This document shows positions 1 through 64,000 of a stretch of 64,000 bases of DNA, one piece after another. Every line of letters begins with the position of its first letter. Positions within the stretch are counted from its first letter, which is position 1. The notes under the pieces are model-generated. The model did not search any database and had not been told where the DNA came from. It saw nothing but the letters and a program-made list of their open reading frames with translations. Source of the stretch: Candidatus Dormiibacterota bacterium (GTDB taxonomy: Bacteria; Patescibacteriota; Saccharimonadia; Saccharimonadales; UBA4665). The stretch is taken from the NCBI GenBank assembly GCA_035534895.1, contig DATLRC010000006.1, positions 11,983 to 75,982 on the forward strand, written 5' to 3'. Both the position numbers and the translations under genes were made by a program.

Positions 1-374
1 ATGCTGGCAAAATTGATGGTTGGTTTGGTAACATGGTGATCGATAATCACACATGGCTTAGAGGCTAACCAACTTTTTTGACCGTTTTTTTCAAGTGTTT
101 CAAGCAGCGATAGTGCCGCGGTGTCAACGATAATTGAGGCATCGAACTTGGTAGGTAGTGTTTTTTGGACACGATCCCAGCCGGGTAAATAAGTTAGATA
201 ACCGGGCATATCGACGCCACAGTAGAGATATGGTTCCTTGCCCAATTTATCTAGGATTTGCTCAAGCGCTAAAGCTGATGCCAAACTATCAGCATCAGGG
301 TTATCGGCTTGGACAATAACTATTCGCTGGGCAGCGTCTATCATCTTATTAATTTCAGTGGCTTGTTTGATCAT
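1..374 (-). CDS. DHH-family phosphoesterase (NrnA-like), N-terminal part; the gene runs off the window start
   Basis: My own translation of the minus strand from the ATG at 372-374 gives MIKQATEINKMIDAAQRIVIVQADNPDADSLASALALEQIL...KPCVIIDHHVT. It contains an NPDxDS motif and a DHH motif. It is absent from the ORF track because there is no stop inside the window. Confidence 0.7.
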   Translation of the reverse strand, partial: MIKQATEINKMIDAAQRIVIVQADNPDADSLASALALEQILDKLGKEPYLYCGVDMPGYLTYLPGWDRVQKTLPTKFDASIIVDTAALSLLETLEKNGQKSWLASKPCVIIDHHVTKPTINFAS

Positions 375-414
375 CTAGTTAAATTGTAATTTCTTGAGTT
401 TAAAATGCCTAATT

Positions 415-1020
415 TTAAAATGGTTGCCGGCCTTCGAGAGCACGACTTAAGGTTATTTGGTCGGCATATTCAAGATCTACGCCTATTGGCAGGCCTCGAG
501 CTAATCTTGTCACTTTTAGTTTTCGTTTACCTACTTGCTGTTGAATATAAAGAGCTGTCGATTCACCCTCAACGCTGGCACTGGTGGCTAGAATTACTTC
601 TTCAACACCATCGGCGTCTATTCGTTCAACTAATTCCTTGACATGAAGTTGTTCAGGCCCGATATCGTCTATCGGTGATATTAGTCCACCCAGGACGTGA
701 TAAGTGCCATGAAACTGGCCAGTTTTTTCAATTGCAATCAGATCAAATGGTTCGGCTACAACGGCCACAATTTTTTTATTTCGGCCTGAATTGGTGTATA
801 GCTCAGAAAGTTTTGTGCCGGCCGGTATGAGTGCAAATGTTTTTTGACAGTAGTCGATATGATCTTTTAGCTGACTTAAGGCACTAGCAATCTGGAGCGA
901 TAAACTGTTATCCTGACGGGCCAGATAGTAAGCGTAGCGTTCAGCTGTTCGCGGGCCAACACCCGGTAACAGCCCAAATGCTTCGATAAGATCAGTTAAT
1001 GCCGGAGGTAGAACTTGCAT
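415..1020 (-). CDS. recR: Recombination protein RecR (Toprim domain present, zinc finger degenerate)
   Basis: N-terminal HhH motif LPGVGPRTAERYAYYL and Toprim region VEEVILATSASVEGESTALYI. It follows ybaB, as in the conserved dnaX-ybaB-recR arrangement. Confidence 0.9.
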   Translation of the reverse strand: MQVLPPALTDLIEAFGLLPGVGPRTAERYAYYLARQDNSLSLQIASALSQLKDHIDYCQKTFALIPAGTKLSELYTNSGRNKKIVAVVAEPFDLIAIEKTGQFHGTYHVLGGLISPIDDIGPEQLHVKELVERIDADGVEEVILATSASVEGESTALYIQQQVGKRKLKVTRLARGLPIGVDLEYADQITLSRALEGRQPF

Positions 1021-1036
1021 GGTCAGAGATTATTGA

Positions 1037-1330
1037 TTAGAAGCCCAAGTCGCCCAATGAGCCCATCATTGGTTGCATTTTTTGAGCCGCTATACGTTGG
1101 CTCTCGGCAATTGCCTCTTTGACGGCATCTTCGATCCAGCGTTCAAGTTGTGCTATATCTTCTAGGTCGACTGACTGGGGGTTGATGTGTATTTTCTTTA
1201 GTTTTTGCTCACCACTGATCTCGACACTTACAGCGCCATCTCCCTTGTTCACGGTAATTATTTGTTTTTGGAGTTCTTTTTGTATTTTCTTAACGCGCAT
1301 TACCATCTTGGCTTGATCAAAACGACTCAT
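1037..1330 (-). CDS. ybaB: YbaB/EbfC family nucleoid-associated protein
   Basis: 97 aa with the family-typical pattern (KIQKELQK..., VSVEISGEQKLKKIHINP). It sits next to recR. Confidence 0.85.
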   Translation of the reverse strand: MSRFDQAKMVMRVKKIQKELQKQIITVNKGDGAVSVEISGEQKLKKIHINPQSVDLEDIAQLERWIEDAVKEAIAESQRIAAQKMQPMMGSLGDLGF

Positions 1331-1364
1331 TGATAACTCCTTTTCCTATAATAATTGTAACAGA

Positions 1365-2621
1365 TTACCTGATAGATTGTCGCTCCGGTTGAAGAACGGT
1401 TTTAAAGCTAGTTTTGGTAGTTGGATTATTGGACCATGCCACAAGATAGAGACGACTATTATAGAGGCTGCTGAGGGAAACGGTAATAACAATCAGGCTG
1501 AGGCCTAAACTTCTGGCCAGGGGATTCAATGGGAAGACCCGATACCATTGGTGCAGCAGATAGGCGATGCCGGTGGCGGTCATCAGAACAATGATCGGCA
1601 GAACCATGGCGGGACTGGATACACCCAGGCCGACAACCAGCCAGCTTACAGCTAGCAAAATTAAATTGGCTTGCCAACGTTTCTGGCGTATTTGCTGGCT
1701 GTAAATAATCAGTCCAACTAGAGCAAAAGCAGTTTGGATAACATCCAAGGCCGGTAAGCTGTCCAGATGTTGACTTGGATCAGCCTTCGTTGGCGTATGC
1801 CAGAAGATGTTCAGAGCAAGATTAATTATATTGTGCAGCAGATTACTCCAGATCGGTATGTTTCCAACAAGTTTTATGCCTAGCCATGGCTCGAAGCCAG
1901 CTAGTCCTCTTGACAAAATAGAGCTGGCCAAAAAGATGATTAAGGGTGCTAGCAAGACTAGGAAAGTCAAACTGCCGAAGATAATTGGTAGTCGGCCGAC
2001 ACGGCTGAGCATTAGTCTAAGTTTCGGGACTTGTAGTGCCACGGCTGTTATTGCTAGCCAAAGTGCACCCGGTATATATAGAACAAAGGCCAAAGCTACT
2101 AACCAGAGCCAGAATTGAAGTCTTCCCTGTTGCCTACCTAGGATAACCATTAAGCCAATAAGAATAAGCGGTACAGTTGCTTGGAGTATATCGGGAGAAC
2201 CAAAACGGGCTAAGAATAAAAACCAACTACCAGCGCCAAAGAGCAGGACTCCTAGGGAGGCTATTTTGTAACCGTGCCATGTTTTTAAAATGTAATAAAC
2301 TAAGGCCAAAGCTACTAGTCCGAAAAAGACGCTCGACAAACGAAAAACCAGTAGACTGTGATGAAAGTGAAACAAAAGTTTTGTTAGCAATATCCAGGGC
2401 CCATTCAACATATCGTGGCCGGAAATGTTCATTAAGTTATTTAAAATTGTGTTCTTGTTGGCTATCTCGATTGGGCTAGCTAAATTAGACGTCAGGGAGC
2501 TAAGTCTAAAAAATAATAAGCCGATTAGAAAAATAAATACTAAACAAGCTGTCAGGAGAGGCATTCCACCTTTAGTCAGAAGCCCAAAAAAACGTCTCAT
2601 ATTTGGCGTTAAGTATAACAC
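1365..2621 (-). CDS. Polytopic integral membrane protein (possibly a GT-C/ArnT-like glycosyltransferase)
   Basis: 418 aa with about 10 or more hydrophobic segments. No catalytic motif could be confirmed by eye, so the function is only a guess. Confidence 0.55.
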   Translation of the reverse strand: MLYLTPNMRRFFGLLTKGGMPLLTACLVFIFLIGLLFFRLSSLTSNLASPIEIANKNTILNNLMNISGHDMLNGPWILLTKLLFHFHHSLLVFRLSSVFFGLVALALVYYILKTWHGYKIASLGVLLFGAGSWFLFLARFGSPDILQATVPLILIGLMVILGRQQGRLQFWLWLVALAFVLYIPGALWLAITAVALQVPKLRLMLSRVGRLPIIFGSLTFLVLLAPLIIFLASSILSRGLAGFEPWLGIKLVGNIPIWSNLLHNIINLALNIFWHTPTKADPSQHLDSLPALDVIQTAFALVGLIIYSQQIRQKRWQANLILLAVSWLVVGLGVSSPAMVLPIIVLMTATGIAYLLHQWYRVFPLNPLARSLGLSLIVITVSLSSLYNSRLYLVAWSNNPTTKTSFKTVLQPERQSIR

Positions 2622-2639
2622 AGAAAGTGAGGCTATAAA

Positions 2640-4007
2640 TTATTGACTAAAGGGGTCAGAATGATGAGTATCAAGTGAACGGAAGCGTTGTTTTTCATTT
2701 TCAAAATAGAGTTCAAGACCACCAGTTGGACCATTGCGGTGTTTTTTGATCAGTATGTCGGTGATCTTCTTGCGGTCGGTATCGGGGTTGTAGTATTCTT
2801 CGCGGTAAATAAAGGCCACCACGTCGGCGTCTTGTTCAATTGAACCTGATTCGCGCAGGTCGGCAAGCTGTGGAATCTGGGGATTGCGGCTTTCAACCGA
2901 ACGACTGAGTTGGCTGAGGGCTAACAAGGGAACGTTTAACTCTCGTGCCACACCCTTAAGCCCGCGTGATATTTCAGAAATTTCCTGTACCCGGTTTGCG
3001 TCTGAATTGTATCGTCCACCGCCACTCATGAGCTGTAGGTAGTCAACAATAATTAAGCCTAATTTTCGCTGATGGTGCTCACGGCGGGCTTTGGTGCGTA
3101 TATCACTAATTGTAATGCCCGGTGTATCGTCAATGTAGATTGGCGCTTCGCTCAATGTTCCCATGGCTTGGCCAATTTTCTCAAAGTCGGTGTCTGTCAG
3201 ATTGCCTGTCCGTAGTGCCCAGGCATCAACTCCTGACTCCATTGACAAGAGGCGGTCTACGAGCTGTTCTTTGCTCATTTCAAGACTGAAAATTAATACC
3301 GGTTGTTTTGTGTCAACGGCAACATTATGAGCAATGTTTAAGGCCAAAGCCGTTTTACCCATCGATGGGCGGGCGGCTAGAATAATAAGGTCTGATGGTT
3401 GTAGTCCGGCTAAGGTGTTGTCCAGGTCTTTGTAGCCGGTCGGTAAGCCTCTAAGTTTTTTCTTATCTTTATGTAGTTCGTCTAGCCGATCAAAACTCTC
3501 GGCCAATATGGCTTCCAGACTGATAACATTGTGCTTAACATGGTGTTGGCTAACTTCAAACAGTCGGCTTTCGGCTTCTTCAATTAGTTCTCTTAAGGCT
3601 TTTGATTCATCATACCCTAGTGCGGTCATGTCCTGAGAGGCAACAATTAAGCGCCTACGCAATGCTTTTTGAGATACTATGTCAGCATACTGTTCCGCAT
3701 GAGCCGCGGTTGGTACGAAGTTGGTAAGTTCGCTTAGATAGGCGCCACCACCAATCATTTCCAAGTAACCATTATTTTTTAACTGGTCAGACAGAGTCAA
3801 AACATCTATGGCTTGTCGCTTTTCGTAAAGCTTGAGCGCTGCTTCGTAAATTCGTTCATGCCTTTTGTCATAGAAATCACTTGGGCTTATAACATCGGCA
3901 ATCTTGACAATGGCATCAGCGTCTATTAAGATCGCGCCGAGCAATGATGCTTCGGCTTCAGCATTTTGGGGCGGTTGCTTAGTAGTGGGTGCTTGTGATG
4001 GTTCCAT
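2640..4007 (-). CDS. dnaB: Replicative DNA helicase DnaB
   Basis: N-terminal PPQNAEAEASLLGAIL, Walker A ARPSMGKTALAL, and RecA-like C-terminal motifs (IIVDYLQLM, LSQLSR). No intein-sized insertion. Confidence 0.95.
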   Translation of the reverse strand: MEPSQAPTTKQPPQNAEAEASLLGAILIDADAIVKIADVISPSDFYDKRHERIYEAALKLYEKRQAIDVLTLSDQLKNNGYLEMIGGGAYLSELTNFVPTAAHAEQYADIVSQKALRRRLIVASQDMTALGYDESKALRELIEEAESRLFEVSQHHVKHNVISLEAILAESFDRLDELHKDKKKLRGLPTGYKDLDNTLAGLQPSDLIILAARPSMGKTALALNIAHNVAVDTKQPVLIFSLEMSKEQLVDRLLSMESGVDAWALRTGNLTDTDFEKIGQAMGTLSEAPIYIDDTPGITISDIRTKARREHHQRKLGLIIVDYLQLMSGGGRYNSDANRVQEISEISRGLKGVARELNVPLLALSQLSRSVESRNPQIPQLADLRESGSIEQDADVVAFIYREEYYNPDTDRKKITDILIKKHRNGPTGGLELYFENEKQRFRSLDTHHSDPFSQ

Positions 4008-4022
4008 TGTTCGTTACCTAGA

Positions 4023-5471
4023 TTATGATTTTAACAGTTCGCCGCCACCAAAAATATTGCTTATGGTATCGACTGCCAGAATAGGTTCATCTGAGCTTGC
4101 GAATTGGCTGGCGTCAGTACTTGGTTTAGCATCTGACAGTAAACATACGATCTCAACTGCCTGGCCCGTTTTTTCTTTTATTATATCTGTTAGTAATTGG
4201 CGGTTTTTAATTTCACTGACTAGCTTGCGGTGGAAGGCAAAACCAAAGCTGAGTGTTAATTTACCCTTTTGACTAAAGTCTGGCTTGGCCATCCTGATGA
4301 TCCCGTAGAGGGTATTGTACTGCTTTTTAAGTGCCGCTAATATGTCAGGCCAAATCGATTCATCAAGGCTGATTAGTTCTTTTGGAGTTGTGGACTCAGT
4401 TTTTCTAGAAGGAGGTGGTAGTTTCGGATCGTTTGTTTTAACAGTGGTTTTGATTTTAGACTTGTTTTCTGCTGGCTCGGTCTCGCTCTTTAGACTCGAT
4501 TTTGGGTCTGGTTTTTGGCTAAGAGCAATTTCTAGGACGACAATTTCAAGTAGTCGTTCGGGGTCAAATGAGGCTGGAACAGACAGCAGTCTATCTAGTA
4601 ACTGAAGTAAAAGCTTGCTTGGCAACTTGTTTGTCTGATCGATTAACTGTTGCCTAAGTTGTCTACTAAGTTGCTTGGCAATGGCAGGAGCTTGAAAGCC
4701 TTGTTCATAAAGGAAGCTGATTAATTTTATAACTTCTTGAGGGTTGGTCTGCAGGCATTTTACTAAAAGGTTAATAGATTCTTCCGGTGGTATGCCCAGT
4801 AAGGAATATACTTCTTGGACGTCGATTGGTTGAGTCTGGTTGGCGGCTTGATCAAGTAGACTTATGCTGTCTCGGAAACTGCCTTCACCATGCTCAGCGA
4901 GCAGAGAAAGTGCCTGGTCACTAATAACAATTTTCTCTTTTTGAGCAATAAAGCGTAAATGCTTAGCTACGGCGGCTGCAGCAACAGGCTTAAAGTTGAA
5001 GTGTTGGGTGCGACTTATGATGGTCTCTGGCAATTTATGTGCTTCGGTGGTGGCTAACATAAACACCACATGGGCTGGTGGTTCTTCAAGTGTTTTAAGC
5101 AATGCGTTGAATGCTTCACGGGTTAGCATGTGTACCTCATCAATAATGTAGACTTTATACTTTGCTAAAACTGGAGCGACATTAACTTTTTCACGCAGTT
5201 CGCGAATTTCATCAATTCTTCTGTTGCTGGCGGCGTCTATCTCTATAATGTCAATGTGCGAACTATCAGATTGATAAGGCAGATTGTTAATTTGATGGGC
5301 TAGAATACGGGCAATAGAGGTTTTACCGACACCACGCGGTCCGCTAAAAAGATAAGCATGGCTGATTCGACCACTCTTCAGTGCTTGTTCCAAAGTTGTG
5401 GTTATATGCTCTTGGCCAACTATTTCAGCCAGACTCATCGAGCGATATTTACGATACAGTGCTTGCCCCAT
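4023..5471 (-). CDS. dnaX: DNA polymerase III subunit gamma/tau
   Basis: YRKYRS...GQEHI start, Walker A GPRGVGKTS, DEVHML, and the sensor motif NALLKTLEEPP...SRTQ. Confidence 0.93.
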   Translation of the reverse strand: MGQALYRKYRSMSLAEIVGQEHITTTLEQALKSGRISHAYLFSGPRGVGKTSIARILAHQINNLPYQSDSSHIDIIEIDAASNRRIDEIRELREKVNVAPVLAKYKVYIIDEVHMLTREAFNALLKTLEEPPAHVVFMLATTEAHKLPETIISRTQHFNFKPVAAAAVAKHLRFIAQKEKIVISDQALSLLAEHGEGSFRDSISLLDQAANQTQPIDVQEVYSLLGIPPEESINLLVKCLQTNPQEVIKLISFLYEQGFQAPAIAKQLSRQLRQQLIDQTNKLPSKLLLQLLDRLLSVPASFDPERLLEIVVLEIALSQKPDPKSSLKSETEPAENKSKIKTTVKTNDPKLPPPSRKTESTTPKELISLDESIWPDILAALKKQYNTLYGIIRMAKPDFSQKGKLTLSFGFAFHRKLVSEIKNRQLLTDIIKEKTGQAVEIVCLLSDAKPSTDASQFASSDEPILAVDTISNIFGGGELLKS

Positions 5472-5544
5472 AGACAGTAACTAATTATAGCGGAGACGCT
5501 CAAACAATGCTGTTGTTTAATTATGTAATGACAGAACTTTAATG

Positions 5545-6054
5545 TTAGAGTGCGGCTTCTAGGGCTGCCCATTCGGCGGTCGAGTCGTCTTCTGGTAAGT
5601 TGACACTGACTTGATCTCCTGGTTTTGCTTTGAAGTAGGTAACACTAGCTAACAGGACACGAAATTTCTTATCACCAACGTCCACGAAATAATGGCCGTT
5701 TTCCAATATTAGACTACCTACAACTTGCTTACGTGGAACCGGTCCGATTTGTTTGTACAAAAAAGTTCCGTCGTCGGCAATCGTTAATTTTAGAATATCT
5801 CCTTGAACCAATTTGGACTTTGAAGCGTAGTTTGCTGGTACGGGATAGGTTTTGCTGTCCGATCCGACCATATTTTGACCGTCGAAGACACCCTCAATAA
5901 CCTTGCCTATTGTATCCTCTCGCGATACAGGCTGTACTTTCTCATCATCACCAACTAAGCTTATCAAGAGCTCAGTAGCTGCAGCTAAATTTGTTTCAGC
6001 GTCTTGTATAAGAGTTCTCAAACGCTTAATTTGTTTTTCAGGAACATCCGCCAT
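5545..6054 (-). CDS. Hypothetical protein (N-terminal helical segment plus a beta-rich C-terminal part)
   Basis: 169-aa ORF with no competing frame and no motif I recognise. A candidate promoter lies upstream. Confidence 0.65.
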   Translation of the reverse strand: MADVPEKQIKRLRTLIQDAETNLAAATELLISLVGDDEKVQPVSREDTIGKVIEGVFDGQNMVGSDSKTYPVPANYASKSKLVQGDILKLTIADDGTFLYKQIGPVPRKQVVGSLILENGHYFVDVGDKKFRVLLASVTYFKAKPGDQVSVNLPEDDSTAEWAALEAAL

Positions 6055-6100
6055 ATCTTAAACTCTCTCATAAGTGTTTGTTTAGGTACACTTACCCCTA

Positions 6101-6129
6101 AAACTACCATGATAATAACCCAAAGTCAA
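6101..6129 (-). promoter_or_regulatory. Candidate sigma70-type promoter for the 169-aa ORF
   Basis: Minus strand reads TTGACT (6124-6129), a 17-nt spacer, then TAGTTT (6101-6106), about 45 nt upstream of the ATG at 6054. Confidence 0.3.
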
Positions 6130-6219
6130 AATATATTAAAAACGCTGTGGATAAATGACGAGTGATTACCAACGATCTGTGGAAGTATTTCTCTCGGGGG
6201 AGGAGTGTTTAGATTTAAT

Positions 6220-6630
6220 CTAAACTAGTTCAACGATTGCGCCCGCTTCTTCCAAAGCTTTTTTGGCACTTTCAGCATCTTCTTTTTTAGCTTTCTCAAG
6301 TACTACCTTTGGTGCAGCGTCAACTATTGCCTTGGCTTCGCCAAGCCCCAGTTGAGTTATGTCCTTGACAGCCTTAATAACGGCTACCTTTTGTGAGCCA
6401 ACATCCTTAAGCATTACGTCGTATTCACTTTTTTCTGCGGTCGCAGGAAGATCTTCAGAATTTGTTGCTGGGGCAGCAACCGCCGCAGCCGGAGCGGCAG
6501 CACTAACGCCCCAATGTTCCTCAAGGAACTTAACAAATTTGCTAATTTCGAGAGCGCTCATTTTGTCGAGCTCGACAACTACTTTCTCGAATTCTTTGGG
6601 AACGGTTACTTTTTTTTCTGTCTCTGCCAT
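6220..6630 (-). CDS. rplL: 50S ribosomal protein bL12 (L7/L12)
   Basis: Ala-rich hinge AAAPAAAVAAPA and C-terminal domain KAVKDITQLGLGEAKAIVD...AKKALEEAGA. It follows rplJ. Confidence 0.96.
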   Translation of the reverse strand: MAETEKKVTVPKEFEKVVVELDKMSALEISKFVKFLEEHWGVSAAAPAAAVAAPATNSEDLPATAEKSEYDVMLKDVGSQKVAVIKAVKDITQLGLGEAKAIVDAAPKVVLEKAKKEDAESAKKALEEAGAIVELV

Positions 6631-6659
6631 AATATAAATCCTTTCTTAAGATTAGTTTG

Positions 6660-7190
6660 TTAAGCAATGATATCTGCTCTGGCGTTCAATACATTTGAAA
6701 CGCCTCTTAGATTGCTAGCCATTAAATTGATAAAACTGCTTAAAGGAGCGGCCATTGTGCCGACTAGTATGCCTCTTAGTTGTTCTTTACCTGGTAAACT
6801 TGCTAAAGCCTTGACGTCATCTGAGCTAATGAAGAGACCCTTGTCTGTAATTGCGCCTACAAATTGGAGGCTTGGTTGTGTTTTGGCAAACTGAGCTAAG
6901 GCTTGAGCTGGTGCCACTTCGTCTTCAGAGTTAAATGCATAGATCAGCATTCCTCGGAGAACAGACGAGTCAAAATCCTTAAATTTGTCTATACCCTCTA
7001 ATGCTTTAATAAGCAAGCGATTCTTTACAACCTGCACGTGTGTGCCGTTAGTCCTAGCTTGTTGACGCAAGGATTGCATTGCCTTGACTGACGTTCCTTG
7101 ATAGGTAGCTAATACCGTCATTTTTGATTCAATTAGGTACTTGCTAATCTGACTGACCACGGAGTCTTTTTTAGCTTTGGTTAAGGCCAT
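6660..7190 (-). CDS. rplJ: 50S ribosomal protein uL10
   Basis: 176 aa with L10-like sequence (VVKNRLLIKAL, LPGKEQL). AAGGAG Shine-Dalgarno upstream, and it precedes rplL. Confidence 0.95.
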   Translation of the reverse strand: MALTKAKKDSVVSQISKYLIESKMTVLATYQGTSVKAMQSLRQQARTNGTHVQVVKNRLLIKALEGIDKFKDFDSSVLRGMLIYAFNSEDEVAPAQALAQFAKTQPSLQFVGAITDKGLFISSDDVKALASLPGKEQLRGILVGTMAAPLSSFINLMASNLRGVSNVLNARADIIA

Positions 7191-7215
7191 TACTTATCTC
7201 CTTTCAGGGCTTTAA

Positions 7216-7333
7216 CGAGGTGCGGCTATCGACCATTAAACCGGTCACATATTTTCGTTGTACCAAAAAAGCTTCTCGGTTACCAAGAAGCTTCGTTGTG
7301 TGCTCAAAAACAATAATGAATTATCGCACCTCG
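7216..7333 (-). promoter_or_regulatory. Structured 5' leader of rplJ (candidate L10-leader-type autoregulatory RNA)
   Basis: A 9-bp long-range helix (7216-7224 pairs with 7325-7333) encloses a perfect 8-bp hairpin (7269-7276 pairs with 7286-7293, 9-nt loop). It lies between the predicted promoter and the rplJ Shine-Dalgarno. Confidence 0.45.
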
Positions 7334-7384
7334 GCGACATTATCAAGGCTTTTCGGCCCGTCGCTGTCTTTGGTAACTTAGAAC

Positions 7385-7413
7385 ATATTACTCTGTTAGG
7401 CAGATAAAGTCAA
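7385..7413 (-). promoter_or_regulatory. Candidate sigma70 promoter of rplJ-rplL
   Basis: Minus strand reads TTGACT (7408-7413), a 17-nt spacer, then TAATAT (7385-7390). A small hairpin (7418-7432) sits just upstream, after the stop of the preceding ORF. Confidence 0.5.
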
Positions 7414-7437
7414 ACACACAGCGACCTGCTGTCTTTG

Positions 7438-7866
7438 TCAATAAATTGAGGAACTGCTTGGGTGATGCATTAAGGGTTTTGGTGGAGACTGGGTGATATA
7501 TGGGACGTATGTTGTTGTTTCTGGCGTCACTTTATCTAAGACAATTTGTTGCTCACCAGAGGCACTATTAATAATGGAACTACCGTTTTGATCATTGTCA
7601 GCCGGTTTATTTAACGGTTTGTCCCCTATTGTCAATCCAAAAAGTAGAGGATAGAGTTCAGCGGCTTTTTGGGCGATCATATCACCTTGGCACTCATGGC
7701 CGTCGTAGCAGACTATTTCATCTAATGCCATGTCCCTTACGCGATCGATAGCTGATTGTTGGGTGATTGGTTGGTCACCTTCATAAGATTGATCAGTTGT
7801 TAACTGGCCGTATGATCTGCCAAGATCGTGTTGAGGTCGCCAATTGCGTTCAGGGTTAATAGGCAT
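7438..7866 (-). CDS. Hypothetical protein (142 aa, acidic, Pro/Ser/Gln-rich, C-terminal Tyr)
   Basis: The ORF overlaps the upstream ORF by 11 nt. It has no competing frame and no recognisable motif. Confidence 0.6.
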   Translation of the reverse strand: MPINPERNWRPQHDLGRSYGQLTTDQSYEGDQPITQQSAIDRVRDMALDEIVCYDGHECQGDMIAQKAAELYPLLFGLTIGDKPLNKPADNDQNGSSIINSASGEQQIVLDKVTPETTTYVPYITQSPPKPLMHHPSSSSIY

Positions 7867-8158
7867 CCCAAGACTCCCCCTGGCTTATTGGGTAAAAGCT
7901 ATGACCACCTTCAATCATTTGCTCAGCTTGCTTAAGTGCCAAGTCGGCGATTTTCATTTGCACGTGGCGCGGGACTGAAGTCATGCCGTCTCGACGCAGC
8001 ATTGATGCACTAACCTCAAAGGCTGCTGACTCTAAAGCCATAAGTCTTGACTCGTTCGGTTCTTGATTGCTATCTAGACGCAAGCCCTGTAAATCGAGCA
8101 TTGCTTGGCGCACCCTTGTCATATCGGCCCCTGACTTTTGTCTGGTACTGAATTTCAT
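7856..8158 (-). CDS. Hypothetical protein (100 aa, predicted helical, C-terminal Tyr)
   Basis: Middle ORF of a three-gene same-strand cassette. No recognisable motif. Confidence 0.6.
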   Translation of the reverse strand: MKFSTRQKSGADMTRVRQAMLDLQGLRLDSNQEPNESRLMALESAAFEVSASMLRRDGMTSVPRHVQMKIADLALKQAEQMIEGGHSFYPISQGESWDAY

Positions 8159-8184
8159 TTCCTTGGTTCCTGATAAAATATTTT

Positions 8185-8409
8185 TTAATAATTCTCAGGG
8201 TCACTATTTGAATGTCTGAGGATGCTGGATTCGGGGACCATTCGCCCATCTGTTAAAACTACCATACCGTAACCGGGGACAGTTTCTTTAACTTCAGAGA
8301 CATCATATTGCTCACGATAGGCCGCTTCAGACATAACATTGCGAGCAACCATTAGACTTAAATCACGTTCAGGCATTTTAAAGTTTGGTTTTACTTGTTC
8401 GTGGTTCAT
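8185..8409 (-). CDS. Hypothetical protein (74 aa, C-terminal DPENY)
   Basis: First ORF of the cassette. A GGAG sits 9 nt upstream of the ATG. No recognisable motif. Confidence 0.55.
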   Translation of the reverse strand: MNHEQVKPNFKMPERDLSLMVARNVMSEAAYREQYDVSEVKETVPGYGMVVLTDGRMVPESSILRHSNSDPENY

Positions 8410-8430
8410 CGATATTTACTCCATATTGAT

Positions 8431-8460
8431 TAAATTAAAAAGGACTTCGTTGTTGAAGCC
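8431..8460 (-). terminator. Candidate intrinsic terminator/attenuator hairpin in the leader of the small-ORF cassette
   Basis: Minus-strand RNA reads GGCUUC-AACAAC-GAAG(U)CC, followed by UUUUUAAUUUA. The 5' arm is shared with a competing 10-bp helix (see findings). Confidence 0.35.
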
Positions 8461-8590
8461 TACTTTATTATTTGGACTGCGCTAAGCGCGTTTTATTAGG
8501 TGTAGGTGCGCGAGGCTTCAACTAAACTGAAGCACAGTCCCAAACGGACTAGAATAATGTAGCCAAAAGAGTTGTGCTTAGTATTGAAGC
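8452..8590 (-). promoter_or_regulatory. Attenuator-like leader with mutually exclusive helices
   Basis: A perfect 10-bp inverted repeat (8452-8461 with 8513-8522). A third copy of TTGAAGC lies at 8584-8590. There is also a nested set of GGACT/AGTCC complementary segments (8474-8482, 8532-8540, 8546-8550). Confidence 0.4.
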
Positions 8591-8602
8591 TCATAATTGA
8601 CT

Positions 8603-8630
8603 AGTCTACTCCTTGATGCGTCATTGTCAA
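8603..8630 (-). promoter_or_regulatory. Candidate promoter of the small-ORF cassette
   Basis: Minus strand reads TTGACA (8625-8630), a 16-nt spacer, then TAGACT (8603-8608). This predicts a roughly 185-nt leader. Confidence 0.3.
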
Positions 8631-8649
8631 AAACTTTTACAATAAAATA

Positions 8650-8678
8650 TTGATTTGAGGTTAGCGATAGTGTAGTAT
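8650..8678 (+). promoter_or_regulatory. Candidate promoter of the divergent 146-aa ORF
   Basis: TTGATT (8650-8655), a 17-nt spacer, then TAGTAT (8673-8678), about 32 nt upstream of the ATG at 8711. Confidence 0.3.
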
Positions 8679-8710
8679 TTAATGCGGATTCAGAGACCAA
8701 GAATAAAGAA

Positions 8711-9151
8711 ATGAATATTTTAGAGGCTAATAGAGCTGATCTAGCTCATCAAAACGGATTGTCTGTTTTAGTGGACAAAGACGAAAGTGTTCGTCTAGGT
8801 TATTTAATGGCCGATGCGGTCTATGATAATTTGCATAGTTACCTGCTAGGAGAAAGATCAAACTTTCGAGCTACTTTTGACAGCGCCAATCCGGTACACA
8901 GTTTGGCACAAGAGCGTTTTGCTAAACTGATTGAAACCGACAAACATAGAGTAGATATTCCACTAGGAGACGTTCATGAAGCTTTGGACAGATGGGGTGA
9001 GACTGCTGACATTATCCGACACGAAGAAACACTCATCATGGCTCTGGGATCAGTTAGTCTGCGCGTCAAAAAAAGTAGCATGCCTGATAAACCTGGCAGT
9101 GACGAGCTAGTAACTTACTTCTGTCTTGTCTTGCCTGAGCAGCAGAGTTAG
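8711..9151 (+). CDS. Hypothetical protein (146 aa)
   Basis: Only sizeable ORF in this interval. It is divergent from the small-ORF cassette and has no recognisable motif. Confidence 0.6.
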   Translation: MNILEANRADLAHQNGLSVLVDKDESVRLGYLMADAVYDNLHSYLLGERSNFRATFDSANPVHSLAQERFAKLIETDKHRVDIPLGDVHEALDRWGETADIIRHEETLIMALGSVSLRVKKSSMPDKPGSDELVTYFCLVLPEQQS

Positions 9152-11503
9152 CTAATGCTTAAGCTGTGTTAGCTTGTACTGGGTGTAGCGTTCAGCTGCT
9201 AGACGATTAAGCTTCGGGTCGTCTGCCTTATTGACGAAGCTCATCGCATCAGCTGTTAGTGGGTGTACGGCAGCCACCTTTTCATGCATCTGTAGTACTA
9301 ATTTGCGGTAGCCGGGGTGCCCTTGGGGACTTGTTCGTATCTCGTGGAGGTGGAAAGCTTGGCGTGCGTTGTAGCTGACCTTCCAGCGCATTTTATGCCC
9401 TAAAAGGGTAGCGTATTGGGCTTCCAGGAGGTATCCGGCTGATTGAAGATGGCTATAAAGTTTAAGGCTTAGATCGAAACAGTGTTCAAATTGTTCGCTC
9501 AATCCGGCTTGGTCAATCAACTCTGGAACTTCAAAGCCAAAGCGCGGTGTCAACTCTTGCCACTCTAAATCCTCAACCATGCGGTGTCGCTGGAGGTCGC
9601 GGAATATGCCGTAATCACAAACAATGTCCCAGCTATAGTGAACTTTTTCGAGGGCTCGACCCGGCTTATGGCGTCTATTTAGACGTTCACCGATGTAGGT
9701 CTTAAAGACACCAACCTTTTTCTCGTAGCTCCAGGCATTAACTTGGTTTTGGATTTGTTTGAGAGACAGCGCGCTATGTTCATAGAGCATGTCTGGAATC
9801 AACTCGAGTTCATTTTTGGGCCAGAAATCAACTAGCTCAACCGGGTCGCTTGTGGGCTGGGCGTGGTTAATGGGCAGTTCCTTTGAAGCCAAATGCTTCA
9901 TGGCTTGTTTGGTGTTAGCGCTGTAGGCGATGGTTGCACCGCCTCGCTCAGGTTTGTCAGCTCTCTCGAGAAAGACAGGGATAATCTTGCGCCCTTCAGT
10001 TAATAATGCTTGTCCAGTCAGTCTGGCCTCTGGTAACTCGTCACTCAAGAGATGCATAATAAGACTTTCAAACGCTTGACCTGATGCAAAGATGCCGACA
10101 GTTGATTTGGTGGCAACTGGTAAGATCGGTCGGGCAGCATCACAAGCTTGGGCTCGGGTAGCTCCCAACCAAGCATTGTCTCGTTCTTTTTCAGGCGTCT
10201 GCGAAGCCAGACGAACATGCTCAGTCAGTCGGTGTACAATCTCAGAATATATCTGGAAGATCTGATCCATGATCTGTTCGTATTGCTGCTTAGTTTTTTC
10301 ATCCAGATACGTTGGCGTGAAGTACTTATATTTTCCATTAGCGTCTGTTTGATCAAAGTAAATATAGCGTGTCGACTGTTCGAGATAGGCTGCTAAGCGT
10401 CCCCATTCTAATTTTTTGGTCAGTAGATTAGAGGCGTTTTCAACCACTACATGTATCCCAGCCAGCTGTTGGACAGAGTCGTCGCCGTATGCCGTGATTA
10501 CCCTCTGCAATAAGTTCTCATCCTTGCCTTGGCTGGATGCGAATTCATCTAGCAGCGTAATTCGCATGTCGTCTCCGCGGCGACTGAGTCGTGCCATAGC
10601 CGCAGCGACGGTCAAGGGGTTTATTTTGTCTGTGAAAGCATAGACATTACCGCTGCTATTAGTGACCACTTGGTCAAGGTATTGCTGGCCGGCGGCGGTG
10701 ATTTGATAATGATTGTCTTTCTTTTCCAGCAAAGGCTGCTGGCTTGGTAACGGCACATCTACATCAGGAGTTGGCTTATTGTTAACTGTTGACACGGTAG
10801 TTGTAATGGACAGTTTTTTGTTTTCTATAATTGATTTTAGTGCTTCCGGCTGAGCAACGGCTGCTTTACTTGGATTTCGAACTGCCAGAGTTTGAGCAAT
10901 TAACTGCCAAATTTGGTCGCTGGCTTTTTCAAGGGACTCGGTTGCAAAGACTACAGGTAAGTTTCGTTGCTTAGCTTCCCAAAGGTAACCGGCTCTTACC
11001 CTCTCTAGAAACTGAACATCTAGATCGTCGAAGCGTTCACCTTGCCCTCGCCCCTGAAGTCGCTCTTTAAGTGTTGTTGCTGGAGCATCTAGGATAATAC
11101 ACAGATCGGGCTCGACACCGTTGACTGCAAAGTCGATAATTCGATTAATCATTTCGTAGTCGGGCACATCGCCGCGTCCATAATACTGTATGGCGAGAGT
11201 AGTCAGATAATTCCGATCCACTAGGCAAATTAAACCCTGTTCGACACTGGTTTTAATGACTTGTAATGATTGGGAGCGGGCAGCGTTATAGAGCAGGACC
11301 TCAGTATTGGTGTTCATTGGGAAATGGGGATCCTGAGTCAGTTGACGAATTGCTCTGGCTGTCAGGTCGCTTTGGCTGTCTGGCTCTCTGAATGAACGAA
11401 CCGGCAGTCCAGCCGCACGAAGGCGGCGGGTCATTTCAAGTAACTGGGTTGTTTTACCAACACCTTCAGGGCCTTCCAGGACAATATATTTGCCTCTACT
11501 CAT
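9152..11503 (-). CDS. tmk-thyX: Fusion protein: thymidylate kinase (N-terminal) plus tandem ThyX-type FAD-dependent thymidylate synthase (C-terminal)
   Basis: The N-terminus, KYIVLEGPEGVGKTTQ...DRNYLTTLAIQY, is typical of Tmk. A Pro-rich linker follows. The roughly 520-aa C-terminal part has two ThyX-like halves, with LEQSTRYIYF in the first and LQRHRM in the second. The ATG overlaps the dcd stop by 8 nt. Confidence 0.8.
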   Translation of the reverse strand: MSRGKYIVLEGPEGVGKTTQLLEMTRRLRAAGLPVRSFREPDSQSDLTARAIRQLTQDPHFPMNTNTEVLLYNAARSQSLQVIKTSVEQGLICLVDRNYLTTLAIQYYGRGDVPDYEMINRIIDFAVNGVEPDLCIILDAPATTLKERLQGRGQGERFDDLDVQFLERVRAGYLWEAKQRNLPVVFATESLEKASDQIWQLIAQTLAVRNPSKAAVAQPEALKSIIENKKLSITTTVSTVNNKPTPDVDVPLPSQQPLLEKKDNHYQITAAGQQYLDQVVTNSSGNVYAFTDKINPLTVAAAMARLSRRGDDMRITLLDEFASSQGKDENLLQRVITAYGDDSVQQLAGIHVVVENASNLLTKKLEWGRLAAYLEQSTRYIYFDQTDANGKYKYFTPTYLDEKTKQQYEQIMDQIFQIYSEIVHRLTEHVRLASQTPEKERDNAWLGATRAQACDAARPILPVATKSTVGIFASGQAFESLIMHLLSDELPEARLTGQALLTEGRKIIPVFLERADKPERGGATIAYSANTKQAMKHLASKELPINHAQPTSDPVELVDFWPKNELELIPDMLYEHSALSLKQIQNQVNAWSYEKKVGVFKTYIGERLNRRHKPGRALEKVHYSWDIVCDYGIFRDLQRHRMVEDLEWQELTPRFGFEVPELIDQAGLSEQFEHCFDLSLKLYSHLQSAGYLLEAQYATLLGHKMRWKVSYNARQAFHLHEIRTSPQGHPGYRKLVLQMHEKVAAVHPLTADAMSFVNKADDPKLNRLAAERYTQYKLTQLKH

Positions 11504-12209
11504 AGGCCATACCCTCTATTTTGGTGGGCATAAGGCGTCTGTCGTTGTAGGCCTTGGGAAGCATTTGATCGGGTGACCAGGTTTTGATGATCGTTTCAAT
11601 ATCGGTTCCCTGTTGGTATTTACCGCTGAATCCATCATCCCGTCCTTCTCCGTAATTCCCGTCTACCGGCCCTGTTTCGTGAAAAACTGCTTGGGCGATT
11701 CGTTCGCCTACCGGAAGCAGTATGGTTTCTCTTTCATTGAGATTATAGATTTCGAGGGTTAAACGATTAATATAACCGGGATCAACCCAACCAGCATCGA
11801 AGCAAACTGCTATACCATTGCGCCCCCAGCTGGAACGGGACTTTAACTCATAGGCCCCAGGGGGGTATATCCCAAAAAATTCGTGAGTATGGGCCAGTAT
11901 GCGTTCTTTTGGTTTCAAAGAGATTACGGGGTGATCTAGAGGAATGTTGCTAACCGGTTTAACGCCGTTTAGCTTGGCCCATTGACCATGTGGTAAAGCC
12001 TTATAAGGGCCCTCAAAGTAGCGCTCAACATCTTCTTTGTCGAATGGGTTATAAATAACTCGGTCATTCATTCGTTCAATGCGGTAGTAATAGTAACCCA
12101 GTGATACGTCAAGGCTGGCATGAGCCACATGATTCGGATTAAATGGAATACAGACAATCCGTCCTTCATTGAGGGCTGCATTAATTTGAGTGTTACTGTA
12201 AACCCCCAC
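11496..12209 (-). CDS. dcd: dCTP deaminase family protein (possibly bifunctional dCTP deaminase/dUTPase)
   Basis: dCTP-deaminase/dUTPase-fold pattern (INAALNEGRIV..., GWVDPGY, RIAQAVF). GTG start at 12209 is preceded by GGAGGA 5 nt upstream. Confidence 0.8.
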   Translation of the reverse strand: MGVYSNTQINAALNEGRIVCIPFNPNHVAHASLDVSLGYYYYRIERMNDRVIYNPFDKEDVERYFEGPYKALPHGQWAKLNGVKPVSNIPLDHPVISLKPKERILAHTHEFFGIYPPGAYELKSRSSWGRNGIAVCFDAGWVDPGYINRLTLEIYNLNERETILLPVGERIAQAVFHETGPVDGNYGEGRDDGFSGKYQQGTDIETIIKTWSPDQMLPKAYNDRRLMPTKIEGMAYE

Positions 12210-12305
12210 GTTTTCCTCCGATACGTTACTATCTTACATAATAAGCACGGGTTTATTCAAGTGTAAAAAGTACTACTTTAATTTATGTAGTAAAATGGTA
12301 GCAAA

Positions 12306-14000
12306 GTGCAAAGTTTAAAAATCTATCAACAATTTAGCATACACCGTCGATTCCTGGTCAGATTTGTTAGCTGGCTGGTAGCTATTCACGGTATATTCTT
12401 ATTGGCTATTGCTCTTCTAGATGCACTGGCAGCAGGTCGCACTTCACACCTAACGGGCCTAATTGTAGATGTCCATATTTGGATTGGCCTTAGTCTGGTC
12501 TATTTAAGTTCACTCTTAGTTCGCCAGAAACAAACAGCCTGGCTGGTGGCCGTTTTGGCTTACTTTTTTTTGTTGGGCCTAGACTCGGCTGTTATTCTCA
12601 ATCTTTCAGACCAACGCCATTTCCCAGTTATGCTGGCTGTTAAATCACTCCTTGTGCCGCTAATGGTTCTGATACTTTTACTTGGCCTACGCCGTGAATT
12701 CAAGGTTCGGAGTGATATTCAGGGTTTTCGGTCTGCTCTTAAGTTTGCGGTTATAGTACTTTCGGTGACAATAGTATATGGCGTTTCAGGTTTTATGTTG
12801 CTTGATAAGTCTGATTTTCACCAAGAATTTACTATCACTGAGGCTTTGCATAGAACTGTTGACCAGTTTGACTTAACTACCACTCACCCAATTAAGGCCT
12901 ATACTAAGCGGGCTCAACTGTTTGCTGACTCACTAAGCTTCATTAGCTTTGGCTCTATCGCCTATATTGGCCTTGCTCTTTTCCAGCCTCTTAAGGCGCG
13001 GCGAGCTGACCAAACCGTTAATCGTCAACAAATGAGTGAATTGTTAGCCAATTATAAGGCTCCGAGTGAGGACTTCTTTAAGATTTGGCCCCACGATAAG
13101 CAGTATTACTTTAACGTTACCAGGACCGCGGGATTAGCGTTCAGGCTCCATCATAGAGTAGCCTTATGCTTGGGAGATCCGATTGGTGATCCTCGGGATA
13201 TCAAGCGCTTACTTAGTGACTTTGCAACTTTTTGTCAAGGCAACGATTGGCTACCTGCTTTTATCCATACTGAAGCTAAGTATCAAGCAAAATATCAAGC
13301 TCTAGGTTACAGTCTTCAATTAATTGGCCGAGAGGCTATAGTTGATATCTCTCACTTTCAGAATGAAGTTGCCAATAACAAGTATTTTCGGCACATTCAG
13401 AATCGTTTTGATAAATTAGGTTTTAATAGCGAAGTACTGGCTCCGCCTCACCACTCGGCTGTTATAGAGCGCCTGAGACAAGTTTCTAATGAATGGCTAG
13501 ATCGCCCTGGACGATCTGAGCGAGGTTTTGTAATGGGCTATTTTAGTGAGCTCTATATGCAACAATGTAATGTAATGGTTGCCCGAGATGCTGCCGGCAC
13601 CATTCAGGCATTTGTCAATCTAGTTCCCGCCGAGTTTGACTCTGTGGAATTAACATTTGACTTGCTTCGTAGCACAACAGACAGCCCAACAAATCTAAAT
13701 GACTATCTACTACTTAATCTAATTGCTGAAGCTGCTGATCAAAACTACATCCGTCTTAATTTAGGATTGTCACCCCTTGTTGGATTAGACAATACACAAA
13801 GTGATGCAGGTCTAATTGATAACTTTTTGCGCTTTGCTTACGCTAACGGTGACCGCTTCTACTCATTTAGTGGTTTGCACCGTTTTAAAGCCAAGTATGA
13901 ACCGAATTGGAGTGATCGCTTCATTGTATATAAAGGCGGCGTCCGGGGCTTCTCACGAACTATGAATTCATTGATGAGGGCAATGCGGGTCAAACTTTAG
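12306..14000 (+). CDS. MprF-like aminoacyl-phosphatidylglycerol synthase (short form: about 6 TM helices plus the lysyltransferase C-terminal domain)
   Basis: Hydrophobic N-terminal third. The C-terminal domain resembles the phosphatidylglycerol lysyltransferase/DUF2156 family (KYFRHIQNRF..., GDRFYSFSGLHRFKAKYEPNW). GTG start without a clear Shine-Dalgarno. Confidence 0.7.
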   Translation: MQSLKIYQQFSIHRRFLVRFVSWLVAIHGIFLLAIALLDALAAGRTSHLTGLIVDVHIWIGLSLVYLSSLLVRQKQTAWLVAVLAYFFLLGLDSAVILNLSDQRHFPVMLAVKSLLVPLMVLILLLGLRREFKVRSDIQGFRSALKFAVIVLSVTIVYGVSGFMLLDKSDFHQEFTITEALHRTVDQFDLTTTHPIKAYTKRAQLFADSLSFISFGSIAYIGLALFQPLKARRADQTVNRQQMSELLANYKAPSEDFFKIWPHDKQYYFNVTRTAGLAFRLHHRVALCLGDPIGDPRDIKRLLSDFATFCQGNDWLPAFIHTEAKYQAKYQALGYSLQLIGREAIVDISHFQNEVANNKYFRHIQNRFDKLGFNSEVLAPPHHSAVIERLRQVSNEWLDRPGRSERGFVMGYFSELYMQQCNVMVARDAAGTIQAFVNLVPAEFDSVELTFDLLRSTTDSPTNLNDYLLLNLIAEAADQNYIRLNLGLSPLVGLDNTQSDAGLIDNFLRFAYANGDRFYSFSGLHRFKAKYEPNWSDRFIVYKGGVRGFSRTMNSLMRAMRVKL

Positions 14001-14745
14001 AAACATGGGAGTGATAACTCTTTTGGAGTCGACCTTGGATCGTATCAATATAAAGTTGTTTAGTGCAACTTCTAAGGTCTTGGAGTGTCCCATTGTTATA
14101 TACGACACAGTCTGGATGGATACTTGTCCGTTGTCGCTCGGTAATGTCTTGGCTATCGATAAACTCAATTTCTGATCTTACAATCTCAACGATGTAGCCA
14201 CTCTGTTTTCTAATGCGCTCAGCGTCAGCCGGGAAGCGGACGCCACCTATAATTGCTAGAGCTGGCTGTTTGGGCATGACAAGCAAGCGTCTGATTATTT
14301 CATCGAACCAGATGCCCGGATCGACCTTTTGGACTAAGTACCCCCCAAGCCATTGTAACAAGCCGCGGTAAAGACGTTTATTTTGGACATTGATCGGAAA
14401 ACTTTGGAGTTTCGAAGAGCCTAATTGATCTAGGAATTCAAATAACTTTTGATAATTTTCTGGGTCTTTGGCTAGTTGATCCTGGCTAAGCTTCAGTTGA
14501 TCAAAGCGTACACTGCGCATAACTGTCTCTTTCAAGATAGCTGGCAACGGTTGTAGCCAAATGTTAATTGCTTCTAGGTTGCTACTCGAAGGAGTTGTCT
14601 GGCTAGAACTGACTAAAGCATTGGCTACCTCGATGATTAAATGTGAACTCTCAGTTACTAGAGAATCATTTGTTTGGCCGGCGAGATAGCCGCCAAGGGT
14701 TGTTTTACCGTGACCAATTGCACCGCAGAGCCCAATGATTACCAT
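13990..14745 (-). CDS. P-loop nucleotide kinase-like protein (dNMP-kinase-like ends with a central insertion)
   Basis: Walker A GLCGAIGHGKTT. The C-terminal IIGGVRFPADAERIR...VVYNNGTLQDL resembles the dNMP kinase family. The exact function is uncertain. Confidence 0.55.
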   Translation of the reverse strand: MVIIGLCGAIGHGKTTLGGYLAGQTNDSLVTESSHLIIEVANALVSSSQTTPSSSNLEAINIWLQPLPAILKETVMRSVRFDQLKLSQDQLAKDPENYQKLFEFLDQLGSSKLQSFPINVQNKRLYRGLLQWLGGYLVQKVDPGIWFDEIIRRLLVMPKQPALAIIGGVRFPADAERIRKQSGYIVEIVRSEIEFIDSQDITERQRTSIHPDCVVYNNGTLQDLRSCTKQLYIDTIQGRLQKSYHSHVSKV

Positions 14746-14766
14746 ATGCCAATTGTAACGCAGTAG

Positions 14767-15705
14767 CTAAAGAATACTTGCTAAATCAATCTTTATCGAT
14801 GGGCCCATGGTTGTCGTTAAATAAAGGGCCTTGATGTAGGTTCCTTTAACGCTAGCCGGTTTATTTGATCTAATGCTGCTAAGTACTGCTTTAGCATTTT
14901 CAAGCAGTTGTGCGGGACTAAAACTAACTTTGCCAATGGCCAGATGAACAATACCAGTGCTATCAACACGATACTCAACTCGACCACTTTTGGCTTCTTT
15001 TACCGCTCTAGCGACATCTGTTGTAACCGTTCCGCTTTTGGGGTTAGGCATCAGACCTCGAGGTCCGAGTGTGCGTGCGTATTTGCCAAGTTTGGCCATC
15101 AATGCTGGTGTTGCAATTAAGATGTCGAATTCAAGATTGCCTTTCTCCAGTGCTTTCAACACTTCTTCGCTGTTGGAAATATCAGCCCCAGCTGTTTTGG
15201 CCGCTATCGCGTCTTCAGCTTCGGCCATGACAGCTACGCGAACTGTTTTACCGCTGCCTGAGGGTAAGACTAGATTGTCGCGAACGTTTTGGTCAGCCTG
15301 CTTAGGATCTACTGCCAGATTGATATGCATCTCAATCGAAGCATCAAACTTCAGAGTGCTAGTTTTGGGTATAAGTAAACTCGCTTCATCAAGGCTGTAT
15401 AGTTTGTTTGGCTCAATCAAAGACATCGCTTGGCGATAACTTTTACTGCGTCTCTCCAGCTTTGTGTGAGCAACCGTTTTGGCTTTTGGAGGCGTAGGGG
15501 TCACTACTTGTTGTTTGGCCTCAATTTTTTTGTCTTGCTTGGTTTGTTGAACTTCTGCCTCTTGTAGTGCCTTGGGACTTCGCTTGCCCGCCTTAGCAGT
15601 TACTTTTTTAGCTTTTGTCTTGACTTCTTCAGTCTCAGTTTTGACATTTGGCTTGATAACTTTTTTAGTTGTTGCTTTAGTGGTTGCCTTTTTAGCCTGG
15701 GCCAT
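14767..15705 (-). CDS. rplA: 50S ribosomal protein uL1 with an N-terminal Lys/Thr/Ala-rich extension of about 80 aa
   Basis: The core from about residue 85 (YRQAMSLIEPNKLYSLDEA...GPRGLMPNPKSGTVT) is canonical L1. GAAGGAG Shine-Dalgarno upstream. Confidence 0.93.
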   Translation of the reverse strand: MAQAKKATTKATTKKVIKPNVKTETEEVKTKAKKVTAKAGKRSPKALQEAEVQQTKQDKKIEAKQQVVTPTPPKAKTVAHTKLERRSKSYRQAMSLIEPNKLYSLDEASLLIPKTSTLKFDASIEMHINLAVDPKQADQNVRDNLVLPSGSGKTVRVAVMAEAEDAIAAKTAGADISNSEEVLKALEKGNLEFDILIATPALMAKLGKYARTLGPRGLMPNPKSGTVTTDVARAVKEAKSGRVEYRVDSTGIVHLAIGKVSFSPAQLLENAKAVLSSIRSNKPASVKGTYIKALYLTTTMGPSIKIDLASIL

Positions 15706-15761
15706 ATATAACTCCTTCGTGGTTCAAGCGAGTTCCTAAAAAACTCTCCCACAATTATGAT

Positions 15762-15992
15762 TTAGCTTAATTGTCCGTAATCTTCGGCTGCTTGGGCTGA
15801 ATGTAAAACTTCTGTAAGATCGGGGTTCTGGTTGGTAAGTCCCGTCAGTTCTTGCTCTATATTATCGGCCAGGGGTTGGTTACCGCTGCTCATAGCTTCG
15901 GCATAAAGTTCGACAAGGCCTTTATATCGTTCGTTAAATTCTTGTTGACCGAGCTGACCTTGTTCTGTTGTTGGCAATTCAGGGTTTGTCAT
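15762..15992 (-). CDS. Hypothetical small acidic protein (76 aa) inserted between rplK and rplA
   Basis: The ATG lies 3 nt after the rplK stop and the ORF fills the gap. No recognisable motif. Confidence 0.55.
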   Translation of the reverse strand: MTNPELPTTEQGQLGQQEFNERYKGLVELYAEAMSSGNQPLADNIEQELTGLTNQNPDLTEVLHSAQAAEDYGQLS

Positions 15993-15995
15993 TAT

Positions 15996-16427
15996 TTAGG
16001 CCTCAATCTCAACACCCATACTGCGAGCAGTACCGGCAACCATTTTTTTAATACCCTCGACATTATCATTATTCATGTCGTTCGCTTTAGCGGTCGCAAT
16101 TTCGTTCAGAGCCTGTTGAGTTAGCTTTTGACTGATCTTCTCGCTGTTTGGTCGACCTGATCCTTTTTGAATTCCTAGTTTGGCTCGTATTAAATCGTCG
16201 GTCGGGGGACCAACTACTCGGAAACTCATAGTGCGGTCATCATAAATTGCAATATGAACTGTCACTGTTTGACCGCTCAGTTCCTTAGTTTGTTCATTAA
16301 AGGGGTTAATGAAGTCCATCATGTTGACGCCATACTGACCAAGCGTGCTTCCAACTGGAGGGGCAGCCGTTGCTTTACCAGCAGGTATTTTCATCTTTAA
16401 ATTGGCCTTAACGACTTTTTCTGCCAT
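15996..16427 (-). CDS. rplK: 50S ribosomal protein uL11
   Basis: KMKIPAGKATAAPPVGSTLGQYGVNMMDF is canonical L11. It follows nusG. Confidence 0.96.
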   Translation of the reverse strand: MAEKVVKANLKMKIPAGKATAAPPVGSTLGQYGVNMMDFINPFNEQTKELSGQTVTVHIAIYDDRTMSFRVVGPPTDDLIRAKLGIQKGSGRPNSEKISQKLTQQALNEIATAKANDMNNDNVEGIKKMVAGTARSMGVEIEA

Positions 16428-16492
16428 TACATCTCCTAAAATTGAAGGCTTAACTATGTGGACAAAATGCTAGCCATACTTTTAACTTCTAA

Positions 16493-16521
16493 ATAGTATC
16501 ATGGATACAGAGGTGAAGCAA
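16493..16521 (-). promoter_or_regulatory. Candidate promoter upstream of rplK
   Basis: Minus strand reads TTGCTT (16516-16521), a 17-nt spacer, then TACTAT (16493-16498). Confidence 0.3.
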
Positions 16522-16527
16522 GTTATT

Positions 16528-17079
16528 CTAGACTCGTTTGACCTGAAGACTATCGAGTTCAACTGGTGTCTCACGACCAAACATATTAACCAGCACTTTA
16601 AGTTTGCCTTTTTGGGCGTCTATTTCACTGATTGCGCCATCAAATCCTTTGAACGGACCATCAATAATACTTACCACTTCCCCAAGATTGTAGTCTATTT
16701 TGTGTTTTGGCTGCTCAAGGCCCATTCGCTTCTGGATTTTCTCAATTTCATCCTGGCTGATGGGGGTCGGGTCTGCGCCACTGCCCACAAATCCAGTCAC
16801 TGAGGGCGTATTGCGCACAATATACCAGGCATCTTCACTCATCTTCATATGGACCAAGACGTAACCCTGGAAGATTCGTTTCTCAACCACTCGTCGTTTG
16901 CCGTTTTTGATTTCGATCATTTTTTCTTTGGGTACAAGTACCTGGAAGATCTTATCTTTCATGTCAAGAGAATCTGCTCTTTGGCGGATTGACTCTGCAA
17001 CTTTTTCTTCATATCCACTGTAAGTATGGATTGCGTACCATTGTTTTGTTGTGTCGTAGCGCTTCTGAGTAGTCATCAA
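16528..17079 (-). CDS. nusG: Transcription termination/antitermination factor NusG
   Basis: WYAIHTYSGYEEKV NGN domain and a C-terminal KOW domain (GEVVSIIDGPFKGFDG). secE-nusG-rplK synteny. Confidence 0.95.
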   Translation of the reverse strand: MMTTQKRYDTTKQWYAIHTYSGYEEKVAESIRQRADSLDMKDKIFQVLVPKEKMIEIKNGKRRVVEKRIFQGYVLVHMKMSEDAWYIVRNTPSVTGFVGSGADPTPISQDEIEKIQKRMGLEQPKHKIDYNLGEVVSIIDGPFKGFDGAISEIDAQKGKLKVLVNMFGRETPVELDSLQVKRV

Positions 17080-17088
17080 ATAGTTCCT

Positions 17089-17496
17089 TTACTTTAGTAA
17101 TAAATGCTTAAATATTTTATCAAGTCCGTAGTCAACAACTGCCACTAAGGCTCCGAAGATAAAGGCGAACACCAAAACGGCTAATGTCAGTTGTCGGCTT
17201 TGGCGTCGTGACGGCCAAGTTACTAGCCTAAGCTCACGCCAACTGTTACGAAGAAAGCTCGGAAAAATTAAGCGTCCGATTAACCGTACTAGAATAACAA
17301 TGCTCTTTAGCGGTTGGTAGTTAAAGATTTTGCCCAATAATGAGATCGGTCGGTTAGCTTTAGCCAGACCGGCACCAATTATACTTTTTCGAGTAGGCTG
17401 TGTAGCTAAGGCCTGTGCTTTATCGGCACGTTGTCGAACTGTTTCGGAGCTCCGCAAACGTCGTTTAGGCCGTTTAGTTGATTCGCTGCTTGACAT
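17089..17496 (-). CDS. secE: Preprotein translocase subunit SecE (with a basic N-terminal extension)
   Basis: C-terminal FLRNSWRELRLVTWPSRRQ plus a single TM helix is canonical SecE. It lies upstream of nusG. Confidence 0.85.
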   Translation of the reverse strand: MSSSESTKRPKRRLRSSETVRQRADKAQALATQPTRKSIIGAGLAKANRPISLLGKIFNYQPLKSIVILVRLIGRLIFPSFLRNSWRELRLVTWPSRRQSRQLTLAVLVFAFIFGALVAVVDYGLDKIFKHLLLK

Positions 17497-17524
17497 AATT
17501 TCCTAGCTTATAATTAAAAAACCT

Positions 17525-17552
17525 ACATTATCTTGTAGGTCACTATTGTCAA
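17525..17552 (-). promoter_or_regulatory. Candidate promoter of secE-nusG
   Basis: Minus strand reads TTGACA (17547-17552), a 16-nt spacer, then TAATGT (17525-17530). Confidence 0.35.
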
Positions 17553-17599
17553 GGATAGCAATTAAGGGCTCGATAGTCAATCCAGGTTTGTTATAGTAG

Positions 17600-19096
17600 T
17601 TGCTAGTGGAAGTATATCTAATAGTTTTTGGCTGTTCGTTATTATTTGAAAGACTCATCTGGCTACCTCATGGATGGCGATTTCGTAGATTGTTGAGCCT
17701 TCTGGCTGGCCTATCAATGTTCTTGTCAACAATTCCTCTTATAGTGCTTTATCCACGGGCTTGGACATTGCTTCTGGTGCTTATAAGCGGCTATCGGTTC
17801 TTTAATTTAATAAAGTTAGCACGGGCCAGATTGGTTGATGACTACCTTGAACGAACGACTAAGCTGACAAGCACAGTACTTATGTCGTATCAGGTATTAG
17901 TTTTGGCCATCCTGTTGGCTGTGGACTTAACAAAACCACCCATTTGGTTTAATTGGGATCTGGTAGCTAGTTTGCTACTGCTATCAAGTCTTATTTATCT
18001 GTTGTCTACTATTAGACAACTTAAAACTACTGGCCCGCATTTAGAGAGTAAACTATCGACCGATTTTCAGCTACCTACCTTAACGGTTGCTATACCGGCT
18101 CGTAACGAAACAGAAGAGCTAAGTACTTGCCTGCGGTCTTTGATCGCCAACGATTATCCGAAGCTAGAGATTATTGTTTTTGATGATTGTTCTCAAAATA
18201 GCAAAACACCAGAAATTATCCGTTCTTTTGCCCACGACGGAGTACGTTTCCTTAGCGGTGATGAGGCTGGAGATGGTTGGTTAGCTAAAAACTGGGCTTA
18301 TCAGAGGTTAACCGAAGAAGTGAGTGGTCAGTTAATCTTATTTTGTGGGGTAGATACGAACTTTGAAACGAATGGTCTAAGGATGTTGGTTAGCCACATG
18401 CTCCGTAAGCAAAAAAGTATGGTTAGTTTTATGCCTCGCAATGAACTGGCTACTCGTTGGCTCAGTCTGTTGATTCAACCAATGCGCTACAGCTGGGAAA
18501 TATCCTTGCCTCGAAGGTTGTTTAACCGACCAGCCGTACTAAGCACCTGTTGGCTGGCCAAAGCTCAGCTGATTAGAGAAGCCGGTGGCTTTAAGGCTGT
18601 TGCCCATTCAATTGTGCCTGAAAGTTACTTTGCCCGTGTTGCAGCAGCTAAAGATGGCTACAGTTTTATACGCACTTCAGTTGTGGTCAGCCATAAATCG
18701 TTAGCCGATCAGCTGGCAACTGCCGTACGGACTCGATATCCACAACTACACAAACGTCCTGAAATTGTTGCCTTGGTCTCCTTTGGAGTATTTGTGACAC
18801 TATTGGGACCATTTATGGTGTTGCCGATAACCTTGGAGCACCGATATTGGCTAAGTGCAGTCTTGAGTGGCATAGCACTTGTTGGTATAGTAGTCTGCCA
18901 TGGCTTGGTGGTCACAGCGACCTACCAGAGATTTATGCTCAGAGGACTGATTAGTCTGCCTTTTGCAGCAGCAGCAGACATACTTATTCTTCATTACTCG
19001 ATGTGGCAGTACGAATTTAAACAGGTTATCTGGAAGGGTCGGAATATTTGCATCCCTGTAATGGGGGTCATTTCTCACTTGCCAAAGTTAACTTAA
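17600..19096 (+). CDS. Membrane-embedded family 2 glycosyltransferase
   Basis: The GT2 core TVAIPARNETEEL...EIIVFDDCS is flanked by multiple TM helices. The ORF-track start at 17600 is a TTG, so the start is uncertain. Confidence 0.75.
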   Translation: MLVEVYLIVFGCSLLFERLIWLPHGWRFRRLLSLLAGLSMFLSTIPLIVLYPRAWTLLLVLISGYRFFNLIKLARARLVDDYLERTTKLTSTVLMSYQVLVLAILLAVDLTKPPIWFNWDLVASLLLLSSLIYLLSTIRQLKTTGPHLESKLSTDFQLPTLTVAIPARNETEELSTCLRSLIANDYPKLEIIVFDDCSQNSKTPEIIRSFAHDGVRFLSGDEAGDGWLAKNWAYQRLTEEVSGQLILFCGVDTNFETNGLRMLVSHMLRKQKSMVSFMPRNELATRWLSLLIQPMRYSWEISLPRRLFNRPAVLSTCWLAKAQLIREAGGFKAVAHSIVPESYFARVAAAKDGYSFIRTSVVVSHKSLADQLATAVRTRYPQLHKRPEIVALVSFGVFVTLLGPFMVLPITLEHRYWLSAVLSGIALVGIVVCHGLVVTATYQRFMLRGLISLPFAAAADILILHYSMWQYEFKQVIWKGRNICIPVMGVISHLPKLT

Positions 19097-19113
19097 AGTT
19101 GTACAATGATTTA

Positions 19114-19377
19114 ATGGAATCGATAGACAACCATGAAATTGACAATACGCTAGAAAACGACAAGCCAAACTTATCACTACTTAACAGAGGGCGTCGAGCC
19201 CTTGGTGGGTCGGTTCTCATTGCAGCTGGAATATACCTTGGGACACTTTCTGATCTCCATGATTCAGCCAGTCTGTTTGGTGTTTTATCTGGAGCTGGTA
19301 TAGTCGGTGGACTAGCTGCTTTGACAACAGCCGTTCGTGGACGTCAGATGACTAGCCCAAATTCGGAACAACAATAG
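19114..19377 (+). CDS. Small hypothetical membrane protein (about 87 aa, two hydrophobic segments)
   Basis: I chose the internal ATG (MESIDNH) to avoid overlapping the GT2 gene. The 3' end overlaps the convergent kinase gene by 26 nt. Confidence 0.4.
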   Translation: MESIDNHEIDNTLENDKPNLSLLNRGRRALGGSVLIAAGIYLGTLSDLHDSASLFGVLSGAGIVGGLAALTTAVRGRQMTSPNSEQQ

Positions 19378-20443
19378 CGAAAGTTGAACCGTGGTTTAAT
19401 TGACTTTTCATAGTTATCTCGCCGTTTATTAAACGAGCCAATTTCAGAGTCACATATAAGCCAAGACCGGTGCCATTTGATTGACGTGTACGGTAATCTT
19501 CACTCCTGAAAAATTTATCAAAGATGCGTTCCTGGTCACTTTTGCTAATGCCGATACCGGTATCGGTTACTTCAAACTCGACACCATTTTCCTTTGCTTT
19601 TGCGCTTAGAACAATAGAGCCCGACTGGGTGTACTTGATGGCGTTAGTTAGAAAGTTTTGCAAAATTTCTCGGATATATAATTTGCATGAATTTAGCAGT
19701 TCAAGCTTTGGGTCAAGGTCGACTCTAAGCTCTAGTCCCTTGGCTTGAGCGCTGTTTTTGTAGCTAGTAAATAGTTCATTTAGCAGATCATGAACGTTGA
19801 TTGATTCAATTTCGACCGTTAATTTGCCTCTTTCAGCCCTAGAAAGGGTCGCCAAATCATTAATCATATCTGCCAAAAACATAATCTGACTATGGGCTTC
19901 TTGTAGGGCTTTCTTAACCTGATCAAGATTGCCACCTTTATCTGAAACGTACTGGGCGTTACTGATATTGCCCTCGGCAATAGCGATTGGTGTTCGCAGC
20001 TCATGGCTGACAACACTAATAAATTCATCGCGTTCTTCCTCGAGTGACTTCTCTCGCGTGATGTCCCTAAGCAGTAATACATAACCCCGTTGTCCTTTTT
20101 GACGGTAGCCAAGACGCAGAGGAGCGATATTTAAATAAAGGTTAATTATGCTTCCGTCAGCGTACTCCAACCTAAGGTCACGGTTAGTTGTCGACACCTC
20201 AGAGATTTTAATTAGATCATCGAGGGCAACTTTTTGATTATTTTTATCTATCGGTTTAAAAAGTTTATCGATTTTTTGACCATCTTTTATATTGTTGACA
20301 TCCAGAATATTTAAGGCGGCACCGTTATAGAGGACCACGCCTAACTTTTCATCTAGTGCGATGAAAGCATCGGACATGCTGTTAATTAGAGTAATTAAGC
20401 GATTATGGTCTAGTTGTTGATTATCTTTGGGCTTAAGAAGCAT
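19352..20443 (-). CDS. Soluble sensor histidine kinase (PAS-like N-terminus plus HisKA and HATPase_c domains)
   Basis: H-box SHELRTPI, N-box NFLTNAIKYT, G-boxes DTGIGI and GTGLGL. No TM segments, and no response regulator anywhere in the window. Confidence 0.88.
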   Translation of the reverse strand: MLLKPKDNQQLDHNRLITLINSMSDAFIALDEKLGVVLYNGAALNILDVNNIKDGQKIDKLFKPIDKNNQKVALDDLIKISEVSTTNRDLRLEYADGSIINLYLNIAPLRLGYRQKGQRGYVLLLRDITREKSLEEERDEFISVVSHELRTPIAIAEGNISNAQYVSDKGGNLDQVKKALQEAHSQIMFLADMINDLATLSRAERGKLTVEIESINVHDLLNELFTSYKNSAQAKGLELRVDLDPKLELLNSCKLYIREILQNFLTNAIKYTQSGSIVLSAKAKENGVEFEVTDTGIGISKSDQERIFDKFFRSEDYRTRQSNGTGLGLYVTLKLARLINGEITMKSQLNHGSTFAIVVPNLG

Positions 20444-20496
20444 AAGCTACATAATAAACAATCGAGCATCAACAATAAACAGCTAAAACGCAGAAT

Positions 20497-21204
20497 CTAA
20501 CTATTTATGGCTGGTTGGTGGGAACGAATAGCTTGTCGTAGGATCTGCGCCTTAGGAGAAACTTTTTCTAATTCTCGCCAAAAGAGCGGTCCGTGTTTAA
20601 GAATTTTGGTATGAGTTAATTCATGGAGTATTACATAGTCAATATGTGTCCACGGCAACTGCATTAAAAAAAGGTTTAGGACTATATTGCGCTTATGGTC
20701 ACAGCTTCCCCAGCGTCCTTTGAGTTGCTTAATCCTTACATTTTGGTAATTAAAGCCATGTATTTCTGCTAGCTGCTTAACACGCTGTGGTAATAATTGT
20801 TCGGCTTGTTTTCTAAGTGCTCGTAGTGAGCCGTTTTGGGCTGCAGTTTGGACCAATTGGTGGCTTACGCTCAACCTCTCTGGGTATGAAACAATAACCT
20901 GACCACTGCTCAAGCGTGCTGAAGGTTCAGTGATATTTAGGTCTGGTTTAAATACCAGGTGGTAGGCTTTACCGATAGGCTGATTGTTGGTTAATTGCTT
21001 TGCTGAACGATTTTGTCTTTGAATATCTAGCCAATCGGTACGCGAGCGTGCAAACTCAAGACCAGTTTTGTACGGTAGCCAAGTAGGCATCGAAACTCGT
21101 GCCTGGCCGCTTGGACTAAGACTAAGCTTCAACGAACGGCTTTGTTTATGCTTGTATATTTTAACTATGTTCAGCTCATCTAGCTGAAATTCTTTGTTTG
21201 GCAT
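20497..21204 (-). CDS. YgjP/DUF45-type (SprT/M48-like) metal-dependent hydrolase
   Basis: HELTH zinc motif in VILHELTHTKILKHGPLFW. Size and layout are typical of DUF45. Confidence 0.75.
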   Translation of the reverse strand: MPNKEFQLDELNIVKIYKHKQSRSLKLSLSPSGQARVSMPTWLPYKTGLEFARSRTDWLDIQRQNRSAKQLTNNQPIGKAYHLVFKPDLNITEPSARLSSGQVIVSYPERLSVSHQLVQTAAQNGSLRALRKQAEQLLPQRVKQLAEIHGFNYQNVRIKQLKGRWGSCDHKRNIVLNLFLMQLPWTHIDYVILHELTHTKILKHGPLFWRELEKVSPKAQILRQAIRSHQPAINS

Positions 21205-21218
21205 AAGCAGATTATATT

Positions 21219-21881
21219 TTAACGGATAACAATATTACGGCGTGACATGTCGACTCGGCCGGCTGCTGGATTCGGAACAAGATTGACAAGACCTGGTTTA
21301 GCAATTTGAGATCCACCCTCGGAAGGCGTTAATAAACCACTGTCCCGCAATTTTTTAAGGACAGCACTGAATTGGCTATTAAAGACGTGTTTGCCGCTTA
21401 TAACGACGTAATCCTCGGCGATTGATGGGTTTTGCATGTGAGATACTGTATCGCTAAAATGGCTGGGGTCTAGTGCGGCTGAGTATTTATCGTCAGCTCT
21501 TCGGCGGTCACGGTTTTGTTCACGAGCAAATGCGCTGTCGGTATCTATTTGCATCCAGACCAGCATTGGTTCAGCATGGGCTTTTCGGGCAAGATCGCGA
21601 AGCTTGTGACGCTGGACGGAACGTAGTGCATTACTATCGTAGACGGTGCTTAAGCCAGCAGCCAAAAATTCGGTTGCCATATAGTTCATTAACTGCGTTA
21701 TAACGGCGTCCTCCTGCTTATCGTAACGTGGTGATTCAAAAAGCTCAGCCCGGATACGATCACCTTGGAGATGTGCTGCTTGAAAGCGTTCGCAGAACTG
21801 CCGAGCAAAGTATGTTTTACCTGCCCCTGGAAAGCCATAAAGCATAAGAAGAAACGGTTTATTAGGCGAGATTTTTTGCAT
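21219..21881 (-). CDS. AAA_33/zeta-toxin-like P-loop kinase
   Basis: Walker A YGFPGAGKTYFA. The overall pattern resembles small-molecule or polynucleotide kinase folds. Substrate unknown. Confidence 0.6.
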   Translation of the reverse strand: MQKISPNKPFLLMLYGFPGAGKTYFARQFCERFQAAHLQGDRIRAELFESPRYDKQEDAVITQLMNYMATEFLAAGLSTVYDSNALRSVQRHKLRDLARKAHAEPMLVWMQIDTDSAFAREQNRDRRRADDKYSAALDPSHFSDTVSHMQNPSIAEDYVVISGKHVFNSQFSAVLKKLRDSGLLTPSEGGSQIAKPGLVNLVPNPAAGRVDMSRRNIVIR

Positions 21882-22053
21882 CGTATGTAATTGTATATCA
21901 GATTTATTGGTTTTTGAAAAGAAAAAGGCTTTAAAAGGTCATTAAAGACGTATCTAATTGTTATTAAATCTGTGCCTATATAATAGTTATGTTGCGTTTA
22001 TCTAGGTAGAAATAGATATTACTCAGGGGTGATCAGATGCTATAGTAACAATT

Positions 22054-22473
22054 GTGAAAATATTTAAAGCCTTGAGCCTAATTTTCTGTCTAATTATATT
22101 GGCAGCAGCGGTAGTACTAGGGGGAATATATCTTGCTAATTATCTTTTAGGTGACTCTATCCCTTCCCAGTCTGTTTTGGCAAGTTGCCGGCGTACGTAC
22201 CAAAACCACCAAGTTACTATAATAAATAATCTAGTTCAGCCGCAGCATACGTCGGCATCATTATGCGATACCTTGACCATAACAAATGACGATAATCTGA
22301 TACGGGTCATTGCATTTGGGCCACATCAAAATCACACAGCATATGATGGAGTAACTGAAAAAGTATTAACACAAGGGCAAGCTCTAAGAGTTGTACTTAA
22401 CCAAGCCGGGAATTTCGGGTTTCATGACCACATACATCCTCTAACAGTTGGTGACTTTACGGTTCGTCAGTAG
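22054..22473 (+). CDS. Hypothetical membrane-anchored or secreted protein (139 aa)
   Basis: GTG start. N-terminal signal/anchor MKIFKALSLIFCLIILAAAVVLGG, and a His-rich C-terminus FHDHIHP. Fold unknown. Confidence 0.55.
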   Translation: MKIFKALSLIFCLIILAAAVVLGGIYLANYLLGDSIPSQSVLASCRRTYQNHQVTIINNLVQPQHTSASLCDTLTITNDDNLIRVIAFGPHQNHTAYDGVTEKVLTQGQALRVVLNQAGNFGFHDHIHPLTVGDFTVRQ

Positions 22474-22557
22474 TTACTGGGGTTATTACATCAAACAAAA
22501 TCACAAACTGGGGTGGTGATTCTAAAAAGCATGATTGGATTAGTCGAAATCTTTTTT

Positions 22558-22634
22558 TGGCAGGGGAGACAGGATTTGAACCTGCGACCCTCGGTTTTGG
22601 AGACCGATGCTCTGGCCAGCTGAGCTACTCCCCT
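22558..22634 (-). tRNA. trnW: tRNA-Trp (anticodon CCA), 3' CCA encoded
   Basis: Reverse complement is AGGGGAGTAGCTCAGCTGG...TCGGT-CTCCAAA-ACCGA...GGTTCAAATCC...CCCCTGCCA. The cloverleaf arms were found by eye. Confidence 0.9.
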
Positions 22635-22779
22635 TTGATGCCAATCAATATCTGATTTATAATAAGCTAAAAGACTCTCCTTGTCACTGGTAGCTCCCAG
22701 ATGACTAATAAAAAGGTTGTGCTTAATCTGTTTTTCATCTAGAATAAAAATGTAAAATTAATAAACAACCAAAAATACG

Positions 22780-23988
22780 ATGAAAATATTGATGCTTGGG
22801 TGGGAGTTGCCTCCCAATAACAGTGGCGGATTGGGTGTAGCCTGCTACAGCTTGTGCCAAGCACTCTCTCGAAGTCAGGTTGACATTGAGTTTATTGTTC
22901 CCTATCTTGGCCACCACTCGGCTGATTTTATGACCGTTACTGCAAGCCAACCAGCTGGAGTGAAAGTATTTCGTGAAGGCGGGTCGGCATATGACAGCTA
23001 CAAGTATGTCTTTAGTGATGGACGACAACAAAGTTTCGGTATCTTTGAACAACAAAAGATATTTGAAGAAAGTATTGCCTCGACTACTGAGGGTAAAGCG
23101 TTTGATATAGTCCATGCTCATGACTGGTTGACATTCAGAGCGGCCCTTAGGCTTAAAGAAGAACGTGGTTGCCCTATTGTTTTACATGTTCACTCTATTG
23201 AGTCAGATCGTGCCGGTGGTAAGCCTGGTAATCCTCTGGTCCATGAAATTGAGGCAACATCTCTTAATCTAGCCGATAAGGTGGTAGCAGTATCGCAGTT
23301 CACTAAAGATTCAATAATTCGAGACTACAATATCCCGCCCGATAAGATAGAAGTTGTCCATAACAAGATTAATCTTAATCAGATCGAACCGTTAGACTCT
23401 GAAAATGCCTACCATTACTTAAGTGCCATGCGGGCTCAAGGCTATAGGATAATAGTTAACATTGGGCGCTTAACGATCCAGAAGGGGCTTAACAACCTTC
23501 TACAGGCTTTTAAAGACGTCGTTGCTTATGAGCCAAAGACGTTGTTACTGATTGTCGGGGCTGGCGAGCTGCATTACGAATTACTAGAAATGTCGGCCGA
23601 CTTAGGTATCTCCCGAAATGTTATTTTTACCGGCTTTTTGCGGGGCAAAGCCTGGCGTGACGCCTACGCTATCGGTGATCTATTCGTCTTACCATCTGTT
23701 TCTGAGCCATTTGGCTTAACGCCACTGGAAGCAATAGGCTACCAGACACCGGTGCTTGTTAGTCGGCAGTCAGGGGTTAGTGAGGTACTGAAACACTGTT
23801 TAAAGGTTGACTTCTGGGACACCAAAGAAATGACCAATAAAATAGTTTCCGTAGTTCGCAGTGATGCCCTGCGTCAGAATCTTCAAGCTAATGCCGTCCA
23901 AGAGGTCTCTAGTCAATCGTGGGATCAGGCAGCCGATAAACTACTGGCTGTTTATCGGCGGGCTCTTAATGCTGGAGTAGCCGTATGA
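22780..23988 (+). CDS. GT4/GT5-type glycosyltransferase, glycogen (alpha-glucan) synthase-like
   Basis: N-terminal MKILMLGWELPPNNSGGLGVACYSL and the C-terminal E-x7-E region SEPFGLTPLEA. First gene of a three-gene glucan operon. Confidence 0.8.
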   Translation: MKILMLGWELPPNNSGGLGVACYSLCQALSRSQVDIEFIVPYLGHHSADFMTVTASQPAGVKVFREGGSAYDSYKYVFSDGRQQSFGIFEQQKIFEESIASTTEGKAFDIVHAHDWLTFRAALRLKEERGCPIVLHVHSIESDRAGGKPGNPLVHEIEATSLNLADKVVAVSQFTKDSIIRDYNIPPDKIEVVHNKINLNQIEPLDSENAYHYLSAMRAQGYRIIVNIGRLTIQKGLNNLLQAFKDVVAYEPKTLLLIVGAGELHYELLEMSADLGISRNVIFTGFLRGKAWRDAYAIGDLFVLPSVSEPFGLTPLEAIGYQTPVLVSRQSGVSEVLKHCLKVDFWDTKEMTNKIVSVVRSDALRQNLQANAVQEVSSQSWDQAADKLLAVYRRALNAGVAV

Positions 23989-25193
23989 GCAAGGCAATCG
24001 TGCTTTATCTGCACGTTCACCAACCATACCGAGTTAGACACTATACTATTTTCGACAGCGGTCAAAAACACGACTATTTCAACGCTGATTTAGAAAAAAG
24101 TGAAAATAACCAGCAAATACTCCAAAAAGTGGCTCAAAAGTCATACATTCCGGCTAACCAGAGACTTTTAAAAATGCTTCAACAATACCCTCAATTTAAA
24201 CTGAGTTTGTCAATCACCGGAACAGTTATAGAACAGCTTGAGCAATGGGCTCCAGAAGCTTTGAAATCCTTCCAGGACTTAACTGCTACTGGTCGAGTTG
24301 AAATTGTTGCCGAAACTTATCATCATAGTTTAGCTTTCTTTTATTCACGTCGGGAGTTTGAAATGCAAGTAAAAATGCACCGTCAAAAGATTGAAGCTCT
24401 TTTTGGTCAAACCCCTCGTGTTTTTCGTAACACGGAGCTGGCTTACAATAATGACCTGGCTTATTGGGCCGATAAGGCTGGTTACAAAGGCGTTCTAGCA
24501 GAGGGATGGGACTCAATACTTGGCTGGCGTAGTCCTAATTATGTCTATCGACCGCAATATACTGAAGATATTGCTTTACTATTAAAAAACTACAAGTTAA
24601 GTGATGATATTGCCTTTCGATTTGGTGATCGAGAATGGAGCGAGTGGCCCCTGACGGCTGAGAAATTTGTAAATTGGTTGAAAGCTGACCAAAAAGCGAC
24701 CAATTTCAATTTGTTCATGGATTACGAGACATTTGGTGAACATCAATGGGGTGAGAGTGGTATCTTTGAATTCTTGGAACACCTTCCAAAATATTGGCTT
24801 AAGGATCAGGCACAAATCTTTGCCACTGTCTCTGAGGCCATCGACCAGTTTCAACCTGTCGGGGACATTGACGTACCGAATACCGTTACTTGGGCTGACA
24901 CTGAGCGAGATCTTTCAGCCTGGCTTGGTAACAGCATGCAACAGGAGGCCATCAAGGCTCTCTATGGCTTACAAGATCAAATTATCGCCTCTAAAGACCT
25001 GAGTCTTATTGAGGACTGGCGCTGTCTGCAAACTTCAGACCATTTTTACTATATGTGTACTAAATGGTTTAACGACGGTGATATTCATGCTTACTTTAGC
25101 CCCTACGAGACACCTTATGAAGCATTTACTAACTTTATGAATGTCTATCACGATCTGAAATATCGACTTGCTAAACACCAAGAAAAAGTCTAA
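23985..25193 (+). CDS. Glycoside hydrolase family 57 protein (alpha-amylase/glucanotransferase-like)
   Basis: LYLHVHQPYRV N-terminus and the FMDYETFGEH motif. The ATG overlaps the upstream stop (ATGA). Confidence 0.8.
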   Translation: MSKAIVLYLHVHQPYRVRHYTIFDSGQKHDYFNADLEKSENNQQILQKVAQKSYIPANQRLLKMLQQYPQFKLSLSITGTVIEQLEQWAPEALKSFQDLTATGRVEIVAETYHHSLAFFYSRREFEMQVKMHRQKIEALFGQTPRVFRNTELAYNNDLAYWADKAGYKGVLAEGWDSILGWRSPNYVYRPQYTEDIALLLKNYKLSDDIAFRFGDREWSEWPLTAEKFVNWLKADQKATNFNLFMDYETFGEHQWGESGIFEFLEHLPKYWLKDQAQIFATVSEAIDQFQPVGDIDVPNTVTWADTERDLSAWLGNSMQQEAIKALYGLQDQIIASKDLSLIEDWRCLQTSDHFYYMCTKWFNDGDIHAYFSPYETPYEAFTNFMNVYHDLKYRLAKHQEKV

Positions 25194-25197
25194 TTTT

Positions 25198-27147
25198 ATG
25201 GGTCGACCAGTAGTACTTAGTAATGGGCAGTTGTTCGTCGGACTCGACGAAAATGGGCTGGTTCATGATTTCTACTATCCTTATGTGGGATTGGACAACT
25301 TAACAAATGCCCGTAGCTCACAACACAAGATAGGTCTTTGGGTTGATGGTAAATTCCATTGGACTGATGATCAAACTTGGGATATTAAGCTAGATTTTGA
25401 AGATGAGGCCTTGATTAGCAGTCTGACAATGCAGCAGACCGACTTGAAAATTCTGCTTCAATTTCAAGATTTTGTTGATCCAGTTTATAACACTCTGGTC
25501 CGCCAAGTGACTGTCACTAATCAAAGCGACAAAGAGCGGGACATACGAATTTTTATGCACCAGGTTTTTCAGATCGGACGGGCTGGCAGAGCTGATACGG
25601 CTATGTATGTGCCAGACGACCACTATTTATTAGATTACAAAGGGCGTTGTTGTTTGTTGATTGCCGGGAAATTTGAGGATGGAACCGATTTTGACCAGTA
25701 CGCTGTTGGTAGTTATGGTGTCGAGGATAAGGTCGGTACATTTGTTGACGCCGAAGATGGAGAGTTATCTGGTAATCCCGTAGAACATGGTGGAGTAGAC
25801 AGTGTTCTGCGTTTCCGCAAGCAACTGTCTGCCGAACAGTCAGTCAAGTTTTACTATTGGATTGTGGCTGCTGACAGCCAGTCAGACGCTCAGGTGATCC
25901 ACAGTCGCCTTAAATACTACCCACTAGCTGATCGCCTCACTGAAACGCGCCGACACTGGCAAGCTTGGCTGTCACCGGCTAGATCAAGTCTTCAAGGTTT
26001 ATCCGATGAACATAATAAGATTGTCACGAAAAGCTTATTGATTATTAAAGCTCATTGTGATGAGCGGGGTTCAATTCTTGCCAGCGGTGATTCAAGCATT
26101 TTTAATTATGGACGAGACTACTATTGTTATTGTTGGCCACGTGATGCTGCTTTCGCTATCTGGCCACTGATAAGACTTGGCATTTTTGAAGAAGCTCGCA
26201 AGTTTTTTGCTTTCGCTCGTGATACTTTACACCGAGACGGCTATCTTATGCACAAGTACCAACCAGACCGAGCAATTGGCAGCACCTGGCATCCCTTAAT
26301 TCACGGACGGAATAAAGAGTTGGCCATTCAAGAGGACGAAACAGCCATAGTCTTATTTATGCTTGGTGAATATTATCGTTTTAGCAAGGATACTACTTTC
26401 ATTGAAAATTATTATGAGAGTTTTATTGCCCCAGCTGCACATTTTATTAGTAATTTTATTGATCCGCAGACGGGGCTTCCTCATGCAAGTTATGATCTAT
26501 GGGAAGAACGATTCCTGACCAATACATATACAGTCAGCTGTGTTATTGCTGGCTTAGATAAAGCAAGTCAGTTTGCCGAGCTGACTAATCATCCAGAAGA
26601 CGCGGCTCACTGGCGCAAGTCGGCTGAAATGATTCGTAGCAAACTAGATACCTTTATGCATCCCGATGGTTTCTTCTGTAAGGGGTTTTTGTTAGAAACT
26701 GACGGTACGCTGAAAGCAGACGATGCACTTGATATATCTAGTCTCTACGGACCATATATGTTTGCTGGCTTGGACTTAAGTGACGCTCGACTTACAAGTA
26801 CTTTTGAGCAAGTCGCCAAGCGTCTAGAGAACAGTGGTCCAATCGGTGGAATCATTCGCTATGAGGGTGACAGCTACTTTCTTGACAAGAAACAGTATAA
26901 AGGTAATCCGTGGATAATATGTAGTCTTTGGATGGCACAATACCTTAATGCTACGAATAGGCCTCTAGAGGCCCAAAAACTTCTAAAATGGGCAATCGAC
27001 AGACAACTACCAAGCGGTGCCTTGAGCGAACAATTCGATCCAGACACTGGCAAGGCGGTTAGTGTGACGCCACTAGTTTGGAGCCATGCTGAGATGGTCA
27101 ATACCATATTGGACCTTACTAACTCAAGTCAATCTAAAACTGTCTAG
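25198..27147 (+). CDS. Glycoside hydrolase family 15 protein (glucoamylase/glucodextranase-like)
   Basis: YCWPRDAAF and YDLWEER motifs with an (alpha/alpha)6-type C-terminal half. I chose the ATG at 25198, 4 nt after the GH57 stop, instead of the TTG at 25168. Confidence 0.82.
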   Translation: MGRPVVLSNGQLFVGLDENGLVHDFYYPYVGLDNLTNARSSQHKIGLWVDGKFHWTDDQTWDIKLDFEDEALISSLTMQQTDLKILLQFQDFVDPVYNTLVRQVTVTNQSDKERDIRIFMHQVFQIGRAGRADTAMYVPDDHYLLDYKGRCCLLIAGKFEDGTDFDQYAVGSYGVEDKVGTFVDAEDGELSGNPVEHGGVDSVLRFRKQLSAEQSVKFYYWIVAADSQSDAQVIHSRLKYYPLADRLTETRRHWQAWLSPARSSLQGLSDEHNKIVTKSLLIIKAHCDERGSILASGDSSIFNYGRDYYCYCWPRDAAFAIWPLIRLGIFEEARKFFAFARDTLHRDGYLMHKYQPDRAIGSTWHPLIHGRNKELAIQEDETAIVLFMLGEYYRFSKDTTFIENYYESFIAPAAHFISNFIDPQTGLPHASYDLWEERFLTNTYTVSCVIAGLDKASQFAELTNHPEDAAHWRKSAEMIRSKLDTFMHPDGFFCKGFLLETDGTLKADDALDISSLYGPYMFAGLDLSDARLTSTFEQVAKRLENSGPIGGIIRYEGDSYFLDKKQYKGNPWIICSLWMAQYLNATNRPLEAQKLLKWAIDRQLPSGALSEQFDPDTGKAVSVTPLVWSHAEMVNTILDLTNSSQSKTV

Positions 27148-27155
27148 ACAGCTGT

Positions 27156-27359
27156 CTATTTCTTGGGCTTGACTTCGTTGCGACCAAGACTTTTTTTTGT
27201 TTCTGTAAATATGACGTGTTTTCTAAGAGCAGGGCTATATTTACGTAAGCTAAGTTTATCGGGTGTGTTCAGGCTATTTTTAGACGTGTAGTAAATACGC
27301 TCGCCAGACTCTTCACTGACCATACCGATAATTTTTCGTTTATCACCTTTTTTAGCCAT
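27156..27359 (-). CDS. rpmG: 50S ribosomal protein bL33 (Cys-less form, with a C-terminal tail)
   Basis: [33 protein letters not shown] matches the L33 core. All four zinc-ligand positions are non-Cys. Confidence 0.9.
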
Positions 27360-27369
27360 AGTAATGATG

Positions 27370-27397
27370 ATTTTAACAGATCAGTGGATAAATGCAA
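27370..27397 (-). promoter_or_regulatory. Candidate promoter of rpmG, giving a near-leaderless mRNA
   Basis: Minus strand reads TTGCAT (27392-27397), a 16-nt spacer, then TAAAAT (27370-27375). Only 10 nt separate the -10 box from the ATG, and there is no Shine-Dalgarno. Confidence 0.4.
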
Positions 27398-27569
27398 AAT
27401 TGTGGTAGCGGTTGAAATTAAAACCCCACCGCGTTTGGGTGGAGTTTAGTGCTCGTACTTATATGTATCCGTTTACCGGAGGCCTAAAGCCTATGCACTG
27501 TTGTTAGTTAAGCAAACTATAAACTTTCGCGCTGTGACTATTTTAATAGACAGTCATGCTTATACTTTT

Positions 27570-27644
<75 letters not shown>

Positions 27645-27708
27645 AAAATTTGATGTCTGCTCGATGAACAAGGTGCTGTTTATTGTTAGCTTAGCACTCA
27701 GATATAGC

Positions 27709-27794
27709 TGGTGCAGGGAGAGGGATTCGAACCCCCGAAGGCGAAAGCCAGATGATTTACAGTCACCCGTGTTTGACCGCTTCACTATCCCTGC
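27709..27794 (-). tRNA. trnY: tRNA-Tyr (anticodon GTA), long variable arm, 3' CCA encoded
   Basis: Reverse complement is GCAGGGATAGTGAAGCGGTCAAACACGGGTGACTGTAAATCA..., with a long variable arm, GGGGGTTCGAATCCCTC T-arm and acceptor 3' end TCCCTGCACCA. Confidence 0.88.
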
Positions 27795-27827
27795 ATTATC
27801 CGGACTCTGGTTATCAGGGTCCCATTC

Positions 27828-27903
27828 TGGAGCCGATGGAGGGATTCGAACCCACGACCCGCTGTTTACAAAACAGCCGCTCTAGCCACTGAGCTACATC
27901 GGC
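27828..27903 (-). tRNA. trnT: tRNA-Thr (anticodon TGT), 3' CCA encoded
   Basis: Reverse complement is GCCGATGTAGCTCAGTGGCTAGAGCG-GCTGT-TTTGTAA-ACAGC...GGGTTCGAATCCC...ATCGGCTCCA. Confidence 0.9.
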
Positions 27904-27939
27904 AATAAAAATACAGAGGTTAGTGTATCAAAACAGGGG

Positions 27940-28593
27940 TTAAACTACAACCCGACGTGGACGTAAAATACGTTTAGGGCGTCCGGACGAAACTGCCATT
28001 TTCTTTAGCTTATCCTCTATTAAATCAGCTTCTTGGGACATGTCATGAGATCTATATGCTTTGAGCAAAAGATTGAATATTTCTTTGCTAGGTTCTAGCT
28101 GAGAAGCTTTTAGGAGTTCATTAAACATCATTTTGTCATTTCCCAACTTTTCCTGAACTTTAGCGTAGGCTACATGACGAGCCGCTAGGTTATCCTCCAG
28201 TTTGAGGGCTTGTTCAAAAGCAATAGCTGCTTTTTCGTAATTCTCGGTTTCGTAATAAATCAGCCCTAGGTTGTGGAGGCTTGATGCTGTTGCTTCAACA
28301 CTAGAGGCAATTTCAAAACAATCAATTGCATCTCGATATTCTTTTTGTTTTGCATATAAAATACCCAGCCGATTATAGGCAGCTGCGTTTTTTTCGTCAA
28401 TTTTGAGAATTGTTAGTAAGGCTTTCTCGGCTCTTAAAAAACGATTATCTCGCATACCCTGGTGGGCAATATCCCATAACTTGCCGAGTCTCTCACCTAC
28501 ACGTCTAGAAACATTAGCCAACTCATCGTTGTGTACCTTGGCATGGTGATACGCTAATGCACCAAACCCTCCGACAATCAACAGTTCAAACAT
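27940..28593 (-). CDS. Tetratricopeptide-repeat protein with an N-terminal membrane anchor
   Basis: Repeated TPR-like units (AAYNRLGILYAKQKEYRDAIDCFE, SLHNLGLIYYETENYEKAAIAFEQAL) and a hydrophobic N-terminus. Confidence 0.75.
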   Translation of the reverse strand: MFELLIVGGFGALAYHHAKVHNDELANVSRRVGERLGKLWDIAHQGMRDNRFLRAEKALLTILKIDEKNAAAYNRLGILYAKQKEYRDAIDCFEIASSVEATASSLHNLGLIYYETENYEKAAIAFEQALKLEDNLAARHVAYAKVQEKLGNDKMMFNELLKASQLEPSKEIFNLLLKAYRSHDMSQEADLIEDKLKKMAVSSGRPKRILRPRRVVV

Positions 28594-28617
28594 CTAGATC
28601 TAGATTATAGCAAATTT

Positions 28618-29481
28618 TTAGATGCCAAGCATTAAACTAGTCAGTAAAAGCTTTGGTTGGGCGTTAGCCAGAAGTTGCCTTCTTGCCTCATAGGATGATG
28701 TCAGGACTCTGTACCAGCGCAGAAAAGTTGTATCAGTAGCTTTTAAAAGTCCAAGCTGTGCCATTTGGCCAAGAATGGTACAAAGGTCTTCAATCAGGTC
28801 GGGCTCTTTAGCAATATCCTCAACGAAGTTTAACCGCTCATATGGCTCTTTGCTTAGTATCAGCCTAGCTAGTTCGGTAGCTTTAGCAAGTGGGTGCACA
28901 CTATCTGAGTCGAGCAATGAAGTTGCTAAACCGATAGAGCGGTTGCTTATAGCCAGGGCAAGTCTGATTTTATCAGGGGGCTGTCCCTTGTCCAGAAAGT
29001 GTTTTTCAAGTTGTTGATTTGAGGGTCGTCTAAGAGCAATTATCATAACTCTTGAGCGTATCGTTGGTAGAAGTGTTTGTTGGGTTGAAGCAGTCATAAT
29101 GACTATGCTACCTTTTGTAGGTTCTTCTAAGATTTTGAGCAAGGCATTTTGGGCTTCAGTAGTCATTTTATGAGCATCTTTAATAATCACCAAGCGCGTG
29201 ATTATGCCTTCAGTAGGCGTACGCAATGACAAAAAGTGCTTTAGTTGACGTATAGCATCAATACCAATAGTTTGTTGCGCGTCTGGTTGAGCAACTGTTA
29301 GATAAGGATAGTGCTTCAATTGGTCGGTCGTTTTTTTGACTAATTGAGCTGCCAGTTCATTGGCAAGATAAGACTTTCCACTTCCCTGGGCGCCAACAAG
29401 CAGTAAAGGCTGGGTCGGTGTCAGTAGGTATTTTTCTAATTCATGTTTTGTAAGACTGTTTAGGACTAGGTTATTTGTCAT
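28618..29481 (-). CDS. holB: DNA polymerase III subunit delta'
   Basis: Walker A GAQGSGKS, the clamp-loader motifs AQNALLKILEEP and TIRSRV, and a typical length. Confidence 0.85.
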   Translation of the reverse strand: MTNNLVLNSLTKHELEKYLLTPTQPLLLVGAQGSGKSYLANELAAQLVKKTTDQLKHYPYLTVAQPDAQQTIGIDAIRQLKHFLSLRTPTEGIITRLVIIKDAHKMTTEAQNALLKILEEPTKGSIVIMTASTQQTLLPTIRSRVMIIALRRPSNQQLEKHFLDKGQPPDKIRLALAISNRSIGLATSLLDSDSVHPLAKATELARLILSKEPYERLNFVEDIAKEPDLIEDLCTILGQMAQLGLLKATDTTFLRWYRVLTSSYEARRQLLANAQPKLLLTSLMLGI

Positions 29482-29482
29482 C

Positions 29483-30340
29483 TCATTCTTGCCTTAATGC
29501 TTTCTTGAAACTACTTGGCAGGGGTGCCGTAAACAACTGACGTTTCCCACTAGGTAAACATATTTCAAGGCTTAGTGCATGTAAGAAAAGTCGACTAGCT
29601 GGTTTTCCGCCATAGAGTTGATCACCGAGGATCGGATGACCAAGTTGATGCATGTGTACTCTCAGTTGATGAGTGCGCCCGGTTTGAGGAATAAGCTCCA
29701 CCAAACTAAGTTTAGGGGTCGTTTCTAGTACCTGATAGTCAGTTAGAGCTGATTTGCCATTGATGCCAACCCTGAAGCTATGAGGCTTTTTAGGATTGCG
29801 TTCAAGAGGCATGTCAATTAAGGCCTGTTGATTTTTAAGTTGCCCCTCAATAATAGCCATGTAAACTTTTTTGACCTGTCGACGGGCAAATTGCTTCTGA
29901 AGCCACAGAGAAGCTTGAGCTGTTTTGGCACAAATCATAACCCCAGAAGTTGCACGGTCCAGTCGATGAACTATTCCAGCACGATCACCACTCAGGCCAC
30001 TAAGATGCTGGCTTAACCAACTGGCTATCGTGGGCTCTGGATTAAAGGCTCCTTTGCTGTGGCTTAAAAGACCGTCTGGTTTATTGATTACCAGACAATC
30101 GTCATCTTGGTATAAAATTGGTATTTTAACTGACGGTAACGCAGTTTGCTGTTCCGCGTCGTAGTCGACTTCAACAATGTCATCTGGACGTAGCTTGTAA
30201 CCTGTTTTTAAGAAAACAGTCTTGTTTAGTTTAACCTTCCCCGATTCAACTAATTTTTCTGCAAATGCACGGCTAATCGACGGTTGCAATTCAACAACTT
30301 TTTGATCAAGGCGCTGGTTTCTTGGTGCCAGCTTATCCAT
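29483..30340 (-). CDS. RluA-family pseudouridine synthase (RluD-like, with an N-terminal S4 domain)
   Basis: Catalytic motif HRLDRATSGVM and RTHQLRVH. S4-like N-terminus. Confidence 0.88.
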   Translation of the reverse strand: MDKLAPRNQRLDQKVVELQPSISRAFAEKLVESGKVKLNKTVFLKTGYKLRPDDIVEVDYDAEQQTALPSVKIPILYQDDDCLVINKPDGLLSHSKGAFNPEPTIASWLSQHLSGLSGDRAGIVHRLDRATSGVMICAKTAQASLWLQKQFARRQVKKVYMAIIEGQLKNQQALIDMPLERNPKKPHSFRVGINGKSALTDYQVLETTPKLSLVELIPQTGRTHQLRVHMHQLGHPILGDQLYGGKPASRLFLHALSLEICLPSGKRQLFTAPLPSSFKKALRQE

Positions 30341-31370
30341 TAGATCGCAGGCCGACTGCTTGTTGAACTTTCTCTAGCACATCGTTTGCTTGATGATTCA
30401 TGCTTAGTTCAGACATCTTCAATTTTTTGAGAAGTTCATGTTCGTCAATGGCCTTAACACTAGATTGAAAATCAGTCAAAAATTGCGTAACGGCCGTAGA
30501 GACTACCGTTTTTAATTGGCCATAACTAGTTTTACCTTCCCAGAAACTAGCCACTTCTTTTAAATCCTTCCCTTGCAATAAGCTCAATATTTGTAATAAA
30601 TTACTGATGGCCGGTTGTTTTTCGAAATCTAACTTTATGCAGTTCAAGGAATCGGTTGTGGCGCCCATAATTTTGCGGGCTGCTTGATCTGGTGAGTCAC
30701 CTAAGAAAATTACACCTCTGGGTTGGCTATCACTTTTGCTCATTTTGGTTGTTGGATTGACCAGATCTTTTATTCGTAGACCGGAGTCGTTTCCAAAAAA
30801 CTTATGTTGTTCGTTAACAGGTTTAGGAACAGTAAATAGTTCTCCGAAGCGTCCATTCATTCTGATTGCTAAGTCACGTGTAAATTCAAGATGTTGACTT
30901 TGATCATCGCCAACTGGGACATATGTTGCGTTATAGAGTAGAATGTCGGCTGCCATTAGGACAGGATAGTTAAGCAGGCCGATGGTTGCTCTTTCTTTTC
31001 CAAGAGTGGTTGATTTGTCATTAAAGTGGGTTGTCCGGCTCATTTCGCCAACACCTGTAAAACAGTCTAGTATCCATGTTAGTTCACTGTGTGCTGGTAT
31101 GAAACTCTGGCGATATAGGTATAGGTCTGGGTCCCCGAGGTCAAGACCGGCGGCCACGAACAATTTTATGTTATTGAGGGTCTGGGCATATAACAAGTGG
31201 TGATCTACCGGAGTTGTAAAACTATGTAGGTCGGGTACAAATAGGTTGATCTGATATTTACCTGCCTTACGTTTTGACATTTCAATAATTGGCAAAAGAG
31301 CGCCAAAATAGTTCCCCAGGTGTAGATCATTATTAGCCCGTAGCCCCGTTAAAATTACCGGTTTAGTCAT
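30333..31370 (-). CDS. trpS: Tryptophan--tRNA ligase
   Basis: HIGH-type motif (DLHLGNYFG) and KMSKS (TKMSKSD). Size and pattern are those of class I TrpRS. Confidence 0.92.
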   Translation of the reverse strand: MTKPVILTGLRANNDLHLGNYFGALLPIIEMSKRKAGKYQINLFVPDLHSFTTPVDHHLLYAQTLNNIKLFVAAGLDLGDPDLYLYRQSFIPAHSELTWILDCFTGVGEMSRTTHFNDKSTTLGKERATIGLLNYPVLMAADILLYNATYVPVGDDQSQHLEFTRDLAIRMNGRFGELFTVPKPVNEQHKFFGNDSGLRIKDLVNPTTKMSKSDSQPRGVIFLGDSPDQAARKIMGATTDSLNCIKLDFEKQPAISNLLQILSLLQGKDLKEVASFWEGKTSYGQLKTVVSTAVTQFLTDFQSSVKAIDEHELLKKLKMSELSMNHQANDVLEKVQQAVGLRSNG

Positions 31371-31459
31371 TGATTCTAATTATACATTATGATCATTAAG
31401 GTCTAGCGTCAAAAGTATAACGTTAAGCTGCTTAAGGACGATGTTTGGTGGTGATTGAG

Positions 31460-31858
31460 TTAACGCTTTGTAAATTGCCGTTGCTTTCGTGCGCCACGTA
31501 AGCCAAACTTTTTGCGCTCTTTGTCTCTAGGATCACGACTAAGTAAATCAGCTCGTTTAAGAGTGCTTCTGAGCTCTTCATTCATGGTGCTAAGAGCCTT
31601 GGCGATTCCTAATTGAATTGCCTCAGCTTGTGCGTCATGGCCACCGCCTGACACGACACTCGTGACGCTATGTTTATTAACTTGGTCGAGAACACTAAAT
31701 GGTTGTTGTAGTTTGGCTAATAAATACTTACTGTCTGCAAAGTATTGAGTAGCTGGTTTTCCGTTAATTATAATCTCGCCTTTGCCGCTTTGGAGACGAA
31801 TGCGGGCAGTTGCACTCTTGCGACGCCCTAGGGCATAAAAGTAGTTGTTCTTGGTCAT
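31460..31858 (-). CDS. rpsI: 30S ribosomal protein uS9
   Basis: GRRKSATARIRL near the N-terminus and the C-terminal ARKQRQFTKR. Confidence 0.96.
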   Translation of the reverse strand: MTKNNYFYALGRRKSATARIRLQSGKGEIIINGKPATQYFADSKYLLAKLQQPFSVLDQVNKHSVTSVVSGGGHDAQAEAIQLGIAKALSTMNEELRSTLKRADLLSRDPRDKERKKFGLRGARKQRQFTKR

Positions 31859-32298
31859 TAGTTATGATTCCTTAAAGAAAGTGTGATTGGTTTTTGGGCT
31901 TCATGATTGTGATCGGCCTCTGCGTAGACTTTTAATCGCTCTAGTCTTCCGTCACGCAGTTTATTGACTGGCAGCATGCCTCGAATAGCATGAACAATAA
32001 CTTTTGACGGATCGTTATTCATCTGTTCTGCTAAACTAATTGTCTTAAGCCCTCCGGGATAACCGCTGTGCCGATAATAAAACTTTTGTTTCAACTTGTC
32101 GCCGGTAACTTTCATGTTTTTAGCGTTAGTCACTATAACATAATCGCCGCAGTCAATATGATGCGTAAATTGAGGCTTGCCTTTGCCAGTTAATAAAGTT
32201 GCTACTTTAGTCGCTAACCTCCCTAGTGAGTCTTCAGAGGCATCAATAACGTACCATTTGCGTTGAACATCACTGGGTTTTGCGCTGTAAGTTTTCAT
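31858..32298 (-). CDS. rplM: 50S ribosomal protein uL13
   Basis: RKWYVIDASEDSLGRLATKVATLLTGK is canonical L13. rplM-rpsI pair. Confidence 0.96.
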   Translation of the reverse strand: MKTYSAKPSDVQRKWYVIDASEDSLGRLATKVATLLTGKGKPQFTHHIDCGDYVIVTNAKNMKVTGDKLKQKFYYRHSGYPGGLKTISLAEQMNNDPSKVIVHAIRGMLPVNKLRDGRLERLKVYAEADHNHEAQKPITLSLRNHN

Positions 32299-32717
32299 TT
32301 TTTGGTCTCCTTCGTGGGAGTTTCAGCTTTTGGCGTCTCAGTAATTGGGCTTTTTTTAAGATCATCTACAAAGCTAACACGTGCTAAAGCAGCATTATCG
32401 CCACGGCGGAAAGTTGTTTTTTCAATTCTTAGATGTCCGCTGTTTCTTGATCTAAGTTTTGGTGCCAACTCATCAACCAACTTGTGGGCACTTTGAACAG
32501 TTTGTAATCCGGACAAAACCTGGCGTCGATTATGCAAATCAGCTTTTTTTGCTTTAGTGATGAGCTTTTCAAGGTAGGGTACCACTTCTCGAGCTTTAGG
32601 AAGTGTCGTTTCAATGGACTCATACTTCACTAGTGAATCAGCCAGACCCTTAATCAATGCTGAACGCTGATCTCGTTCGCGGTGTAGTTTACGTCCTTTG
32701 TATCCGTGACGATGCAT
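32295..32717 (-). CDS. rplQ: 50S ribosomal protein bL17 (Lys/Thr-rich C-terminal tail)
   Basis: MHRHGYKGRKLHRERDQRSAL... is canonical L17. It follows rpoA. Confidence 0.95.
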   Translation of the reverse strand: MHRHGYKGRKLHRERDQRSALIKGLADSLVKYESIETTLPKAREVVPYLEKLITKAKKADLHNRRQVLSGLQTVQSAHKLVDELAPKLRSRNSGHLRIEKTTFRRGDNAALARVSFVDDLKKSPITETPKAETPTKETKK

Positions 32718-32719
32718 GT

Positions 32720-33673
32720 TTAGAGCTCCAACTCCGTCAATTTTTCTTTAACTTCATCCAGAGCCTTGCTGCCAAAGCCTTTCAGGTCTCTTAACTCAGC
32801 TTCATTCAAAGTGAACAGATCCTTAATGGTATGGATATCATTATTAATCAGAGCGTTAGTTGTTCGGGCTGATAGGTTCAGATCTTCAATCGAAGTATTT
32901 AAAACAGCTGACTCGTCACCATTTCCATCTGAATTCAGTGTTGAGTCAATTATTCCATCATCATGGCTAATGGGGTTCATGGCTATTTTAGTCTTACCGG
33001 CTAAAGCAGTATATTGGTTAACCAAAATTGCAGCTGCTTCTTCAAAGGCATCACGTGGTGATATTGAGCCATCACTATCGATTGTTATGACTAGCCTGTC
33101 AAGATCAGTTATTTGGCCAACTCGGGTGTTTTCTACCTTATATCGGACTCTAAGAACAGGACTGAATATGGCATCGAGAGCAATCATGTCACTGGCTTTT
33201 TTGGAAGTGCCTTCTTCAATTGTTCTATAACCACGTCCTACTTCGACGCTTAAATCAGCTACAAATTTAGCTTTTGAATCATCAATTGTGGCAATAACAT
33301 GCTCTGGGTTGACAACTTCTACGTCGGCGTTAAGTTGAATGTCCTTCGCCGTGACTTGTCCCTTGCCTTGTTTGACTATTCGTAAGCTTTGAAGCTCTTC
33401 GCCATAAACTCGGAAGCGAACACCTTTAAGATTGAGCATTATGTCAACTACGTCTTCTTTGACTCCGGGTACAGTTGTAAACTCGTGGGTTGTACCCTCA
33501 ATTTTAAATGCTGTAACAGCTGCTCCGGAAATACTTGAAAGTAAGACCCTTCGCAATGAGTTACCTAATGTCATGCCGTAGCCGCTATGCAGTGGCTCAA
33601 CTACGAATGTTGCGCTGGTGTCGCTATGGTCGTCAACATTGACAACTCCAGGTGTGTGAATAATATTTGGCAT
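32720..33673 (-). CDS. rpoA: DNA-directed RNA polymerase subunit alpha
   Basis: The N-terminal domain contains GNSLRRVLLSSI. The C-terminal domain contains LNLSARTTNALINNDIHTIKDL. Confidence 0.96.
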   Translation of the reverse strand: MPNIIHTPGVVNVDDHSDTSATFVVEPLHSGYGMTLGNSLRRVLLSSISGAAVTAFKIEGTTHEFTTVPGVKEDVVDIMLNLKGVRFRVYGEELQSLRIVKQGKGQVTAKDIQLNADVEVVNPEHVIATIDDSKAKFVADLSVEVGRGYRTIEEGTSKKASDMIALDAIFSPVLRVRYKVENTRVGQITDLDRLVITIDSDGSISPRDAFEEAAAILVNQYTALAGKTKIAMNPISHDDGIIDSTLNSDGNGDESAVLNTSIEDLNLSARTTNALINNDIHTIKDLFTLNEAELRDLKGFGSKALDEVKEKLTELEL

Positions 33674-33692
33674 GCTTTCTCCTCTTACTAAC

Positions 33693-34307
33693 TTAACGTG
33701 AATAGTACTCTACGATTAATTGCTCATTGATATCGGGCTCAGAATCATCTCTTGTGGGTAAACCGACAACATCAAGTTCAATTTTGCTACGATTGATCTT
33801 TAGCCAACCTGGGGTTGCCGGTGGCGCGGGACTTATATCATCAAGTCTCTTGAAATATTCGTTTTTGTGGCTTATTGGTCGTAGAACAATCTTATCACCG
33901 ACTTTTGTACGGATTGATGGGATATCAACCCTCGATGCATTGAGCATAAAATGACCGTGAGTAACAAGTTGACGGGCTGCTTGTCTTGAGGGGGCAAAGC
34001 CAGCTCGATAGATGGCGTTGTCAATGCGTTGTTCCAGAAATGACAGTAACAGCGTTCCGGATTGGCCATGCTTGCGATCTGCTTCTTTCATTAGTTTAGA
34101 AAATTGTCTTTCTAATAATCCGTAAAGTCGTTTAACTTTTTGTTTTTCTCTTAACTGAAGAGAGTACTGGCTGTTTTTCTGTCTGACGTTCCGACCGTGT
34201 TGACCGGGAGGAGCTGAACGTTTAACCAGTGCTTTATGAGCCTTAGGGTGCAGAGCATAGCCTTCGCGTCGACTTCTTTTAACAATTGATTGTGTGTCTC
34301 TTGCCAT
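33693..34307 (-). CDS. rpsD: 30S ribosomal protein uS4
   Basis: Canonical S4 sequence with an S4 RNA-binding domain (RIDNAIYRAGFAPSRQAARQLVTHGH). Confidence 0.96.
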   Translation of the reverse strand: MARDTQSIVKRSRREGYALHPKAHKALVKRSAPPGQHGRNVRQKNSQYSLQLREKQKVKRLYGLLERQFSKLMKEADRKHGQSGTLLLSFLEQRIDNAIYRAGFAPSRQAARQLVTHGHFMLNASRVDIPSIRTKVGDKIVLRPISHKNEYFKRLDDISPAPPATPGWLKINRSKIELDVVGLPTRDDSEPDINEQLIVEYYSR

Positions 34308-34315
34308 ATATACTC

Positions 34316-34732
34316 CTAAATCCGTCGTGCCTTTCTCGGTCTGACACCTCCATGGGGGACACCAGTCACATCGTGAAGTGTTTCAACATGGATATTCAGA
34401 CCAGATAGAGCTCTAACTGCAGCGTCTCGGCCTAAGCCGATACCTTTTAGATAGACGTCGGCTTTAGTCAATCCGAATTGTTGTTTGGCATCTTGGCCGG
34501 CTCGTTCGGCAGCTACCTGGGCTGCATAAGCTGTGCCCTTTTTAGAGCCTCTGAAACCACATGTACCGGCACTTGAACTAGCCAGTACATTTCCCTGAAG
34601 ATCACTAAAAGTAATGATTGTGTTGTTGAAGGTTGCCATAACGTGTACTTGACCAATGCTTACGTTTCGCTTGGCCTTTTTGCGCTTTGGCGTCTCTTTG
34701 GGTGCTTTAGTAGTTGTCTCTTCAGTTACCAT
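34316..34732 (-). CDS. rpsK: 30S ribosomal protein uS11
   Basis: GQVHVMATFNNTIITFSD...GFRGSKKGT is canonical S11. Confidence 0.96.
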   Translation of the reverse strand: MVTEETTTKAPKETPKRKKAKRNVSIGQVHVMATFNNTIITFSDLQGNVLASSSAGTCGFRGSKKGTAYAAQVAAERAGQDAKQQFGLTKADVYLKGIGLGRDAAVRALSGLNIHVETLHDVTGVPHGGVRPRKARRI

Positions 34733-34744
34733 AAGTTGCCTTTT

Positions 34745-35131
34745 TTAAGTCTTTGATGGCGCCTTACGAGCCGTGCCACCAATTGTTATCTTCTTCCCGC
34801 GACGGGTTCGGGCGTTGGTACGAGTTCGTTGGCCTCTGGACGGTAAGTTAGCAGCATGACGTATGCCCCGATAAGCCTTGATGTCCTTGAGTCGCTTAAT
34901 GTTAGTGCTTACGATTCGTTGCAGTTCGCCTTCAACAGTATATCTATTATTGACTTCGTCTTGGATACGACTAATTTCGGCATCTGTCAAATCTTTAACC
35001 CTTACATCAGGTTCAATTTTAGAGGCTTTTAGAATATCATTGGAACTTTTAGGACCAATGCCATAAACATAGGTTAATGACACCCATATTTGTTTAGCAC
35101 TCGGTATTGTTACGCCTGAAATTCGGGCCAT
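34745..35131 (-). CDS. rpsM: 30S ribosomal protein uS13
   Basis: MARISGVTIP...YVYGIGPKSS is canonical S13. Confidence 0.96.
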   Translation of the reverse strand: MARISGVTIPSAKQIWVSLTYVYGIGPKSSNDILKASKIEPDVRVKDLTDAEISRIQDEVNNRYTVEGELQRIVSTNIKRLKDIKAYRGIRHAANLPSRGQRTRTNARTRRGKKITIGGTARKAPSKT

Positions 35132-35134
35132 ATT

Positions 35135-35251
35135 TTAACCTTGCCTCTGTTTGTGCTTGGGTTTTAGCTTATTAATAACATAAACTCGTCCTTTTCGTCG
35201 GACGATTATATCATCAGGGCTTATTTTCTTAACGCTGGCACGCACTTTCAT
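35135..35251 (-). CDS. rpmJ: 50S ribosomal protein bL36 (Cys-less form)
   Basis: My own translation (too short for the ORF track) gives [38 protein letters not shown]. It sits in the canonical infA-rpmJ-rpsM position, and the zinc-ligand positions are non-Cys. Confidence 0.9.
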
Positions 35252-35301
35252 GCGGATCATTGCTCCTTCATGTGGTCAATGACACACTGCTTTAATAATT
35301 T

Positions 35302-35523
35302 TTAGGACATGCGGTAGGTTATCCGACCCTTACTAAGATCGTAAGGCGTCAATTCAACCGTTACGCTGTCACCGGGTACAATTCGGATAAAATGTTTCCG
35401 CATCTTTCCGGCAACGTGAGCTATAATTTTATGGCCGTTTTCGAGCTCGACTCGAAATTGCGTCCCAGGAAGGGTCTCTACCACTGTCCCTGTCAACTCA
35501 ATAACTTCTTTGTTGGCAACCAT
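35302..35523 (-). CDS. infA: Translation initiation factor IF-1
   Basis: A 73-aa S1-like OB-fold protein. [35 protein letters not shown] is canonical IF-1. Confidence 0.96.
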
Positions 35524-35540
35524 AAATATAACAGTTTTTA

Positions 35541-35570
35541 ATTATAGCAGTTAGCTCCTCTGTTTGTAAA
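35541..35570 (-). promoter_or_regulatory. Candidate internal promoter upstream of infA
   Basis: Minus strand reads TTTACA (35565-35570), an 18-nt spacer, then TATAAT (35541-35546). 17 nt separate the -10 box from the ATG, without a Shine-Dalgarno. Confidence 0.35.
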
Positions 35571-35643
35571 GAGTTTTTATACTGAACTCACTTACCGAGC
35601 TTTTTGGGCTGGCAACTAACTAGTCATGATTATAGCACAGTAG

Positions 35644-37146
35644 CTATTTTTTAGTTCTTCGTCTACCTATCATCGGCAGAAATCGTAGTCGTCTGGCACC
35701 AGATGCCGCTTCAATAGCAGTCTCCGGCTCATAAAAAAATTCTGGTTGAGAGTATTGGTCGTAGGTTACCATCATGGCACGAGACTCGACTGCTCTTAAG
35801 GTTTGCAGGGCGACTGATACCAAGATTAGAACGCTGGTTCCGCCAATGGTAATGTTTTGGCTAACGTAAACCTGCGCAATAATTGGTAAGATAGCCAATA
35901 AGCCTAAGCTGAAAGCCCCAAAAAGTGTTAAGCGGTTTACGATTTTACTAAGGTGTTGCTCAGTTTGACTACCAGAACGTATACCCTCTAAAAAACCACC
36001 TTGTTTTTGGAGATTTTCGGCAATTTCTTTTGAGTTGAAGGTAATGCTCGTATAGAAGAAAGTAAAAACAAATACCAGCAGAAAATAGGTCAACGGATAG
36101 ATATAGGGTTGCCAGCCACCGGCTGCAAAAGTACTTGAAGAGGGTGGCTGAAACCAACGAAGTAAATCGGAGCCAATATGTTGCCAATGTGCGGTGTGAG
36201 CACCGGCTAGCAGTTGGCCAACAAATCCCGGCACACTTAAGAATGCCACGGCGAAAATGATTGGTACCACGCCAGCCGTTATCAGTTTTACTGGTAAGAC
36301 TGTCGTAACACCACCGTAAGCACGGTTTCCTTGGACTCGTTTGGCGTAGTTAACTGTCAGATTACGAGCCGCTTCGTTGAGCATGACTACAATCCAGGTG
36401 ACCACTAAAACAACTAGTAAGATGACAATGCTATAGATGAAGGCCTTTTTATTAATTGGCAGTGTGTGCCCAAATAAATGCCAGCGACTTTGTTTTGTCA
36501 GTACAGAGCCAACAATTTGGGATATATTTGACGGCAAACGACTAACTATACCAACTGTTATGATCAGTGAAATACCATTACCAACACCTTGCTCGGTTAC
36601 TAATTCGCCAAGCCACATTAAAAGCATTGAGCCACCACTTAAGGCTGCTACCATTAGCACCCATTGCATAAACGAAGTATGGGCCGTAATGTCGCCGATT
36701 CCGCCAATACTTTGAGCTGATTGTCTAATTAGGTATATAGAACCGATTGACTGGATTATGGCCAGTGGTAAGGTGAGTAATCGAGTGTACTGATTAATTT
36801 TCTTTTGTCCAAACTCACCTTCCTTGTGTAGGGCTTCTAGTCTAGGTATTGCCTTGGTTAGCAACTGCATGATGATCGAAGCATTAATGTACGGCCCAAG
36901 ACCAGCGATCATAATTGAGAAGTTCGCTAAGGCACCCCCAGATAGAACATTAATAAAACTTAGCAACTGGGGTGTATTGCTGGAGTTAAATAAGTTCTCT
37001 AAGACTTGTTTAAGGGTCTGCGGGTTACTTAGTGGAACCGGAATGTGAGCCAAAAGTCGAAAAACAAGCAAAATAGCAAGCACGGCCAGTAAACGTTTCC
37101 GCATATCTTTATGCGATAGTGATCGCCAGATAATTTTCCAATTCAT
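35644..37146 (-). CDS. secY: Preprotein translocase subunit SecY (about 500 aa, with a C-terminal extension)
   Basis: A 10-TM SecY pattern with [12 protein letters not shown]-type motifs. It follows rplO. Confidence 0.94.
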
Positions 37147-37251
37147 AACAGTTTTTTATACCTCATAACTCTGCTCAATTAAAGCATATTAGTTGATGAT
37201 TCAGAAGACCCTAGCCAGCTATTCTATGACTTTTGACTGACTTTTTATTTG

Positions 37252-37758
37252 CTAATTTAGGTCCTTTTTTTCAGAAACGACAGCTTGTTTCTTAGGATTC
37301 TTAGAAGTCACCGGCCTTTCTATTCGGGGGGTTTTAACAAAATTTCCGCCGGCTTCTTCTATGGTCGCGACAACAGATTTTGAAGCCCCTTGGAGTTTAA
37401 CAGTCAGCTTCTTGGTAAGCTTACCTTTGTTTATTAGCTTAACATTTGAATAGGCGCTGTTGATCAGCCCTGCTTCAGCCAGCAGCAGATTATCAATAGT
37501 TTTTGGTGCAAAACTATCGAGTTGTCCGCTATAGATAACTTCTGCTTTAGTCCTGTGACTTTTAAAGCCCGGTAATTTCGGTAAACGCTGCATTAGCGGA
37601 TTTTGACCGCCTTCAAAGCCAGGGCGTTTACTATAGCCTGTTCTTGACTTTTGGCCCTTAGTTCCTCGACCGGCAGTTTTGCCTTGCCCGGCAGCAATAC
37701 CTCGTCCGACACGTTTAGGTGATTTGGATTTAACAATAGTTAGTTGATTATATTTCAT
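37252..37758 (-). CDS. rplO: 50S ribosomal protein uL15
   Basis: KRVGRGIAAGQGKTAGRGTKGQKSR is canonical L15. The ATG overlaps the rpsE stop (ATGA). Confidence 0.95.
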   Translation of the reverse strand: MKYNQLTIVKSKSPKRVGRGIAAGQGKTAGRGTKGQKSRTGYSKRPGFEGGQNPLMQRLPKLPGFKSHRTKAEVIYSGQLDSFAPKTIDNLLLAEAGLINSAYSNVKLINKGKLTKKLTVKLQGASKSVVATIEEAGGNFVKTPRIERPVTSKNPKKQAVVSEKKDLN

Positions 37759-38378
37759 GATCGTTTTGCCCTAGTTGGTGCTTTTTTCTTGGGATTGTCA
37801 GGAATCTTTGCTGGCTTTGGTGTTTTAGTGACCGGAGTTACCGGAGGTTTACTCTTAGCTGAAGATTGCGGAGGATTAATCCACTCATTAGCTGGTTTTA
37901 ATAGTTGTAGTGCTGCCACTGTCGCATAAGCCGTATTGGCTTTGTTAGAAGATCCAAGTGACTTACTGAGGGCGTTACGTACACCTGTAACTTCTAAAAT
38001 AGTGCGGACAACGCCACCAGCGATCAATCCAGTACCAGCACTGGCTGGGATTAATAGGATGTTTGATCCACCTACTTTAGCTTGACTATCATGAGGCAGT
38101 GTCCCCTTATACAACGATATTGAAACCATATGTTTTTTGGCAACATCAGTTGCTTTTGTTACAGCCGAAGTAACGTCTGCGCCTTTTGCTATACCAATGC
38201 CAACTTTAGTTTTCTTGTCACCGACAACTACTAAGGCTCGGAAACGAAAACGTCTTCCGCCCTTAACAACGCGAGCGACACGGTCTATATGCAACGTCCG
38301 TTCGTCGTATTGTTTTTCTTCTTGTGGTAGATCTCCGCGACGAGGACGACGATCATTTCTTTGTGTATTATTAACCAT
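37755..38378 (-). CDS. rpsE: 30S ribosomal protein uS5 (Pro/Lys-rich C-terminal tail)
   Basis: HIDRVARVVKGGRRFRFRALVVVGD is canonical S5. The TGA stop overlaps the rplO start, leaving no room for rpmD. Confidence 0.95.
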   Translation of the reverse strand: MVNNTQRNDRRPRRGDLPQEEKQYDERTLHIDRVARVVKGGRRFRFRALVVVGDKKTKVGIGIAKGADVTSAVTKATDVAKKHMVSISLYKGTLPHDSQAKVGGSNILLIPASAGTGLIAGGVVRTILEVTGVRNALSKSLGSSNKANTAYATVAALQLLKPANEWINPPQSSAKSKPPVTPVTKTPKPAKIPDNPKKKAPTRAKRS

Positions 38379-38380
38379 GA

Positions 38381-38734
38381 TTAAAACTCCAGTCCTGCTT
38401 TACGAGCTGCTTCTGCAAGTGCCGCAATTCGACCATGGTACAATTTACCGCCACGATCAAAAACTACTTTCGAAACTTTTACTGCTTTTGCTTGTTTGGC
38501 AATTGCACTGCCTACTGCCTCTGCTTTTTTAGTCATATTTCCATCATATTTTTGGCCAACAGTTGTCGCATAAGCCAAAGTATGTTGCTTTGAGTCATCA
38601 ATTATTTGTGCCGAAAGGTGGTGATTGCTAACATGAACGCTTAAGCGTGGGCGTTCACTGCTGCCACGCACATAGGCTCTAACTCTCTGAGCCCGAAGTT
38701 TATAATTACTATTCTTTTGATTTAATCTACTCAT
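38381..38734 (-). CDS. rplR: 50S ribosomal protein uL18
   Basis: Canonical L18 pattern (RPRLSVHVSNHHLSAQIIDD...FDRGGKLYHGRIAALAEAAR). Confidence 0.95.
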   Translation of the reverse strand: MSRLNQKNSNYKLRAQRVRAYVRGSSERPRLSVHVSNHHLSAQIIDDSKQHTLAYATTVGQKYDGNMTKKAEAVGSAIAKQAKAVKVSKVVFDRGGKLYHGRIAALAEAARKAGLEF

Positions 38735-38740
38735 AATTAC

Positions 38741-39280
38741 CTACTTTTCCTTACCAGACTTACCGCTTTTACGAATAATCCGCTCATCCTGGTATTTGAT
38801 GCCTTTGCCTTTGTATGGCTCAGGTTTTTTAAGAGCTCGTATTTCTGCCGCGACTTGTCCTACTTGTTGTTTGTCGATACCGCTGATTGTAATCGTATTT
38901 TGATCGACTGTTGCATTAATGCCGGTTGGCAATTTGAAAATTACATCATGGGAAAAGCCAACATTAAGCTTCAGATCTGTACCTTGGCTACTGACCCTAT
39001 AACCAACCCCGTTAATTTCCAGTTTTTTTGTGTAGCCATTAGAAACACCTTGTACCATATTATTGATGAGACTACGCATCAATCCATGTTTGGATCTAAT
39101 TTTAGGTTCATCGCTGGTTCGACTAACGACTATTTTGTCAGCTTCATGATTGACAGTTATACCGTCCAGCATAGCTTGATTTAAGCTGCCCTTTGTTCCG
39201 TTAACGGAGATGAAGTCGTCGTCAACAGTGACTGTTACGCCAGAAGGGATTGTAATTGGTTCTTTTCCTATACGACTCAT
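38741..39280 (-). CDS. rplF: 50S ribosomal protein uL6
   Basis: MSRIGKEPITIPSGVTV is canonical L6. Confidence 0.96.
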   Translation of the reverse strand: MSRIGKEPITIPSGVTVTVDDDFISVNGTKGSLNQAMLDGITVNHEADKIVVSRTSDEPKIRSKHGLMRSLINNMVQGVSNGYTKKLEINGVGYRVSSQGTDLKLNVGFSHDVIFKLPTGINATVDQNTITISGIDKQQVGQVAAEIRALKKPEPYKGKGIKYQDERIIRKSGKSGKEK

Positions 39281-39300
39281 TATTATATTCCTTAAAGTCC

Positions 39301-39702
39301 TTAGTAGACCCTACATATTAACTCGCCACCGACATGTTGGTCGCGTGCCTGGTCGCCGCTCATCAGGCCCTTTGACGTAGAGACAATTATCATGCCACGA
39401 CCTCTTTTTACAATCGGTATCATACGAGCACTTACATAGTGGCGCTTACCTGGCTTGCTAAGTCGCACTATTTCGGTTATTTGGGCGTTAGTTGAGCCAC
39501 GACTCAATTTGATTGTTAACGTTTTTTGGGTCTTTTCTTGGTCAACTTTAACATCATTAACGTAGTTGTTGTCTTTAAGCAGACGAGCAACCGATTCTTT
39601 AACATTTGAATGAGGCAAACTGACCTCGGGCTTATTAACAGCCATGGCGTTTCTGATGCGCGACAGCATATCTGCTATTGGATCTGTTGAAGTTATGCTC
39701 AT
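39301..39702 (-). CDS. rpsH: 30S ribosomal protein uS8
   Basis: DPIADMLSRIRNA is canonical S8. Confidence 0.96.
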   Translation of the reverse strand: MSITSTDPIADMLSRIRNAMAVNKPEVSLPHSNVKESVARLLKDNNYVNDVKVDQEKTQKTLTIKLSRGSTNAQITEIVRLSKPGKRHYVSARMIPIVKRGRGMIIVSTSKGLMSGDQARDQHVGGELICRVY

Positions 39703-39712
39703 TGTTTTCCTC

Positions 39713-39982
39713 CTACCAACTAGCCTTTGTTACGCCGGGTATTTCGCCTTTTGATGCATGCTCGCGAAAACTTAATCGACTTAGACCAAACTGGCGCATG
39801 TAACCACGTGAACGACCGGTTTCTTGACAGCGATTAGTCAGCCGTGTACGACTTGAATTACGAGGCAACTTCGCTAGACCCTCAAGGTCGCCGAGCTCCT
39901 TGAGCTCAAGTCTTTTGGCGGCGTAAGCCTTAATCATCCTTTGTCTTTTTTGGTCGCGTACGACAATTGATTTTTTGGCCAT
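39713..39982 (-). CDS. rpsN: 30S ribosomal protein uS14 (long, non-zinc form, 89 aa)
   Basis: The C-terminal [21 protein letters not shown] is canonical S14. There is no CxxC pair. Confidence 0.95.
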
Positions 39983-40551
39983 TACTTATTCTCCTTCTCA
40001 AATGGCATACCCAGTTTCTCTAATAATGGCCTGGTATGTGCCTTATGTTCAGCTTTAATCACAAATACTACCTGCATCCCATGGGGCACGGTTGTTTCGT
40101 CGAAACTAAGTTCTGGAAAAACAGATTGGTCGCTAAGACCAAGCGAATAATTACCTTGATGGTCAAAAGCATTAGCTGAGACTCCATGGAAATCACGCAG
40201 TCTTGGTAAAACGATCGATATTAAGCGGTCTACGAACTCGTACATTCGGTCACCACGCAAGGTTACTTTAAGTCCGATCTTGTTTCCTTCGCGTAGTTTG
40301 AAGCTGGCTATTGATTTTTTTGCAGCTGTTTCAATAGGTTGCTGGCCACTTACTTTACGCAGTGTATTAGTGGCTACTTCCATGATCTTGCGTTCATCCT
40401 TAGCTTTACCAAGGCCAACATTAATAACTACTTTTTCTAGGCGCGGTACTTGGTGCGGATTAACAAGACCGAGTTCTTTTTGCAGCTCAGGGGCCCAGGT
40501 TTTAAAATATTGTTCTCGTAAGCGAGTCGGTGAGGCAATAATTGTAGCCAT
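39982..40551 (-). CDS. rplE: 50S ribosomal protein uL5
   Basis: Canonical L5 pattern ([13 protein letters not shown]..., FRGDRMYEF-like). Confidence 0.96.
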
Positions 40552-40883
40552 TACTTAATCTCCTTGCCACTTGTTTTGTAGTAGCGTGTTTTTGTTCCCT
40601 TAGAATCAATCTTAAAGCCGATTCGAGACGGTCGTTTGCTCAGGGGATCAACTATTGCTACCTTGCTAGCCCAGATTGGTTTGGTGATGTCTATAATACC
40701 GCCTTGGGGGTATTCACGATTTGGTTTTTGGTGTTTTTTAACAATATTGATACCGTCAATTATTAACTTGTTTTGTTTGGGGATTGTAGTGGTTACTTTG
40801 CCGGTCTGACCCTTGTATTTGCCTGAGCGAATAATCACCATATCGCCTTTCTTAATCCGAAGCTTATATATTTTTTCGCTCAT
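40551..40883 (-). CDS. rplX: 50S ribosomal protein uL24
   Basis: KOW motif IKKGDMVIIRSGKYKGQTGKV. Confidence 0.95.
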   Translation of the reverse strand: MSEKIYKLRIKKGDMVIIRSGKYKGQTGKVTTTIPKQNKLIIDGINIVKKHQKPNREYPQGGIIDITKPIWASKVAIVDPLSKRPSRIGFKIDSKGTKTRYYKTSGKEIK

Positions 40884-40885
40884 GA

Positions 40886-41254
40886 CTATAGTACCTCCGG
40901 AGCCAGTGAAATTATCTTGGCAAAACCCTGCTCACGAAGTTCACGAGGCACAGGTCCGAATATACGGCTGGCTTTGGGTAGTTTGTCTTCACCAATAATA
41001 ACTGCCGCGTTGTCGTCAAAACAGATAGTCGAACCATCTCGACGTCTAATTTGATCTTTTGTTCGGACAACAACAGCCCTGACAACAGACTTTTTCTTGA
41101 CATTACCACTGGGGTTGGCTTCTTTGACTGTAGCTACTATCTCGTCACCAACTCGTGCATAACGACGGCCCGTACCACCGAGAACCCGGATGCAAAGGAT
41201 TACTTTGGCGCCGCTGTTATCGCAAACATTAAGCCTGGACTCTTGTTGGATCAT
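40886..41254 (-). CDS. rplN: 50S ribosomal protein uL14
   Basis: [17 protein letters not shown] is canonical L14. Confidence 0.97.
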
Positions 41255-41583
41255 GTTTCTTCCTCTTGGACTTTGGCCTTTCGCAACTGACGAGCCATTT
41301 CTTCGGTATCGTCTTTAGTGATGCTTAAGGCGTCTTCTCTTAATAATGGCTTTTCTATAATCTGACTTAATTTGTGATGCTTTCGAGCACTGATCGGTCT
41401 GGTTTCAACAATTGAAACCTTGTCGCCAACCTGTGCCTCATTATTAGGATCATGAGCCATAAACTTCTTGCTTTCAGTATATTGCTTACGATACAGAGGG
41501 TGAGTTTTGCGGGTTTGAACTGTAACGACAATTGTCTTGTCGGTCTTATTAGAAGAAACGATACCGATAATTGGTTGTGCCAT
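41251..41583 (-). CDS. rpsQ: 30S ribosomal protein uS17 (acidic/basic C-terminal tail)
   Basis: [27 protein letters not shown] is canonical S17. Confidence 0.95.
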
Positions 41584-41783
41584 TAGATTGCCTCCTTTGT
41601 CAATTGTTCGCCTAGAACGGTTAGCATCCTAGCTAGATCTTTACGCTTGGCACGGATCATGCGGACGTTCTGAATTTCTCCGAGATGTGCTCGTCGGCGT
41701 AATTCAGCAATTTCCTCACGCAGTTTAGTGCTTTCTGCTGTCAGGTCTGTTGTCGTTAATTTACGGATTTCGACGATTTTCAT
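41583..41783 (-). CDS. rpmC: 50S ribosomal protein uL29
   Basis: 66 aa. EIRKLTTTDLTAESTKLREEIAELRRR is canonical L29. Confidence 0.94.
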   Translation of the reverse strand: MKIVEIRKLTTTDLTAESTKLREEIAELRRRAHLGEIQNVRMIRAKRKDLARMLTVLGEQLTKEAI

Positions 41784-41785
41784 GA

Positions 41786-42199
41786 CTAGCCTTCCTCACG
41801 AGCTAAGAATTTAGTTTTAAGTGGTAGCTTGTTGGCCGCCAGTCGCATTGCTTCGCGGGCGATATCCTCACTGACACCCTGCATTTCAAACAATATAGTT
41901 CCAGGACTAACTTTAGCCACAAAAAATTCAGGATTTCCTTTGCCACTACCCATTTTGACATCCTGCGGCTTTCTGGTAACTGGGATATGTGGGAATATAC
42001 GAATCCAAATTTTGCCACCACGCTTAATGTAGCGAGTCATTGCTTGTCGGGCTGCTTCAATCTGCCGTGCGCTAATCCGTTGATTAGCTTGTGCCTGAAG
42101 AGCATAGTCACCAAAGGCAATATAATCACCGCTGGTTGCAACACCGCGGATACGGCCTTTTCTGACCTTACGGTATTTAGTCCGTTTGGGCATCAACAT
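41786..42199 (-). CDS. rplP: 50S ribosomal protein uL16
   Basis: [16 protein letters not shown] is canonical L16. Confidence 0.97.
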
Positions 42200-42200
42200 T

Positions 42201-42830
42201 TTAGACTACCTCGCCCTTATAGATCCATACTTTAACACCGATAATTCCAGCGGCAGTTTTGGCGTGGACTTGAGCATAGTCAATGTCTGCTCTTAAGGTG
42301 TGCAAGGGTACTGAACCAGCTACTTCTTTCTCTCGCCTGGACATTTCAGAACCGTTAAGTCGGCCAGCAACTTGAATTCGAACGCCCTTAGCTCCGGAGC
42401 GCATGGTAGCAGCAGCAGTTGATTTAATGGCTCTTCGGAAACTAATCCGGCGTTGTAGCTGGTGAGCAATATTCTCAGCTACTAATTTGGCATAAAGATC
42501 AGGTTTTTTGATTTCTTCAATATTAACCCGAGTTGGGACAGAGTAAATCTTTTCAATTTCATCCTTTAACTCCTGGGCCCCCGTTCCGCCTCGGCCAATG
42601 ACAACACCTGCCTTGGCGGTTGATATTGTAATGGTTACTAAATTGGGGGTACGGCTAATCTCAACTTTATTAATTGAGGCTCTGGCACCTAATTTATTTT
42701 GGATCAGTCGTCTAACAGATAAGTCGTCTTTTAAGAACTTAGGATAATCTCGTTTGTCGACATACCATTTGCTGAGCCAATCTTTGTTGACCTGCAACCT
42801 CATGCTAATCGGATTTACTTTCTGGCCCAT
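42201..42830 (-). CDS. rpsC: 30S ribosomal protein uS3
   Basis: I set the start at the internal ATG ([12 protein letters not shown], the canonical S3 N-terminus), 1 nt after the rplV stop. The ORF track extends 15 codons further, into rplV. Confidence 0.95.
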
Positions 42831-42831
42831 G

Positions 42832-43227
42832 TTATTTGCCCTCCTTGACTGCGGTCGGCTTCTTCTTAGTCGCAACTTCTTTCTTTGGTTGCCTTTTTTG
42901 GCCGTCTACTAGGACACGAATATGGGATGTTTTACGCTGAAATGGATGAGCTCGTCCATGGGATACAGGGCGAAAACGCTTCAATCTTGAGCCAGGTGAT
43001 ACGCTTATCTCAACAATTTGTAGACTGTCGGGTTTATAGCCGTGGTTATAGTCGGCGTTGGCTTTGGCGCTTTTTATTACTTTGGTGACGGCAATAGCAC
43101 TTCGTCGTGGTGTATGACTAAGAATTACCAGCGCGTCTTCAACACTTCTACCACGAACCAAGGCAGCAACGACAGCTATTTTGCGTGGGCTAATACGAAC
43201 ACCTTTAGCGATTGCTTGAACTGGCAT
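42832..43227 (-). CDS. rplV: 50S ribosomal protein uL22 (Lys-rich C-terminal tail)
   Basis: AKGVRISPRKIAVVAALVRG is canonical L22. Confidence 0.95.
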   Translation of the reverse strand: MPVQAIAKGVRISPRKIAVVAALVRGRSVEDALVILSHTPRRSAIAVTKVIKSAKANADYNHGYKPDSLQIVEISVSPGSRLKRFRPVSHGRAHPFQRKTSHIRVLVDGQKRQPKKEVATKKKPTAVKEGK

Positions 43228-43502
43228 TATTCGCTCCCCTTGGCTAGTTTGCCACCATGTTTACGGAACTTGCGGGTCGGTGAAAACTCTCCTAGTTTGT
43301 GACCAACCATATTCTCTGAAATAAAGACTGGAACATGGACCTTGCCATTATGTACGGCAATCGTCCGACCCACAAAGTCAGGCCCGATTGTGCTAGCCCT
43401 TGCCCAAGTCTTAATGATAGTCCGATCATCAGCTGCCAAAGCAGCAATCTTCTTAGCTAGTTTGAAATCTATAAATGGTCCTTTTTTCAGTGATCGACTC
43501 AT
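43227..43502 (-). CDS. rpsS: 30S ribosomal protein uS19
   Basis: [12 protein letters not shown] is canonical S19. Confidence 0.97.
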
Positions 43503-43506
43503 AAAA

Positions 43507-44361
43507 TTATTTCCTCTTTGCCGCGTGGCGGCTTCTTAGAATAAACTGATTGGTGCTCTTTCGGCGGCGAGTCTTATAGCCCAAGGTCTTCTGTCCCCAA
43601 GGTGTTTTGGGTGCTGAACCATGGTTTTTGCCACCGCCAATACCATGCCGTCCGCCATCGCCACCGCCGTGAGGGTGATCAACTGCGTTCATTACTACAC
43701 CACGAACAGAAGGCCGTATGCCTCTATGGCGATTACGACCAGCTTTGCCAATTTTGACATTTTGGTGTTGCTCGTTACCAACAACTCCCAGACTGGCGGT
43801 GCAGTTTTCGTTAATCAGTCTTACTTCTCCGCTTGGCATTCGGACTTGAGCTGTCCCATTGTCTCGGCCCATCAATTGAGCACTATTGCCTGCACTGCGG
43901 GCAGCTTGAGCGCCTCGATTAGGTAAAAGTTCAAGGGCATGTATGGTGCTGCCAATCGGAATATTCTTTAGTGGTAAGCGATTTCCGACCTCAATTGCTG
44001 CTTCCTCACCACTGTCTATAGTTTGACCAATGCTCATTCCTTGGGCAGCTAAGATGTAATGATAACGAGACGTGGTATCTTTGATACGGGCGATTCGGGC
44101 TGAACGGTTTGGATCATATTCAATTTGTTCGATAACTGCCGACATACCAAGTTGAGGTTTAAAGTTTATTTGTCTGTAAAACTTGTGAGCTCCTCCGCCT
44201 TTGTGGCGAGTTGTAATTCGACCTGTATTGTTGCGACCAACAGCAGAGCGCTTGACGCTCAGCAGTGAGCGAACTGGCTTTCGAGTGGTAATAGTACTCA
44301 TATCTTGAGTTGTCATGCCTCGTCGAGCATTAGTAACCGGTTTATAAGAACGAATAGCCAT
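43507..44361 (-). CDS. rplB: 50S ribosomal protein uL2
   Basis: [17 protein letters not shown] is canonical L2. Confidence 0.97.
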
Positions 44362-44732
44362 TATTGTTTATCCTTTTTCTTGGTCTTTTTGGCCAATTTC
44401 TCTGCCACTTTATCTTCCTCAGCCTCAGCTTCTTCAACGGCCGCAAAAAAAGGTAGACTATGGCCTTGGGCAAGAGTAACATAGGCTTTTTTGAGGGCAC
44501 TGGTCCTGCCTTTAGCTACTAGACGGCCACCTTTTGATAAACTTCGTTTGGCTTTGCCGGGGATATTAGCGATGTTAACTGTGGACACCTTGACATCAAA
44601 TTGGGCAGTCACTGCTTGAGCAATGGTTTGTTTATTAATGTTAAGCGGTATGTCGAAGACATAAACCCGACTGCCACTTTGAGCATAGGTCTTTTCGCTG
44701 AGACGTGGTTTTAGGGCAACTTGTTTGCTCAT
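44361..44732 (-). CDS. rplW: 50S ribosomal protein uL23 (acidic then Lys-rich C-terminal tail)
   Basis: The L23 core (LSEKTYAQSGSRVYVFDIP) and its position between rplD and rplB. Confidence 0.93.
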   Translation of the reverse strand: MSKQVALKPRLSEKTYAQSGSRVYVFDIPLNINKQTIAQAVTAQFDVKVSTVNIANIPGKAKRSLSKGGRLVAKGRTSALKKAYVTLAQGHSLPFFAAVEEAEAEEDKVAEKLAKKTKKKDKQ

Positions 44733-45370
44733 TTCGTTGTCTTTCCCAGCCAGCCATCAATAACTGCGAGTGCTGGTTTAACAATTATTATAGTGTCGGC
44801 ATTTAGGGTATCAAAAACGTTAACATATTGGGCTGTCACCAGTTTTAGCGTGGCTATGTTTCGGGCTGCACGTTCTAGCTCAGCCGGCTTATGATCAACA
44901 ACGATTAAGATGTTACGTTGAGCACCGATTTTAGCAAGTAGCTTAACTAGGTCTGCAGTTTTACCACTTTTAATCTCTAGCGAGTCAATTATGTTAACCT
45001 TACCGGCTTCAGCGGCTAAGCTGAGAGCCTGACGAATTGCTTGACGCTTGGACTTCAGGTTTAAATTTTTAGTGTAGTTTTCTATTCCGGTGGGGCCAAA
45101 GACAATACCGCCGCCACGCCATATTGGGTTTCTAGAAGACCCAAATCTAGCCCTACCAGTACCCTTTTGTTTCCAAGGCTTTTTGCCTCCACCTCTGACT
45201 AAACCACGAGTCTTAGTTTGGGCCAGGTTTCGGCGTCCGTTTGCAAGATACGCTTGATAGGCATCTTGAAGCAATTGGTGATTATCGGTTAATTGCCCAA
45301 AAACAGCTTTATTAAGCTTAGTTGTTGTGGGTGCTTTATTACCTGTTTTAGTGAAGCAGGCTATAGTCAT
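44729..45370 (-). CDS. rplD: 50S ribosomal protein uL4
   Basis: KPWKQKGTGRARFGSSRNPIWRGGG is canonical L4. Confidence 0.96.
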   Translation of the reverse strand: MTIACFTKTGNKAPTTTKLNKAVFGQLTDNHQLLQDAYQAYLANGRRNLAQTKTRGLVRGGGKKPWKQKGTGRARFGSSRNPIWRGGGIVFGPTGIENYTKNLNLKSKRQAIRQALSLAAEAGKVNIIDSLEIKSGKTADLVKLLAKIGAQRNILIVVDHKPAELERAARNIATLKLVTAQYVNVFDTLNADTIIIVKPALAVIDGWLGKTTK

Positions 45371-45981
45371 GATTTGACTCCACGCAGTACAACAAGGCTG
45401 CGGCGCGGCCCAGGAACAGCCCCACTAACACCAATAACGTTATGATCGGTATCGACAAGTGAAATCTTGAGGTTACGAACTGTTACCTGAACGTGACCCA
45501 TTTGACCAGCCATTTTCTTACCCTTTAGGATGTGTTGGGGATACATAGATCCGATTGATCCCGGGCGTCGATACGATCGACCACCGTGAGTTTTACGGCC
45601 ACGGTGAAAATTGTGTCGTTTGATCGTTCCAGCCCAGCCTTTACCCTTGCTAATTCCAGTGACATGAACTATGTCGCCGACACTAAAAACGTCGGCTTTT
45701 AGTTTGGAGCCGACGCTTAGTTCTTCTGGTATTTGTGCTAGGCGAAATTCACGAATAATCTTAGGCATAATCTTAACCTGTTTTAGTTGTCCTAAAAGAC
45801 TTTTGGGTAAATTCTTGGTTGTTTCGACACCAATTCGGACAGCCGTATATCCGTGTTGTTCGTCAGTTTTATGATCAATAACCGTATGTTCGCCAACACT
45901 CAATAGGGTAATAGCCTCTGCTACACCGTCAGGATTGATGGTGCTGGTCATGCCAAGTTTTCGGGTTAAGAGTGCTTTCAT
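45367..45981 (-). CDS. rplC: 50S ribosomal protein uL3
   Basis: I set the start at the internal ATG (MKALLTRKLGMTS, the canonical L3 N-terminus). The 32-codon GTG extension in the ORF track has no L3 counterpart. Confidence 0.94.
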   Translation of the reverse strand: MKALLTRKLGMTSTINPDGVAEAITLLSVGEHTVIDHKTDEQHGYTAVRIGVETTKNLPKSLLGQLKQVKIMPKIIREFRLAQIPEELSVGSKLKADVFSVGDIVHVTGISKGKGWAGTIKRHNFHRGRKTHGGRSYRRPGSIGSMYPQHILKGKKMAGQMGHVQVTVRNLKISLVDTDHNVIGVSGAVPGPRRSLVVLRGVKS

Positions 45982-46112
45982 GCCGGCCTTGATTAGTTTG
46001 CAATATCGTAAGTCGTTACATAAAAATGCTTGGTGGCTGGTGGTTTCTACCTCTGTTTTTGTAGACCTACCGAGCACGCCAAGTAGTCGTAACTTATATG
46101 ATACTCAGATAA

Positions 46113-46134
46113 GAGTAACATAGGGTTGTTACTC
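46113..46134 (-). promoter_or_regulatory. Stable hairpin within the unusually long rpsJ-rplC spacer
   Basis: A perfect 8-bp stem (46113-46120 pairs with 46127-46134) with a 6-nt loop. The spacer from the rpsJ stop to the rplC ATG is 238 nt. Confidence 0.35.
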
Positions 46135-46219
46135 CTGTCAATGTGTTGCCGATTCTACAATGTTCTTCGGTCTTTAACTAACCTATAAATCGGTCTAAGC
46201 CTGACCTTATAACTAACAA

Positions 46220-46558
46220 TTACATCTTTATTTCGACGTCACAACCGGCAGGAAGCGATAAGTTCATCAACGAGTCTATAGTCTTAGGTGTCGGCTCAAA
46301 AACATCGATTAAGCGTTTATGAACCCTCATCTCGAATTGTTCACGGCCTTTTTTATAGACATGTGGGCTTTTAATCACTGTGAAGGTACTTCTACGAGTT
46401 GGAAGAGGTATCGGACCAGCCAGTGAAGCACCAGTACGAAGAGCAGTGTCAATAATCTGTTTTGCGGCTTGATCAATTACTCGGTGATCATAGGCTTTTA
46501 AGCGAATTCGGATACGCTGTTTGACGTCATCTGCTGTCTTCTTAATTACTTCTGGCAT
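46220..46558 (-). CDS. rpsJ: 30S ribosomal protein uS10
   Basis: [21 protein letters not shown] is canonical S10. Confidence 0.97.
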
Positions 46559-46599
46559 AGTCCTTTATAACTTTCGTATCATCATTAGTCTAGCATCTA

Positions 46600-46839
46600 T
46601 TAACTACTAAATTGTGGCCTATTTTCGTTATTGGGCGCTTCTTTGGGATCATTTGAAAAAACAACTGTCATTGCATCAATGCGGTCTGTGAAATTCGGTG
46701 AATCAAATGCAGTGTAGACTTCATGATCTTGGTCAACTGTCTCATCAATCTTTGATATCGGGCCCAAGTCGTGGCTACCATGGTCATTGACAGGGCTGAG
46801 CTCTGGATTTTTGGGTCCTGGTTGGTAAATCAATGACAT
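46600..46839 (-). CDS. Hypothetical small acidic protein (79 aa) between tuf and rpsJ
   Basis: The ATG lies 5 nt after the tuf stop, and the ORF fills the gap on the operon strand. No recognisable motif. Confidence 0.55.
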   Translation of the reverse strand: MSLIYQPGPKNPELSPVNDHGSHDLGPISKIDETVDQDHEVYTAFDSPNFTDRIDAMTVVFSNDPKEAPNNENRPQFSS

Positions 46840-46844
46840 CAGTC

Positions 46845-48029
46845 TTATTTCACTATCTTGGTAACAACACCTGCTCCAACGGTTCGGCCGCCTTCACGAA
46901 TTGCAAAACGCAATCCTTGATCCATGGCAATTGGAGCTAACAATTTGACCTTAAAAGTAATTGTGTCGCCTGGCATGACCATTTCTTTATCAGCCGGAAG
47001 TTCGACTTCACCGGTGACGTCAGTCGTTCGGAAATAAAACTGAGGCTTATATCCTTTAAAGAACGGTGTGTGGCGACCGCCCTCTTCCTTAGTTAAGATG
47101 TATACTTCGCTGTCAAATTCAGTATGTGGCGTTATAGTACCTGGTTTTGCTAGTACTTGTCCGCGTTCAATATCGTCGCGTTCAATGCCGCGCAGCAGGA
47201 CACCAACGTTATCACCGGCTTGACCTTGATCAAGATTCTTTTTGAACATTTCAACACCGGTAACTACACTTTTGGTAGTCGGTCGAATACCGACAATTTC
47301 AATTTCTTCATTAACTTTAACAATTCCTGTTTCGACACGTCCGGTAGCTACTGTGCCACGACCCTTGATCGAGAAAACATCTTCAATAGGCATCAGGAAT
47401 GGTTTTTCTAAATCGCGCTTAGGCTCTGGGATGTAATCATCCATGGCTTTAACTAGTTCCATGACAGCATCTTCATTTGTTGCGTCACCTTCAAGGGCCT
47501 TGGTAGCTGAGCCACGAATTATTGGGCAATCACGGTCAAATTCATACTTGGCCAGCAAGTCTCGAATTTCTTCCTCAACTAGATCAACTAGCTCAGGATC
47601 AGCAAGATCCATTTTATTCATGAAAACCAAAATTTTAGGTACACCAACTTGGCGAGCTAGCAAGACATGTTCACGAGTTTGGGGCATCGGACCATCAGCA
47701 GCAGAAACTACTAAAATGGCGCCATCAATCTGGGCTGCTCCGGTAATCATGTTTTTTACATAATCTGCGTGACCAGGCATGTCGACGTGAGCATAGTGCC
47801 GTTTATCAGTTTCGTATTCCTGATGAGAAGTCGCGATGGTGATTCCACGGGCTTTTTCCTCAGGGGCATTATCAATCTGATCATAAGCAACTGGCTTATT
47901 GATGTTGCTAGGTAGTTTTTTTGCAAGAACAGACGTTATAGCAGCTGTTAAGCTGGTTTTACCGTGATCAACGTGTCCCATCGTACCGACGTTAACATGT
48001 GGTTTACTGCGGTCAAAGTTTTCTGCCAT
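46845..48029 (-). CDS. tuf: Elongation factor Tu
   Basis: [22 protein letters not shown] and NKMD GTPase motifs. 394 aa. Confidence 0.98.
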
Positions 48030-48113
48030 TGGATTAATGACTCCTTATATCTTTTCGGTTAAATAATAGGTTAATGCATACGATTAACACAACTCGAAAC
48101 GAGTAATAGGGTA

Positions 48114-48142
48114 AGTATAGATTAGCTCGTATAAATTGTAAA
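48114..48142 (-). promoter_or_regulatory. Candidate strong promoter of tuf
   Basis: Minus strand reads TTTACA (48137-48142), a 17-nt spacer, then TATACT (48114-48119). An AAGGAG Shine-Dalgarno lies further downstream. Confidence 0.45.
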
Positions 48143-48157
48143 GAGTTTTTAGCTTGC

Positions 48158-48421
48158 TTATGTTGAGCTCTGAGTTTGTATGCCGCGAGAGCGATTAGCC
48201 AACTTAGATGCTCGAGTGACTAGAGCGTTCTCGGCCGCGTTGTAGCTATCATGGACTCTGATTGGGTTGGGACTCTCAGCACTAATCTGATTAAACCACT
48301 GCTTGTTATAGTATCTGATTAGTCCAACAAGTGCCTCATCGGGCAAGCAGCTCAGCTCATTACGAAAATGGCCTGCTTCATCTTGAGGTATGTAGTGCTG
48401 GGTTGTTTCGTGGTTAGGCAT
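48158..48421 (-). CDS. Hypothetical small protein (87 aa) between fusA and tuf
   Basis: The ATG lies 11 nt after the fusA stop, and it is the only ORF filling the gap. No recognisable motif. Confidence 0.5.
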   Translation of the reverse strand: MPNHETTQHYIPQDEAGHFRNELSCLPDEALVGLIRYYNKQWFNQISAESPNPIRVHDSYNAAENALVTRASKLANRSRGIQTQSST

Positions 48422-48432
48422 AGTTATATTGT

Positions 48433-50520
48433 CTACTTGCTATTTTTAGCAATTATTGCCTCTGCTACATTATTAGGTACATCGGCATAATGATCAAGTT
48501 CCATACTTGAACTGGCTCGGCCTTGACTCATGCTTCGCAAGTTAGTTGTGTAGCCAAACATTTCACCTAAAGGCACGAAAGCGGTAATTTCTTTAATGCC
48601 TGGATTAAGGTCCTCCATGCTTTCAATGCGACCACGCTTGGAGTTTAGATCACCTATTACATCACCCATAAATCCTTCGGGTGAGATGACAACCACTTTC
48701 ATAACTGGTTCAAGAAGTACCGGGGAAGCCTTCTTGACACCTGCTTGGAGAGCCATTGAGCCGGCAATCTTAAAGGCCATTTCGCTAGAATCAACATCGT
48801 GGTAGGACCCGTCATAGAGCTCAGCTCTGACATCAACCACAGGATAGCCGGCCAATACTCCGTTAGACATTGCTTCTTCAATGCCACTCTTAACGGCAGG
48901 GATATATTCGCCAGGCACAACGCCACCTTTAATGGCATTTATGAATTCAAAGCCTTTACCGACTTCGTTCTGACTTAATCGGAGCCAGACATCGCCATAT
49001 TGGCCACGGCCGCCGGATTGACGGATGAATTTGCCCTGAACTTCAACTCCATCACGCCGGATCGTTTCACGGTAGGCGACTTGAGGTTGGCCAACATTGG
49101 CTTCGACATTAAATTCTCTCTTCATGCGATCAACAATTATTTCAAGATGTAACTCGCCCATTCCCGAAATTATGGTTTGGCCAGTTTCGTCATCAACACG
49201 AATTCTAAAAGTCGGGTCTTCTTCGGCCAGACGTTGCATGGCTAAGCTCATTTTTTCCTGATCGGCTTTAGTTTTTGGTTCAATGGCTATGCTAACTGGC
49301 GGTTCTGGGAAAGTAATGCTTTCTAGAACAATCGGCGAGCTTGGATCAGACAGAGTATGTCCGGTGGTTGTTCCCTTCAGGCCAACTATTGCCGCAATAT
49401 CTCCGGCACCAACTGAACTGACATCTTCGCGCTTATCGGCTTGCATGCGAACAATTCGACCGACCCGCTCTTTTTGGCCTGTCGAGCTATTTAAAATGTA
49501 ACTACCGGCGTCCAGTTTTCCGGAGTAGACTCTAAAATAGGCTAGTTTGCCGACAAACGGATCAGTAGCTATTTTGAATGCTAAGCTGGCAAAGGGCTGA
49601 GATACATCTGGGTGACGCTCAATCTCATCTCCAGTTTTGGGATGTACGCCCCAGGTTGAACCCCTGTCAAGAGGGCTAGGCAATAGATCGATCACGGCAT
49701 CGAGCACCTTTTCAACTATAACGCCACGTCCGTCACCGCCGCTAACAGCAAAGAATTTACCAGTTAAGACTGCTGTCCTGATAGCTTGATTAATTTCCTC
49801 CGTAGTCAAGCCTTCCTCGCCAACTTCAAGGTATTTCTCGAGCATCGCCTCATCTTCAGCAACTGCGTTTTCAACTAGCAAAGAACGGTATTTAGAGACT
49901 TTATCCATCATCTCGGCCGGGATTTCAGATTCAACTAGTTGATGATCAGTAAACTCTTTATAGCTATAAGCTTTCAAAGTAACCAGGTCGACGATGCCAT
50001 TAATCGACTGTTCAAAACCAATTGGCAAGTGAATCGGAAAAGCCCGTTTACTTAAGCGATGGTGTATTGAGTCTAGGGACTTATAGAAATCCCCGCCGGT
50101 CTGGTTGATCTTATTAATGAAACAGATACGTGGCACACCGTACTTGTCTGCTTGTCGCCAGACAGTTTCAGATTGAGATTCAACGCCCATTTTGCCGTCA
50201 AAGACTACTACTGCCCCATCTAAAACTCTTAAAGACCGCTCCACTTCGACAGTGAAGTCAATGTGTCCCGGAGTATCAATAATATTGATCTGATGATTTT
50301 TCCAATAGCAGGTCACAGCAGCCGAGACAATAGTGATGCCCCGTTCTCTTTCTTGGTCCATCCAGTCAGTTGTTGTTTGTCCTTCATGAACTGCCCCAAT
50401 TTTGTGCTTTAGACCTGTTCGGTAGAGGATACCTTCTGTAGTTGTCGTTTTGCCGGCATCAATGTGAGCAATAATACCGATGTTACGAATTTTTTCCATT
50501 GCTGTTTGCTTATCTGCCAT
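48433..50520 (-). CDS. fusA: Elongation factor G
   Basis: I set the start at the ATG at 50520 ([26 protein letters not shown]), which has AAAGGA 7 nt upstream. The ORF track extends 12 codons further. Confidence 0.97.
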
Positions 50521-50533
50521 TTTGAATCCTTTA

Positions 50534-50722
50534 TTAGCCTGTTGAGGTGTCGTCATTATATTGGTTTGGGTCTTGAGCCAGTTGATCTATTAGAAAGTCT
50601 AGGTTAAATCGGCGCAGAGGCCCTGATTTCTGGCGCTCTGCTTCAAGTGCATCGTAAGCTGTTAGCTCAACAATTGATTGAGGGCTTATTTGTGTTTCAT
50701 GAGCAGCTCGTTTCGGTTTCAT
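50534..50722 (-). CDS. Hypothetical small acidic protein (62 aa) upstream of fusA
   Basis: The ATG overlaps the stop of the preceding ORF (ATGA). Its 3' end carries the fusA Shine-Dalgarno. Confidence 0.5.
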
Positions 50723-51183
50723 CAGTTCAACCTCGTAGCCGTGTTGACTGTTTCAAAGATAGCTTGAGCGGCGAGTAAATCAAGAAGTTTTAGCTGTTGG
50801 TCTGACAATTGATTGTAGTTTCGCTCACCTTGAGGAAATATTGATGTCACGTCTTTATTAACTCTGGTCATCTGGACCATTGATCGACGACTAGTCTTGG
50901 TCGGTAATAAAACACTACTGTAGGTGCTTCCGTCTTTTCGATCAAAGACCAGTAGCTGTAACAATTGACCGTCAGGTACTCGACTAAAAGGACCGCTGAC
51001 TGATTTCTCGACTTCATAGCCAGCTCTTATGCGAACGTTTTGATTGTTTTCAGTAGGCTCCTCTGGAATATAAACATATCTTTGATTTGGGCCAACCCAA
51101 GTTGGACTATTGCCAATGTCAACCCGAGCAAGTTGTTGTTGGACATCTTCAATCGAACGGACAGGAACTGTGAACAAACCCAT
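50722..51183 (-). CDS. Hypothetical protein (153 aa) downstream of rpsG
   Basis: I chose the ATG at 51183 (MGLFTVPV), 1 nt after the rpsG stop. The longer ORF-track start would overlap rpsG by 101 nt. Confidence 0.6.
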   Translation of the reverse strand: MGLFTVPVRSIEDVQQQLARVDIGNSPTWVGPNQRYVYIPEEPTENNQNVRIRAGYEVEKSVSGPFSRVPDGQLLQLLVFDRKDGSTYSSVLLPTKTSRRSMVQMTRVNKDVTSIFPQGERNYNQLSDQQLKLLDLLAAQAIFETVNTATRLN

Positions 51184-51184
51184 A

Positions 51185-51664
51185 TTAACCTCTTGCAAAG
51201 TGGGCAAAAGCCCGGTTAGCTTCGGCCATTTTGTGGGCGTCTTCACGTTTTTTAACAGCAGTTCCTTGGTTGTTATAGGCATCAATCAGTTCGGTAGCAA
51301 TGCGATCGACCATGCTCATACCCCTTCGAGAACGGGCAGATTGGACAAACCACATGGTGGTCAGGTGATTTTGGCGTTGGCCTCTCACTTCAAAGGGTAT
51401 CTGGTAATTTGCTCCGCCAACACGTCGAGACCGGGTTTCCATGTGAGGTTGAATGTTGTTCATTGCCTTCTCGAAAACTTCAAGGGGGTTCTGGATTTTG
51501 AGCTTATCAGCCGCTTTTTGCATGCCGTTATAAACAAGTTTTTCAGCCAGTTGTTTTTTGCCATTGCGCATAACTCTGTTAATCAGGCGAGAAACTTGAA
51601 CATTCTGATAAAGGCGGTCTGGTTTTATGTCTCGAACTAGTGCTTTTGTGACTTTTCGGGGCAT
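51185..51664 (-). CDS. rpsG: 30S ribosomal protein uS7
   Basis: MPRKVTKALVRDIKPD...NAFAHFARG is canonical S7. Confidence 0.97.
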   Translation of the reverse strand: MPRKVTKALVRDIKPDRLYQNVQVSRLINRVMRNGKKQLAEKLVYNGMQKAADKLKIQNPLEVFEKAMNNIQPHMETRSRRVGGANYQIPFEVRGQRQNHLTTMWFVQSARSRRGMSMVDRIATELIDAYNNQGTAVKKREDAHKMAEANRAFAHFARG

Positions 51665-51894
51665 TAGATCACTCCTTTCAGGATTGGCTCAGGTGGTGGT
51701 AGGCTGAGGCAAGCACTTTGGCCCAAGGCTACGGTTATATCCCATGGACAGCTTGTTTTGTTTGCAGCTTCTGGATCTTCTTGAACGTAAACCTCAAGCC
51801 ACTCCTGGCATTGCTCAGGGGTTAACGGATAACCATTCTGACGGTTGGAGTCGCAATCTTGTCGGCTAGCGCAATAAGAGATACCTTTAGCCAT
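51664..51894 (-). CDS. Hypothetical small acidic protein (76 aa, 5 Cys) between rpsL and rpsG
   Basis: The ATG directly abuts the rpsL TAA, and its own TAA overlaps the rpsG ATG (TAATG). No recognisable motif. Confidence 0.55.
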   Translation of the reverse strand: MAKGISYCASRQDCDSNRQNGYPLTPEQCQEWLEVYVQEDPEAANKTSCPWDITVALGQSACLSLPPPEPILKGVI

Positions 51895-52308
51895 TTACTT
51901 TGTCTCTTTCTTGGTGCCGTATTTAGAACGGCCATTAGTGCGGTTAGTGACACCTTGAAGATCAAGACTACCGCGAACAATATGATAGCGAACGCCTGGC
52001 AGGTCTTTGACTCGACCTCCACGAACAAGAACCACTGCGTGTTCTTGAAGATTATGCCCTTCGCCACCAATATATGCCCAGACTTCATAGCCATTAGTCA
52101 ATCGTACGCGAGCCACTTTACGTAAGGCCGAGTTTGGTTTTTTAGGTGTCTTGGTGGTCACTTTGACGCAAACTCCGCGCTTAAATGGACCGGCCTTTTC
52201 GTAGTTCCTGGTCTTTAGGTTATTAGTTACGCGTTGAAGAGCTGGCGACTTTGTTTTGGTCGTCTGCTTGACTCTGGGCTTACGGATTAATTGGTTAATA
52301 GTTGGCAT
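51895..52308 (-). CDS. rpsL: 30S ribosomal protein uS12
   Basis: [12 protein letters not shown]...[16 protein letters not shown] is canonical S12. GAAGGAG Shine-Dalgarno. Confidence 0.98.
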
Positions 52309-52431
52309 TCATGCTCCTTCAATATTTAACGTGTCTGCTGCTGCATGGGAGGTTCAAGTAGTGCCAACTCGCTTGATCCTTGATTCCCTGGCTCGGACTG
52401 CTTAAAATTTAACTTAATTACTTTAACACCT

Positions 52432-55400
52432 TTAATCATCACTTTCAATTGTTTGTTCGGCCTCGGCCTTGTAACCCGTGCCAACTGGTATCTTACGACC
52501 AAGTATAACGTTCTCCTTGAGGCCAAACAGACGATCTATCTTGCCGCTTGTTGCGGCGCTAATTAGAACGCGAGTCGTGTCCTGGAAAGAGGCAGCACTT
52601 AAGAATGAGTCGGTGCTTAGCGAAGCTTTTGTTATGCCCAGTAATAATTGGTTGCATTTGGCAGGTTGTTTTCCCGAGGCAACTAGTAGCTCATTGGCCT
52701 CGGCGACAGCTAGTTTGCTGACAACGTCTCCAGTTACAAAATCACTATCTCCGGCTTCTTCTATTTGAACCCGTGAAAACATTTGACGAACGATTATCTC
52801 TAGGTGTTTGTCGGCTATGTTTTGGCCTTGAGCTACAAATATCTTCAGGATTTCGTTCATGATGTAGCGCTGAGTAGCTTCAACACCTTGTAAGCGCATC
52901 AAGTCTTGTAAATTGATGGAACCATTAGTCAATCGTTGTCCAGCAATAACCCGGTCTCCGTCTTTAACTACCAAGTGTTTAAAGCCTGGTATTTCGTAAC
53001 GCATAACACTTTGTTTGGTTGGTGTAATAACAGCCCCTTTACTGGTCAGCTCTAGTCGTCCGGACATTGGGGCAACCAAAGGCTCTGAGCCATCTTCTAG
53101 AGCAGCAATGACGTCACCGACCATGACGTCTGAGCCACTTGCAATTTGTGCCTTGCGTTCACCGAGACTAAGTTTAATTGTCTCCTTAGTGTCAGCTGTG
53201 ACTTGAACGATATAGTGGTCGCCCTCTTCCCAAGCGTTGACCAGACCAACAATATCACTATGATAAGCTTGGCCTTTAGGGGTGCGGACTTCAAACAATT
53301 CTTCAACACGATTCAGTCCCTGTGAGGTGTCATCAGCAATTACAGCACCCGAACGGTGCTTTGAGTCAAGAGAAAGTTGGGTACCGGGTTCACCAATACT
53401 CTGAGCGGCAATAACGCCGATAGGATGATGGTCAACAACCTTTTCGCCAGTCGCTGGGTCAAGACCGTAAGATTTCTGAGCTACACCTCGAACTGAAGTT
53501 GAACTTAGGGCGCTCATGATTCTAACTCCGTCAACTGATGTGTCAGAATCTATTTTCTCGGCAATTTCGTGAGTTATAATTTGTCCCTTTTTCGAATAAG
53601 TCGGGATGTTAACAGCCGTATAGCGTCCTTCTAGACGTGATCCATAGGAAACTCCTATTTCTTCAGCGTCTGCTCGGAGCATTGCGAATCCCGGATCGGT
53701 AGACGTGCTGTCGTCCTCAAGAGTGAAGACATCTTGGGCAACATCGACTAGGCGACGTGTTAGATAACCGGCATCAGCTGTCTTGAGAGCAATGTCTATC
53801 AGCGCTTTGCGTGTTCCACGTGTGCCAGTAAAGTATTCTAGGGGGTCAAGTCCATGGATGTATCCAGATTTGATGGGTAGCTCAATGGCGTTGCCGGCCG
53901 CATCTGAGAAAACGCCAAGCATGCCAACACACATTTTTAGTTGTGATATGTTACCTCGGGCTCCGGAGGTAATAGCAATGGCCATAGATGAATCTTGATC
54001 AACCATCTGACTAGCCAATAAGTCTAGAACTTGAGTTTCAATTTTAGTCCAGTTTTCGACAGTTAGGCGATAGCGTTCTTCTTCGGTAATGAAACCTTGC
54101 TCATACTGGCTGGAAATAGCCGCACTGCGAGTTTCTCCTTCATCAACTAGTGGCTCCATCCCCTCAATAGATGAAAAGTCACCCATGCCCATCGACAACC
54201 CAGATTGAGTGGCATAGTCAAAGCCAAGGTCTTTAAGATTATCGGCGATCAAAGCTGTTTGGTCTTGTCCGTAACGGGCATAGACGTCGGCCATGACTTT
54301 TTGGAGACGTTTTTTGGTCATTGTCTCGTCGTGGAATGGGAAATCTTCGGGAAAAGTTTCATTGAACAGAAAGCGACCTAGTGTTGTTTGGCGTATCTCA
54401 TTTCGGAAAGGTAGGCGAACGCTTGATTGGAGCTTGATGTGTCCAGCATCCAGGGCCATTATTGCTTCAGATAGGTCAGCGTAAGCTCTAACTTTCTTTT
54501 GGCTGACACCAGGACGATCGTATGTCAAGTAGTAACAACCTAGAACAATGTCTTGCTCAATATGGAGTATTGGTGAGCCGTCTGCTGGTTTTAGGAGGTT
54601 GTGATTAGCGGCCATAATCTCGCGGGCCTCATTTTGAGCATCATCCGATAGCGGCAGATGAACGGCCATTTGGTCACCATCAAAGTCAGCATTAAAGCCT
54701 TTACAAACTAGGGGATGAAGTTGGATGGCCCGTCCTTCGATTAAAACTGGTTGAAAAGCTTGGATACTTAAGCGGTGCAACGATGGGGCACGGTTAAGCA
54801 AGACATACTTGCCCTTGATAACCTCATCAAGTGCGTCCCAGACAACTGTTTCTCCAAGTTCGATCAAACGACCAGCACTACGGATATTGTGCGCGTGCTC
54901 CTCTGCAATTAACTCACCAATAACGAAAGGCTTGAAAAGTTCCAGAGCCATCATTTTAGGCAAACCACATTGATGAATTTTTAGTTCAGGTCCAGCCACA
55001 ATAACAGACCGACCAGAATAATCAACTCGCTTACCAAGAAGATTCTGGCGAAAACGACCTTGTTTTCCTTTCAACATATCGCTTAAGGACTTCAGTCGGC
55101 GGCGTTGGCCAGTGGCTGCAACTGCCCGTCCACTGCGAGCATTATTGTTATCGATCAGAGCATCGACTGCTTCTTGTAGCATTCGTTGTTCATTGCGACG
55201 AATTACTTCAGGAGCATTTAGTTCGATTAATTTTTTTAGTCGGTTGTTGCGATTGATGACTCGGCGGTAAAGGTCATTAAGGTCACTGGTTGCAAAACGT
55301 CCACCAGTTAGCTGGACCATTGGCCGAAGATCAGGGGGGATTACCGGCAAGACACTTACGCAGGTGCTACTTGGGCGAATACCGGCTCGATCCATGCTTT

Positions 55401-56250
55401 CCAAAAGTCTCAAGCGCTTCATGATTCGCTTCCGGCGTTGACCTTTTGCTTCCTCGGCTTCTGTAGTCAATGATTTAATTAATTGCTTTAGGTCAATGCC
55501 GTCTAATAGATCCTTGAGAGCAGCACTTCCCATGCCGACACTAATTAATCCGCGAACCTCGTCTGGCAAACTTCGATATTCAGTTTCACTGATCAGATTC
55601 AGCTTTTCAAGGGCTTTGAGTTGATCACGGAGCACTTCAAAGTCTTTGCTAACTTCTTCTGTCTCGTGGCTTTGCATTTCGGCAAGAGCCTTTAGATTGG
55701 CCTTGTCCTTAGCTGCCTCAGCTTCGTAACGGAGCTTGATAGCTTCCTTAGCAGCGGCAAACTCTGCTTCTTTATCTGCTAGAAGTTTCTCTTTTTTGGC
55801 GTTATCAACGTTCTTGATGATGTAGCTGGCAAAATAAGCCACCCGTTCCAAGTTTTTGACTGTCATACCAAGAAGCAAGCCCATGGCACTTGGTGTACCA
55901 CGCAAGAACCAAATATGGGCAACCGGTACAGCTAGACTGATATGGCCCATTCGTTCCCTTCGGACAATACTTCGTGTAACAAGTTCACCGTTTTTATCAA
56001 CTGCTGCTTCGCGTGAGCGAACTCCCTTATATTTAGCGTCATGAGGATTGATGTCTTTGACTGGGCCGAAGATTCGTTCACAAAATAAGCCATCACGTTC
56101 AGGCTTTTGAGTTCGGTAATTTATTGTTTCTGGTTTAGTCACTTCGCCGTAGCTCCAGTCGAGAATATCTTCTGGGCTGGCAACAGCCAATCGTACAGCA
56201 TCAAAATCAGCAATATCTGTTCCTTGTGTTGAATAACGTGAAGGTGTCAT
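52432..56250 (-). CDS. rpoC: DNA-directed RNA polymerase subunit beta'
   Basis: [12 protein letters not shown] catalytic motif. I set the start at the ATG at 56250, 1 nt after the rpoB stop. The ORF track extends 11 codons into rpoB. Confidence 0.97.
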
Positions 56251-56251
56251 T

Positions 56252-59200
56252 TTATGCTGCCTCCTCTTCCTTAATTTGATCATCAGCGGCTGTTACTAGA
56301 GCACTATTGTCATCAGTTAGATTAAGATCATCGTCCAGAGACATAATCGTGAACTCATCAGCTACGGCTTCTTCTGTTACATCAACTTCGGAGGCCGAGG
56401 CTTGAGGTACTTCAACGGCCACTGGATGAGTCGCTTCTTCATGGATGTTGGTAGCCAAAACGTTCTCTGCATCAATCACTTTGTTGGATTGGACAAGGTC
56501 AACTTTAAGGCACAAGCCCTGAAGTTCTTTAACTAGAACATTGAAGCTTTCAGGGACTTTAGGACCAACAATTTCGGTACGTTTGATAATTGATTCGTAG
56601 GCCTTACTGCGACCGTAGACATCATCGGACTTGATGGTCAGCATTTCTTGCAGGGTGCTAGCAGCACCGTAAGCTTCTAGTGCCCAGACCTCCATCTCAC
56701 CGAAACGTTGGCCTCCATTTTGGGCTTTACCGCCCAGTGGTTGTTGAGTGACCATGGTGTAGGGGCCTGTCGAGCGAGCGTGTATTTTGTCGGCTACCAT
56801 ATGGTTTAGCTTGATCATATACATACTTCCGACTGTCGTCCGCTCCATAAAGGCATCGCCATTACGCCCATCATAAAGTTGTTGCTTACCGTCTTCTGGC
56901 AGGCCGGCTTCCTTAAGTAATTGACGAATTTTTGCCTCTGGCACGCCATTGAATGACGGGCTGGCAACCTGCATACCAAGAGCTCGAGCAGCCATTCCAA
57001 GGTGAGTTTCAAATAATTGGCCAATGTTCATTCGTGAAGGAACGCCTAAGGGATTCAAGATAATGTCAACTGGCGTACCGTCAGCCATAAACGGCATATC
57101 TTCAACGGCTAGTATCCGCGCTATGACACCCTTATTTCCATGTCGTCCACCTAGTTTATCGCCAACAGCAATCTTACGCATTTGGGCCACAAAAACCTGG
57201 ATTTGCATTAGTACGCCCGCTTTAAGTTCATGACCATTTTCTCGGCTAAAGACTTTTACGCCTACCACTTTACCGTGTTTACCGTTACTCATACGCTGTG
57301 AGGTGTCTCTGACTTCTTTGGCCTTTTCACCAAATATGGCTCTCAGCAAGCGTTCTTCGCTGGAAAGCTCTTGTTCTCCCTTTGGAGTAATTTTTCCGAC
57401 AAGAATGTCTCCGGGGTGAACTTCGGCACCAATCCGCACAATGCCGTCCTCATCTAGATGTCTAAGTGTTTCTTCTGAAACATTAGGTATGTCACTGGTT
57501 ACAATTTCTGGCCCCAGTTTTGTTTCTCGAACCTCGATCATGAAGTCAACAATATGAACACTGGTCAAGGTGTCGTCTTCAACCAGTTTGCGCGAAATAA
57601 TGATAGCGTCTTCAAAGTTATAGCCGGCCCATGGCATAAAAGCGACAATTAGATCCTTACCCAGAGCTAGCTCGCCGCCCGAGATAGACATTCCTTCGAT
57701 CAATACATCGCCAGCTTTGACTTTATCCCCTGTGTTAACGACCACTTTTTGATTGATTCCGGTACCTTCGTTGCTGCGTACAAAATGCTGTGGTTGATAA
57801 CTGGCCTTAGAATCTTTATAGAGGACAATGACTTCTTGGGCTGATGCCTTAAGCACTTCGCCTGGCCCTTCGGCCAATATAACCTGACCAGTGTTACGCG
57901 CAGCAACTGACTCTAGGCCGGTACCAACGATTGGTGCCGACGGTTGAATCAAGGGAACTGCCTGGCGTTGCTGGTTACTGCCCATTAGTGAACGGTAAAC
58001 GTAATTTTTCTCTATAAAAGGGATCAGTCCGGCGGAAGAACCAATAATCTGGTTGCGTGCTGCATCCATATAGGTCACGTCATTGGCATCAACTTCGCCG
58101 GTTTTTAATTTGAAGCGAGCGCTGACACGTTCGTTGATAAAGTAACCGTTTTCATCAAGCTGGTTACCACCACCGGCGATGACTGCTGACTCTTCTTCAT
58201 AGGCGTCAAGGTAAACTATATCAGCTGTTACCTTTGACTTTACGGGCCAAGTTACCTGTGAGCTGACTCGAGCTAGTTTTTGAGCATCGGCCGAGCTTAT
58301 TTTCTTGCCTGCACCGACAATAACTTTACCTTTTTCGTCTTCTAGGTCTACAGCTGCTATGTATCCGGTTGATTCCTTTGCAGTTACGGCATTAATAACC
58401 TTACGGTATGGTGTTTCAATAAAACCGTAATCATTAACTCTGGCATAATTTGCAAGATTTAGAACTAGGCCAATATTGGCTCCTTCTGGGGTTTCAACTG
58501 CACATATCCGTCCGTAGTGGGTGGCATGGGCATCGCGGACTTCAAAACCGGCACGTTCTCTAGACAGACCACCAGGCCCCATTGAACTTAAACGACGCTT
58601 GTGAGCCAGCTCACTGAGTGGGTTAATCTGGTCCATGAATTGTGATAACTGAGAACTGGCAAAGAATTCACGAACAGCAGCAACGATGGGACGGGCATTA
58701 ATTAACTGACCCGGTTGGACAGTCTCTATTTCAGACATTGACATCCGGTCTTTGGTATTGCGCTCCATACGTAGCAGCCCGATTCGAAATTGACGCTGTA
58801 CTAGTTCACCAACTAATTTGACTCTTCGGTTAGCCAGAGAATCAATGTCATCAGCTGGTTCTTGGGTGTTATTAAGGCGAATTATTTCGGCGATAATAGC
58901 TTCTAGATCTTCTAGTCTAAGAACTCTGTTTTCGATAGTGTTAGCTACATCGAGATCTAGTCGTTTGTTAATTTTGTAACGTCCGACACGACTGAAATCG
59001 AAGCGTTTATAGTTATAGAACATATTTTCGATAAGTGATCGAGCATTGTCAACCGTTGCCAGGTCACCAGGGCGCAAACGACGATATACCTCAATAAGTG
59101 CTTCATTTTGACCTCGACTTGGGTCTTTTAGTAGTGTCGCATCCAAGTAATTAAGCTTACCGCTGTCGACATGCTTGAATGCCTCGCGCATCCCAGTTTC

Positions 59201-59812
59201 GGTTACCCCTAGGGCCCTGAGTAGAGTGGTTACGGCAATTTTTCGCTTTCGATCAATTTTAACGTACAGCGCACCATTGGCTGCAGTATCGAATTCCAAC
59301 CAGGCACCACGACCAGGAATAACTTTGGCACCATAGAGATAGGTTGAGCCATGCTGCTCGGAGGTAAAAAAGACACCAGCAGAGCGTATGAGCTGAGAAA
59401 CAACCACCCGTTCAGCACCATTTATTACGAAAGTACCTCGGCTGGTCATATATGGATAGTCGCCAAGATAGATCTCTTGCTCTTTAATCTCACCAGTAAC
59501 CTTATTAATTAGTTCAACATTTGCTTTAAGGGGTGCTTCGTAGGAAACATTGTTTTCACGAGCCTGATGTTCGCTAAGTTTGGGACTTTCAAAGTGATAA
59601 TCTTTAAAGTTAAGTGATAACTTTGCGCCGGTATAATCGTCAATCGGGCTAATTTCAGCCAATAGTTCGCCCAGGCCCTCTTCAATAAACCATTGAAAAG
59701 ATTTGTTCTGATGATCAACTAGACTCGGCAGATCTAGAACGCTGTCATCGGCTGTAAAAAAAACACGTTGAGATTTGTTAGTGGTATTCGTCTTCGTCAT
59801 ATGGACTATCAA
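56252..59812 (-). CDS. rpoB: DNA-directed RNA polymerase subunit beta (acidic C-terminal tail)
   Basis: Canonical beta-subunit motifs (GRHGNKGVI, NGGQRFGEMEVWALEAYGA). The start is ambiguous between the TTG at 59812 and the ATG at 59800. Confidence 0.96.
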   Translation of the reverse strand: MIVHMTKTNTTNKSQRVFFTADDSVLDLPSLVDHQNKSFQWFIEEGLGELLAEISPIDDYTGAKLSLNFKDYHFESPKLSEHQARENNVSYEAPLKANVELINKVTGEIKEQEIYLGDYPYMTSRGTFVINGAERVVVSQLIRSAGVFFTSEQHGSTYLYGAKVIPGRGAWLEFDTAANGALYVKIDRKRKIAVTTLLRALGVTETGMREAFKHVDSGKLNYLDATLLKDPSRGQNEALIEVYRRLRPGDLATVDNARSLIENMFYNYKRFDFSRVGRYKINKRLDLDVANTIENRVLRLEDLEAIIAEIIRLNNTQEPADDIDSLANRRVKLVGELVQRQFRIGLLRMERNTKDRMSMSEIETVQPGQLINARPIVAAVREFFASSQLSQFMDQINPLSELAHKRRLSSMGPGGLSRERAGFEVRDAHATHYGRICAVETPEGANIGLVLNLANYARVNDYGFIETPYRKVINAVTAKESTGYIAAVDLEDEKGKVIVGAGKKISSADAQKLARVSSQVTWPVKSKVTADIVYLDAYEEESAVIAGGGNQLDENGYFINERVSARFKLKTGEVDANDVTYMDAARNQIIGSSAGLIPFIEKNYVYRSLMGSNQQRQAVPLIQPSAPIVGTGLESVAARNTGQVILAEGPGEVLKASAQEVIVLYKDSKASYQPQHFVRSNEGTGINQKVVVNTGDKVKAGDVLIEGMSISGGELALGKDLIVAFMPWAGYNFEDAIIISRKLVEDDTLTSVHIVDFMIEVRETKLGPEIVTSDIPNVSEETLRHLDEDGIVRIGAEVHPGDILVGKITPKGEQELSSEERLLRAIFGEKAKEVRDTSQRMSNGKHGKVVGVKVFSRENGHELKAGVLMQIQVFVAQMRKIAVGDKLGGRHGNKGVIARILAVEDMPFMADGTPVDIILNPLGVPSRMNIGQLFETHLGMAARALGMQVASPSFNGVPEAKIRQLLKEAGLPEDGKQQLYDGRNGDAFMERTTVGSMYMIKLNHMVADKIHARSTGPYTMVTQQPLGGKAQNGGQRFGEMEVWALEAYGAASTLQEMLTIKSDDVYGRSKAYESIIKRTEIVGPKVPESFNVLVKELQGLCLKVDLVQSNKVIDAENVLATNIHEEATHPVAVEVPQASASEVDVTEEAVADEFTIMSLDDDLNLTDDNSALVTAADDQIKEEEAA

Positions 59813-60029
59813 TCGCCCCCTGTAAATTAATAAGTAGTAAGCTTGTTGCTAACCTAAAAGTAGCGCTTTCAGTCAAAATCGACTGTCGCAATATTTATTT
59901 TATTGTTATGACTTCGGCGAAGTTAACTAAGCTGGATATTTTGGGTGCTTATTTTAAAACACAGCACTGCCACGCTTACACTGCTTCTTATTTATTAGTT
60001 TGGAGTAATGAGCCAGACTTGTCAATAGC

Positions 60030-60761
60030 TTATTGACGTTTTAATCCAGCCTTGGCAGATTCAACGGCTGATTTTGTCTCAGGTGGCTCAATAATTCTCT
60101 CAATAATTTTTCCGGCCACACCAACCAAGCGTAACTGCTGAGTGCCTTTTTTGCTGTCAAAAGGATAAACCGTTTCAAGTGTTGTGTCCCTAAAAGCAAA
60201 TTGTTCTCTTAGACTGCCAAATATATGCGGCAGCAGTCTCGGCCATACATAAGCTGTAACCGGCTGTTTGGGATGACGCTCGGCAAGAGATAAATAACCT
60301 AAGACATGTGCAATACCCTGTTGCCTGAGATCAGGGTGAACGGCAATCTCACGCTGCCAAGCGTATTTTCTTGATCCTATCTTAGGCAGAGGTAGACTTG
60401 GTGGAGTGTGCATTTTTAACCAGCGGGTCGATGGTTTGTGGCCTGACGTGTTATCAGCACTGTATAAATAGCCGACAGGCTCATTACCTTCGTATGCCAG
60501 AGTGACAAGTAAATTCTGGAAGTTTCCGGGGTGCAAGTCGCCCTTTTGGACTGCCACTTGAGGATTAAGTCTTGATTCCCGAAAATAGTCTGGTTCAGCC
60601 CAGTTAGTCAAGCGATTGACTCCTCTTAAACCAACTTTAAAAGCCAAGTCAGCTGTAAAAGCATCACGCATTAGACCTTGGACAGCTCGCCACTCGTCTT
60701 CACCAAGAGCCTCGGGAGGTACTACTCGCCAGCTTAGCTGTTCGTTTTTAGGCTCAGACAT
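60030..60761 (-). CDS. GNAT-family N-acetyltransferase-like protein
   Basis: An acetyl-CoA-binding-like motif, REIAVHPDLRQQGIAHVLG. The remainder is unassigned. Confidence 0.55.
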   Translation of the reverse strand: MSEPKNEQLSWRVVPPEALGEDEWRAVQGLMRDAFTADLAFKVGLRGVNRLTNWAEPDYFRESRLNPQVAVQKGDLHPGNFQNLLVTLAYEGNEPVGYLYSADNTSGHKPSTRWLKMHTPPSLPLPKIGSRKYAWQREIAVHPDLRQQGIAHVLGYLSLAERHPKQPVTAYVWPRLLPHIFGSLREQFAFRDTTLETVYPFDSKKGTQQLRLVGVAGKIIERIIEPPETKSAVESAKAGLKRQ

Positions 60762-60762
60762 A

Positions 60763-61425
60763 TTAGTTAGTTTTCAGTCTTTTAGGATTAGTGATAACTT
60801 CATCAACCAGTCCGTACTTTTTGGCAGCTTCAGCAGTCATCCAATAGTCTCTCTCCATATCGTTTTTTATTCTGGCTACAGTCTGCCCTGTATTAATGGC
60901 CATGATTTCATTAAGTCGTTGTTTAACGCGCAAGCTTTCCTTGAGGTCTATTTCCATATCAGTCACTTTGCCACGAGTACCACTTGATGGCTGGTGAATC
61001 ATGACTGATGCATTTGGTAATATGTAACGTTTGCCACGTGCACCAGAACATAATAGGAAAGCTGCTGCAGAAGCTTGAACACCAATACCAACAGTTTGAA
61101 TGTCGTTAGTCACGTACTGCATGGTGTCGTAAATGGCTAGGGCATCATATACGCTACCACCGGGACTATTAATATAAAAATAGATATCTTTGTGAGCATC
61201 CTCGGCTTGTAAAAAAAGCAACTGAGCCACAACTAGATTAGCAGTTGCTTCATTGACATCAGAACCTAGAAAAACTATTCGGTCTTTGAGCAGGCGAGAG
61301 TAAATGTCATAAGCTCTTTCGTAACGACCTTCCTGTTCGATAACAGTCGGGACAAGGACTTGATCTGTAGATTTATGAAACATATCGTTCATCACAATCA
61401 ACATCATACTTCGTTTGGCACTCAC
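60763..61425 (-). CDS. clpP: ATP-dependent Clp protease proteolytic subunit
   Basis: Catalytic-triad contexts GVQASAAAF (Ser), MIHQP (His) and ERDYWM (Asp). The ORF-track start is a GTG, so the true start may be one of the downstream ATGs. Confidence 0.93.
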
Positions 61426-61478
61426 AAGTCAAGAGTGCTAATAATCGATTCACTTGGCTTTCTTTTAAAGAACAAGAC

Positions 61479-62771
61479 CTATTTTGAAGTAGCGTAGTTG
61501 CTCAGCCTTTGAATCGTCTTTTCGCTGAGTAATCGAGAGGCAATAGTACGGACATTGTCTGGTTTATCAAGTTCGGCAAGCATGGCTTTGTCCTGATACT
61601 GACTTTTGAGTGATTGGAGTTGAAGTTCTAGTTCTTCAGAGCTAACCTTTATTGATTCAATCTCAGCTATTTCGCTAAGCAGCAAGCCAGCTTTGACCCT
61701 AAGCTCTGCAGATTTTTGCTTCTGTTGATGATGCTCTTCTTGGGTGACTCCTTCCTCGGCTAAGTGCTCGTCCCAAGTTTGGCCCCGATAGGCTAAGTTT
61801 TGACGCTCTTCAGCTTCCATTGCCTCAACTTCTTGATCAATAAGTGACCTCGGAATTGCAACCTCCGATTTAGCCGTTATTGTTTCTAATAATTGGCTCT
61901 GGTAGTCTCGATCAATCTGCTGCTGATTTTGTTGAGTTACCTGCCGCCCAATGTCAGAGCGTAAATCATCTATTGTCTTAAATGGACCGACTTTAGTTGC
62001 AAAAGCTTTGTTCAGTTCGGGTTTTGAAAGTTTATAGATCTTCAAAACGTTGACCGTAAAACTGACCTCTCGGTTTTGGAGATTTTTTAAGCCATAGTCC
62101 TTAGGGAAAACTAGTTTAAACTCTTTCGTTGCACCAGGTTTAAGGCCAATTAACTGCTTCTCAAAGCCAGGGATAAAGTTATTGCTGCCAAGCAAAAGTG
62201 GGTAATCCTTGCCATCGGCACCGTTAACCTGTTGTTTAGTTTTAGGATCAGTACCTTTAAAGTCAATTATTAACTCATCGCCTAATGCGGCTGGTCTTTG
62301 GACTTCTTGTTTTTCGGCAAAGCGTGTCTTCAAGTCTTCTAAGACGGCCACAATTTCTTTTTCGGTAACTCGGGCCAACGGCTTAGTCAACTTTGTTTTC
62401 TTATAGTCTGGTAGCTTAATTGTTCCGACTGCCTCAACTTCTGCGCTCAGTTCAAGTGTTGTAAAGGGGACGAACTTTGTGATAGAAACCTTGGGCTGTT
62501 CAACCGGACGCATCTTAAGTTCGCTAATGGCATCGACATATAAACGACTGACGGCTTGTTCAAGGAACTCAGACTGTAAACGGTTTTGGTCAACGTTTTT
62601 TTCGACCAAGTTAAGAGGTGCCTTGCCGGACCTAAATCCTGGCAGTTTAAGGTTTTGACTACCGATCTGTGTAAGTAGGCGTTGCTTTATTTCTTCTAGT
62701 TGCTTTATGTCTGCAACTAGTTTTAGCTTAAATGTCGTTGGTCCCAGAGACTCTTTAATGGTTTGCATCAA
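61479..62771 (-). CDS. tig: Trigger factor
   Basis: N-terminal ribosome-binding motif PGFRSGKAP and a central FKBP-like domain. tig-clpP synteny. Confidence 0.92.
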   Translation of the reverse strand: MMQTIKESLGPTTFKLKLVADIKQLEEIKQRLLTQIGSQNLKLPGFRSGKAPLNLVEKNVDQNRLQSEFLEQAVSRLYVDAISELKMRPVEQPKVSITKFVPFTTLELSAEVEAVGTIKLPDYKKTKLTKPLARVTEKEIVAVLEDLKTRFAEKQEVQRPAALGDELIIDFKGTDPKTKQQVNGADGKDYPLLLGSNNFIPGFEKQLIGLKPGATKEFKLVFPKDYGLKNLQNREVSFTVNVLKIYKLSKPELNKAFATKVGPFKTIDDLRSDIGRQVTQQNQQQIDRDYQSQLLETITAKSEVAIPRSLIDQEVEAMEAEERQNLAYRGQTWDEHLAEEGVTQEEHHQQKQKSAELRVKAGLLLSEIAEIESIKVSSEELELQLQSLKSQYQDKAMLAELDKPDNVRTIASRLLSEKTIQRLSNYATSK

Positions 62772-62810
62772 GTGGCTAGTGTAGCAGCTGTGTTCGTCCT
62801 TTGCCAGAAT

Positions 62811-63269
62811 TTATCTGAAGAACGGTTGCAGTAAAAGTAGCATTGCCAATAGCCAAGCTGCTTCGACAACAATTCCGATCGGTCGCTCAAACCACTGTAT
62901 GGCTGATGCGAAGAGAGCCAGGCCGCTTGGTTTGGTTAACTTTCGGTGAGCCAAGGCATTACGAAAACGGCCAATAGACAATAGGTCGGGAGATGTCCCC
63001 AGAAAAGCACAACTAGCGGCTAGGAACCAATGATCAGGCCGAAGACCGTAAAGGACGGCAACTAGAGCCAGACACAGCAATATATCTACTGTCAGTATTG
63101 TTTTAAAGATGGGAGATCTTAGCCAGGTAGCATTGTTTGGCTGTTTACCGAAATGCGGCAGAGCGTCTAGGCCAAAATGAGAAATCAATGCCAACGGTAA
63201 GGCAATCAAGGGATTAGCTATGGTCAACCCAATCAAGGCGCCGGTTAAAGCATGATTAGTGGCTGTCAT
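62811..63269 (-). CDS. YdjM/DUF457-like membrane-bound metal-dependent hydrolase
   Basis: MTATNHALTGALIGL N-terminus and 4-5 hydrophobic helices with conserved His residues. I preferred the ATG at 63269 over the GTG at 63305. Confidence 0.5.
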   Translation of the reverse strand: MTATNHALTGALIGLTIANPLIALPLALISHFGLDALPHFGKQPNNATWLRSPIFKTILTVDILLCLALVAVLYGLRPDHWFLAASCAFLGTSPDLLSIGRFRNALAHRKLTKPSGLALFASAIQWFERPIGIVVEAAWLLAMLLLLQPFFR

Positions 63270-64000
63270 CTTGTTTTTTGCGATGTTGTTTGATGAGAAG
63301 TTCACTCAGTTCGCTAGAGCTAACTTTCTGTTCGCTACCGCTAGATAGATCCTTGAGCGTAAAGAGATCTTCCGTTAATTCCTTCTCACCGATAATGAGA
63401 ACGTTCATTAGGCCGTTTTTCTGGGCAGCTTTTAATTGGTCACCTAATTTGCGTCCTGAGAAGTCAACGGCAAGATTCAAGCCCTGCCGACGCAGGCCTG
63501 TAAGTAAGCTTGAGCACTTATCGTAGACTGGCCCAATCAAGGCTACCCAAATATCTGTTTCTGAGCTAAGTTGTGGTAGTAGATGGTGTCCCTCGAGGAA
63601 ATTGCTCAAAGTAACGTCACCCATGCCAAAACCGACTGTCGGTATGGGGTCAACTCCGAACAGTCCGACCAAGCCGTCATAACGCCCGCCACCGAATAAC
63701 GAACGATTATTGTCTGGGTGGGTATCAAAGATTTCAAAAACAATATCAGTATAGTAGTCAAAGCCACGCATCAGGCTAGGATCAAATTGGGCATTTTTTA
63801 TACCTGCTTTTTTTAAACGATCAATTAGCTGTTCTAGTTGAATAGCAGAAGCATGAGTTGACAGCAGTTTGGGCAGATCTCTAAAGTCCTTGGCCCCTAA
63901 GACATCAAGTAGTTTTTCAGTTGCTCCATTTTGTTTGCTTTCAGCACTCAGTAAGCTATCGGCTTGTGAGATAAACTCTGTCCGCTCCAACTTGTGCATT
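63256..64000 (-). CDS. hisS: Histidine--tRNA ligase, C-terminal roughly 250 aa; the gene runs off the window end
   Basis: RGFDYYTDIVFE and GGGRYDGL (class II motif 3), followed by an anticodon-binding domain. The reading frame is open to the window edge. Confidence 0.88.
   Translation of the reverse strand, partial: MHKLERTEFISQADSLLSAESKQNGATEKLLDVLGAKDFRDLPKLLSTHASAIQLEQLIDRLKKAGIKNAQFDPSLMRGFDYYTDIVFEIFDTHPDNNRSLFGGGRYDGLVGLFGVDPIPTVGFGMGDVTLSNFLEGHHLLPQLSSETDIWVALIGPVYDKCSSLLTGLRRQGLNLAVDFSGRKLGDQLKAAQKNGLMNVLIIGEKELTEDLFTLKDLSSGSEQKVSSSELSELLIKQHRKKQDDSH

Follow-up and report, generated by a model that had tools for sequence, protein, structure and literature searches.

A likely accessory mini-gene in a recombination-exchanged slot between rpsL and rpsG of a Saccharimonadales genome

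Few bacterial gene strings are as conserved and as tightly coupled as rpsL, rpsG, fusA and tuf, and the string is usually treated as invariant. In the window analysed here, a 64,000-nt stretch of a Saccharimonadales genome, an open reading frame of 76 codons (ORF76) is located between rpsL and rpsG. Is this frame a gene, and what kind of gene could occupy such a place? An earlier note on this DNA had described ORF76 as filling the junction exactly. This is indeed the case, with TAAATG at its start and TAATG at its stop (Table 1). Translation of the sequence gave exactly the peptide quoted there, with its five Cys. The product is acidic, with 10 D/E against 5 K/R, a net charge of -5 and a pI of 4.3 (4.32). 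Its tryptic peptides include GISYCASR and QNGYPLTPEQCQEWLEVYVQEDPEAANK.

The ORF76 region has identical letters in a JGI assembly and in a Logan assembly. Since these assemblies are independent, ORF76 is not an assembly artefact. An exact look-up with the S12 and S7 proteins of the window recovered the same strain only, with an identical ORF76. Saccharimonadales S7 proteins share 79-86% identity with the window S7, and rpsG loci of this order number more than 560. The 3' end of rpsL, AAGAAAGAGACAAAGTAA, is a degenerate version of AAGAAGGAGAGCAAGTAA found in relatives, and upstream of the ORF76 ATG there is only a weak Shine-Dalgarno (SD)-like AAGAGA. An alternative genetic code is not needed, as table 11 gives clean translations of all neighbours.

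Table 1. Positions of ORF76, its neighbours and other junction ORFs in the window.
Feature	Position	Strand	Remark
rpsL (ribosomal protein S12), 137 aa	51895..52308	-	upstream cistron; PF00164 on identical product
TAAATG junction, rpsL stop/ORF76 start	51892..51897	-	putative termination-reinitiation site
ORF76	51664..51894	-	ATG-initiated, 76 codons; 76-aa acidic protein with five Cys; no family match
Cys codon span of ORF76	51709..51873	-	from translation
ORF76 C8	51871-51873	-	Cys codon
ORF76 C14	51853-51855	-	Cys codon
ORF76 C29	51808-51810	-	Cys codon
ORF76 C49	51748-51750	-	Cys codon, followed by Pro
ORF76 C62	51709-51711	-	extra Cys codon
AAAGGAG, Shine-Dalgarno of rpsG	51672..51678	-	inside ORF76 codons 72-74 (K-G-V)
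TAATG junction	51662..51666	-	ORF76 stop overlapping rpsG start
rpsG (ribosomal protein S7), 159 aa	51185..51664	-	downstream cistron; PF00177 on identical product
o153, orphan ORF	50722..51183	-	begins 1 nt past rpsG stop
o62, orphan ORF	50534..50722	-	starts at TGATG overlap with o153 stop
o87, orphan ORF	48158..48421	-	11 nt past fusA stop
o79, acidic orphan ORF	46600..46839	-	5 nt past tuf stop
second 76-aa acidic orphan ORF, pI 4.05, no Cys	15762..15992	-	3 nt past rplK stop, 56 nt before rplA

Comparison with related genomes places ORF76 in a class of acidic junction ORFs at rpsL-rpsG in Saccharimonadales, which we define in this analysis. The rpsL-rpsG spacer is at least 100 nt long in 23 of 79 related species. 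About 70% of the related species have no insert, and their rpsL and rpsG overlap at TAATG. At nearly every long-spacer locus, the gap between the rpsL stop and the rpsG start is taken up by one ORF of 56-115 aa. We compared the 21 loci with spacers of 150-400 nt (20 relatives and the window). In each of them, one sense-strand frame stays open across 97-100% of the spacer, an outcome that shuffles predict at about 6% per locus. The per-locus shuffle P ranges from 0.005 to 0.15, and the product over the 21 loci is ~1e-29. For the ORF76 spacer alone (230 nt), 6.9% of mononucleotide shuffles contain a fully open frame. Taken by itself, the open frame of ORF76 is not remarkable; across the relatives, it is far beyond chance. 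In the non-coding rpoC-rpsL spacer, used as control, the median coverage by ORFs is 0.

The products of these frames also have a characteristic charge. Scaled to 76 aa, in-frame products average a net charge of -5.4, with 20 acidic ones among 22, whereas products of the remaining five frames average +7.2, with a single acidic one among 110. The ORF76 frame follows this trend, at -5 compared to +1 to +10 in its other frames. The class has a median pI of 4.56, with 22 of 25 members acidic, and its sequences are almost all orphans. ORF76 is likewise an exact-fill sense ORF, falls within the length range of the class and is net acidic. Members share a near-invariant Gly near the C-terminus because the rpsG SD is embedded there.

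Codon usage and substitution patterns were examined for signs of coding. Among the six frames, it is the open one that scores best for codon usage in 19 of the 21 loci, the window included. The ORF76 score itself is -0.06, which is lower than that of 98% of real gene windows and in the top 5% of wrong-frame ORFs. In one recognisable junction-ORF subfamily (loci L040, L056, L085 and L088), sequence comparison indicates purifying selection: pN is 0.28 and pS 0.73 for the L040/L088 pair, and 0.35 and 0.74 for L056/L085. The pN of these ORFs is thus 2-3 times lower than their pS, and about 2.5-3 times that of S7. P0007, a protein that a profile search picked out of 1.84 billion representatives by sequence alone, is also encoded between rpsL and rpsG.

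The earlier note had suggested looking for a homologous frame in close relatives and comparing the codon statistics of ORF76 with those of non-coding sequence. In close relatives the frame is absent or non-homologous, which counts against ORF76. The codon statistics are divided, being borderline for ORF76 and favourable for the class. The conclusion that ORF76 is coding survives both checks because of the class-level evidence. ORF76 is most likely a real small gene, since in about 30% of related species a mini-gene lies at a similar place, encodes an acidic, often four-Cys product and has been swapped between lineages.

The cysteines provide a further common feature. Cys counts in the junction ORFs are bimodal, either 0-2 or 4-5, and 13 of 23 have four or five. 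An N-terminal C-x4-5-C pair followed by at least two later Cys is found in 11 of the 23 (shuffle P<2e-4), and the C-P dipeptide is enriched, with 16 observed and 3.5 expected (shuffle P<2e-4). The pattern C-x4-6-C...C...C-P describes ORF76 (C8, C14, C29, C49-P-W) and 12 other junction ORFs; the C-P of this four-Cys subclass precedes a hydrophobic residue, as it does in ORF76. A random ORF fits it with P=0.0012, and one with ORF76's own composition with P=0.0098, both values being qualified by the choice of the motif ranges after the members were seen. Overall Cys content in frame is 3.7%, the same as in the other frames. Pairwise global scores of ORF76 against the other four-Cys members lie inside the shuffled null. 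With hhalign, ORF76 matches TLCER, the best-defined subfamily, at a probability of 0.2% over 10 columns around CP[FW]. Its assignment to the class is by position, size, charge and Cys spacing only, homology not being demonstrable. The arrangement of its four Cys matches that in the class, and the ORF76 product may therefore be built around a metal centre (Zn or Fe-S), a proposal weakened by the ordinary Cys content and by the structure predictions. No fold is assigned to it because the AlphaFold models of ORF76 and the TLCER subfamily are of low confidence (pLDDT 49 and 52) and a Foldseek search against the PDB returned nothing below E=0.3.

The distribution of the insert indicates exchange. 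Its presence is scattered over the tree, requiring at least 18 state changes. Between loci L038 and L040, identity is about 90% overall and falls to about 0.43 within the exact limits of the ORF. The L040 allele has nearer counterparts in L056, L085 and L088, although these species are more distant. Locus L065 has the insert and L043 does not; their flanks are 92.8% identical. Because sister genomes with ~90% identity carry unrelated alleles or none, we infer that this slot in the str operon is exchanged by recombination. Saccharibacteria show natural competence, and their recombination makes use of homology arms of ~1 kb (PMC10633639). No mobile-element ends and no direct repeats were found in or around the insert, and only one imperfect 11-nt inverted repeat. 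A transposable element or integron cassette was rejected as there is no attC-like site and no integrase, and the neighbours are rpsL and rpsG.

Additional ORFs occupy other junctions in the window. The earlier note had pointed to a wider pattern of ORFs at rpsG/fusA, fusA/tuf, tuf/rpsJ and rplK/rplA that overlap the preceding stop or start at most 11 nt after it, and the coordinates agree with it. At rpsG/fusA there are two, o153 and o62, and o62 ends 13 nt before the fusA start (50520). The codon score of o153 is gene-like; it has no family match in Pfam or NCBIfam and no relative in 80 related loci. SDs are weak or absent at ORF76 and the other junction ORFs and strong at rpsL, rpsG, fusA, tuf, rpsJ, rplK and rplA.

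The earlier remark that the ORF76 product matches nothing recognisable holds for every database searched. No match was found in Pfam, NCBIfam, PHROGs, PADLOC or PDB sequences. Sub-threshold items comprised similarity to the MCM OB zinc finger (E ~0.01-0.2) and, for P0002, PADLOC Cas7 matches (E 0.011, 0.025). A word-indexed search of 5.8 billion protein clusters returned ORF76 itself only. A profile built from 13 four-Cys members retrieved its own inputs only, and the profile search of the 1.84 billion representatives gave one true member (P0007), one repeat-protein false positive and no ORF76 homologue. Searches of the 80 related loci with tblastn and blastn (E<=1 to 10) found no ORF76 relative, and JGI metagenome contigs scanned with an ORF76-o153 chimera contained no homologue. 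ORF76 had no match in viral contigs and GenBank phages. A phage or defence-system family was rejected on the lack of PHROGs, PADLOC and phage-genome matches. In the literature searched, there was no prior description of str-operon insertions or Cys-rich small proteins in Saccharibacteria/CPR.

We consider it reasonably probable that ORF76 is a genuine, translated accessory mini-gene, and that the rpsL-rpsG junction where it lies is a slot for cassettes exchanged by recombination. ORF76 would be transcribed on the str-operon mRNA, and ribosomes that finish rpsL would reinitiate at the abutting ATG of TAAATG. With its weak SD, the output of ORF76 is probably lower than that of S12 and S7. Translation would run to TAATG, where rpsG would start from its own strong AAAGGAG. 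Neighbouring junctions repeat this architecture, and ORF76 is very probably translated within a chain of coupled cistrons. The earlier note had proposed co-translated, stoichiometrically linked products; the class-wide architecture favours the coupled translation, and the weak SD of ORF76 argues against stoichiometric output. Exact fill is a class-wide regularity. As its reason, we propose that selection may permit only uninterrupted sense ORFs as inserts, so that rpsL, rpsG and fusA would stay translationally linked and the mRNA would never be left untranslated. As an accessory factor, ORF76 may then use the operon to gain constitutive high expression. A distribution so sporadic and open to swapping points to an accessory role and not to a constituent of the ribosome.

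Could the frame instead be open by chance, in a non-coding spacer or in a regulatory RNA such as an S7 autoregulatory site? ORF76 alone might suggest so, as shuffles of its spacer are at times fully open, its codon statistics are borderline and it has no homologue. The comparable loci contradict this, since their sense frame is always open and almost always the best-scoring one. In addition, start and stop fall exactly on the neighbouring stop and start, and the charge is strongly frame-specific. The ORF76 spacer has no Rfam match at E<=1 and no excess structure (MFE folding z-score 0.48), and promoter and terminator scans of it were at chance level. A chance frame is very improbable. An S7-binding regulatory RNA was rejected on the Rfam result, the z-score and the open sense frame in the region, and a leader peptide or attenuator uORF on the length of 76 codons and the lack of a terminator-like site and of excess structure. 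It is possible, though unlikely, that ORF76 is a relay: an insertion between coupled cistrons whose frame selection keeps open and translated, so that coupling is preserved and no mRNA goes untranslated, while the peptide is kept harmless but is functionless. Coupling matters at this junction because the genes overlap at TAATG in the short state. Exact fill is strongest at rpsL-rpsG and rpsG-fusA (1.0 and 0.98) and weaker at fusA-tuf and tuf-rpsJ (0.75 and 0.60), where tuf and rpsJ presumably have their own promoters. The TM7x promoter regions of tuf and rpsJ, predicted to be strong, were chosen to drive reporter genes (PMC10633639). Orphan sequences and the weak codon score of ORF76 are also consistent with a relay, and acidity would hold an abundant peptide off ribosomes and RNA; it could be selected just to render a by-product peptide harmless. 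However, where homologues exist, the constraint, judged against both pS and S7, is too strong for a peptide that does nothing. Members that are otherwise unalignable have the four-Cys spacing and the C-P motif in common, and rpsG, with its own strong SD, may not need a relay.

The earlier note had also suggested lineage-specific ribosome- or translation-associated factors. ORF76 would then be a dedicated factor, such as an S12/S7 chaperone or a replacement for a small zinc r-protein, made in step with its neighbours. The location inside the str operon, the similar ORFs adjoining fusA, tuf, rplK and rplA, and an acidic product beside very basic partners are in line with such a role, as is the usual lack of bL32 in Saccharibacteria, which also lack bL9 and uL30 (PMC9297842). 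The distribution does not bear the suggestion out: the insert is missing in most related species, its presence is scattered and its alleles are replaced between sister genomes. In S12 and S7, 101 tests for residues that co-vary with the insert gave none that survives multiple-test correction (best p=0.0019), and the weak SD fits poorly with production in step. We consider a dedicated factor distinctly unlikely. The zinc-ribbon r-proteins bL32, bL33, bL36 and uS14 were rejected as there is no Pfam/NCBIfam r-protein match at E<=1 and no CxxC, and the charge of -5 is acidic and not basic. Replacement of bL32 was rejected on its Cys spacing, charge and sporadic distribution. ORF76 is best read as an accessory mini-protein made by translational coupling; it possibly binds metal and is not part of the ribosomal core.

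A broader reading is a long shot. Saccharimonadales might keep an exchanged pool of hypervariable acidic mini-proteins that act on S12, S7, EF-G, EF-Tu and L11, and ORF76 would be one arms-race allele. If so, many proteins of the pool would be four-Cys, possibly metal-binding, and wired as coupled cistrons. They might shield or tune translation against aminoglycosides, elfamycins, fusidane-like compounds and thiopeptides from host Actinobacteria, or have some other role in an epibiont-host or phage conflict.

In one Patescibacteria order, the str cluster proves to hold a slot for swappable orphan mini-genes under exact-fill coupling. Nature here offers an experiment on the extent to which translational coupling limits operon evolution. 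The small orphan ORFs of CPR genomes, which are often dismissed or uncalled, can be under purifying selection. The class is a new one of acidic, often four-Cys mini-proteins that have no known relatives, and their placement suggests high constitutive expression. ORF76 changes from an unanchored orphan to a member of a recognisable class, to which it is not demonstrably homologous. Since Saccharibacteria are now genetically tractable, the function of the junction mini-proteins is directly testable.

Several known systems resemble this locus in part. Like the Cys4 zinc r-proteins (bL32, bL33, bL36, uS14 C+), ORF76 is small, has four Cys and lies among translation genes. Unlike them, it does not have two CxxC knuckles and is acidic, sporadic and hypervariable. 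In B. subtilis, YbxF/RplGB, a member of the L7Ae family, is encoded upstream of rpsL in the str cluster and is broadly conserved in its lineage. It is also an extra small protein gene inside the rpoC-rpsL-rpsG-fusA-tuf cluster, but ORF76 is an orphan with no L7Ae domain. WhiB-like small Fe-S proteins are found in Actinobacteria, the usual hosts of Saccharibacteria, and in their phages. They are small and acidic with four Cys, as is ORF76, whereas ORF76 does not have the spacing C-x(n)-C-x2-C-x5-C and has no Pfam match; a WhiB-like protein was rejected on the Cys spacing.

The E. coli rpsL-rpsG spacer is a non-coding structured RNA of ~100 nt. It is bound by S7 and serves in S7 autoregulation and coupling to fusA. 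The junction studied here is at the same place in the same mRNA, and in both cases the expression of rpsG and fusA depends on it. The TAATG overlap in short-state Saccharimonadales relatives is a classic form of coupling. Here, in contrast, a 231-nt ORF makes up the spacer, which shows no excess structure and matches nothing in Rfam. Accessory-gene hotspots, flexible islets and phage 'moron'-style cassettes lie between core genes. As at such sites, known genes such as chorismate mutase also enter the neighbouring junctions. The present slot differs from these in its location inside a highly conserved coupled operon, in requiring exact-fill sense ORFs, and in having no integrase, attC-like site or flanking direct or inverted repeats. 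It shares with them the presence/absence polymorphism, unrelated alleles at a fixed site, orphan small genes, and an allele phylogeny that is discordant with that of the flanks.

The rpsL-rpsG junction is filled by ORF76, whose product contains 10 D/E, 5 K/R and 5 Cys. Its start directly follows the rpsL stop (TAAATG), its stop overlaps the rpsG start (TAATG), and its peptide is exactly as the earlier note had quoted it. The identical sequence is present in a JGI assembly and a Logan assembly. The note had also placed ORF76 in a wider pattern, and this was confirmed: orphan ORFs at four further junctions overlap the preceding stop or begin 0-11 nt past it. Three of these junctions are filled by o153, o62, o87 and o79 (46600-51183), of which no relative was found in 80 related loci. 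The rplK/rplA orphan, also of 76 aa, begins 3 nt past the rplK stop and stops 56 nt short of rplA; its product lacks Cys and is strongly acidic (pI 4.05).

Positions of the str operon genes, junction ORFs and other features in the window
Feature	Position	Strand	Remark
rpoB	56252-59812	-	
rpoC	52432-56283	-	
rpsL	51895-52308	-	S12
ORF76	51664-51894	-	
rpsG	51185-51664	-	S7
o153 + o62		-	orphan ORFs, rpsG/fusA junction
fusA	48433-50520	-	ambiguous start, 50520-50556
o87		-	orphan ORF, fusA/tuf junction
tuf	46845-48029	-	
o79		-	orphan ORF, tuf/rpsJ junction
rpsJ	46220-46558	-	
76-aa ORF	15762-15992	-	orphan, rplK/rplA junction
rplA	14767-15705	-	N-terminal extension
783-aa ORF	9152-11503	-	thymidylate kinase-ThyX fusion
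three orphan ORFs	7438-8409	-	directly upstream of rplJ-rplL

Several other features are found in the window. The longest fusA ORF has 707 aa and a 23-nt overlap with o62; public gene calls give 695 aa from 50520, with its own Shine-Dalgarno sequence (SD), 13 nt past the o62 stop. The ORFs upstream of rplJ-rplL have 142, 100 and 74 aa and no Pfam match. The 100-aa ORF overlaps the 142-aa ORF and is preceded by the 74-aa ORF at a distance of ~26 nt. A single ORF fuses an N-terminal thymidylate kinase (PF02223) to a ThyX thymidylate synthase (PF02511). Ahead of its L1 domain, rplA has a Lys/Ala-rich extension of ~110 aa, the CPR-specific extension described previously (PMC9297842).

All of the 80 best genomic relatives of the window S7, at 79-86% identity, belong to MAGs of Saccharimonadales or Saccharibacteria. 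The NCBI label of the source MAG, 'Candidatus Dormibacteraeota bacterium' (locus tag VNE40_01595), is therefore probably wrong. Comparison across relatives revealed a bimodal rpsL-rpsG spacing: 56 species have -1 to 11 nt, most often with the two genes overlapping at TAATG, and 23 have 106-585 nt. Nearly all long-spacer loci contain a single ORF of 56-115 aa that spans the interval between the rpsL stop and the rpsG start. It usually starts at a TAATG overlap, and its end overlaps rpsG by 1-11 nt. In all 21 loci with spacers of 150-400 nt, the sense frame is open across 97-100% of the spacer (shuffle P 0.005-0.15 per locus, product ~1e-29), and in 19 of them it has the best codon-usage score of the six frames. 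Median ORF coverage is 0 at the non-coding rpoC-rpsL control, 1.0 at rpsL-rpsG, 0.98 at rpsG-fusA, 0.75 at fusA-tuf and 0.60 at tuf-rpsJ, which fits the coupling idea. Separate promoters are probable at the last two junctions; in TM7x, the tuf and rpsJ promoter regions were chosen as predicted strong promoters for driving reporter genes (PMC10633639). Selection therefore appears to maintain the translation of inserts between coupled cistrons.

Taken alone, ORF76 has a weak coding signal, and the case for it as coding is suggestive but unproven. A fully open frame arises in 6.9% of shuffles of its spacer. Its codon-usage score of -0.06 falls under 98% of real gene windows and among the top 5% of wrong-frame ORFs, and its frame is the best of six when the scoring model is trained on the str locus. 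Codon usage is clearly coding for o153, o62 and o79, and borderline for o87. ORF76 has no match in Pfam, NCBIfam, PHROGs, PADLOC or PDB, no relation to any phage or defence family searched, and no relative in the 80 related loci, JGI metagenome contigs or phage collections. A search of 5.8 billion protein clusters returned only itself, and no earlier description was found in the literature that could be searched.

Analysis of the junction ORFs as a class indicated constraint on the proteins. In-frame products have a mean charge of -5.4 per 76 aa and are negative in 20 of 22 cases, compared to an average of +7.2 and 1 negative in 110 for the five remaining frames of that DNA. ORF76 has a net charge of -5 versus +1 to +10 in its other frames. 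Cys counts are bimodal, with four or five Cys in 13 of 23 ORFs. The four-Cys arrangement, its ranges set after members had been seen, comprises C-x4-6-C towards the N-terminus, one Cys in mid-helix, and C-P with a hydrophobic residue directly after it. This arrangement and the C-P enrichment each exceed all 5000 shuffles. ORF76 matches it with C8, C14, C29 and C49-P-W; a random ORF would do so with P=0.0012. Its pairwise scores against other four-Cys members are inside the null, and hhalign against the TLCER subfamily, the best-defined four-Cys group, gave a probability of 0.2%. We therefore file ORF76 by position, size, charge and Cys pattern, and not as part of a homologous family. Structure prediction gave only low-confidence models, with pLDDT 49 for ORF76 and 52 for the TLCER subfamily.

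One subfamily, TLCER (TLCER..C ... CPF), can be recognised from its sequence. One further member came from a profile search covering 1.84 billion representatives and another from a metagenome scan, both located between rpsL and rpsG. The subfamily pN is 0.28-0.35 versus a saturated pS of ~0.73, and only ~2.5-3 times the S7 pN for the same pairs. Two fusA-tuf junction ORFs common to L038 and L040, str loci of related species, have a dN/dS of ~0.09. Some of the class, at the least, is therefore made up of protein genes under constraint. At the rpsG-fusA junctions of relatives (L002-L078), 63 ORFs have 45-130 aa, and 20 of them contain at least four Cys (e.g. L006:6545-6916, L043:8295-8621 and L059:6481-6792), many with an N-terminal CxxCP and two C-terminal Cys. 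These may be a second four-Cys class.

The junctions turn over by cassette replacement. Among 628 candidate junction ORFs, 555 are BLAST singletons, and about 85 of the 94 better-scoring ones contain no Pfam domain. The 21 carriers of the rpsL-rpsG insert are dispersed across the tree, which requires at least 18 changes. L043 and L065 are 92.8% identical in rpsL and rpsG, and the insert is absent in L043 and present in L065. Identity between L038 and L040 is ~90% along the locus (99-100% for the S12 and S7 proteins) and drops to ~0.43 exactly across the rpsL-rpsG junction ORF. The L040 allele shares 46-57% identity with alleles of more distant species. A 105-aa rpsG-fusA ORF common to both (L038:5724-6041, L040:6482-6799) has a dS of 0.095 versus ~0.65 in its flanks, which is suggestive of a recent swap of that cassette. 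The plausible route for replacement is homologous recombination through the conserved flanks; natural competence and recombination via ~1 kb arms are described for Saccharibacteria (PMC10633639). No transposon-like ends are found at the insert.

Individual inserts show further features. The L065 rpsL-rpsG ORF (L065:5169-5384) contains an internal repeat, GVDVEQPYA / CVDIENPYA, and its 3' end repeats the rpsL 3' end, AAGGAGAGC. Four relatives have a type II chorismate mutase gene (PF01817) in the fusA-tuf junction (e.g. L001:8988-9290). A DnaJ-domain ORF and a sugar transferase are located in junctions of other relatives.

Strong SDs are retained by rpsL, rpsG, fusA, tuf, rpsJ, rplK, rplA and rplJ, whereas those of ORF76 (AAGAGA), o62, o87 and o79 are weak or absent. 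Ribosomes terminating on rpsL would be the main source of ORF76 initiation, and its output is expected to be lower than that of its neighbours. Strict stoichiometry is therefore disfavoured, contrary to the earlier proposal of 'stoichiometrically linked' products. Codons 72-74 of ORF76 encode the rpsG SD AAAGGAG, which explains the conserved Gly near the class C-terminus.

A zinc-ribbon ribosomal protein was rejected on the basis of no model match, no CxxC pairs, acidity and sporadic distribution; bL32 is usually missing from Saccharibacteria (PMC9297842). A WhiB-like protein has the wrong Cys spacing. An S7-binding leader RNA and a leader peptide were also rejected. The ORF76 region contains no known RNA or unusual structure, and its promoter and terminator signals are not above chance. 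No S12 or S7 residues co-vary with insert carriage. The main rival is a relay ORF, a frame kept open for coupling only, whose peptide is merely harmless. We consider a relay ORF unlikely for ORF76. Our analysis leans, by a modest degree, toward ORF76 being a genuine accessory mini-protein that is made by coupled translation, possibly binds metal and occupies an exchangeable cassette slot. On this reading, selection for rpsL, rpsG and fusA coupling imposes the exact-fill layout. The first reading holds for coupled translation, but not for a dedicated ribosomal factor. Specialists would not expect a swappable slot within the str operon, and it is amenable to experiment. The ORF76 case falls among accessory small-gene hotspots and coupled small ORFs, both of which are known.
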